A stretch of DNA of 57,737 nucleotides, filler included, from Dugesia japonica (lineage: Eukaryota): NCBI GenBank assembly GCA_001938525.1. It is 5 parts of 5 records of this genome, joined end to end, with 100 filler letters (N's around TTAATTAATTAA, not from the genome) between each part and the next. Parts side by side here need not be neighbours in the genome. Positions count along the whole stretch, not along the records: positions 1 to 9,800 come from MQRL01582793.1; 4 more parts are not named here. The stretch is one strand, 5' to 3'. A program made the position numbers and the translations under genes. The first letter of the stretch is position 1, and each line of letters starts with the position of its first letter. The notes under the pieces are model-generated. The model worked only from the letters and a program-made list of their open reading frames with translations, searched no databases and was not told the origin of the DNA. This document shows, piece after piece, positions 1-57,737 of this stretch.

Positions 1-288
1 AATTAAAATATAAAATTAAAATATAAAATTAAAATATAAAATTAAAATATAAAATTAAAATATAAAATTTAAATATAAAATTAAAATATAAAATTAAAAT
101 ATAAAATTAAAATATAAAATTAAAATATAAAATTAAAATATAAAATTAAAATATAAAATTAAAATATAAAATTAAAATATAAAATTAAAATATAAAATTA
201 AAATATAAAATTAAAATATAAAATTTAAATTAAAATATAAAATTTTAATTAAAATATAAAATATAAAATTTAAATTAAAATATAAAAA
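1..288. repeat. 13-bp AT-only tandem array (AATTAAAATATAA)n
   Basis: About 20 near-perfect units read directly, degenerating just before ORF1. Confidence 0.95.
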
Positions 289-289
289 G

Positions 290-1486
290 TTGGACATGGC
301 AAAAAATATCAAATCTAAAATAATACTTAAAGAAATAGCAAAGCCTACTAACATGAACACTGAACAAGTTAATAAAAGAATTAAAGAATTAAAAAGTCAA
401 ATTAAAGCTCAACAAAAATATAACAACTTTTTCTGTGGTAATGTAATTAATTCAAGAAATATGCAAAATGAATTGTCTATCATGCAACAACCAACAATTA
501 AAGCTATAAATAAAACATTTAAAGAACAACAAATAAAAGATGAAATATTAGATCCAATAGTTAATCCACCAGTAGTTAATCCACCAGTAGTTAATCCAAT
601 AGTTAATCCAATAGTTGATCCATTAAATAATCCACCTATAGTTACTCTACCAGAATTTCCACCAGTATATACACAAAGAGAAATAATAGCAATAAGAAAA
701 AAAACAGCAAAACAAAGAACAATAAAAGCATTAAAAAATAAAATGATGCAAAATGAAAAAGATTTTAGACCTTATACAGAAGATAATATTCAGTATCTAT
801 TATCAGATGTAAATTCACAACCATTAATATTAAATAGTTTTATAATACCTCAACTAGAAAATTTAACAGAAAAAACAACACCATATATAATAGAAAAAAT
901 AGTAGAAGATAAAAAATATTTAACAATTAAATATCCAGATAATATTCATTTGTTATATTTATTAAAAAATAATAATGTTAATTGTTATTATTATAGAGGA
1001 ATTTCTAATTATTTTAGTGAAAAATATCAATATGTAATTTTTGGATATAAAGAACTTATAAAAAATGAAGATCCTAAAACATTAGAGTTTATTTTATTAT
1101 ATGTAACTGAACTTGTAAAAGTAGGATTAAAATATGATAAAGATGCATATTGTAAATTATTATTAGCTAAAAAACTAGGTAGACCTAGAAGAACATTTGA
1201 AGAAGAAATCGCTTCGCTTGACTCTGGACAAATTAGTGATGTACCATCTCAAGATCAAGATCCAGAGTCAGAAGATTTAGATATTGAAAAAATAATACCA
1301 AAACTAGGATCAGGTTTAAAATCTCCTATTGCATTATTTGAAAAATTAACATNATTAATTTCAGCAGTAAAATCTGGACATGATAATCTTAATGAAGATA
1401 ATAAAAAAGTATGTAAAAAATTAAAGATCCTAGGTTTAATATCTAACAAGATTTATGATAAATATAAAATGAAATATTTCCCATGA
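290..1486 (+). CDS. Maverick conserved protein, putative core/membrane-active protein (GasderX-like C-terminus); probable ATG at 296
   Basis: 398-aa ORF with VNPPV repeats; C-terminal GSGL followed by FEKL..LISAVKSGHDN..E...V...L...GLI resembles the helical module common in animal Mavericks. Confidence 0.6.
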   Translation: MDMAKNIKSKIILKEIAKPTNMNTEQVNKRIKELKSQIKAQQKYNNFFCGNVINSRNMQNELSIMQQPTIKAINKTFKEQQIKDEILDPIVNPPVVNPPVVNPIVNPIVDPLNNPPIVTLPEFPPVYTQREIIAIRKKTAKQRTIKALKNKMMQNEKDFRPYTEDNIQYLLSDVNSQPLILNSFIIPQLENLTEKTTPYIIEKIVEDKKYLTIKYPDNIHLLYLLKNNNVNCYYYRGISNYFSEKYQYVIFGYKELIKNEDPKTLEFILLYVTELVKVGLKYDKDAYCKLLLAKKLGRPRRTFEEEIASLDSGQISDVPSQDQDPESEDLDIEKIIPKLGSGLKSPIALFEKLTXLISAVKSGHDNLNEDNKKVCKKLKILGLISNKIYDKYKMKYFP

Positions 1487-1586
1487 AACATGTTAGCATG
1501 CGAACAATTAGATATAAAATGAAATATTTCCCATGAAACATGTTACATTTTACATCTAAGAAATAGAGTGAAACCCATAAAAGGAC

Positions 1587-2262
1587 ATGAGTCATCAATT
1601 CTTAATAGTTGGTAAAGAACATGAATTAATAATGGATTTAAAATATCCTATAGAATTAGATTCAGAATATGAACTTGGATTGTTATGTTTTAGTGTTTAC
1701 AATATTATATTTAACATTACAACTTTAAATAATAAATATAATAATGATACACTTGAACCAGGAGCATATGAAATAAAAGAAATAGCAGATAAATTAAAAA
1801 TTAAAAATGGAATAGAAGTTATACCAGATACATCAACAATAAAATGTAATTTAATAATANNNNNNNNNNNNNNNNNNNNNNNNNNNNNNNNNNNNNNNNN
1901 NNNNNNNNNNNNNNNNNNNNNNNNNNNNNNNNNNNNNNNNNNNNNNNNNNNATTCAGATAATAAAATTGATATTTCAAATATTAACATGATAAATGTAAC
2001 ATGTAATATTGTTAAAGGTAATTATCTTAAATCAGATCGTGGTGAAACAGAACAAATTAATTTATTATATTCATTTCCTATAAATTCAGTTCCATTTGGT
2101 TATAAAATTCTAGAAAGACCATCAACATGTATTTATTCTAAAATTAATACAAATTACATATCAAGATTNNNNNNNNNNNNNNNNNNNNAAAACTTTAACA
2201 CTATAGATTTTAACAATGAGGTGATTTCAATATTAGTACATCTACGTAAATATCGACATTAG
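1587..2262 (+). CDS. Minor capsid (penton) protein, split by N gaps
   Basis: PIELDSEYELGL, FNIT..NNK, EPGAYEI, INVTCNIVKGNY, LYSF, PFGYKILERP and IDFNNE.ISI.VHLR match the Polinton minor capsid pattern; the two ORF calls flank one gap. Confidence 0.85.
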
Positions 2263-2474
2263 ATTTTAGATTTTAGATTTTAGATTTTACATTTCACATT
2301 TCGCATATTTAGATTTTACATTTTACATATTTAGATTTTAGATTTTCCAAGTCTTGCATGACTCGGTAATTTTATAAGTTACATTTTTACATTTTAGATT
2401 TTGGAAGGAATGCATGCCTTCGAAATTATTACATTTTTCATATTTAATAAATAGCAAAGCTGGCCTACGGACAA

Positions 2475-2916
2475 ATGACTTATAATTTATTAGACTTTTT
2501 AAAAACATTTGGAATCAATACAACTACTAATTTTGATTTATATTCTATTGCTAACTTTTTAGATTTAGATTTAGAAATTTATATGAAAAATGAGATACCT
2601 AAAATATTACCTGATACAAATATTATTTTTAATTATCAAAATTCAAATCAAAATGGAATACATTGGACATGTTACAAAGATCATCAATATTTTGATTCTT
2701 TTGGTTTAAAACCTTTAGATCAACTTGAAAAGTATGTAACTAAATATAATGAAATTCAAGTTCAACATTATGGAACTAAAATATGTGGAGTATTATGTAT
2801 TTATTTTTTTATATAAAATCTCTCATGAAACATTTGATAATATCGCTTCGCTGACCTTGGGACAAATTATATCTGAGATGAAAGATTTATATGATAAAAT
2901 GAAACATGAAACATGA
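2475..2916 (+). CDS. Adenain-like cysteine maturation protease
   Basis: Catalytic motifs GIHW, YFDSFG, QVQ and ICG..C; removing one T from the poly-T near 2803-2810 extends the frame (YFLYKISHETF...) to TGA at 2914-2916. Confidence 0.9.
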
Positions 2917-2944
2917 AACATTTTACATTTAATAAAAGGATAAC

Positions 2945-4626
2945 ATGAATAAGTTTGGTGAAAGTATTAATGGTGTTAATACTACACAAATATTAAAAAA
3001 GGTAGATGCTAAATTTAGAACCTCAGATGCAATAAATGAAAATAAATTTGTAAATGAAACAGGTGACATGATCTCATGTTTAAAAATAATTGAAGATCCT
3101 TTAGATCTCCATGATGCAGTTAATTTAAAATATATTAAAACTCTTGAAGATAAATTAAAGACTCATGAATTAATATTCTCTAAATATTTAAAAATAAATA
3201 TTAACAAATATTATTTAGAATATAAAGCTGAACGTTTAAATAATCAATCTATAAATGATAAAATTAAAAATCTAACAAATAAATGTTCAGTATCAAAATA
3301 TGCTGATATCACTACTGAAATCCAAAGATTATTACTTGAAGTATTTCCATTTAAAAAAAGTGATCTAATAAATAAATTTAAAATCTTAATTAAAGATGAT
3401 CTATCTAAGAAATTAACTAAAGATGTTGACATGTTACATGATAAACTTAACAATTTACATGAAAATATTAATAAGAAAACATTTGATGAATACTTTCTTA
3501 ATATTAATACATTAAAATCTAACATTGATAATTTTATACTTAAAACATCAAATATAAGAAAAGAAGTTAAAATGATAAGACCACAACTTCATAAAATACA
3601 TGTTAAAAGATTAAATGAGTCATATGAAAATTATAAAGAAAAACTTGACATAAAAAATATAAAATATTTCATTGATAATTATTTACCACATTATTTTATT
3701 GAAACTGTTTATGAAATATTTAAATTTAAAAATAATAAATATAGCATTATGGAAAAATATGTTCACAATTTAGATTTTAAAAGAANNNNNNNNNNNNNNN
3801 NNNNNNNNNNNNNNNNNNNNNNNNNNNNNNNNNNNNNNNNNNNNNNNNNNNNNNNNNNNNNNNNNNNNNNNNNNNNNNNNNNNNNNNNNNNNNNNNNNNN
3901 NNNNNNNNNNNNNNNNNNNNNNNNNNNNNNNNNNNNNNNNNNNNNNNNNNNNNNNNNNNNNNNNNNNNNNNNNNTGATAGCTCTATTATAAATAAAGAAG
4001 TAAATATAAATTATATTGAAATAATTTTACTAAAAGGACTTAATTTAAATGAATTAAGTATTAACTTATTTAAATATGAAATACTTGATAGATTGACTAA
4101 AGAATTTAATATGATAAAAGAAAGACTTCACATAAAACATCTTAACATGTTTAATGTTTTATTTAAAAATTATAAAGAAAAACTTACACCTAAAGCATTA
4201 AAACCTTTAAGAGAAATGTTTAATAAATATTTACTTTATGATAGCGCTACGCTGGCGTCTACACATAAAAGTAATAACCCTGATATATTATTTTCAATTA
4301 ATTCTAGTCAAGAATTTAGTTATATGGAAAAATATGTACATGATTTTGTTTTTATAACGAAAGATATTTTTAGTATTACTTTAAGTACTAATATAAAAAG
4401 AAAACATGCTATAATTATAGATGGAGAATGTCAGATGGATAAATTTTTATATGCCATTAATATTAATAAAATTGGTGTATCATTTTTATGTATTCCTAAG
4501 GATAATAAATTTAACATTTATCGTGAAAACATTGAAATCTCTAGAGATGAAATTATAACTTTTATTTTAATATATTTTCCAGTAAAAGTTATCATAAAGA
4601 ATTTAAACATTAAATTTGTTATATGA
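2945..4626 (+). CDS. Putative fibre/accessory virion protein with internal duplication; likely one ORF across the 3786-3974 gap
   Basis: N-terminal MNKFG..., FVNETGDM and P.D.HDAVNLKY tail-fibre-like motif; frame is open from 3976 into the 4093 ORF; LH....NYKEKL and MEKYVH occur in both halves. Confidence 0.55.
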
Positions 4627-4629
4627 AAA

Positions 4630-5250
4630 ATGGATACAGAAAGTTTATATCCTAATTTGTCAGGAGTTCAGCATAATGATTTTGATGAAAGTAAAAACTA
4701 TACAATATTAGATTTAAAAAATGAAATTGCATTATCTAGAATTAGAGATTTTGAAAATGACCTTTACTTTATAAAAGATAAAATTAAACATTATAAGAAA
4801 ATACATAAAAGATGGAACAGAATAGATACAAGTATAAAATATACACAAATAGGTGTTAGTGTAATAATTGGAATTACAGGTGTTATATTAATTACACCAG
4901 CTGGAATTGCAATAACCGCTGTTGGTATACCGATTATTACTGGTGCAATTTCCATGTTACCTGTAATTGGAACATTAAATACTTCAGTGGTTAAATCTAG
5001 AAAAGAAAAGTATGAAAAGTTAATTAAGAAATTAGAATGTGTTAAAAATAAATTATTCTTATTTCAACANAAAGCAGTTAATGATGAAATACTTACTGAT
5101 GAAGAATTACAGATATCTAAAAATATGGTTAATGAAGTTCATGAGTTGATATCTGGACATAAAAAACAAAAAGATGATAATCTAAAATTATTAGTTGAAA
5201 GTCAAAGTAGAGTTATAAATGAAATGAAGTTGAAATTAGGAATACAATGA
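4630..5250 (+). CDS. Maverick coiled-coil / two-transmembrane protein with N-terminal LYPNL motif
   Basis: 206-aa ORF with a long Gly/Ile-rich hydrophobic hairpin (IGVSVIIGITGVILIT...PIITGAISMLPVIG) flanked by charged helices. Confidence 0.75.
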   Translation: MDTESLYPNLSGVQHNDFDESKNYTILDLKNEIALSRIRDFENDLYFIKDKIKHYKKIHKRWNRIDTSIKYTQIGVSVIIGITGVILITPAGIAITAVGIPIITGAISMLPVIGTLNTSVVKSRKEKYEKLIKKLECVKNKLFLFQXKAVNDEILTDEELQISKNMVNEVHELISGHKKQKDDNLKLLVESQSRVINEMKLKLGIQ

Positions 5251-5345
5251 GGAATGTGAAATGTAAAATATAATAAAAAANNNNNNNNNNNNNNNNNNNN
5301 NNNNNNNNNNNNNNNNNNNNNNNNNNNNNNCAAAAACCTAATAAA

Positions 5346-6592
5346 ATGGAGAGAATTAATAAATTAATAAATATAATTTTACATTATTGTGATGAATTAT
5401 GTGAAATAGAAAATTTACCAGATAAAATTACTGAAGAAGATTATTTTATAACTTTTTACAATAATCTTTATGACTATGAAGAAAAATAAAAAACACTAAT
5501 GGAAAATGAAAGATCTAATAGTGAAAGATCTAATATTAATATTGAAAATGAAACTGTTATTGAAATTGAAAGATCTAATAATGAAAGATCTAATATTAAT
5601 ATTGAAAATGAAAATGAAAATGAAACTGTTATTGAAAATGAAAATGAAAATGAAACTAGTGAAAGTGAAAGTGAAAAATTATTAGTTCTTAGAGATGATT
5701 GTACTAATCCAAGATATGAACATTTATATTCTAAAGCTAAAGCAAGAAATGAAAGATCTAATAATAAAGCAAGAAATGAAAGATCTAATAATAAAATAAC
5801 TAATAATAAAATAACTAATGAAAGATCTAATATTGAAATAACTAATAATAAAATAACTAATGTAATAACTAATATTGAAGAATCTAATATTGAAGAATCT
5901 AATATTGAATCTGAAAGTGAAAGATCTGAAAATGAATCTGAATCTGAAAATGAAAATGAAACACAAATTCCTGAATATGTAAGTAAAAACANNNNNNNNN
6001 NNNNNNNNNNNNNNNNNNNNNNNNNNNNNNNNNNNNNNNNNAAACTGAAAAAAATAAAATAAAACAAGGTAAGATTATTAAATCTAAAATTCAAAATATT
6101 TCATTTGAAGATGAACTTAAAAAATCTATAGAAGATAATATTAAAAAAATAACTGAAAAAGTAAATATAGACAAATTAGCAATTGAATGTCAAAATAATT
6201 ATCTTTCTTTAGAAATAAATTTATCTCGTGAAAATTTAATAGATAATATAAAAAAATATCAAGTTTGTCTTAAAGCTGTTAAAAAAGTGTCATTAGTTTC
6301 ATATGCAAAAATAGGAACATTTTTAATGTATTTAAAANNNNNNNNNNNNNNNNNNNNNNNNNNNNNNAATGCTAAAGATTTTATAAATTATCTAAGTGGA
6401 TATGAAATTAATTATGATATAAGTTATGTTAATAAATTAATTAGATTTGCTTTATTAGTTAATAAATGGAGAGATATTGTTTATTGTGATTTATCATTTA
6501 GAAAAGTTACAAAACATTTTAAAGAAATGGAAAATATAATTGAAAAAGATCCAATATTAAATCAAAAACCAAAATCTAAAATGTTAAGCTAG
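5346..6592 (+). CDS. Unknown Maverick protein with Asn/Glu-rich tandem repeats and helical C-terminal domain; one in-frame TAA near 5487 and two gaps
   Basis: ATG 5346 is in frame with the 5499 ORF; after the 5992-6040 gap an open frame runs into the 6287-6592 ORF. Confidence 0.55.
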
Positions 6593-7408
6593 AATAAGTC
6601 ATCTAACATTTCATCACTTTCCTTATTTAAATAATAATAATTATATTTAGTTTTCCAGTGAAGATTTACTTCATAATCATATTCTAACTTGTTATTAAAT
6701 ATATTAGAGAATAATTCATGATACACATTATCTCTATCAGTTTTATTTAACTTGAAAAATATATAACAATTAGAATTATTTCTNNNNNNNNNNNNNNNNN
6801 NNNNNNNNNNNNNNNNNNNNNNNNNNNNNNNNNCAATTAGAATTATTTCTTATAGAATTTTTATCTAGATGATAATATGTTTGTGAAATATAAATAACAT
6901 TACAATTAGAATGTCGACCTCGAGTGAAATAACTTTTTTGTATCTCTTGATTTTTCTCATTAACTACATCATCAAAAATAATTAGATTTTTCTTTTGTTT
7001 TGAAAGTCTATCACAAGATATTATTTCATTAGGTTTATTACTTAATGTTACAACTATANNNNNNNNNNNNNNNNNNNNNNNNNNNNNNNNNNNNNNNNNN
7101 NNNNNNNNNTGAATTGGTGTATTATAAGTTTTAGGTACTATATTTTGTTTTTCAAATATTAAATTAATTTCTTCTTTTGATAATCCATTTTCAAATCCAA
7201 TATATAACAGTTGAATCTCAAATTGAGAAATTGTTGTAGAATAAATTATTAAATTATCATAATCTAAAAAGTCAGGTGTTAGAAGCATTTTCATAAGTAA
7301 AACATTTTTACCACAACCTGATGAACCTATCATTAAAAGTCTAAAATTATTAGGTAAGATTATATTATTAAAATGTGTAATGTTATTATTCCAGATGTAC
7401 GAAGTCAT
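6589..7408 (-). CDS. A32/FtsK-HerA family DNA packaging ATPase
   Basis: Walker A GSSGCGKN, Walker B LIIFDD, RGRH arginine finger, YISQ; reading continues past the gap (NSNCYIFFKLN...MLDDLF*) to TAG at 6591-6589. Confidence 0.93.
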
Positions 7409-7642
7409 TTCTTATATATTTAATTTGATCATAAATTTCATATAACTCATCTTCTAAATAATAAAATAAAAGTTCAGTTTCATTTCCAATATCAAGATCA
7501 AAATCAAATACATCACTTTCTAAATNNNNNNNNNNNNNNNNNNNNNNNNNNNNNNNNNNNNNNNNNNNNNNNNNNATTAATGTAAAATTCAGACATTCTA
7601 TTATAAAATTTTAGATCAGACATTTTAGATTTTTTATTTTAA

Positions 7643-8982
7643 TCAGAGTGCTGACTTTTGTAATTCATTCGAATAAAATCTACCAAGTATTTTGTCGCCG
7701 TTAAGATTTGATATTTGAAATCTAAAAGGTTTTGTGTTATATATTTTTGTTAGGATATAAATTTTCTTTGACCATTTAAAACTATAACCTTTAGCAAATA
7801 ACTTTTTAATTTTAAACATTCTTACTCGATCTCCAATTTTAAATCTTAATTTTTCTGTGAATAGTTTATCAATTTTAACATGGATACTTTCAGGGTTAAG
7901 TGTTGCATTTTTAGGTGTAACATTAATACTTGAATGTATCGTATTATTAGAAGAATCAATTATATAATCTAATAATGTAGAATTTATATCTTGATTTCCA
8001 ACGGCAGTAAAATGTTTAAAAGTTTATGTTTAAATGTTCGGTTGAATCTTTCAATAACAACTGCTTTACCTTGATTTAATATTGAATATAATTCGATGTT
8101 ATTTTCTAGACAAAAAGATTTAAAATGTTTATTGTAAAATTCTAATCCATGATCTACCCATAATTTATTTGGTATTCTATTATTTTTATCTAAGATATTT
8201 TCAAATGCTTTTGTTATTGATATTCCTGTTTTATTTTTACATAGTTCAATGAATGCATATTTAGTATATAGATCTATAACTGTTAACATAATATGTTTAT
8301 TGTGAAATATTAAATCTGCAGACCAAATATCATCTATGTCATTTACTATTACTTTTAATAAATGTTTTGGTTTTTTATATTCTTTNNNNNNNNNNNNNNN
8401 TAATATATAATTTTTATCACCAACTTCTGACAGTAACTTTTTTAATTTTAATTTATTCTTTTCTTCTTTCATTTTTATTTTTAATTTATTCTTTGATAAC
8501 TGTCCTTTATGGCTCACTTCGCTCGTACCCTGACCAATAATTATTTTACCTTTCATTGCTAATTTAACTAACATTCTTTGAAATCTTTCTTGAAGTGTTG
8601 GATCCTTAATATTATTCATGTCATGTATTAAATTTACATCTGCAATATGACGATCTCGTATATTTTCTGATTTATAGGATATATCATGTTTTAATGCTGA
8701 TTGATCAATTCTATTTATTGGTTCTTCACCTGGCAATGGAATATTATTCTCATCAAGTCGGATATCAAGTCTTGTACCTGGACCAGTATAATTATGTTTG
8801 AATAAATGTCTTTCACCTGGATATTTTTCTGTTGTAATTGGTTTTAATAATGTTGATATTACTTTTGAATTTTGTAAGTCACCACCATGTTTCATATGAT
8901 TTATGCATAAATCTAAATGTCTAGATTTATTCTTTTTTAAAAGGATTTTACCACAATTGTCACATATAAAATTTTTATTCAT
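7643..8982 (-). CDS. Fusion ORF: C2HC zinc finger + parvovirus-type phospholipase A2 + retroviral-like (rve) integrase; -1 frameshift near 8017
   Basis: CDNC-x11-H-x3-C; YTGPG and DQSALKHDISY; DDE triad WSAD / WVDHGLEF / IERFNRT; -1 frame continues NNTIHSSINVTP, FKIGDRVR, KGY...W, GRFYSNELQK to TGA at 7645-7643. Confidence 0.93.
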
Positions 8983-9040
8983 TTATTTTTAAGAGGTAAT
9001 ATTTTAGAGGTAATATTTTACATTTAATATTTTTCATTTA

Positions 9041-9800
9041 TTATATATCTTGACCTTTTACATTTTCAATCATAACAACTTTAGAATTAGAAAGTTTCAT
9101 CTCTACATGTTTTTCTTCTAGTATACACCAATAAATTATCCCTTTAAAATCTGAATCCTTATTTATTTTAAGTGTTACATCTACATTATTAATATTCATT
9201 TTATTATCATGAGCTGATATGTCAAAACAGAATATTGGATATAAATTTCCAAAGTCTAAAAGTGATATTTGAGGTTCTATAAAAAAGTCACGACAACAAT
9301 TTATATAATTTAAATATGGATTTCCCATTTCATTATTTAACATGTTAAATTTTAATTCATTAGCTGGATAGTTTGTATTGTTTAATTGTAATTGAATTCC
9401 TTTTAAATAATTATTTCCAACTTTCTGTATAAATAGATTATCATTCTTTTGAAATGATGAATTTGGAGATTTAAAACAAATAAATATATATCTTGGTTGA
9501 TATGCAAGACTACCAATTTTTAATGAATAGAATGTACCTGTTTCTAAATTTGTTTTACCAGTTATTCTATTTAAATATGAAACTTTAATAGGTTTATCTG
9601 TAGATATTCTTTCTAACATCATTAATTCTGTATTTGGTAATAATCTAACTTCTGGAATATGAAATTCTAAAGTTTCTAATTCTAATTTACCTGATGTTGC
9701 AACTATAGCCGATGGCCCAACTGTTGCACCTTCACCATAAAATAATAATTTATCTTCAATTTGTCTGTTACATCTTAATTCTATACTTGTATTATATAAT
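9041..9800 (-). CDS. Major capsid protein (double jelly-roll), C-terminal half, 5'-truncated by scaffold end
   Basis: Frame open from 9800: IIYNTSIELRCNR, FHIPEVRL, PRYIFICF, LNNTNYP, YPIFCFDIS motifs of Polinton major capsids. Confidence 0.88.
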
Positions 9801-9844
9801 NNNNNNNNNNNNNNNNNNNNNNNNNNNNNNNNNNNNNNNNNNNN

Positions 9845-9856
9845 TTAATTAATTAA
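9845..9856. other. Artificial scaffold linker TTAATTAATTAA
   Basis: Identical six-frame-stop 12-mer between N runs; recurs four times. Confidence 0.95.
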
Positions 9857-12697
9857 NNNNNNNNNNNNNNNNNNNNNNNNNNNNNNNNNNNNNNNNNNNN
9901 TATAATCTTGATCCAAATATTTATTTTTGATTTAGACATTTTGTGGATAATTTTAACTTTGGCTGAACATTTTAATTGAACATATATAATGTTAATTAAT
10001 TTGAGTTTATATTGATTAGTTTGATTTTGTAAATAGACAGGTGAAATTTTATGTAAAATTTTATTGAATTTTATAATTTGAGTTTATATTGATTAGTTTG
10101 AGTTTGTAAATATACAGGTGAAATTTTATGTGGGATTTTATTTTAGACAAGTGAAATCTAATATATGTTGGAATTTTTATGGAATATTATTTAAAGATTT
10201 GTGAAATTATATGTTGGAATTTGTATGGAATTTTATTTTAAAGAAACAGGTGAAATTTTAGTTTATTTTTAATAGTATGTAAAAAGAAAAAATAAAATCA
10301 ATATGTAAAACCTTTTTAAAAATTTTGATTTTACTTTTAAGCACTTTAGAAAATTTCAAGATATTTTAATGAAATTTTTGTAATGTTTAATGATACTTAA
10401 AATTGAGTATATTGTGTTATGTTACGTTTAAATTAGTATAAATACAGATGATATTTTTAGTTGAAACAGTCATTTCATTTACAGACACTGACCTCTCAGG
10501 GAAGCTGTACTCTGGCAAATAAAATTGCTGCCTATAAGGTTTTTGAATAGNNNNNNNNNNNNNNNNNNNNNNNNNNNNNNNNNNNNNNNNNNNNNNNNNN
10601 NNNNNNNNNNNNNNNNNNNNNNNNNNNNNNNNNNNNNNNNNNNNNNNNNNNNNNNNNNNNNNNNNNNNNNNNNNNNNNNNNNNNNNNNNACACAGGGATA
10701 AAAATTAACACCCGTAAAATCACCAATCAGTCATTTATTATATCAGTAATAAATACAAAACATAAAATCTCTTTTGTTGAGTTAAATACCCAACACATAC
10801 TCCAAAAAAATTCATTTTCAGTTCTTGTTGATTTGACATAGAAAGGAGATGAAGTATCAATTGTATGGTAATGGTAAAGTGTGAGATGGAAACGAAATAT
10901 ATATGGCTCACAGTGCAGAACTTCCAGCTACATTGGGGATGATGAGTGATTTGGGTATCTCTTCCGGTAATTTATTTATAAGTAAAATAAAATCAACCTG
11001 CACCATTGTATCAATCATCGAATAATATGAATTAAACTAACGGTAGTAATTGAATATTAATGTGCTTTAATTAACTGTTATGATTATCCTTTTATTTCGA
11101 AGATGTCGCATAGGATTATGAAGACCGACGCATGTAAATCACTTAAAGAGAATAACTGGAAAATCAGTAGTGAGCCGGCAAACAATATACCAGTTCTCAG
11201 GGACTCCATAGGGCTAGAAGGTATGGATATCGAGCCCTGGTAAATCGTGCAAGATCAATTAAAATGGAAAAATGACCAAATTTGAATGATGGAAGAAAAT
11301 ATAGCACACTGGGAGCGACAACACTAGGAGAAACTGCAAAGAGTGGATCATCTGGAAGATCGCGCCTTGGAGTAGGAACAAAGGTACGAGTAACGACTAG
11401 CTCAAATAATTATGCATCAAAGAGAACGAGAAAAGGAACTAGTTACCTTGCTGATTGACACACCGAAATAATTAACCAGCAAAGCTGCTCATCAATACCA
11501 TGTAGGCCACACAACAGGAGGTGAAGGAGTTCGCCAAGCCAACCGAACGACTCTCCCAAAGAATCGAATCCGCTCTAAAGGAGATTCTGTTACCGCTTAA
11601 CGATAATGTACCTGAAAAAAAANNNNNNNNNNNNNNNNNNNNNNNNNNNNNNNNNNNNNNNNNNNNNNNNNNNNNNNNNNNNNNNNNNNNNNNNNNNNNN
11701 NNNNNNNNNNNNNNNNNNNNNNNNNNNTAAACAAACATATTAGATTTAATCAACTGCAATATTAACAAAAATTTAAATTAAGTTTAAAACTTAAAATCAT
11801 CCAATGCCAACAAATCACTTGCGGAATTAAAGAAAAAGTGGTTCGTAATTAATAAAAAATTGCAGGATGAAATCTCAGAGTTACAGCAAAAGAATATGTG
11901 GTTACGCAGGAAGAATACCAAAATAAAGCAACGTGATCTAGCCTCATCAAAACCGGTAGTAACATAACGGAAATTATTAAGTTATACGCTGATCGGGAAA
12001 GCATGTTAATATCCACTGTCAGGACGTTGAAAAATGAAATATTAAATAAGGACAATAATAATCAAATAATAATAATTAAAATAATAATAATTNNNNNNNN
12101 NNNNNNNNGGAGGAATAAAACGGAAGAGGATGCTCAAGACATTGTGGATCTAGATAAGTGATGTAAATATGTCATATTAATAAAATTTTCATGCACATCT
12201 TCTGAACGGACTTTAAATGAAAAATCAATATACTGCAGATAGTTAGAAACATGAGTGGTTCAATAAAATTAAATGACATAAATGCTACAAATTTTAAACA
12301 GCAATACATATCCATATAGTCATTTACGGCGACCAAATAAGGAAACTTGCTGATTTCTAAATAGAACTAAAAAATCCAAATGAGTCAGTGGATGTATTGA
12401 CTATAATCAAAGATATACCTGAAATCTCGTCAAACAAGGTATTAAGTTTGTTTTGGTTAGTTGAACAGTTTTAAGCGTTTTTAGATACCCTTTCATTTTA
12501 TTGGTGGATTTTTTCATTTATTACTTCCAAATATTTCAAAAAATGGATTTTATTGATCTAGATATGGTTGGATTTTTTTTTAATCATTCTGACTTTCTGA
12601 TAAAATATGATAATCATTTTAAATTATTTTATTATTCATTTTATTTAATATAAAAGCTTTGAACAAAATTTTGGTTTTGTTTATTAATATTGGATAA

Positions 12698-12734
12698 CAA
12701 TTTGATATTTCGACCTTGTCTTCGTCAGCAATTG
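12698..12734 (-). ncRNA. Minimal type I hammerhead ribozyme motif (Penelope-like pLTR)
   Basis: Minus strand caattg CTGACGA A GAC aag GTC GAAA TAT C aaattg; core intact, stem I with one mismatch. Confidence 0.65.
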
Positions 12735-12745
12735 ACTTAAAAAGT

Positions 12746-12782
12746 CCATTCCTGAAGAAGACATGGTCGAAATATCAAGTTA
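12746..12782 (+). ncRNA. Minimal hammerhead ribozyme motif, stem I degenerate
   Basis: ccattc CTGAAGA A GAC atg GTC GAAA TAT C aagtta. Confidence 0.5.
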
Positions 12783-13153
12783 TAAATAGCAAGTTATAAA
12801 TATCAAGTTATATCAGTTATAAATTGATATATAAGCTTTGTTTAAATATTGTCAGTTTTGTAATTATTATTTGAATTTTAATAAATAAACATTTATTGAA
12901 GAATCTTGTGTTCTAACTATAATAATAATAATTTAACTAATATGTTTAATTCAGACATTGCCTAATAGATTATTCTGGAATATTTGTACAAATTCTGACA
13001 AATAAAATAAATAAATGTCTTAAAATCCTTTTCAACAATAAATAGAATCCATAATAATTTTTTTATAATAAAATTTTCCTGGCAATTTTCTTGTTTAATA
13101 AAATGAAAATAGTATTAATAAAGCTATTTAAATATTTTACTCTTGTTTCCTTT

Positions 13154-16100
13154 TCATAAGCTACTTTTATTTGCATTTGACAAATTATCTATAGTTGATC
13201 CAAAATCAATCACCGACGCAGTTGTAATTGAACATAAACCTTTGCTGTCTATCGTTTTCAAATCAAAGTCTTGAGTAAAATAATTTCTAGTCAAGGTCTC
13301 TTCACACGCGGACCAATCATCGATAATTTCCATGTCATAACAATTGACTCTGGGTCTATGAAAACAAGATGCTTCTTTATTTATATCAGGGCTAGTATTT
13401 TTGTTTTCATAAACAATTTCTCCGCAGTTTTCTTTTGAATCATTTGTGAAATTCAACATTTCTTTTTCAGAATAGTCAATTTGAAAAACATCACTTATTA
13501 TTGGAGATCGAAAACTGACTGATTTAATCAATGCATTATTATTACATTTTGGAGAAATTATNAGTAGAGATTGATTATTAATCGGAACATCTTTAAACAG
13601 TTCCATTATACGCTCTGTAGATTCTAGAAATTCTTCTGCTAAATTATCACTGAATTGAGTGAATCTATTGTGATTACAATATATTTGTTCTTCATTGACA
13701 GTTTGAAAATATAAACTATAATTTTTAAAATTTTCTTCTTCGAAAATTAAGTTGGAATTTTCTACTTCAATATCCTTTAAGAAGTCAACAGATTCATAAA
13801 TGTTATTCGTTTCATTTGTACTTTCTTTAACAAATAAATGATTTTTTATTGTGATTTCATTTTTGTTTAAATATAATTCACTTTCTTTCTTATCTACTTC
13901 TACGCCTGGATCATTTGATTTTAAATTAACATATTCTCCATTAAAATCATCAATAAAATCAGTAGAATTTGGAAATTGTAATTCCATATTTTTTGAATAA
14001 AAAACGTTTGTATTACTAGAATTATTTATAAGATCGATTTCAGTCTGGCATTCTTTGGATGTTAATGAAATAACTGAAGTGGATGGATGAATCATTTTAT
14101 TAGGAATATTAGTTTTAGAACTAGTGAGTAATGTTGCACAATCAATAACAGGTAAATCATTTGACCAAGTTTGAATGAATTCATCCTTTTTCACATTATT
14201 GTTTTTTCTATCATCATATTTTTTAGAAGAATAGATTTTCTTGTCTGATAATAATTTGATTACATTTGAATCCATTAAATCGGATTTTTTAGTGAATGAT
14301 TTCGTTTTTCTACAAGAATTTTTCATTTGGTTTAATTTCCATTTTTTGAAATTGCTATTTTTTCTCAATGGTATTCTTTGATGATTTAATAATTCAAATT
14401 TATCAATTGTTTTGATTTCGGATTTTTCTTTGAATTTATCTCGATTGATTTCTGAATGAAATTGGAAATGATTTTTTCTATTTACATTATCTAAATAAAT
14501 ATTTTTTATTGAACCTTGTAAATCAATTTTATCATTAAAACGATTCTGATTGATTTCCAAATAATTAAAATGATTCTGTGATAATTCTTTCATTTCTATT
14601 TCATGTAAAATCGATTTCGTTAGTAATGCAGTTGTGTTTGATTGGTTTTCATTTAATGAAATTTCAGAATTGGATTTCATTGATCCGAATGTTGTAATAT
14701 TTTTAATTACACATTTTGGTTTCGATTTTGAAATGTTTGATTGTATTTTTGAATTGTAAACTATATTTTCATTAATAGATTTTTTGGAGATTGAAAATTT
14801 TGGTTTTGGAGCACGAAAATAATTATACATTTGATATTGTTTTAATTGATANNNNNNNNNNNNNNNNNNNNNNNNNNNNNNNNNNNNNNNNNNNNNNNNN
14901 NNNNNNNNNNNNNNNNNNNNNNNNNNNNNNNNNNNNNNNNNNNNNNNNNNNNNNNNNNNNNNNNNNNNNNNNNNNNNNNNNNNNNNNNNNNNNNNNAAAG
15001 GTCGTTTGAAATGATTTAAACAATATTTATCAATTATATTATTTGGATTCATTTTGTATTTGTTTATTAAATGACTATATTGATTATTTTGTTCTTGAAT
15101 TTTATTATCGTTTAAATTAAATGACTGTGTTGTAACAGCTTCTTTATTGCTTGTATTTTCAACACGAGATTCTAAAGATTTATTTAAACCCCGATTAATA
15201 ACATCGAATTTTCTTTTTGTTTCAAGATTATTAAAAAAATTATGAATAAATACACTTGGAAATTTTTTAGCAGTAAATTTTTCTGTTGAAAATTCATTTA
15301 ATCGATTTTCTATTTCTTCATTTTTAGATGAAATTCCGTCCCATATTTGATTTTCCAATTTACTTTTATTATTATTAATAAACGGAATATTTACAATATT
15401 GAAATGTTCTTTGATTTCTGATGATGAATCGACAGTAAAATGCTGAGGCAATTCTGGAATATAAAACGATTTTGAATCTAAAGAAAAGTCTTTTGAAAAC
15501 GAATTTCGCTGATATTTATTCAATTGTAAATTAAATTGAACCTTTTTATTTGTTAAAATTAATTTTTCATTTAAATTTTGAGAAAATTTCATTATTTCAT
15601 TTTCAGGGTGATATTCTTTAAGAATATTTATTAATTCTATTGGGATATTATTTAATGGCATTTTGTTATCATCTGTATCGAAAAATTTAATTTCATTTTT
15701 CAATATTGAAAAATCAATATATTGACCATTAGTGGTTAATTTCAAATATTTCGTCCAACGAGAAATATCCGCACGCATACCTTCAATAAGAAAATCGATT
15801 AAACCATTTTCATGATTAATCAAAAACGATTTCAACCGATCTAATCTGAAATTATTAAAATCTTGAATTGCCATCTGGAAATTCGAAAATCCCTTTATTA
15901 GATTTATATAATAATCTGGAAAGAAAAATATTAATTCATATTTACTAAACTGCTTATAAAATGAATATTTTCTGTAAAGCTCCAAATCTCCGTATGTAAA
16001 TCCGAAAATCATTTCAAAAATGACCATAGAACAACTGAAATAATCGACATGAAAATCTAGATTTTTGAGATTATTACCATGTTTTGGTAAGGTTTTTTCA

Positions 16101-17038
16101 TTTAAATTTTGAGCTCTAATATGTGGTTCAATATAGTAATAATTACCACAATATCGCATTCGTTTTACTGGGTCTTTCATTGATAAATAATTTTCCCCAA
16201 ATCCGAATTCAACAAAAGCTCTTGAACAATATTGAAGTAAATGAAATTGTTTTACATAACCTAAATCTGTAATTTTCAAAATTCCATTTGTAGTTATTAT
16301 GATATTAGACGGATTCAAATATTTATGAATTATACCTTTTTCATGAAAGTAAGAAACACCTGATAATAACTGAAGAAAAAGATTTCTAACAATATTCATG
16401 AAATCCGGAAAATTTTCTTTGCTTTTATCTAATGTACTATTGCATGTGTATAATAAATGAACAAAATCGTGTTCATCATCAACTTTAGATTTGAGAATTT
16501 TTCTATGCAATAAATAATTAACCAGTTCTAAGCTAACAGACGGATTACTTTCAAATACATACCAGATAGACTGAAATCCATTCTTTTCTATAACAATTTC
16601 TTCAATTAATTTTATTATATGATCTGAATTTAATATCAAAAGTTGTTCAGTTTCTTTCTTTATTGATTTCGTAAGATGATTTGAAAACGAATTAATAATA
16701 TGTTTTAAGATTACATTTTCATTGGTTTGTTTCGATTTTGATAAATAGCAACAGCCGAAATTCTTAGATAATGTTTTACATATATTATTATATTTAATTA
16801 TCGGTTCATTGACATTTGGAAAAATATGCCATGGATAACGTATTTTATTTTCTTTAATAAATAATCTAAAACTTTGGATATGTCCATAAAAATTTTCTTC
16901 ATGTAAAGAAAAATGAATTCTATAATACTTCAGAAATTTATCATTATGACTTGAATTTTTAAATAGAAAATTACTATATCCGGAATTAGGGTTAGTAGAA
17001 GAATTTTTAGAATAATCACAACTAAATTGAATAACCAT
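13154..17038 (-). CDS. Intronless protein-kinase-fold protein (CMGC/CDK-like), probable pseudokinase, with long Asn/Lys/Ser-rich tail
   Basis: 1294-aa ORF with one N gap; QLLSGVSYFHEKGIIHKYLNPSNIIITTNGILKITDLG (subdomains VIa-VII), YYIEPH (VIII), VDYFSCSMVIFEMIFG (IX). Confidence 0.8.
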   Translation of the reverse strand: MVIQFSCDYSKNSSTNPNSGYSNFLFKNSSHNDKFLKYYRIHFSLHEENFYGHIQSFRLFIKENKIRYPWHIFPNVNEPIIKYNNICKTLSKNFGCCYLSKSKQTNENVILKHIINSFSNHLTKSIKKETEQLLILNSDHIIKLIEEIVIEKNGFQSIWYVFESNPSVSLELVNYLLHRKILKSKVDDEHDFVHLLYTCNSTLDKSKENFPDFMNIVRNLFLQLLSGVSYFHEKGIIHKYLNPSNIIITTNGILKITDLGYVKQFHLLQYCSRAFVEFGFGENYLSMKDPVKRMRYCGNYYYIEPHIRAQNLNEKTLPKHGNNLKNLDFHVDYFSCSMVIFEMIFGFTYGDLELYRKYSFYKQFSKYELIFFFPDYYINLIKGFSNFQMAIQDFNNFRLDRLKSFLINHENGLIDFLIEGMRADISRWTKYLKLTTNGQYIDFSILKNEIKFFDTDDNKMPLNNIPIELINILKEYHPENEIMKFSQNLNEKLILTNKKVQFNLQLNKYQRNSFSKDFSLDSKSFYIPELPQHFTVDSSSEIKEHFNIVNIPFINNNKSKLENQIWDGISSKNEEIENRLNEFSTEKFTAKKFPSVFIHNFFNNLETKRKFDVINRGLNKSLESRVENTSNKEAVTTQSFNLNDNKIQEQNNQYSHLINKYKMNPNNIIDKYCLNHFKRPXXXXXXXXXXXXXXXXXXXXXXXXXXXXXXXXXXXXXXXXXXXXXXXXXYQLKQYQMYNYFRAPKPKFSISKKSINENIVYNSKIQSNISKSKPKCVIKNITTFGSMKSNSEISLNENQSNTTALLTKSILHEIEMKELSQNHFNYLEINQNRFNDKIDLQGSIKNIYLDNVNRKNHFQFHSEINRDKFKEKSEIKTIDKFELLNHQRIPLRKNSNFKKWKLNQMKNSCRKTKSFTKKSDLMDSNVIKLLSDKKIYSSKKYDDRKNNNVKKDEFIQTWSNDLPVIDCATLLTSSKTNIPNKMIHPSTSVISLTSKECQTEIDLINNSSNTNVFYSKNMELQFPNSTDFIDDFNGEYVNLKSNDPGVEVDKKESELYLNKNEITIKNHLFVKESTNETNNIYESVDFLKDIEVENSNLIFEEENFKNYSLYFQTVNEEQIYCNHNRFTQFSDNLAEEFLESTERIMELFKDVPINNQSLXIISPKCNNNALIKSVSFRSPIISDVFQIDYSEKEMLNFTNDSKENCGEIVYENKNTSPDINKEASCFHRPRVNCYDMEIIDDWSACEETLTRNYFTQDFDLKTIDSKGLCSITTASVIDFGSTIDNLSNANKSSL

Positions 17039-20000
17039 GATGAAATTATGTGGAAAACTTTAGAGAAAAATCTATCACTAGAATCGTTGTAAGCATCAAT
17101 AATAATTATTTAATTTTAATATATCACAAAATTTAGTATTAAAATAATTTTCATTAATTATTTAATAATAAATCAATATTATTAAGTAAATATTTATTAA
17201 TGTTCAATTCAAATTATAAATGATTTAACACATGAAAATTCAGAATTGTATTTGGAGATGTGTTACCTTAAAGTTTTGAAACAATAAAGCTAAATATATT
17301 TTCTAAAAGTAGTATTATTAGTATTTGTTTTTTACTAATAGTTTTTGTGGGGAGATTCAGACAAAATATTTACAAAATATTAACTCATTCATGTACTTAT
17401 TTATAAGCACAACGTATTATAAAAGTAAAATCCAAACTTTTGAAAGCACTACATATTTCCAAATCCGATATATTCTGATCTAACTAAAGCGGGCTCAACT
17501 TGTTGTTGAATTGCGTTGTTCAATGTTGTCTTTAAAGCTTTCGATGCATTCAATAATGATGTTGCAGTCAAGTTTATTTTTTATCAAGTTAATTTTAGAA
17601 ATTTTCAGCTTCATATTTTATAAAGTAATCGAAAAATTTTCTTCAATCATTTGCTCAACATAATTTAATATCTCAACAGCAAATTTGATGGTCCCTTTTC
17701 TCAACTATTTAGTCGTACAATCTTACACCCATTCTTTTTATAACGTCTAATTATAGAAGTGGTGTTTTATTATTTCTTGCAATTTTTGTTGATTCTGCAA
17801 TTTATTTATCTTCTTGATATAATTTTTATGAAAATCTCTGAACTAGTTATACAAAACTTTCCATTTGGTTTTTGAAGATTAACAGGTAAGTTATCTGTAT
17901 CTTCTAACCTGACATAATCTGAATCTTCTGTGATTTGCATTACTTGCCGATATTTGTTATTATTTTTAAATACTTCATTCTTCGGAGGACGTATTGATAT
18001 TAATTTTTATAAAGGGTATTAAAAGATTTTAAATTAACATATAATTTGCTATCCGATTACAACAATTGCTAAAATTTAAACAAGTTTAAGTTAATTCCAA
18101 GCAAAAGAAACATATTTGAAACTTAATAATGCAGTTCTGTCGGCTTTAGTTTGATCTCAGATTTTGACGTATGTAGTAGTGCTTTCAAAAATACGGATTT
18201 ATTACTTTTATAATATGGCAAAAATAATTTGCCAAAATCGCAAGAATTGTTAAGATCACATACGCACTGATATAAATATTTAGAAACAAATACATATACA
18301 AATACCACACACAAACAAATAATTGATACTCAACTCAACAACAGATCAATAAATCTTCAACATACGATGCAACAACCACCAATCAATTCACAACAATCAA
18401 AAAACAAAATCAACAACTCAAAGTGTGATATAAACTCAACATACGATGCAATATCCGATAATATTTCATCACGTGTATTGATTTTCAGACTTTGTTATTT
18501 ATTAAATCAGTAACCTCAATTCACANGCACTTTTATCATTGATAAAATATATCTGAATTTTTTTTGTTTAATTTGAACCAGTCAGTTTTAAGTGTATATA
18601 TTTTATCAACAAACTTTATTGGGAATTTTAAATATTGGAAAATTTTATTTTATCCGGAATTAGTTGTTTATATTTTATTCAATTTTATTATTTATCTGAA
18701 AAATAACTGCAAATATTTTATTTTTTTATATAAATAACTATTTGTTATGTAAAAAATTGAGTACGATTATTTTATGTTTATGTAATTGTAACAAAAAATT
18801 GTCTTCTGGTCTCTAACCTTTANGGACAACAGTTCCAGTTTGATTTAAAATTTTGCACTATAAGGTATAAGACTACTCTGTATTGTTAATACATCAAAAA
18901 TATTATTTTTAAATGTATTTTTTGTTTATTTAAATAAGAACTTTACACATATATTACAATATTTAAAGCTTTTTTAAACGATATTACATTTATATATTAC
19001 ATCATTAACACATAAACAAAGATCAAATAAATTAACACCCATAAAATAATTATCAAAGTTATCAATTTTAGTTTTAAAATATCGAAACATAATATCTTTT
19101 TGTTGAGTAGAAATACCCAACATAATTATGGCATTCCAATTAAATCTNACATAAGCGGACTCGACTGTATTATATTTAATATAATAAAATTTAATTTGAA
19201 AATAAAGAAGTTTCAGTTGAAGTTAAAAACCGATATTTAGTTCAAATAGGTCCTTACTTTTAAATAAGTTAATTCTGAGTTATTATATCAGTGATATCAT
19301 TTAGTTTGATTATTATTAGGAAGATCAACTGGAAGTACCCAAAGAAATGTTTAATGAGGCTAGACAGTTAAGAAAATATCGAAAGTGAAATCTATTACGG
19401 TCGAAGAAATGTCAGAATCTCAGATCTAATCATTGCTTGCACAAATGTATAATTAAACATTTCGTGTCATTTTAATCCATATAGCTCGTTTTACGAATGA
19501 GTTTCAGTTTGTAATGGAGTATCATAATATGATTGGGAGTTCATTGATATGTTTCCATCTGCTATTGAGTTGTTCGACAATGTGATTGAATAGTAGCCGA
19601 GTTTCCTTAGTAGAATTGTTTATTAAAGCTGAGTGAGATTTAACACCTCAATCTTAAACCGTGATGAAAGTTGTGATTAATGGTTCTTTAGTATACACTT
19701 TATGCCTATATACACAATTACCCTTATAATCTTTTATATTGTAGTGCTTAACAAAGAAGATACAATGCCGCCCGGGTTCTAAACGAGCAGCAACACAAAT
19801 AGAAAAGCACCAGCATTAAGTTGAACGATAAACCCATTTTAAAACTTAAAGAGCGGAACAAGGATTTTCAAGAGCAGGATCTTGTCCTGCAGAATGCTAG
19901 CTGACTTAGTAAAAGTTACGCAAATTGTGGTGGCCATGAGGACGAAAATACAAACCAGGTTGGCTGCATACAAGTCAGTTTACGATGACAAAGATAGAGG

Positions 20001-20622
20001 GAGCCAAAACGAGACGTTTTTAGCGGCGAGGCAAAGTAATGATAATGCCAATAAATATCGTATATTCTATGTTATTATTACAAATTAAGTGGGAAACGAG
20101 TTCCAATATTGAATTCAAAATTCTCTGCATCAAATTTGATCATCAAAAACAGGTTACACGAAGAACCACTGGACTCGGAAAAGAAGGAATAAAGCATACA
20201 AAATGCTTCAAGTCTCGTGGTTTCCGGGTATAGCTCTAGACAAAAGGATAAATGAAAGTAGAAAAATATCAAGCATGAACTCCATATTTTTTGTACCCCT
20301 TCATACATACACACAAATTAGTTTCTCTACCCCAACCTTGTTTGAGAAATTAANTTTTAGGCGACGTCAAAAGGCATTTGTTTCACTATTTTTAGTTTTA
20401 ATTTATCATGTTTGCACGCGTTGAAATTTAAAAAAGAAATACGATAGAACATTCAAAGTTTATTTATTTGAACACTGCATTAAAATAATTGAATAAATAA
20501 TTTTTATTATAAGATTAGTTAGATTTAGTTTTAGATGGGGAATTGAATTGGATAAATTAAATACAACAACAATATCCAATTATCATTTTATTCATATAAT
20601 TCCAAAATAATCTAGTATAAAT

Positions 20623-20904
20623 TTAATATTTTGAAACAATATTAATTGCTTCTTTCATTTCTATGTCATCTATTTTCCTCTCATATTCACCAATATGAGC
20701 CGTTTCGTATTTAAAATGATTTGTTTCTAAATAATTTCTTTATTACATTCATAATGAGCTTAACAATTTTTACTCATTAAAATACCAAATTCATCTTCAG
20801 AAACACTAAATGGTGGACCACCGAAAATATTTTGGTCATATTGTAAAGTTTCGAAGAATATATGACCCTGTTCATTGAGGCAATTATAGAGCAACTTTAT
20901 GTAA
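20623..20904 (-). CDS. TPMT: Thiopurine S-methyltransferase-like gene, last two exons (20904-20774, 20726-20623)
   Basis: Spliced translation YIKLLYNCLNEQGHIFFETLQYDQNIFGGPPFSVSEDEFGILM/KTNHF...VSKY*; GPPFSV motif; 47-bp GT-AG intron. Not in the ORF track. Confidence 0.75.
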
Positions 20905-21382
20905 CTAATAAATTAAATTAACAAAAATTAAAATAATACACACATACAGTTTTTCCAAATCAAATTAACCTAGACTATTTATACTTTTTGTTGACGATTA
21001 ATTCAAACTACAAGAATTAATACGAATTGAAGTGCAAAAAATGAGTTTTCAGTTGAGTCAAATTCAAGTACGTGGCAAATGAATTCAAATTGGCGTATAC
21101 AGATAAGTAACATGTGTGTAAATCTGTAACAGTTAAAAAAAATTCATTCTAGAAATGTTTCGAAGATGGTGGAATAATTCATGAATCGTTTTAGATTGCT
21201 CGAATCAGGGAAAGTATTGCAAAATATATTAAAAAGCAGTACAAAAACAATGGTGTTCTGATAGAAAAAACACGAATGAAAAAAGATTGATAAAAATTCG
21301 TATCTCTGTTGGGCTAGAGCGGCTACAAAATAGGTTAAGAAGATGGGCAAATCTAAAGAGAAAAACAAAGCGGTCAAAAATT

Positions 21383-22158
21383 TAATTACAAAAATAACTC
21401 ACAATCAAATATTTTTTATGAAAATAACCTACTTGAAAAAATATATGACTTAAATTAAATTCAATATTGACATTGGCTTCAAAAGGATTATAATTTTAAG
21501 ACAAGAGATATACAACAGTAAGCCTGGTATTGTTGCTAAAAAGTTAGCAAAAAAAATTAAAGAGGTAGCTTCACGAGGCAAATTCTTAAATGTTGCATCT
21601 AAATCCATTNNNNNNNNNNNNNNNNNNNNNNNNNNNNNNNNNNNAACTATTTATAGAATAGTGGATTTTAATAAACTTAGTTGCAGTTGTGGAATGATAG
21701 CTGAATTGAAATATCCATGTGAACACACAATAATGATTAATGGATTTGATGAGAAAATTTTTATTAGCCCCAAAAGTGCTCCGACCTCATTAAAACTTTT
21801 ATATGCAAATACTTTTTGCTTTTGAAATCTAATGTTGTTAATGCTTATACAACTAATCGTGTTGGACGTCCTAAGAAATTCAAAAGGAAGAAATCTGTTG
21901 GAGAAGTCGCAGTATTTGCAGAAAACAAGGACATAATAAGAATAAGTGCCCGGAAAATAAGAAATAAAAATCAAAATTTATATTTTATGTATTTTATTTT
22001 AAAACTGTCATAACATATCTTTTATATTTTTATTGTCTTAAAATTATAATCTTTTTGAAGCCAATGTCAATATTGAGTTTAATTTAAGTCATATATTTTT
22101 TCAAGTAGGTTATTTTCATAAAAAAAATTTGATTGTGGGTTATTTTTGTAATTAACCC
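21383..22158 (+). mobile_element. Non-autonomous Mutator-like (MULE) element with ~130-bp TIRs
   Basis: 21383-21510 is the inverted repeat of 22024-22155; interior encodes SWIM finger CSCGMIAELKYPCEH and GRPKKFKRKKS typical of MULE transposase C-termini. Confidence 0.75.
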
Positions 22159-22782
22159 AAAAAATAATGCAATAAACAGAAAATTTAACGAAACGATATA
22201 AATAATTAAACGTAAATGATTAAATAATAAATAAATAAGCAAAATAAGCAAAGATGGAGACGCGAAGTAAATGAATTAGTAACAATAAATCGAGATAAAC
22301 AAAATTAATAAAGGAAAAATCGAGAGAGAAAAGAAAATTGTTCGGTAAAATAAATACAATAAGAAAATGTCAATAGAAGAAAAGTAATAAGAATAAATTA
22401 AAATGAATAAAAATGAAAAAGAATCATATATAAACAAATAATACTTAAAGAATTGAAAAGGATTATCAAAAAACAAGAATAATTAGCATGCATAAATAAA
22501 TAATAAGAGAAAAACGAAAGTGGGTGCATATTATATTATTATTTATAAGATATAAATGTTATAAAAGTATCCTTGTAATTAAGAAATTTAAAATGAAATA
22601 ATGATAGAATTGAAATGAATATTATAATATAATAAAATAAAGATCTGATATATATGTATATATATATTGTTAAGTAATAATAAGAGAGAGAGAGAGATAA
22701 GTAATGATATCAAATTATGTATTTCACAACAATGCTATNNNNNNNNNNNNNNNNNNNNNNNNNNNNNNNNNNNNNNNNNNNN

Positions 22783-22794
22783 TTAATTAATTAA
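22783..22794. other. Artificial scaffold linker TTAATTAATTAA
   Basis: As at 9845. Confidence 0.95.
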
Positions 22795-22838
22795 NNNNNN
22801 NNNNNNNNNNNNNNNNNNNNNNNNNNNNNNNNNNNNNN

Positions 22839-22872
<34 letters not shown>

Positions 22873-22879
22873 GTTATTA

Positions 22880-22914
<35 letters not shown>

Positions 22915-22920
22915 AATAAT
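22839..22920. repeat. (TTA)n microsatellite
   Basis: Read directly. Confidence 0.95.
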
Positions 22921-35939: not shown

Positions 35940-38546
35940 ACCCCCCCCCGCATCTTGATTGTGAGGACTGTGATGACGGCGGAAAATTATTCGACGGGTA
36001 CGTCTGTCTATCACCCTTTCCCAGATAGATTCTATTTCTATATAACAGCAAACAAATATAAAATTTACATGAATCAGTGTTAAGTTGTAAGAGATAAATT
36101 ATATAGATAGGTAGAAAACATCAAACGATTTTATACAAATTTATTCTATGATCGTATCACTTACAAATCTCAGTCATTCCCTATCTAAATCCACTTCTCC
36201 CCTAAACGGGAACATCTCTGCCAAGCAGCACAGGTCAGATTCGTCTGGATGCTCAACCTTTCCTTTAGTTATTATATTGGCGAGTAACTGTTTTAATCGA
36301 GCCCTTTGACGTTGACTTTTAATCCAACGGAGGGTGCGACGAAATTCGTTTGGCATGCTAAAGAAACAAATTGTCAATGATGGAATTAAATTTCAGAACC
36401 GAACCAACAAAAGAAAGATGGCTCGCTGATAATACATAATCAGATTCGCATGTGGCTGGCATAAAAGTTCATTAATGTTTGAGGAACCATAAATATTTAT
36501 AATCACTGGAGTCCATGAAATTAATAATTCATTTACTATTGATATACAGGTGACGCTATGATATTCGGTTAGGCTCGGTACCACCATGAGATTTATAATG
36601 AAACTGCAATCCCAGTTAGAGCATTTAAGATATTAACTCATCGTCTGTATACACTCAATTATTAGATATGAATCAAGAAAACACAAAAAATTGGTAATTC
36701 AGGAAAGTTATGACGATCGTAATTGTAATGATGATGTGAGCAACAATATCGATAATTTTAGGAATAGTAGTAATAATTGTCAGGCTTACCCTATTAGTAT
36801 ATATACCGAAAATACGATTAAAGTTTATTAATTCAAATTAGTAACGGGGATAAGATTGATAGTCCTCAATTGATAAATATATTATTACTGGTGTCACTAG
36901 TGATAATCATGCATTTAGAAATGGTGACAAAAGTGTTTATAAGCGAATTATTAGTATAAAAATTAAAAAAAATAACTTTTTTCTCGTAGAAACCGAAAAT
37001 GGTTGGTTATCTCACGAATTTAATTAATTTACCCAAATCCTGAACCTTACCAAATTCGCGGGATGGCGTTGCTTAGAATAAATAAATAATTTACAATGCA
37101 CATCGGAAATATTAACAGTTAAGAGTGGTGTGTATAGCAGTAGTCATCTCCATCCACTGAGTAATTGATTTTAATCACCGGGTTGTAAATTACCTACAAC
37201 TACTGCAGGAAATCTGATAATGCATGCCACATCATGTATGTCGACTGGAACGAGAAATAATATGATGCCATCATAAAGCCAAACTGACCTCACAAAATCT
37301 TTAATTAATAGATCATCGGGATCAGGCAGTTCCGATAAATTTATTCGCTTACGCCAAGAAAAATATATATCTGGGTAATGATTTTATATTATATTAACAA
37401 TTCACATATAAAAAGTGAGCATTTTAAAATTTATATTATTTCCGAAAATTACACAACTATACTTACTAGAAAAAATTGGTTTTTCTTCTGATAAGAATTT
37501 CTGCAACGGGTTCTCTTTTTTCTCCTAATGCTCTCGAAAATTATTACCAATTACCAGATTATTGATAGTTTCTACTATACGAAACAATTTCTCTAATTAA
37601 TTTGTAATTCTAAATAATTCAATTACTCCGTCTGTGGCCTTTGCTAATTGATGCGCGATAAGTGGTTACACTTGGAATTTTGATGAATCTGGTTGTAATA
37701 TCAGTTCCGTTTACGATAAATCCCTCGAATCAAATTCCTTTGTGGATAACATTTATGGTTGATAGTTGTAGCGAGATAAAATTTTAATGACAAAATTTTG
37801 TTGTGGTTTAAAATGGTGTTTTTCTCTGATCTCTTCTGCTAAAATCAGGGGTCCTTTTATAGGATTTTTGATACAACCCGGCATCATTCTCATTGGTTGG
37901 TATTTTTATTTCAAAATTTCAGAGTTTTATTGGTGCTAGTGTTATAATTCCAGAATTTTCGTAGAGTTTAAGAACTCTGATTGGTGATTATTTTTAGAGG
38001 GCCATGCGATGGTTCTTGCTTTGTTTTATTTTTATTTTTAGGTATCTGATTGGTTTGATCTAGGAAACCCTGTAGCGACACTCTGGATAGTAGTAAGAAT
38101 TTCTTCTTCATAAATCTTTATGCCTCTGGATGCTCTCTTCCTGGATTTTTTTGTTCGGATTTTCTCCGACCTTCCTGAACGGAGTTATCCAGGTAAAACC
38201 GATTTTCCACTCAATTTGATTCTTTTTTATTTCCAAATTAATTAATATTTTACTGTTAATTAGACATTTTCTCGTATTGATTTTCGTGAGTTTTTATTAT
38301 GCTTTTATTAATTTCTTTAAATTCTGATACCGATAAAACTTGTTTTATGACACCTAGTTTGTTGTACCCACTTCGATGGTATTTTACTCCTCTTTACTGA
38401 TTATTTCCGTTACAATCTTTCCAAATTATAATCGCTTTCATCCTTTAAATTCCATTACAAGTAAATTTAAAGGTTCTACTGTTCTTCTTGGCCGATTCCG
38501 AATTTTAGGTCTTATTACCTTTCTTTCCCTGTGTTTCACCCCAACA
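35940..38546 (-). mobile_element. Long LTR-like element, copy A, carrying two small ORFs
   Basis: Begins TGTTGGGGTGAAAC on the minus strand; CCAAT repeats and TATAAAAG; colinear with 51826-55030. Confidence 0.65.
36174..36356 (-). CDS. 60-aa unknown ORF within LTR-like element A
   Basis: MPNEFRRTLRWIKSQRQRARLKQLL...VEHPDESDL...AEMFP...VDLDRE; homolog of 54307-54489. Confidence 0.6.
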   Translation of the reverse strand: MPNEFRRTLRWIKSQRQRARLKQLLANIITKGKVEHPDESDLCCLAEMFPFRGEVDLDRE

Positions 38547-38571
38547 CTATTATAAGAATAAATTAAAAAGT

Positions 38572-38608
38572 CGATTCCTGAAGAAGACTAAGTCGAAATA
38601 TCGAATTG
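38572..38608 (+). ncRNA. Minimal type I hammerhead ribozyme motif, intact
   Basis: cgattc CTGAAGA A GAC taa GTC GAAA TAT C gaattg: 6-bp stem I, 3-bp stem II, palindromic ATAT stem III; predicted cut after AUC at 38602. Confidence 0.75.
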
Positions 38609-38756
38609 TTATCAAATATCAATAAAAAAACCAAATATTTTGAACGAAGCTTTTATTTTAAATGAATTGTATAAATATAAATATATATCGTTTTATAGAA
38701 CTCATTTAATATAAAAGCTTTGGTCAAAATTTTGGTTTTTTATTGATACTGGATAA

Positions 38757-38793
38757 CAATTCGATATTTCGACCTTGTCTTCGTAAGGAATTG
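38757..38793 (-). ncRNA. Hammerhead motif with mutated core (CTTACGA)
   Basis: caattc CTTACGA A GAC aag GTC GAAA TAT C gaattg; inverted partner of 38572. Confidence 0.5.
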
Positions 38794-40568
38794 ACTTTTT
38801 GGCTGGTTCGTCACATCCACCTCACAGAAAAAATTCATTTAAATCTTATAATCACCGATAATTAATTCTCTTCAGCCCATATACCTTTCCCCCCCCAAAA
38901 GGTTTTTTAACATTTTTATACTACTTACAAAAATTAATCAATCAAATTTGAGCACAAAAAATCAGAAATCAAAGCACAATCAACCACCACCATCATTCTC
39001 ACCACATTATCTCTTCAACAAGAAATCAGCCACTAAAATCCAACAAATACACTAACAGATACCCCTCCAAAAAATGAGCGCGCGATAACTCATCGAGTGA
39101 TCCATTGTGCTACCTACTCTTGTAGACCAAACCATCCATCCTACTTCATAAGTCCTTTAGACAATATATTGGCAGTATTTTGGTTCCAACACACCCATAT
39201 CATAAAACCACCAAAAAAACTGCAACTCAATAATTGCACAATGCAATCATGTGCACTTACACATTTGCAAAAGCACACTTGCATAACGTTTACATAATTT
39301 ACTTTAAATAAACACCCTCAACTCAAAAAAATGAAAAATACACACACCTCCACCATCAAAATTTCGGATCCCGATAAAAAAAATGATCCGATTAAATCAA
39401 TTGTGATCCCAAAAATCTTAAGAAAAAAATCCAAGTGATCTACTCAAAAAGACCGACCTACTCCCTGTCATATTTTAACACCACTGAACCCAGGTGGAAC
39501 TCCAATAAATGAAAATTAAATAAAAATCATATTTCATTAAAGTTCATTAAAAAATTAGCAATTATTAGGTCTTCTTTTACTATTTTTTCAATCTTCCATA
39601 TTGAAATTTAGAATATCCTGATTATTTTAGACTGCACGAACCACTAAAATATGCGTATAACGCAATTTTGCAAACACCACTGGAAATTAAGACTGTCCAA
39701 AAAAAGATTCTAAGTATACCGAACCTTCATCTAAGAAAACTTCCATCACCATTTCCACATCTTGATTTTCAAAAATTCACCCGGAAAAATTAAAGCCAAC
39801 TTTTCCTACTCCCTTTTTTCTTCTTCCTCAGAAATAAAATACACACCCCATCAAATTTTTTTCACACTACTCACTTAGAAATAAACTTAATACCCAAAAT
39901 AAAATCAATAATCACAAACACATACCCATTACCTTCCTCAACACCCACTTTTTCTAACAATCCCAAATTCATACAAATCCAACAAAAACCCACACCACAC
40001 AGTTTTCATTCCAAACGGGCGATAACCCACCACTCTGGGCTGATGCGCTCACAAATCTGGAACCCTTGATCGATTTTTACACATAGTTATGTTTGGCAAT
40101 GTATATACCGATTTCGAAGGACCAGTCAAATCCACTTACAAACACCCAAAAATACACACCTTTTAACTCAAATTTCGTTTTTCAAAACACACTTTCCACA
40201 CACAATACCATCCAACCCCAATACCTCAAATACCGGCAAAAAAATTTAGCCAAAAAAAATTTAAATCAATAAATCCACGATAACCTATAACACAGTTTTC
40301 CAATTGTGTTATGTTTTTTCGCTAGGGGAAGTAGTATGCTCATGTGCTCACATCTACCTACTCTCGAGTATTGGAAATATGGACGAGTATTACTCGAGTA
40401 CTCTGACTACTCAAACTGGAGTCTCCAAATCAGCCAATGACAATGATAAATCGAAACAAAATAAAACATAATCAAATAGTAAACATCATCGTTTATTAGA
40501 ATCACATAAAAATAAATTTCACTACAATTAAAAAGCTCTGAATCTAAATATACAATCGAAAACTTTTC

Positions 40569-40988
40569 TCAACGAAATCTTTCCAAATCTTTTAAAAAAC
40601 TTGACTTTTGATTTCGACTATTTTTCAACTTCTTAGCATCGGGACACTGAAAACAATTCCACAATCTAATTTGTTCATCTTCTCCAATCGTTGCAACCAC
40701 TTCTCCAGTGGGATTGGTCATCATAGCAATGATTGCTTTATGATGTCCTTTCAATTCCACCATTGCTGACAGATTGTCTTCGTGTAATATTTTGATTCGG
40801 AAATTTTCATTGTCTTCCGATGAGATGGCAACCTCATCGAAAATATCACTCCAAAGCACGCAACTAATAAAGCTCTCGGTCGTAATGGTTTTTATACAGA
40901 CTTTTTGGAGAACATCGAAAATTTTCAACACGCTGTTAATATCTGCTGAACAACAAATGAATAAATTTCTATCTTTATAGTTCCATGC
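40569..40988 (-). CDS. Divergent Cdc20/Fizzy-family APC/C co-activator, 3' part
   Basis: WD40 repeats ending ELKGH...NPTGEVVATIGEDEQIRLWNCF; C-terminal SSFL...FR tail; 5'-truncated by scaffold end. Confidence 0.75.
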   Translation of the reverse strand, partial: AWNYKDRNLFICCSADINSVLKIFDVLQKVCIKTITTESFISCVLWSDIFDEVAISSEDNENFRIKILHEDNLSAMVELKGHHKAIIAMMTNPTGEVVATIGEDEQIRLWNCFQCPDAKKLKNSRNQKSSFLKDLERFR

Positions 40989-41032
40989 NNNNNNNNNNNN
41001 NNNNNNNNNNNNNNNNNNNNNNNNNNNNNNNN

Positions 41033-41044
41033 TTAATTAATTAA
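41033..41044. other. Artificial scaffold linker TTAATTAATTAA
   Basis: As at 9845. Confidence 0.95.
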
Positions 41045-41310
41045 NNNNNNNNNNNNNNNNNNNNNNNNNNNNNNNNNNNNNNNNNNNNCGATTTTCAATG
41101 AAAGAAAAACCCGATAATGAAATTATATTCCTACAAAAACCAATTTATGATTTGAAAGGCATAATAGAAAAAAACCAAAATGCAAAAAAACGACGAAAAT
41201 GTCAATTACACATCAATAATACTGGTCAAAGTTCATTCATTGCAAATTGTTGTTGATAAGAAATGACAAAATGTTATGAAATCAATAATCAAACAAAATA
41301 TATTTCTTGA

Positions 41311-42145
41311 TTAGTACATGGAAATAGTGTTGTTTGAACGAGGAATTTTAATTCTCTCTAAATTTTTATTGATCATGTCATGCAAAATTGCCTAAAATAC
41401 TTAATAAAGTAAATAACAAAACATTAACTTACATAATGATTTCTCATTTCCATTACGATATACCTTAATGAAATTGCTTGCATTTCATCGGCATTTTTAA
41501 CACATTCGTGATAATCCATAATATTTGGAAATTTAATAACTTTAGTTAACATTTTAGCTCTACTAATGTGATATCGGCTCATTTGTTCTAGAAAATTAGA
41601 TGCATCTTTTTCAATACTGACAGCTTCGCCGAGTACCTCTTCTTGAATCCCTACTCCAAAATTGTTACCATCTTCAATTTTAGGAATATTAAATTGAATC
41701 CATAATCGAACTTGAAGAGCTTCTTCCATCAATCTAGTGATATGTGGTCTAAGTATCTTAATTAATACAATTAAAAAAAGTCAATAAAAGAATCAATGAC
41801 ATACATCCATCATCACTTTAATTTTAGGATTAATTGGAATATTGTTNNNNNNNNNNNNNNNNNNNNNNNNNNNNNNNNNTGAAATATTAATGTCTTCACA
41901 TAAAAATCTGGCAGATTCTAGAATATGTATTAATTTAACTAAATTTATAACCATTTATTTACTGAAATCAAATTCCTTAGAATTCAAAATGTCTTCCATT
42001 TCAAAAACACGCTTAGGGAAAACATTTCTCACTAAATATTCCCCTGATTCTTTGGTTTGATTTTTATAATTTGTTAATTCTTTTGACCTATCGCCATCCT
42101 GGAAAAAATTTAAAGTAATACAACTTCACTTGTTAAACTTACCAT
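41311..42145 (-). CDS. PSME3: Proteasome activator PA28/REG (gamma-like), five exons, first coding exon is ATG only
   Basis: WIQFNIPKIEDGNNFGVGIQEE activation loop; N-terminal YLVRNVFPKR; C-terminal ILHDMINKNLERIKIPRSNNTISMY*; four short GT-AG introns (first 42142-42099). Confidence 0.92.
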
Positions 42146-43959
42146 GCCACAATATTTAAACGAAATACTTAAATATTTAAAGAACGTTTTATTTTTAGTA
42201 ATTATTAAAATGCTGTCATTGAAGAAAATATTTTAGAAAATATAATTTTATATCAAGAATAACTTTAAAATTATTTATTAATTAGTTTTTTATTATATGA
42301 AAAAATAATTACAATTACAGCTTTTATTAATTGAAAGCCAATTACACAATTCTTAAGAGTAAGTTGTTTACAAGATTTTTATTCTTTAATTATATAAAAG
42401 TATGATTTGAACACTTGTATATATCGTTTATTTTATTTTAATTAAAATATTAGAGTATTGTGATTAAATCCTGTAAAATAATAATTTAATTAAATATAAC
42501 GATTCTTTATAAAATTTGCTTTAATGCAAAAATTTGTATCTATAATTAAAAATGTTTAGCGATTAAAATTTAAAAAGTGCTTTTAATTAAAAAACAATAT
42601 ATATTATTACTGCCATACAGTATGTTAAAAAGAAAACTAAAGCAATTGATTCATGCGGGAACAACCCGATAAGAAAACCTACTTACAGTTGGATGCATTT
42701 GCTTAGTCTAACTTCAAATAAAAAATTATGCATATGACTTGAGAAAAATACCGATTTAGTCAGTTTTGAATTGCAATTTGATAAAAAGTAACTTTTCGAA
42801 TAAATAAAGTTACAATTATTCTTCAAAATTCGTTCTTCTATTATTAATTTATTTTTTGTCCTCGTTCCAAAGACGATCATTGCATATCCTTCTAAATATT
42901 CGGTAGTAGATTTAGACTCACTATTAAACTATAGCTGTATTTCCGAAATTAACGAAGCAAGTTAAATTAAAACTGACCCCATCTAAAAAATTGATAGACT
43001 TATCTGAATTTAATTAAAAGAAAAATAGGAGAATTTTATCCAATACAATTTTATTTCGTACGTTAATCATATTAAATTGATCTAACAAAAATAACTTTAA
43101 AGTTTGCAATAAATATTCATATGACATTTCTGACCTTAAATTTATGGGTTAAAAACAATAATAACTTTAAAAATATGGAAACTCAAAGAGGTTTTCCTTT
43201 CCAAGATTTTCATATAAACTTNNNNNNNNNNNNNNNNNNNNNNNNNNNNNNNNNNNNNNGGTTCATCCCTTTTGGTGGTTTAAGATTGAAATTTTCTCTG
43301 CATATTACACATTGTTTTACGTTTTTTGATTCTATACTTTACTCAATTTGAGTGAAATAGATAATTTTCAAAGTTTGAATTATTTTTACTCATTATTAGA
43401 AACCTTGTTCTAGAAAAAATTAAGTTTTCAAAGGTTATATATTATTAAACCATTACAATGAGGAACTTTAAAAATTTTTTCATCATCTTTTTCTTTTTTT
43501 CCTTCTTGATTTGTATATCAAAATAATAAGAATATATACATTCCAAGTTTGGCGAAGCATTCATTCTTTTAAGTCTTATTCTTCTTGTGATTCGTCTAAT
43601 TTNNNNNNTCCCTTTGAATGCTTATAGATCAAACTTTGGAGTAAAAGGCTTTACTTGAAGACGGCGCAAGTTTTCATAAATTTACTACAGTCAATTTATA
43701 TTCTTCAAGCTGTACAGTTAAATATTTTAAATAAACATTAATTTCATTAAGTTTCACAAATAATTTCATAATAATATAACCAATTTTCAACTCTTTTATC
43801 CTTACTTCATTAAACAATATAAAACGTTTCTACAAATATACATAAGTTTTAATAATTTATTGAGAATTATACAAACTTCATATAAATGTTGATTAACTTA
43901 TAAGTATTATATAATACTTACTTATCCAATTTTATGTCTTCAAAACTTTTATAAGTTTT

Positions 43960-44842
43960 ACCATCTAAAAAATGATCGAAAAAACGGAAACAGTAATAAT
44001 CTGATGGGCAATGTCCAAACTATATGGTGGATGTTGCAAAACTTCAAACCTCAAATCTCTGATTTTTAATTGACTCATCTTTGAAGTGTGCGGTTTTGCG
44101 TTATCGTGAAGAAGAATAACGCCTTTTCTGTTAATCAATTCAGGACATTTCTTTCCAAAAGCCGATTTAAAGGTATCTAATTGTCCACAATTGAATTCAC
44201 TGTTGATTGTTTGTATCGATTTAAAAAACTCCCAGTGCACAGATCCTTTTAAATCCCACCAAACAGACAGTAATGTTTTTTTGATGAAAATTTGGTTTTG
44301 GAGACTGAAATACTAATTCACCTGAATTTAACCATTCGTTTCCTATATGTAAATTTTCACACATAACACAATTTTAATAGGATGTTATTATTTGTTTAAG
44401 AAATGGGTTCTTTTCATTACAAATAAAATTTGAATTTGAAAGTGTAATCTTTAAAGAATTTTTGATTTTCACTCAATTTGTAAGGCATCAAAACTCCTGC
44501 CTGAAAAGACTTTCTGATTTGATGTAAATGGTTTCTTAAAGTTTTTATATTGACTGACATCTTATGGGCTAACTCTTCACAAATTTGCCTGGGATCTGAT
44601 TCAACCAAAATTGTCTAAAAATACGATAGTCCACTAATGACGGTCTTTCCGACTTTGAATTGTCCGCAAGACTTTTTTTGCAACTTCGGAATCCTTCAAA
44701 CCAACGGTAACATTGGGCAACACGTAGACTATTACCATTATAAATTGATTTTAAATGATTGGCTGAATCTAAAGAAATTGGCCAAAATAGAATTTATATA
44801 ACAATTTCTTACATGTTTCTTCACAAAATCTTTGTCAGTCAT
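43960..44842 (-). mobile_element. Decayed mariner transposase
   Basis: MPYKL (WVPHEL-like), LSVWWD, LLHDNAKPH and HPPYSLDIA (YSPDL-like) motifs across frameshifts. Confidence 0.9.
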
Positions 44843-46116
44843 TTTTAAATACAAATTTTAAACACTTTTTTCTCTAAAATCTATTAACTAAAATAGATAT
44901 ATTTAAACATAAAATCAATTTTTGTTACATTTGTTAAAATATTTTTAATTTCTCATGAATAACATAACACATTAAATAAATTTTTCTTCGTTTCTTTACT
45001 GCATCCCTTATAGAAAGGTGTTGAAACAATCATATACATCTTTTTTCTCACTAAAAGTTTTTAAAATAATAAGAATTTAAATCTCGCAAAAAAGATTGCA
45101 ATATTTTTTGGAATCGCGTAAAATCTAATTTGCGTAAAAACTTGCGAGTAACACCAGAATTAGGTGAATAGCATTCTTAGTCTCCCGAATCTTAACTTNN
45201 NNNNNNNNNNNNNNNNNNNNNNNNNNNNNNNNNNNNNNNNNNAACACTTCTTTTTGATAAAATGTGCATTTTAAAGGATTTTTTTAAAAGCCAAAATCTT
45301 TGATTCCACAAATCACTATCTTTCGTATCTCTCAGTGATCTTCTAAATTTTTACCATTCACCAGAATATCATCAAGATATACTATAACTCCTATGAAAAT
45401 AAATCTCTCTAATAATCCGTGCCCCAACATTTGAAAGTGACCGACGATGCGGCTAATTCAAAACGCATTCGATTAAATTTGAATTGATCTTCCTTTTTAC
45501 CACAAGCAATGCCATCCCTTGACTTTTACGCAAACTAGCTTAGCCCAGATCGATCGATAAAATTATTTTCGAGTTAGATAAGCAATTTTATAATAACTGA
45601 ATGTCTCGAACTGAAAAGACATTTTTCTGTCATCAAATTTACTTTTCTATAATCTATGAACATTATCAAACCCCCGTTTTACCCACAACCACTTATTGAG
45701 AATTTCAATGATTATTGCACTTGCTGATCACACCAATCTTTGCTAATTCTTTAATCAAGTTTTCAATTTTTTTTCTAAATTTATCAGCTGTCTTCTTGAT
45801 CTGCGGTCACCAATCAGATGTCCATGGACAACTGGAGATCCTCAAGAAAATTTTGGTGATCTAAAGAATATGAATGCACTTAACTTGCCAATCATAACAA
45901 CTAGCTCTGAGATTTTTAAAGCACTTAACCTTAATAAATTTTTCAATATTAAATTAACATAAGAATTATAAGATTTTGTCATAAATAAGAATGAAGAAAG
46001 TGTTTACAATTTTGTTAAGCCAACATGAAATAAATGTATTTAATATTAATATAGAAAATTCCCATGATCATTATTTTACAAATATATTATACTACTTATC
46101 ACTATCAAAATTTTAT

Positions 46117-46184
46117 CAGTGGTTCGGCAAAATAAAAATTACTGTATTAATGGTCCGTGAAGTACCAAAGGTTGGCGACCACTG
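46117..46184. mobile_element. Tiny hAT-Charlie-like remnant
   Basis: CAGTGGTT... and ...AAGGTTGGCGACCACTG ends followed by TTCTAGAG; left TSD does not match. Confidence 0.4.
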
Positions 46185-46192
46185 TTCTAGAG

Positions 46193-46912
46193 TGTTGTAC
46201 GATCGGATCTCCTTTCACTCTAATTTCATGTATTACCTAATATGTCTAATATCGAACTTCAAAGCGATGAACATCTCACCGATTTTAGCGAGTTTAGGTT
46301 ATCCTAGAATGGTGGCTGCGGTAAACCCCAACTTGATTACCAAACGTCTGCTTCCAAAAATATTTTGCAAAGGTGATGATATTAAGCGTTTTATTAAGAG
46401 AGTTGAGCTATATTTTGATGCAAAGGGAATTTTCAGAAAAAAGACCAAGAAAGGTTAGTTTTATGCTTATTGGATTAAGATTTGGTAGAGAAATACGTTA
46501 AGACAGCGAAGAAAACAGAGGGATTTCAGTCCCGTTTGTGCATGGCTTTTTAAAAAGATAAAAACATAGTGGAAGATTTACAGAATTTATTAAATTTTAA
46601 ACGAAGAAACATGGAAGTGGAAGTATATATAAAGAAAGTAGAAAATATGGTAGGTAAGATATTTAATAATAAAGAGTTGGCAAGGGAACAGCTAATTGCC
46701 AAAGTGCTTGTTTTTTGTGCTGAAAATCGGAAGATAGAAGAAGACGTAGTGCTGACAAAATTAGAAACATTAGATGAAATTAAAGAAGCATTAGTTTTGT
46801 TAGATCGAGTAGAGCAGAAGAGGGAACAAGTTAACGTAGTACGCAGTTATGTGAGAGTTGTAAGTACACAACGAGCGGAACCGAGAAAGTTAAAAGATGC
46901 CAGAGTAGAACT
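46193..46912 (+). mobile_element. Ty3/gypsy 5' fragment: LTR remnant, PBS and decayed gag
   Basis: TGTTGTA start; PBS-like TGGTGGCTGCGGT at ~46310 (tRNA-Leu-like); gag-like LPKIF..GDDIKRFIKRVELYF. Confidence 0.6.
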
Positions 46913-46914
46913 GA

Positions 46915-47880
46915 TCTGCCAGCGATTGATCATTCTGAAATGAATATACCTGCCTTTCGTGAACTGTTGACTTTTGCAACTGCTAATGTTTCGTTTCTGT
47001 GTAACAATGAATGGTATAAACAAATCGATTGAGTAACAATGCGTTTTTCTTTAGTTCTGACATCAGCGTCGATTTTCTTGAACAAGCTTGAAGAACGAAT
47101 AAACTAATTTTCTTTGAATAAGCGTCTTACTTACAAAAGATATGTTGACGATGTTTTCCTTATTTTTGTTAATCGTGAACACGCTTTGGTTTTGTAGAGT
47201 TTCATGAATTCGTTACATCCTAATACTGGATTTTTTGTAGAGGAGGAAAGAAATGGTATTTTCCATTTTGGAAGGAAATCAACACATTACAAGACTGAAA
47301 TCTACAGAAAGAAAAGTGAATCTGGCTTGGATGTTACCCCAAATAGATTTTGTGATCCTATTTATAAAAGGAACATATAAAGGGTTTAGTGTTTCTTTCT
47401 TGGTCTATGTCCTCAACTTATTCCAAATCCATTAAAAGCATTGAACATTTATTCAAGTTACTGTAAGCAAATGGATATAGTACACAATTTTTTAATTCAT
47501 TGACTTCGCAGACCATTGACCAAATATTGGTTGGAAATAATATTGGTTTCAATAAAAAGATTGAAACTGTATTGAATAATCCTGAACTTGATAAAACTTT
47601 GTCAAATTGTATTGACCATTTGTTTTATCAATTTCTTATTCAAAAGGGTTTTAAAAGTTTAAGAATTCATTTCTGAAAGTATCTAAGGACCTTCCTTTAT
47701 TGAAAGTTGTTTCTACATAACATAAGATTGTTCATAGCTTTGTTAATAAATTCCATACACCAATTGGTTTTTTTTCTAACCTTATTTATCAATTTGAACG
47801 TAATGAGTATAATGGCACATAAGCTGGAGAGACTGCCCGTTATCTCTGTACAAGGGTTCTAGAGCATAATTGTCTTGGTG
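46915..47880 (+). mobile_element. Decayed Penelope-like element: RT 3' half and GIY-YIG endonuclease
   Basis: WYKQID, YKRYVDDVFLIF, MNSLHPN..F.VEEE.NG; later LIYQF.....AGETARYLCTRVLEH. These frames are not in the ORF track. Confidence 0.85.
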
Positions 47881-48014
47881 GTTGTAGTAATATAGATGTA
47901 CATAAAAATAAATATAAATATGAAAATAAAAATAATGCAAATGTTGAAATTTAAAATTTAAAAATTTTGTCGAAACAATTTAAAAATTAAAGGGAGAGAG
48001 TGTTGTAAGAAGCA

Positions 48015-51000
48015 TTAAGGATTAGATTTCCTAATCCAAGCACAGACAGCTCTTTTGACTAAACTGATTAAAATGGTCAGGTTTTGGCCTCCCACATGAT
48101 ATAACTCATCGTGTATAAAATCTATAAGGTCAGGTATTGATTTTTCCTCCAGTACAATTCTTTTCTTGCCTCCTTCATTGTTAATCAGTATCTCATCATN
48201 CAACTCAAACTTTTCCAGTTTGGAAAAATATTTACTTTTGGTCACCATTGTGCTCATCTTATTATTTATCATTCCACTTTCAATATATTCAATGATTTCT
48301 CTTGTTATTGGATCATTTCTCTGTACTTCTCTAATATGGTTCTATCAAATTTTGTTTTATCTAAAGTGTTGCTTCTTTCAACGCGAGATCATTCCCCTTT
48401 AGCATCTTGATGTATAGTCTAACATTGCAAACAAAGACTCTCTCCTATCATTGAAAGTCAATAAGCATTTCCANGAGCTGCTTCTTTTCGGAATTCTAGT
48501 TCAAAATTAAATTCTGCTAGATTTGTTATCCATGTTTGAAACTGAGAACTAATGGGTTTACTAGTCTTCGTCATAAAAATCAATGCTTTATGATCTTGAT
48601 GATCTTGTGATCTTGCTCTAAATTTCTTGTCCTACAAATAGTGTTTAAAATACATCATAAACTCATACAGAGCTAACAATTACTTGCGAATAATGCAATA
48701 TCCTTTTTCGTGATTGTTTAAAGTTCGAGAACGATATGCTATGACCTGCTCCAATCCATTATCCATTATTTGACTCAAAACCCCTCCAAATGCTCCAAAA
48801 CTAGCATCAGTATCTAATATTATTTCGCCCCTATTATTTAGGAAAGTCAGAATGGGAGCGCTAAACAATTTTATCTTCAAAGATTGAAAGCTATCCTCAC
48901 ATTCTTTTGTTCATTCAAAGTTCTTTTCTTGTCCTGCCATCGCTGCATACAATGGTGCTACAAGTATAGCATAATCTTTTATAAAACGTATGTAATAATT
49001 TGTTAATCATAAGAACGCTCATATTTGCTTGACGCATTTTGGCATTACGGCTTCTCGAATTTTTTTGATGATTTCATCATTTGTCTCTACACCTAATTGT
49101 ATGTCCTAAAAATTTCAGCATCTTGGAATTGAACACACATTTACTTGGATTTATTTTTAAATCCGCATCTTTTAGTAGCTNAAAAACTTTACCAACTCGA
49201 TTGTCGTGCTCCTCTTTAGTTTTAGAATATTTTAAAATATCATCTAGATATACTATTACTCCTTTGTACAACATTCCTTCAAATATTTTATGCATCAAGT
49301 TTTGAAATGTTGCTGGTGCAGTACATAATTCAAAGGGCATTCGATTAAAACAAAACTGACCATCTTTGTGCTAAAGGCCGACTTTAGTTTTGATTCTTTA
49401 CTTAGTTCAATTTGATAATATGCTTGTCCTTAATCTTAAAAAGAAAATAAAACTTATCCTTCAAGCATATCTAATAATAGTATAATATCTAGAACTTGAA
49501 ACGAATACTTATCTGTAATTGAATTCACTTTCTACAATCAAGAGGCATTCTTATCGTCCCATCTTACTTTGTTACAATTACCAATAGGGAATTCCATGGT
49601 CGTCTGCAACTTCTTAAATTTTTTTGTTTTCCTGGAGGTTCTGTCGTTTCAATGCGATTTTGCACCAGTTTTGTAAATCAAAGATCAAATTTTGATGACA
49701 TAAATATATCTTTGTAAGTTTCTATCTTTTTTCTTACTTCTTGACTGACAGTATTTGAAGTATTAAAGTCATTTTTTACTTTTTCTGTATAAATAGATTT
49801 CCATCGTTTGAGTTAATAAAATCCACTTCAGTTATTTTCATTCCGAAGAACTTCATCATATCAATACCTCTGATAAATTTTGGACAAATATTTCTAACAA
49901 TTAATATTTCTTTCTCTCTTAGCTTCCCATTCCAATTTAATTTCAGTTTAGTTTTCTCGATACATTTTTCTCCTTTTTCAGAAAACACTCTTACTTGAAC
50001 AATGTGTAACGACGATAGATCAAGTGATCCAATTCTTCTTTACACAACCGCACTCATGTCTGATATTGCTGCCACTGAATATAACAACATCTCAATATCA
50101 TATCCATTGCAACGCATTTAATTCCATTTTCTTCCATCTCTCTTCTGAAATATCTTATCATCGAACATCAGTTTTTCATCTCTGAGTATTTTCTCTGTTA
50201 ATGCAAACTCACTGAGGAGGTGGATGCAGTGGGTTGCTGATAGTTTTTTATCATCATCGTCTAAAGAAACATCGTGTATGTTAGGTAAATCTTCAATTGG
50301 TAATTCATTTTGCAAATCACTACTAATATTTTGAGACACCATTTATTTTACTACTACAACCTATGTTTCATAATATAAATAATATTGAAATACAAGCATT
50401 TCAATATTAATATTTATATAACTCAATTTCTATTGGGTGAAATTATTAATTAATAATTATTTCTTCATAGTGTATATATTAAATTATTTCACCACTATAA
50501 GATAACATATCATCTCCTTCTGCATAATATCTACGGAAATGTAGAATTTCTTATTCAAATTAATGGACAATCTCGAAAATTATGACCTTCTTTTCCACAT
50601 ATTAAAATTTGTCTTTTAATGGACAATCGACTCTTCTATGTCTTGCTAAAACGTCTTTACGCGAAGAATTCTTTCATTTGGCTTTACAATAAAGCTTATT
50701 GGCTATACACTTCATCGAGTATCGAGGAAAACTATTATTTTGGGCCCGTTTTTAGGTCTGAATTTGATTTGCACAATACTGATTCTCTGTGAAAACAATT
50801 GGTCAACTTCTTGTACTTGGATCGTTTTTAATATTCATTCGTGGATAAGTTTTTGAAAACTTTGACTGATACTCATCTTTCTTCACTGTATCTGCATAGC
50901 TGTTTTTTTACCACATTAACAGAACATGCTGGTATCAATTTATTCAAATTATTAGCTAATTTTCGTCTTTGAATATCAGTAAGTTCTGGTTGAAGAACAA

Positions 51001-51500
51001 AAGATTCTTTTAATTTTTCGCTTCTTAAACCATTAATTACAAATATGGTTGCAATTTCATCTAGAGTTTTTTTACTAGCAAAAACTTCATTTACTATTTT
51101 TCTTACTCTTACCTCCAAATTACAATATTTTTCAGTTGGGTTTTGTTTGATCTTCGACAAAAAAGTTTTTTTATCCACTAATGTCTCTGAAATCACAAAT
51201 GATTCATGAAACCATTTTTCGCAGACCTCGTTCGTCAAAATTACATCTTCTTTGCATTTTTTTACCCATAATTCTTTCGCATCTCGTCTCATTAACATAT
51301 CAAACGCGAATGATAGCTCCATTTGATTAAACGCAGCAAATTCTTTGGTAGTTTGAATCCATTCATCAGCCGCTTCAGATGAACATTCGAAAAAACTTGG
51401 TTTTGAGATAAGTAATTATTGTGTTGAAGATGGCAGCTTTGCAAAATTTTTTTGGCGATAATCTTTTTCTGTTTTTGTCAGTACGCTTATTTTGTCGTGA
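48015..51500 (-). mobile_element. Decayed Ty3/gypsy gag-pol (gag, CCHC knuckle, protease, RT, RNase H, truncated integrase)
   Basis: CGKEGHNFRDC (~50600), MPFELCTAPATFQ, YLDDIL, LDTDAS..GGVLSQ, H-x4-H integrase N-terminus; many stops. Confidence 0.93.
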
Positions 51501-54306
51501 TCGTCAGTTAAGAGACTTGAACTTTCTATAATTATTTATTAAAACAAAAACTATTTATTAATAATGAATTATTTAAACAAATAATATTATTTAGTATTAA
51601 CAAATTTAAATCTTAATATTATTTAATAAATGATGTATAACTTATAATAAATTTAATTTTTTTCGTCTCTTTTAAAAAAAATTACTTTACAAACATTCCT
51701 CGCCTGTTAAATTTAAAACTAATTTTATAAATTTTATATATGAAAATTTATTTTACAAAAATAATTTACACTTACTTTTATAGAACATTTAAGCATCAAC
51801 CTTACCTTCAAATTACTATTAATATTGTTGGGGTGAAACGCCTGCTAAAGGAGAATGAACTAAAAAATTAACAGATAATAATGATCACCGGTAATGAAAA
51901 AATAAAGTTCGAAATCAATATTGGAAGGAAACGATGTAAAAATCAAAAATTGAATATGAGGAGCCAAGTAAAATGAAAGCTACTTATGGGTGAGAATTAA
52001 GAAAAAATTAATAAATTAATAAGAAACACCAAGAAAAGGTAGACTGAAAAATAATTAATTAACGAAGAAAATTAATTAATTTCAAAATAAAAAAGAAACA
52101 AAATTAACGGAAAATCTANNNNNNNNNNNNNNNNNNNNNNNNNNNNNNNNNNNNNNNNNNNNNNNNNNAGGAAGTCGGAAAGAGTCGGGATAAGAAAAAA
52201 TGAAGGAAGAACAATCCGGTGCAATTGAGATTACAAAAAAGAGAAACCTACTATCACCCGGAAGGGTACTGCAAGGTTTCCAAGATTAGACCAATCAGAT
52301 ACCTAAAAATAAAAATATAACATAGAACAAAAGCTCACCTGACACTCTAAAAATAACCACCAACAGAATCTCTGAAAAGTCTAAAAAATCCGAGAAAAAT
52401 GGCATCAACGCCAATGGAATCATGCTATTTTAAACTAAAAATAACCAGCAAATCCTGAACTGGTATAAAAGCAACCTCGGATTTTTAGAAAAACAAGGTT
52501 GAAAAATATCAATTTTGAGATCGCCAACCATTACTCTCTGAAATCAACAAATAGTAACTTGGAAAAGGAAATCACAACTAGAGCTTAATACTTGAACCAG
52601 AACGATCATTCAGATTATTAAAATTTATTTGTTAAGGTCGAAACCATTTCAGAATTGTTTAAACCAAATTATTAATAGAAAATTGAAAGTCGTAACTAGC
52701 CACAGTTCAAAGGATTATTTGACGATAAGAATTCTCCGTTCACGACAGGAATCAGCTCTCGTATCCGAAACTCACCCGTTACAGAAACCGTTTGATTAAT
52801 AATCTAAGTAAGAATATGTTCTATTCTATGGGTATAATTTTCTGTCAACAAATTAAAGAAAAATAAATACTTAGTGTAATTCAATAAATATATTAGTTTT
52901 GTTAACAGATTTTATTAATAAATCAAATAAATAATCATGTCATTATGTTTAGAAGATGGTTAGTTCAAGTTCAACTACAAATTAAAGAAAAATAAATGCT
53001 TAGTGTTATTCAATAAAAAATATTAGTTTTGCTAACAGATTTTATTAATAAATCTAATAAATAAATTAATCACGATATTATGTTAGAAAGTGTTTAGTTC
53101 AGGNNNNNNNNNNNNNNNNNNNNNNTATAATTTAAACTAAGTTTAATGCTAATTACAAAAAGAAACTGTGTGTGTTATTTCCTGCCTAGAGATTTGTAAC
53201 CAAGTTAAACATGCACTTGATTTCCAGCCAGTACTATGCCAGGCAAATTGATCTGTGGGATATTTCCATAATAACCCGATTGTCTAAGTACATACTATGT
53301 AATACTTTTATTATCCATTATTGACATGAATATGAGATCATAGGCCAAGCAATTGTAGTAGCCGTATAATCATGATGATGCATTGATATTGTACGCATCA
53401 CTAAAGGGATTGTCCAAGATTTTGTGCAGGTGTGTGTAGAAATCCCTTATTTTACCTGGTTAACAGATAAATTTAGCATAATTAATAGCTGCGATCATCT
53501 AGAATTGGAGATACTTATGTTTACACTGGGCACACACCTATTCACGAACTGAACTAAAAAGTGGGTTTGACGCACATACGACTTTCAGACACCACAACTA
53601 TAACATCAGAAGTAAAATCACTCACATCATCGTAACCTTGAGCCATCGCCATAACAACGAGTATGAGTACAATTCAAAATAAAATTTTTGAGTTAATAAA
53701 TAAGATAATGATGCGATTTAAATTCTTTAATCAATTGAAAATACTAAAAATATTATTAATCCTATTGCTTAATAAACTCAAATTCGTGCATTTAAATAAT
53801 ACCATAAGGGATTTCCAATATCTAAAGAAATAAACGTATAATCTGGATAATAATTGATTTTTTCGCCCTATCCATNTCATTCCGTGAACAACCCCACATG
53901 TAAAGTATTATTGATAAATTGCAAAGATAGTTGACATCAAGCTTGAAATAAATCTAAATAGTGTAATAGTATAAAATAAATGATATTGTTATTTTTCCAA
54001 ACGCGATCAACTACTCTTAAGTTTACTCCAAAATGTTTGTATTATTAGTCATAGAGAATGAGTTGCATAATAATGTCGGGACAGGAATTGTGGTTTCGAC
54101 AAATGAAGAGCTACTGTAACCCTACCAATCAATTTGCAGAAATATTGTTGGCCTTAATTTAAGTTAAAAGATCGGTCGTTGAGAGCGTCGAGTGCTAAAC
54201 ATAAATTTTGTTTTTGGAAAAAAAGGAGATACCGCTGAATTATGATATGTTGATTTTTTTTAATAAACTAAATGTAAATTTTAATTTGGATAGGTATTCC
54301 TGACAC

Positions 54307-54489
54307 ATGACCCGTCAGTTCTCCCAAATACTAAGATGGATACGGTTTGAAAGGCGTAAAGCACGGGGACGACAGTTGTTGATTCATTTATTATCCCACT
54401 GTGCCGTGGAACATCCCGACGAAACCGACCTTCGGTATTTCGCCGAGATGTTCCCACTCCCGACCAAAGTTGACCTAGACGAAGAATAA
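54307..54489 (+). CDS. 60-aa unknown ORF within LTR-like element B
   Basis: MTRQFSQILRWIRFERRKARGRQLL...VEHPDETDLRYFAEMFP...VDLDEE; same length and motifs as 36174-36356. Confidence 0.6.
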   Translation: MTRQFSQILRWIRFERRKARGRQLLIHLLSHCAVEHPDETDLRYFAEMFPLPTKVDLDEE

Positions 54490-54621
54490 TGATTCCCTCC
54501 ATCTATTTTGATTAACCATCATAAATGCATTGTATAATTTTTAATAAAAAACTGTTTTAAGTTTGATTAACATTTTTTTTTGGGCAACTATAATTTTATA
54601 TTTCTTTAATTATAGAGTCAT

Positions 54622-55026
54622 ATGGAATATAAATGAGAATTGCTATGGGATCGTCGCACGGGGCGAACCATTTTCAAACGTTATAGGAACCCACATGACC
54701 GAAATGCTGGTATCCTGGTAGATTATTCTAATTTACCTCCGGAAGAGGCAGATAATGAAAGGGAATGGGCAACTGCGAAGCGCCAAGCCTACTATGAATG
54801 GGTCGGCCCCGATCGTAACCAGGAAGTCTTGCACCGAGTCACCACCGTCNNNNNNNNNNNNNNNNNNNNNNNNNNNNNNNNNNNNNNNNNNNNNNNNNNN
54901 NNNNNNNNNNNNNNNNNNNNNNNNNNNNNNNNNNNNNNNNNNNNNNNNNNNNNNNNNNNNNNNNNNNNNNNNNNNNNNNNNNNNNNNNNNNNNNNNNNTG
55001 TAGAAAATACCGATCCCTCTCCTTGA
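54622..55026 (+). CDS. Second unknown ORF/exon of LTR-like element B (one in-frame TGA at an aligned Trp; gap)
   Basis: *ELLWDRRTGRTIFKRYRNPHDRNAG aligns with WERVIDRRTRRIIFRRHHSPHNQDAG (36023-35946, minus). Confidence 0.45.
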
Positions 55027-55074
55027 CTTATTATACGGCCATTGTTTTTCCTAATCCTGAATTAAATTATATGT

Positions 55075-56370
55075 TGTGTTGGGTATTCAACTCAACAAAG
55101 AAATATTTATGGTTCGATCGTTTATTTGTAACTGATTTTATTAGTTATTAATATATGTTGATACTGTGATACGTATATAAGAATATGTTATCGAAATTAT
55201 AAATAACTGATATAACGTATTTGCCTTATTCAATAAAATAAATCAACACCTTTTTTAAATTCTTTATTCGTGATCTTATACTTATAGGCAATAAGTTATA
55301 GAAGCTAAGACAAGCCCATTACAAAAATAGGTTATCTTAGTTCAAAGAATGTCTAAAATTTACAAATAAGCATCAGTATTTATACTGATTTNNNNNNNNN
55401 NNNNNNNNNNNNNNNNNNNNNNNNNNNNNNNNNNNNNNNNNCATCAGTATTTATACTGATTTCTAGACACATATACATCAATCATTTTTTATTTTTACAA
55501 CAAATTACTAATAAGGTTATTCATAAAATTATAATAAAATTTTCAGATTTATTTATTACTAAGAAAATATTTATAGAATTTAAAATTTTACATAACATTT
55601 ACAGTGATTATTTATTTAATTCTATTNNNNNNNNNNNNNNNNNNNNNNNNNNNNNNNNNNNNNNNNNNNNNNNNNNNNNNNNNNNNNNNNNNNNNNNNNN
55701 NNNNNNNNNNNNNNNNNNNNNNNNNNNNNNNNAGATAATCGATACACGGATAAACATAAAGCACTCAAATAATTCAATGTTATAAAATTAAAACACTATC
55801 AGATAATTCAATGTCATAGTTCGATTCGATCAGATAATGTCATAAACTTCGAGTATCACATCTTCTGCATCTTTTGATAGCTTCTTGGCTTGATCTTGAT
55901 CTTGATTCTTTTATGTATCTGCGGGCGTATATTTGCGTGTGTGTTTTATGTGTTTATGTGTGTTCTAGTAACTCAACAGTTGTTGTTACTTTGTCTTATA
56001 ATACAAAATTGCAACTTATGTTTAACTTTTCTCTTGTCAAAATAGGTTAAATTTAAATGTCTCTCTAAGATAAGTTAAGGGAAAACATTTATTTGGTTTT
56101 GGATACTTAAATTTCTGATTCTNNNNNNNNNNNNNNNNNNNNNNNNNNNNNNNNNNNNNNNNNNNNNNNNNNTATAAAATTAAAACACTATCAGATAATT
56201 CAATGTCATAGTTCGATTCGATCAGATAATGTCATAAACTTCGAGGGTCACATCTTCTGCATCTTTTGATAGCTTCTTGGCTTGATCTTGATCTTGATTC
56301 TTTTATGTATCTGCGTGCGTATATTTGCGTGTGTGTTTTATGTGTTTATGTGTGTTCTACTAACTCAACA
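55075..56370 (+). repeat. Second LTR-like repeat family (TGTTGGGTATT...ACTCAACA); related ends at ~10760-10797 and ~19080-19122 (minus)
   Basis: Shared TGTTGGGTATT..ACTCAACAAA motif in three places; TG...CA termini. Confidence 0.5.
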
Positions 56371-57737
56371 AAAGGAATATAAAAGTATTAAATATATTAA
56401 ACTTTATTTAAATTTCATATTTTGCTTAATAAGTGGGTAGAAATATTTAATAAGATAAACTAGTTAATATTACAGATTTTCTTTGTGTGAACTTTGGTAG
56501 ATTATTATATCTCATTATTAGTATATTTCATTTTATCCTAACATCTCATTCCGGGGTAATAATAGAAAATGAATTATGAACACTCACAAGTTTCTTTTTC
56601 ATAATTTAGACATAAACAGACACTTAATAGACATAACATTTATTTTGAATTGAAATCTATTACAAGTTATGCTAAAAGTTGTTTACTTCGAAGAAAAGTG
56701 ATTAAATTTAATGTAATTATTTAATTAAATTTATCAAAAATAAACATTTCAAAACAAACAAAATAATTTTCTACCAAACTTTTTGAACTGAAAAATGAAT
56801 AATAGGTTTAGACTTGACAACATAGAAAAATGCGGTCATTCATCGAGTTGCAAAAATTTTACAAAATTTCCTTTATTAGAGAACCGTAGTATTGTTTACC
56901 TTTATTTTATACTTGTCTATTAAAAATTCTCAAAACATTCTCAAAACAAATACATCACTGGAGCTTATCTAGTCTCTGAGAAATATTTTTTTGGGAAAAC
57001 AACACATAAAATCCAAACACATTCACGTACAATACAACATAATACTCAACAATCTGAAACAATGTACTCCTCAGTCAATCTAACGGCAAATGATTATCAT
57101 TCACCTCAAAGAAAATCAGATTAATTTGATCCTTTGACTTTATTTATTAAATTGAACTAGATATCCTATTTGATCTGACTTTTTATATTTAAAATCCATA
57201 TAAATTGTATAATAATTTTGCATTGTAATTCGATGTAAATAATTTTTATAATTGCTGAAATTTAATGTAAATAATTTTTTACATTGTAATATGTATAAAA
57301 AATTTATTATAAAGTTTATGATATCATCATTAATTCATATTTTCATACGTTGTAAGTTTTAAATGATGAAGANNNNNNNNNNNNNNNNNNNNNNNNNNNN
57401 NNNNNNNNNNNNNNNNNNNNNNNNNNNNNNNNNNNNNNNNNNNNNNNNNNNNNNNNNNNNNNNNNNNNNNNNNNNNNNNNNNNNNNNNNNNNNNNNNNNN
57501 NNNNNNNNNNNNNNNNNNNNNNNNNNNNNNNNNNNNNNNNNNNNNNNNNNNNNNNATAATTCTAAAATTACAAATGCAATTTCTATTGGTTTCTTACAAA
57601 GTGGCAAGCAAATAGATTTTCATCAAATTGCTTTAAACTTTTGAATGTTGGTTTTGATGTACTTTTAATAAATTGATCTTCTTTATTAACTAATTCAATA
57701 TTTTGTCTTTTCCTTATTGAAGATTATGGTAGTTGAA

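Follow-up and report, generated by a model that had tools for sequence, protein, structure and literature searches.

Gene content of the scaffold

The window is a 57,737-nt stretch of Dugesia japonica DNA in five parts, of which positions 1-9800, a single scaffold (MQRL01582793.1), were studied here. This scaffold is occupied by a partial Maverick/Polinton that includes a penton gene, an adenain-like protease, an A32 ATPase, an rve integrase and a C-terminal piece of the capsid gene (Table 1). As the first-pass annotation had described, the genes are tightly packed (~90% of the scaffold is coding), with the ATPase stop and the stop of the opposing ORF overlapping at CTAG 6589-6592. They form two convergent blocks. 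Judged from sequence, the scaffold carries the virion/integrase portion of an endogenous, PLA2-bearing, group-2/Alpha-like Maverick (Polinton). Self-comparison gave no match between the scaffold and the rest of the window. Pieces of Cdc20, PA28 (an exon near 41.4 kb) and mariner in the window are eukaryotic.

Table 1. Features of the Maverick scaffold and its right-hand boundary (loci of the comparison set carry L numbers)
Feature	Position	Strand	Remarks
13-bp tandem repeat, 22 copies	1..287	none	Scaffold end; no partner arm in scaffold
Conserved Maverick ORF	296..1486	+	~60 C-terminal aa after GSG motif match L004 homologue (E 1e-4)
Minor capsid protein (penton)	1587..2262	+	Interrupted by two N gaps (92 and 20)
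Adenain-like cysteine protease	2475..2816	+	His, Asp, Gln and Cys all present
Unassigned ORF(s)	2945..4626	+	Span a 189-N gap; internal duplication
Hydrophobic ORF, two-helix membrane-like	4630..5250	+	Common to reference Mavericks L001 and L003 (E 9e-11, 1e-4)
47-aa ORF (stop 5487-5489), then low-complexity N/E/S-rich ORF over two gaps	5346..6592	+	Stop overlaps ATPase stop
A32/FtsK-like packaging ATPase	6589..7408	-	Pox_A32 E 3e-10 (Pfam)
Integrase C-terminal part	7643..8020	-	Out of frame with 8020..8982; eroded; without chromodomain
PLA2 + integrase core, single ORF	8020..8982	-	Cys-rich N-terminus, GG motif, PLA2 (Y-x-G-x-G loop, HDxxY), GxG motif, basic linker, 15-N gap, rve core with D, D, E
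Major capsid protein, C-terminal part	9041..9800	-	Structure model; homologues carry PF21738
Artificial linker, 44 N + 12 bases + 44 N	9801..9900	none	DNA to the right is unlinked to the element

The Maverick-type virion module named in the first-pass annotation was borne out by the capsid and penton folds, by the protease profile and by the Pfam domains Pox_A32, rve and Phospholip_A2_4. The capsid gene is represented by only the C-terminal 252 aa of ~430-450, and the model of this C-terminal part (pLDDT 90.8) matched the double-jelly-roll capsids of PBCV-1, SGIV, Sputnik and mavirus in Foldseek. For the penton, L008, a homologue with 37-40% identity to the pieces in the window, was folded in place of the window gene and resembled the mavirus penton (E 2.6e-11). 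A protease profile built from 12 sequences matched adenain (E 4.7e-7) and ASFV pS273R. Single-sequence PDB searches with the capsid and protease returned chance matches only, Pfam did not recognize the window penton, protease and capsid pieces, and a capsid peptide scan of IMG/VR found nothing.

The ORF at 296..1486 is presumably PZ-like, a label that we assume. No match to the ORF(s) at 2945-4626 was found in Pfam or among 83 comparison loci, nor to the ORF at 2945-3784 in Atlas; the start of this last ORF resembles an L004 ORF, by eye only. The hydrophobic ORF had a best Atlas score of 0.84, which serves as a lead only, and comparison with the same 83 loci gave no homologue of the ORFs at 5346-6592. 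The tandem repeat at 1..287 could be internal to the element or associated with a TIR. Neither pPolB nor TIRs, both named in the first-pass annotation as parts to be recovered, were found within the scaffold, and half of the capsid gene is also absent. pPolB had no match anywhere in the window, the scaffold ending inside the capsid gene, but is present in the in-frame relatives L033 and L034. Inverted matches within the scaffold were low-complexity only, and the ends of the element lie off it.

The window copy is defective as assembled

The locus had been characterized as near-intact and probably recently active, with intact motifs and a few single-base lesions, two of them in homopolymers. 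As assembled, the copy is defective: damage affects its packaging ATPase, its protease and its integrase, and neither polymerase nor ends lie on the scaffold. Its core enzymes carry no fewer than three disabling lesions, and three gene parts show excess erosion. The ATPase Walker A motif is non-canonical, with Asn directly after Lys; it is canonical in all 27 homologues in which the motif aligned (30 loci matched). The protease frame breaks at ~2805 in a T run, so that the C-terminal helix is lost and the protein ends 5-6 residues past the catalytic Cys, where the 14 homologues shown extend by another helix. The integrase frame breaks at ~8015, at or in a short homopolymer and after the Glu of a D, D, E triad that aligns with invariant columns. 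Given the Walker A Asn, the lost protease C-terminus and a capsid of only 252 aa, the earlier statement that the motifs are intact is not confirmed. PMC8097293 defines intact Mavericks by unbroken core ORFs together with TIRs and a TSD; by that definition the copy here, with its broken integrase and protease frames, is not intact.

The placement of two breaks at or in homopolymers agrees with the earlier description, but conserved-column departures show that the damage exceeds a few single-base events. Departures are high in the ATPase (9/37; its C-terminal piece, with only 4 homologues, was kept outside the test), in the C-terminal part of the penton (9/23) and in the integrase past the break (11/43, vs 3/46 before it; Fisher p=0.019), where none of 60 homologues tested was as eroded. 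For the capsid, PLA2, N-terminal part of the penton and pre-break integrase, erosion does not exceed that of their homologues, and because the capsid, PLA2 and pre-break integrase are this well conserved, intact siblings may exist.

That many N gaps are present was also correct as to density: the scaffold has 10.2 per 10 kb against 0-6.6 in the other four scaffolds, ~3x the pooled value (Poisson p=0.003). One of them, at 6784-6833 inside the ATPase, is a placeholder with a 17-nt duplicated flank. The gap density, the two homopolymer breaks, the 90% coding density and the parts eroded no more than homologues are what would be expected of a young, multi-copy, still competent family whose assembly had collapsed, the lesions being homopolymer errors or rare variants. 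We consider this rather unlikely. The Walker A change is a substitution rather than a homopolymer indel; integrase erosion climbs past the break within one contig, which an assembly slip would not produce; and the ATPase and penton C-terminal part are eroded too. As for the gaps, scaffold 5 also reaches 6.6 per 10 kb, and low-complexity DNA of 21% GC gives gaps by itself. Individual lesions in the window copy could be assembly errors or reflect a mosaic of copies. A word search of sequencing runs identified at least 12 runs in 5 studies, with a best share of 0.39, none reaching half of the words and no RNA run listed; we give these shares no weight.

An in-frame UUUAAAC heptamer, with a modest hairpin downstream (z -2.1, 5/200 shuffles), lies at the integrase break, as a programmed -1 frameshift yielding a functional integrase would have it. 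Such recoding is extremely improbable here, as the part past the break is the most eroded piece tested, fused homologues are continuous at that place, and a homopolymer lesion in the same codon context makes such a heptamer by itself; we rejected it. For the window copy, the frame breaks, the Walker A change and the post-break erosion leave near-intactness and recent activity unsupported. Most Mavericks in genomes are eroded (96% of those in vertebrates; PMC8097293), and as a locus this one is unremarkable.

PLA2X-integrase fusion and the junctions of related loci

Missing from the first-pass gene list was a parvovirus-type phospholipase (PLA2X) in frame with a chromodomain-less integrase, the two forming one ORF. 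The PLA2 domain was recognized by Pfam (Phospholip_A2_4, E 2e-8; PF08398, E 6.7e-9) and its profile matched parvovirus/AAV VP1; the rve match (E 3.8e-6, Pfam) is below its curated cut-off. Both domains occur in 104 of the best 120 homologues. Through the linker only the PLA2 frame stays open in the window (chance 0.016), and the 15-N gap fits five residues that homologues have at the same place. Among 24 aligned proteins, G33, D35, K146 and G150 never vary, and G34 hardly ever does. At the level of reading frames, both here and in homologues, PLA2X and integrase are encoded by this lineage within a single translation unit. We did not find a PLA2-integrase fusion or slippage described in the literature, of which subscription journals, Repbase, figures and supplements could hold one.

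The window integrase ORF stops right after an FYxxEL motif, as in 74 of the best 120 homologues; a chromo-like tail was seen in 2 of those 120. Adintoviruses are defined, in the text available of 10.1101/2024.03.25.586562, by an integrase with a C-terminal chromodomain, a PolB bearing an OTU-like domain at its N-terminus, and reciprocal BLAST of the hexon to reference viruses. The adintovirus label previously given to the element fails on the chromodomain, which is absent in the window.

Linkage is not universal: in 11 loci with at least 500 nt upstream, no PLA2 precedes the integrase. Standalone PLA2X proteins made up 109 of 120 matches in a short-length search. Of 120 short PLA2X proteins, 101 could not be classed. 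A PLA2-seeded scan of IMG/VR returned 34 loci, for the most part contigs of 2-3.5 kb that lack an integrase, and added only 2 junctions; among 28 PLA2-seeded viral loci that have the motif, 26 show no integrase directly downstream. The GTDB scan gave 1 locus.

Junctions were classed in 45 of 116 related loci. The order of the loci followed their similarity to the fused query, which favors fusions and intact bodies, and several loci are near-duplicates. Of these junctions 28 are in frame, 14 at -1 and 3 at +1. An A-run of at least 6 is found at all 17 shifted junctions vs 3/28 in-frame ones, and just one of the 17 shifted integrase frames has its own start codon (Met), the other 16 having none. 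The frames at shifted junctions overlap by only 31-112 nt, and a canonical in-frame slippery heptamer occurs in 9/12 of the -1 overlaps (L001, L003 and L069 are without one, and L001 resembles an in-frame gene that has suffered a lesion). A programmed -1 ribosomal frameshift calls for such a heptamer together with a stimulatory structure downstream; of 9 slip sites, 1 has structure there at z <= -2. On a 40-row tree the junction state changes 8 times.

These shifts could all be mutation or sequencing slips in poly-Lys A-runs of plain in-frame fusions, with no programmed recoding. Among close relatives, only the length of the A-run and the frame vary (L072, A8, -1; L025, A9, in frame; L071, A10, +1), relatives with A8, A9, A10 and A12 runs are in differing frames, a pattern that homopolymer error or decay would yield as well, shifts of -1 and of +1 are both seen, Lys-rich (pX-like) tails yield A-runs for protein reasons, and there is no conserved downstream stimulator. 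We nevertheless regard this as improbable, as the -1 signature is stable in large clusters (kept in 23/30 members listed from two clusters, which comprise 317 and 171 sequences), the same shift appears in two separate assemblies (L066, L078), 36 A-runs of this kind are unbroken within 29 intact integrase bodies, and 109/120 short-length matches are standalone PLA2X. Mavericks are nuclear elements, which would allow shifted integrases to be reached by splicing or non-AUG initiation, the in-frame fusion then being a lineage-specific simplification with no packaging link. This is very unlikely given the A-run at every shifted junction and the short overlaps; moreover, intact vertebrate elements have no introns according to the accessible portions of PMC8097293.

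Packaging model and comparison with known systems

Taken together, the observations are probably best explained by a defective copy of a PLA2-bearing Maverick in which PLA2X and integrase are one translation unit, through slippage or hard fusion, with a role in packaging. In other lineages the integrase frame lacks a start codon and begins across the A-run at the PLA2X end, so that slippage of ribosome or polymerase there would yield much free PLA2X and little PLA2X-integrase. The polyprotein, made by slippage or hard fusion, would be carried in the virion, the likely purpose being to load integrase into the particle via a virion core protein. The adenain-like protease may cut at the conserved GG and GxG motifs, which we take to be adenain-like sites. 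As its counterpart does in parvoviruses, PLA2 would promote membrane escape, and the integrase would arrive together with the genome. In several shifted loci (seen in L001 and L116) the first catalytic Asp motif precedes the next Met, so that gene callers would be expected to cut many Maverick integrases short.

Tentatively, and with a chance that we place slightly short of even, a large Maverick branch could be gag-pol-like: the integrase would never be made alone but only as a C-terminal extension of PLA2X (A-run slippage or hard fusion), packaged and released by the protease, so that particles carry integrase. There would be little sense in tying an integrase to a predicted virion membrane-entry protein unless the integrase is carried in particles. 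If true, this would be sequence evidence for an extracellular infect-and-integrate cycle in animal Mavericks. In retroviral and LTR-retrotransposon gag-pol, the virion protein ORF runs on into the rve integrase, in frame or via a frame shift, and the viral protease cuts the polyprotein. The parallel is an analogy of mechanism, the structural part not being homologous; unlike gag-pol, the Maverick is a dsDNA element with its own polymerase, and would have a phospholipase core carrier and an A-run in place of a structured stimulator. Maverick particles have not been observed, as stated in the part of PMC8097293 available.

As far as the accessible text of PMC8097293 and bioRxiv 10.64898/2026.06.19.733378 goes, group 2 Mavericks/Polintons with phospholipase (Polintoviricetes, Eupolintoviridae) share with the window the double-jelly-roll MCP, penton, adenain-like protease, A32 ATPase, rve integrase, PLA2 and two convergent gene blocks. 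The window scaffold differs in being without pPolB, TIR and TSD, in its damaged core genes and in having PLA2 and integrase as one ORF. Alpha adintoviruses with PLA2X (PMC8502044; bioRxiv 10.1101/2024.03.25.586562, in the sections available) have the parvovirus-type PLA2 with a basic C-terminal stretch and the virion module seen in the window, and the PLA2X gene that marks the Alpha-class virion module (PMC8502044) is present here, fused to the integrase. In the same sections, PLA2X is a separate gene and the integrase has a C-terminal chromodomain, whereas the window has the fusion and no chromodomain; the slippery sites put forward there concern penton and hexon-adenain rather than integrase. 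Sf Mavericks 1 and 2, in the accessible part of PMC5803895, also have a PLA2-bearing ORF ('CAP') and an rve integrase, but as separate ORFs and with a chromodomain on the integrase.

Identity and condition of the element

Scaffold 1, with a coding cover of 90%, carries a genuine element of a familiar type, incomplete and damaged. Its capsid ORF aligns to the C-terminal part of 425-460-aa proteins carrying the double-jelly-roll Pfam family, and its predicted structure (pLDDT 90.8) matches PBCV-1, iridovirus, Sputnik and mavirus capsids. The nearest intact penton homologue has a predicted fold like that of the mavirus penton (E 2.6e-11), a profile search with the protease matched adenain and ASFV pS273R, and the packaging ATPase was assigned to Pox_A32 by Pfam. 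A pPolB query found no match in the window and no TIR was detected in scaffold 1; thus, the Maverick-type identification of the first-pass annotation stands for part of an element. The convergent stops that it placed at 6589-6592 do overlap.

Features of the window by position and strand
Feature	Position	Strand	Description
Penton	1587-2262	+	Similarity to pentons of reference Mavericks
PLA2X-integrase ORF	7984-8982	-	Parvovirus-type PLA2 and rve core, by Pfam
Capsid ORF	9041-9800	-	252 aa; 241 relatives at E ≤ 0.001
CGCTTCGCT-like word	1210, 2844, 4245, 8515		Short, GC-rich; four copies
37-nt direct repeat	1459-1545		Copies the end of ORF1
TTAGATT / TTTTACA repeat tracts	2259-2424, 7606-7651, 8988-9051		Intergenic, 3' of several genes
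Intronless ORF	13154-17059	-	1301 codons
Mobile-element fragments	25382-27856, 28231-28683, 43965-44312, 50873-51415	-
Mobile-element fragment	45985-46943	+

The same annotation had described the module as near-intact with intact motifs, which is at odds with several of its genes. At a T run, the protease frame stops 5-6 residues past the catalytic Cys, a point beyond which the 14 homologues listed continue; the integrase frame is broken near 8015. With these two frames broken, the element falls outside the definition of an intact Maverick in the available text of PMC8097293. Walker A of the ATPase has Asn after the lysine, unlike all 27 homologues covering the motif, which have the canonical form. 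Erosion was scored leave-one-out, as the number of conserved columns at which a sequence departs; it was ordinary for the capsid (0/13), the N-terminal part of the penton (1/16), PLA2 (2/31) and the integrase before the break (3/46). Departures numbered 9/37 in the ATPase (3/32 homologues as bad), 5/22 in the protease (3/13), 9/23, possibly inflated by a gap, in the C-terminal part of the penton (0/14) and 11/43 in the integrase after the break (0/60). The integrase is more eroded after its break than before it within one contig (p = 0.019), suggesting an old break in this copy's lineage.

Composition and neighboring scaffolds

The window consists of five scaffolds with artificial linkers between them. 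Scaffold 1 (1-9800) has a GC content of 21%, versus 24-32% in the other scaffolds, which carry Cdc20, PA28 and mariner pieces and gave no match to it by blastn or tblastx. These pieces point to a eukaryotic host, probably an animal. The 10 multi-N gaps of scaffold 1 are denser than those of the other scaffolds pooled (p = 0.003), as expected from the earlier proposal of copy collapse, although AT-rich low-complexity DNA also fits; the scaffold may be mosaic, built from different copies. The observed/expected CpG ratio is 0.37 in the element (1-9800) versus 0.77-0.95 in the four host scaffolds, a deficit that methylation of the element or CpG avoidance by a virus might explain. The CGCTTCGCT-like word, for which the pattern used gave no further match in the window, is a possible regulatory signal in this very AT-rich element, and the intergenic tracts and 37-nt repeat are candidate late-gene promoter or terminator elements.

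Elsewhere, the intronless ORF has, by eye, a kinase-like stretch whose catalytic loop is non-canonical; no Pfam family matched the N-terminal 564 aa of this ORF at E ≤ 0.01. One mobile-element fragment is a Pfam-confirmed mariner transposase, and the remainder, judged by eye, resemble pieces of LINE, pogo-like and LTR gag sequences.

The PLA2X-integrase junction

In the window, PLA2X and integrase form one ORF; across the linker the PLA2 frame alone remains open, and a 15-N gap leaves room for five residues present there in homologues. Both Pfam domains occur in 104 of the best 120 of 687 homologues, from a search restricted to 182-581 aa that favours fusions. Among these 120, 74 terminate at the same point as the window's integrase and two have a chromodomain-like tail. 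The window linker also holds an in-frame A6 heptamer (8440-8445 region, minus strand) whose -1 frame stops within a few codons; slippage there would give stand-alone PLA2X, the opposite of the logic in shifted relatives.

Among 116 related loci, a sampling that favours fusions, 60 had the PLA2 motif including the GxG end. In 45 of those, an integrase began at most 240 nt away, with 28 junctions in frame, 14 at -1 and three at +1. In relatives, a start-less integrase frame overlaps the PLA2X end, with an own Met in 1/17 shifted integrases. An A-run of at least 6 lies in the linker of 17/17 shifted and 3/28 in-frame loci (p = 1e-9 assuming independence, which fails here), and 9/12 of the -1 overlaps contain an in-frame slippery heptamer. 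The 230-codon integrase body is intact in 11/14 shifted loci of sufficient length, and all 36 A-runs inside 29 intact bodies are unbroken. Tails of 120 short PLA2X matches show the integrase frame at -1 in 11, +1 in five and in frame in three (101 unclassed). The -1 signature is kept in 23/30 listed members of two clusters (317 and 171 sequences) and in 7/45 members of three others, with the rest of those 45 unclassed. An integrase tree of 40 rows needs eight changes between junction states; it places the window integrase at the end of a long branch inside a clade made up of seven in-frame rows and one shifted row.

Several points speak against a reading of these junctions as slippage or fixed fusion: the sampling is biased toward fusions, A-runs of 8, 9, 10 and 12 among close relatives produce differing frames, Lys-rich tails themselves give rise to A-runs, the shifted junction of locus L001 is probably a lesion, and many PLA2 and integrase genes are not linked.

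In six of the collected loci (L006, L055, L056, L058, L101, L103), the protease ORF reaches 333-500 aa, double to triple its usual length, and is thus apparently fused to further domains. L116 is a Maverick with PLA2X, a +1-shifted integrase and capsid and pPolB matches; its GTDB record bears the title of a bacterial MAG, and it is probably a binning contaminant. Many IMG/VR contigs of 2.3-3.5 kb (within L084-L113) have a related PLA2 domain but no integrase and are possibly small ssDNA viruses.

Proposed mechanism and comparison with known systems

A-run slippage would yield a minor PLA2X-integrase product, and the fusion would have become fixed in lineages such as the window's. We lean toward polymerase slippage over classical ribosomal shifting, since both -1 and +1 junctions occur and a stimulator is lacking, strong structure lying downstream of the slip site in 1/9. 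The conserved GG and GxG motifs flanking PLA2 resemble adenain-type cleavage sites. Packaging by fusion is familiar from gag-pol, and a PLA2X-integrase fusion would likewise bring integrase into the particle, given these motifs and the virion entry role of PLA2 in parvoviruses (described in the available portion of PMC8502044). At a little less than even confidence, we propose that a large Maverick branch makes integrase only as a C-terminal extension of PLA2X, slippage-dosed or hard-fused, packaged and protease-released.

No report of this fusion was found in the accessible literature (most subscription papers and Repbase excepted), which included PMC3671162, PMC11296320, PMC12567637, PMC11071296, PMC11161782 and 10.64898/2026.06.19.733378. 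Slippery sites are proposed for penton and hexon-adenain alone in the available text of 10.1101/2024.03.25.586562. The N-terminal domain of stand-alone PLA2X matches is DUF5679, and a DUF5679 protein is reported in >40% of coral polintoviruses (PMC11131425, available text). As a variant, the joint PLA2X-integrase reading unit merits follow-up. In the portions available, PMC8502044 keeps the PLA2 protein separate from a chromodomain-bearing integrase and PMC5803895 likewise gives PLA2 protein and integrase with chromodomain as separate genes, whereas in the window the two are fused in one ORF and the integrase is without a chromodomain.

Follow-up and report, generated by a model that had tools for sequence, protein, structure and literature searches.

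A Phospholipase A2–Integrase Fusion Gene in a Maverick Element of Dugesia japonica and a Predicted −1 Frameshift Junction in Its Relatives

Introduction

In the Gag-Pol and Gag-Pro-Pol polyproteins of retroviruses, an enzyme is added by a −1 shift at a heptamer accompanied by a structure, and the viral protease then releases it. A heptamer plus a closely spaced downstream stem is the layout known for ribosomal −1 shifts.

As for Mavericks, their particles have not been observed, according to the abstract of PMC8097293, and two questions are open. Do these elements make infectious particles? And how does their integrase reach the incoming genome? The accessible text of PMC8502044 and PMC5803895 describes a parvovirus-type phospholipase A2 (PLA2), with a proposed membrane role, in alpha-adintovirus PLA2X and in Sf Maverick CAP, and the literature, in its accessible parts, describes the Maverick PLA2 as encoded by its own gene or as carried on a pX-like tail. 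In mavirus, the protease cuts at GG↓X and GX↓G, and particles contain the integrase and a cleaved, predicted α/β hydrolase (PMC6048507, accessible sections). Furthermore, −1 frameshifts have been predicted for adintovirus Penton and Hexon-Adenain (PMC11071296, accessible part), so that a programmed −1 shift is already proposed in the same virus group, in other genes. Finally, a DUF5679 or AMEV120-like protein of unknown function occurs in >40% of coral polintovirus regions, and the accessible main text of PMC11131425 makes no link between it and either PLA2 or integrase.

The locus described here lies in a 57,737-nucleotide stretch of Dugesia japonica DNA, which we call the window. Like PLA2X and Sf Maverick CAP, it has a parvovirus-type PLA2 in a Maverick, and its family shares the K-x-K-x-G-x-G domain end; in contrast to PLA2X, where a pX-like tail follows and a gene of its own encodes the integrase (9 loci), the integrase comes directly after the PLA2. 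With mavirus it shares the GG↓X or GX↓G motif, although there the packaged proteins come from separate genes and the enzyme is an α/β hydrolase rather than a PLA2 (PMC6048507, accessible sections). The likeness of the family to Gag-Pol, which here is a predicted one, lies in a structural protein that comes first, an enzyme added by a −1 shift, release by a protease, and the same rve fold. The differences are that we deal with a double-stranded DNA, double-jelly-roll virus, that the carrier is a lipase core protein rather than a capsid protein, and that a separate enzyme, of clan CE, serves as the protease.

The PLA2–integrase fusion, or its junction, is undescribed in the literature searched, as far as its text was accessible and with Repbase and most subscription papers outside the scope. 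It is also absent from the searched supplements of PMC8502044 and PMC11071296; three files of the latter could hold it. Precomputed Pfam annotation already shows the two-domain architecture.

The Fusion Gene and Its Element in Dugesia japonica

A preliminary description of this DNA had read a finger, a PLA2 and a complete DDE integrase from a single frame. The order of the domains is confirmed on the minus-strand open reading frame (ORF) from 8982 to 7984; the single frame is not, since a break near 8010–8023 puts the last third of the integrase into a different frame. The features of the gene are:

7984..8982 (−): main ORF of 332 codons, starting at 8982, with zinc finger, PLA2, linker and integrase core
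8896..8964 (−): small Cys/His finger, C-x2-C-x11-H then C or H (from sequence; weak Pfam match)
8878..8892 (−): KHGG-D, residues 31–35, predicted protease site upstream of the PLA2
8527..8832 (−): parvovirus-type PLA2 domain with YTGPG, HDxxY and D115 (PF08398)
8527..8541 (−): IIGQG, residues 148–152, predicted protease site at the PLA2 end
8401..8526 (−): Lys-rich linker, in frame (from sequence)
8386..8400 (no strand): 15 N, equal to five codons and frame-compatible, letters not read
8017..8385 (−): rve integrase core with D223, D277 and E311 (Pfam and comparison with relatives)
8010..8023 (−): frame break in the integrase, copy-specific as far as tested (ORFs and sibling pieces)
7643..8020 (−): C-terminal third of the integrase in the other frame (50% identity to residues 333–461 of the relative P0002)

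The PLA2 has the hallmarks of the parvovirus type: a PF08398 match that passes the Pfam cut-off (E 2.2e-8), a YxGxG calcium loop (YTGPG, residues 65–69) and HDxxY (HDISY, 99–103), both intact as had been claimed, with an extra Asp, D115. A Ca-dependent phospholipase activity is predicted. The pX-like C-terminal domain that follows the PLA2 in alpha-adintovirus PLA2X is absent in the window, and the integrase stands in its place. The glycine motifs said to flank the PLA2, KHGG-D and IIGQG, are both present. Less remains of the proposed C2HC finger: the Cys and His residues are there (C7, C10, H22, C26, H29), but the Pfam scores are weak and under the cut-off (E 0.013–0.033), and in relatives the spacing is C2H2 or the finger is missing.

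As for the integrase, the main ORF contains only the core with its D223, D277 and E311, rather than the complete enzyme, and the rve match (E 3.8e-6, 27.5 bits) is under the Pfam cut-off of 32.6. The ORF departs from the integrase frame after about codon 322, and profile positions 134–264 sit in a separate frame from 8023 to 7643. This C-terminal piece ends where the profile ends, so the window integrase lacks a chromodomain, as stated earlier. The gap at 8386–8400 had been singled out for checking; it is compatible with an open frame because five residues separate the corresponding flanks in a 50%-identical relative, though its letters are not read. The linker is in frame as far as this gap, with no −1 shift at the window's own PLA2–integrase junction. 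That the fusion of PLA2 and integrase is real seems to us virtually certain.

The break itself is a property of this copy. Its position is crossed in one ORF by 110 of the 114 loci fetched. In three DNA runs of the same organism, 3007–3150 contigs match a 786-base stretch at ≥85% identity, and the family is therefore a high-copy one. Among the contig pieces listed, none of which covers the whole stretch around the break, the 8 that lie across it all align with 1–3 gaps, although the indel table for these alignments is empty, and the other 16 are gapless. About a quarter of one poly-A sequencing run yielded 6 partial reads of <90% identity, which weigh on neither side. The break near 8010–8023 would best be read as decay or as an assembly error in this copy. 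A programmed shift at this place was considered, since a short T/A run resembles a slippery site, and was rejected: the hairpin is absent (z −1.07), the break falls inside the catalytic domain, and nearly all of the loci just mentioned read across it.

The fusion gene is surrounded by other genes of the element:

296..1486 (+): likely core protein, KLGSG before a pX-like C-terminal helix (from sequence)
1588..2262 (+): minor capsid protein (penton), changing frame across an N run (ORFs and comparison with relatives)
2478..2819 (+): adenain-like cysteine protease, ending right after the catalytic Cys (tblastn hits in 34 loci)
6776..7411 (−): A32-like packaging ATPase with N runs inside it (PF04665, E 2e-10)
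9041..9799 (−): major capsid protein, only the C-terminal half matched (41% to residues 188–417 of the L038 capsid protein)

An rve integrase, though broken in this copy, together with a packaging ATPase, major and minor capsid proteins and a cysteine protease, all partial or interrupted, is the gene set of a Maverick/Polinton (adintovirus). The ORF at 296..1486, which we take to be a core protein with a pX-like helix, has no tblastn match in the fetched loci. A protease had been placed at 2475–2916; an adenain-like protease is indeed found there, but in two frames, with an ORF that stops at 2819 after the catalytic Cys, a match that ends at residue 121 of 147, and no Pfam match for the ORF 2478..2819. 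No protein-primed PolB match adjoins the element, and the only PolB-like segment, of 46 aa, lies at 57577–57714, at the right edge of the window. PolB was found in the relatives L041, L053, L064, L082 and L086; the queries overlooked long ORFs of L001 and L044, probably PolB, and labels of genes as "split" are noisy. Among 25 of the 187 pairs for 1–13000, the search for terminal inverted repeats gave low-complexity and N pairs only; the element may continue to the left of window base 1, with its left end outside the window. Within 1–10500 there are 14 N runs, several being 50 or 51 bases long, and gap lengths may be inexact because the penton changes frame across one of them.

Two further observations concern this region. 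An AT-only 13-nt unit forms a tandem array at 1–260, upstream of the first element gene, and the ORF at 4627–5250 has a hydrophobic mid-segment and 26–28% identity to a gene adjacent to the fusion in L029, L031 and L032.

The Fusion in the Family

The fusion is conserved in relatives. PF08398 and PF00665 occur together in 104 of 120 homologs, these being the best 120 of 687 matches, and in 41 of the 150 representatives listed at the 50% cluster level. HDxxY is kept in 114 of 117 homologs and Y/F-x-G-x-G in 86 of 117, and the D/D/E of the integrase in 109–110 of 111. The finger is optional: among 119 homologs it is C2H2-like in 15, C4 in 6 and missing in 98. In the model of P0002 (pLDDT 86), finger, PLA2 and integrase are separate units, with low confidence at the first GG, and the integrase resembles those of foamy virus, MELD virus and mavirus in a fold search. 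The same kind of search with the PLA2 of a relative's model (pLDDT 70) gave a weak match to rice sPLA2 (E 0.58, Z 5.3).

The integrase is also found behind other partners, namely a cysteine protease in L009, L039, L047 and P0154, with G-rich linkers in the loci, and what we take to be a pX-like helix in P0261. These fusions appear to point the same way as packaging of the integrase.

The PLA2 module, for its part, is joined to several unrelated tails (P0136–P0156 and others) and therefore behaves as a mobile N-terminal unit. In L066:514-2499, L070 and P0186 the fusion is in frame with an insert of ~240 residues and a second GxG before the integrase helix. L111–L115 are viral contigs with a PLA2 and no integrase in the fetched flank, of which L113 looks like a small virus of another kind. 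In a scan of prokaryote genomes, the 4 contigs that matched were short, came from metagenome bins and were probably misbinned.

The Junction between PLA2 and Integrase

How are the two domains joined in the relatives? The junction was surveyed in 107 loci, in 52 of which the PLA2 lies ≤800 nt upstream of the integrase. The integrase is in frame in 29 of these, in −1 in 20 and in +1 in 2, and one has an in-frame stop. None of the 20 −1 loci has a Met ahead of the integrase domain, and in 18 the first Met comes after the first catalytic Asp; a Met ahead is found in 39 of the 40 other integrase ORFs away from contig edges; the one that lacks it shares the slippery junction. Tails of chromodomain length are associated with the −1 state (18/20 vs 2/20).

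De-replication at 85% identity left 17 −1 loci and 23 in-frame loci. An in-phase X XXY YYZ heptamer ≤24 nt from the GxG is present in 14 of the former and in none of the latter (Fisher p 3e-8), with L106, which is in frame and has a heptamer, dropped from this count as a duplicate of L100. The heptamer precedes the stop in 13 of the 17 loci, and the slippery site comes after the motif equivalent to IIGQG of the window. A downstream hairpin with z below −2 was predicted in 8/17 −1 loci vs 1/23 in-frame loci, and on the integrase tree 8 of the hairpin loci form one clade; in the other 9 −1 loci, an A-rich run is followed by a weak structure or by none. A 12-bp stem, beginning 5 nt after A AAA AAC, is 97.5% paired across 10 related loci, as against 31–68% for slid controls; three pairs show compensatory change and the loop varies in length, while covariation of the stem does not exceed the shuffle control (76, 78 and 22 of 500). 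L108, found by the PLA2 pattern alone, is a −1 locus with its own Met before the integrase. In L053, L059 and L108, every other marker gene found is intact. A DNA pattern for the hairpin matched 12 viral contigs, none with a PLA2 or integrase.

Separate ORFs for PLA2 and integrase, which the preliminary description had named as evidence against itself, are formally seen in these 20 loci; the predicted frameshift signal joins them, and the observation therefore strengthens the model. Programmed −1 recoding in the relatives is, from the arrangement of these signals, very probable. Could the polymerase slip on the A run in transcription instead, with the same protein outcome? About half of the −1 loci, with an A-rich run and no strong hairpin, would suit such a process, and not all runs are canonical for tandem tRNA slippage (L059, L078 and L108 have a non-canonical run at the junction). 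On the other hand, an in-phase A AAA AAC with a stem 5–7 nt downstream, the layout of a ribosomal shift, occurs in the hairpin clade as well as in L051 and L037, and we regard transcriptional slippage as improbable.

Programmed recoding would also yield a short product, and short PLA2 proteins are abundant: a profile built from short PLA2 ORFs matched 2343 clusters, and one cluster alone has 2359 members, 14 of the 15 listed being 166 aa long and on contigs of 0.5–5 Mb. In the −1 loci, the N-terminal ribbon of these proteins is DUF5679, which differs from the finger of the window. We scored 118 of the 120 short DUF5679-PLA2 proteins listed, taken without their DNA context; 109 end ≤25 residues from the GxG, and the remaining 9 read past the junction, into the integrase helix where the tail was inspected. 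K-K or K-N follows the GxG directly in 106 of the 118, vs 10 of 109 in-frame fusions. We infer that a −1 integrase lies behind these 118 proteins.

A last reading of the −1 junctions is that they are artefacts, either of deletion in the A run by assembly error or decay, or of an integrase that is spliced or starts at a non-AUG codon. It has in its favor that the −1 state arises from one-base deletions, that the pairs L100/L106 and L087/L090 resemble run-length noise, and that the A runs between PLA2X and protease vary, with frame 0 twice, −1 three times and +1 once. But the shifts are concentrated at one spot and frame changes elsewhere in the integrase are rare. The A run is missing altogether from most of the in-frame relatives inspected (of 13 junctions printed, 10 have no run of ≥6 A), the 2359-member cluster has a stop after the junction, the hairpin is retained despite its variable loop, and linkers of 21–33 nt leave little space for an intron. 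We thus hold an artefact to be very improbable.

The PLA2X–protease junction of L002–L008 deserves a separate word. It has a run of A9–A14, in frame in L003 and L005, −1 in L002, L004 and L008, and +1 in L007, and is possibly a second recoding site or run-length noise; the protease behind PLA2X has its own Met in these loci.

In the integrase tree (118 sequences, quick search, 10 near-duplicate loci omitted) the window, whose row occupies 46% of the columns, falls within a 32-row set that has strong support; 28 of these rows are in-frame and one is −1. Elsewhere on the tree the two states interleave, and strong branches force ≥8 changes.

Glycine Motifs and Predicted Processing

The sites at which the fusion might be cut are conserved far above background. 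GG/GxG follows the PLA2 in 106 of 117 homologs and comes before it in 63 of the 75 that have enough leader; in control windows of the integrase, the figures are 5 of 2361 and 7 of 900, respectively. These are GG↓X or GX↓G motifs at domain borders, of the kind associated with the mavirus-type clan CE protease. The adenain consensus invoked earlier is not the rule in the family: P4 of the C-terminal site is Lys in 66/106 and M/I/L in 15/106, and P4 of the N-terminal site is M/I/L in 4/63. In the window, IIGQG does fit adenain and in this is an exception within the family, whereas KHGG does not. Motifs similar to KLGSG recur in small proteins of relatives, a count made without a control.

The GxG may also have a simpler meaning. 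In predicted structure models it terminates the last PLA2 helix and could act there as a structural cap, and the K-x-K-x-G-x-G end is not special to the fusion because stand-alone PLA2X proteins share it. Cleavage at the G motifs by the protease of the element is probable.

This simpler meaning belongs to a wider alternative, in which fusion and frameshift are real and serve expression control rather than packaging: the integrase would borrow the promoter and start codon of its neighbor, the frameshift would keep a toxic enzyme scarce, and the protein would act uncut inside the cell, with the GxG as a helix cap. The GxG at the helix end, its presence in stand-alone PLA2X, a P4 that does not match adenain, and the expression of the integrase from its own Met in many relatives all agree with it. 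What it accounts for less well is the second GG before the PLA2 in the 63 homologs, which falls in a low-confidence stretch of the model, and the fact that the other fusion partners are also predicted virion proteins. In addition, the in-frame type loses the down-regulation yet retains both motifs. We consider expression control unlikely.

Proposed Mechanism

We propose that the intact fusion protein is a virion core precursor that would bring the integrase into the particle, the PLA2 protein being a virion core protein as PLA2X was proposed to be (PMC8502044, accessible text). In the −1 type, most ribosomes would yield the short PLA2 core protein, with or without a zinc ribbon, and a minority would shift to make PLA2–integrase, which would set a low integrase share, in a ratio as in Gag/Gag-Pol. 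In the in-frame type, which includes the clade of the window, only the fusion would be made, at 1:1. After assembly, the cysteine protease of the element would free both parts; the PLA2 may help the particle to leave the endosome, by analogy with parvovirus VP1u, and the integrase could insert the incoming genome without prior transcription.

The strength of this proposal differs from part to part. Packaging of the integrase through its fusion to PLA2 is likely, and the −1 junctions in relatives lend it independent support. The complete statement, that the integrase enters the particle on a PLA2 core protein, in a fusion that the protease cleaves, whether recoded or constitutive, we hold to be somewhat more plausible than its negation. 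If repeated switches of lineages like that of the window to a fixed 1:1 fusion are included, the reading is about evenly balanced. The idea of co-packaging and protease release had been put forward for this very copy; the conserved fusion and GG/GxG sites support it for the family only. The window copy is broken in its integrase and probably in its protease, and the model therefore applies to the family, not to this copy.

What would be gained? If the proposal is true, it is genomic evidence for selection on virion delivery of the integrase in elements whose particles are unobserved. Given a conserved fusion to a predicted entry lipase and a tunable frameshift, one can say in advance which virion peptides and cut sites to expect, and the junction signal of ~100 nt is open to a virus-free reporter test. 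Gene callers place the start of the −1 integrases beyond the first catalytic Asp, or would call the locus a pseudogene, and intact elements may therefore be mis-scored as dead. DUF5679-PLA2, a common polintovirus protein of unknown function, would be given a role. A decayed copy in one genome may in this way point to a widespread, testable, Gag-Pol-like route of integrase delivery in Mavericks.

Other Observations in the Window

Outside the element, the window has a decayed retroelement pol at 48000–49400 and, at 40569–41780 on the minus strand, ORFs that we take to be WD40-like and proteasome-activator-like. The minus strand of 13154–17059 carries an uninterrupted ORF of 1301 codons for a host-type protein kinase.
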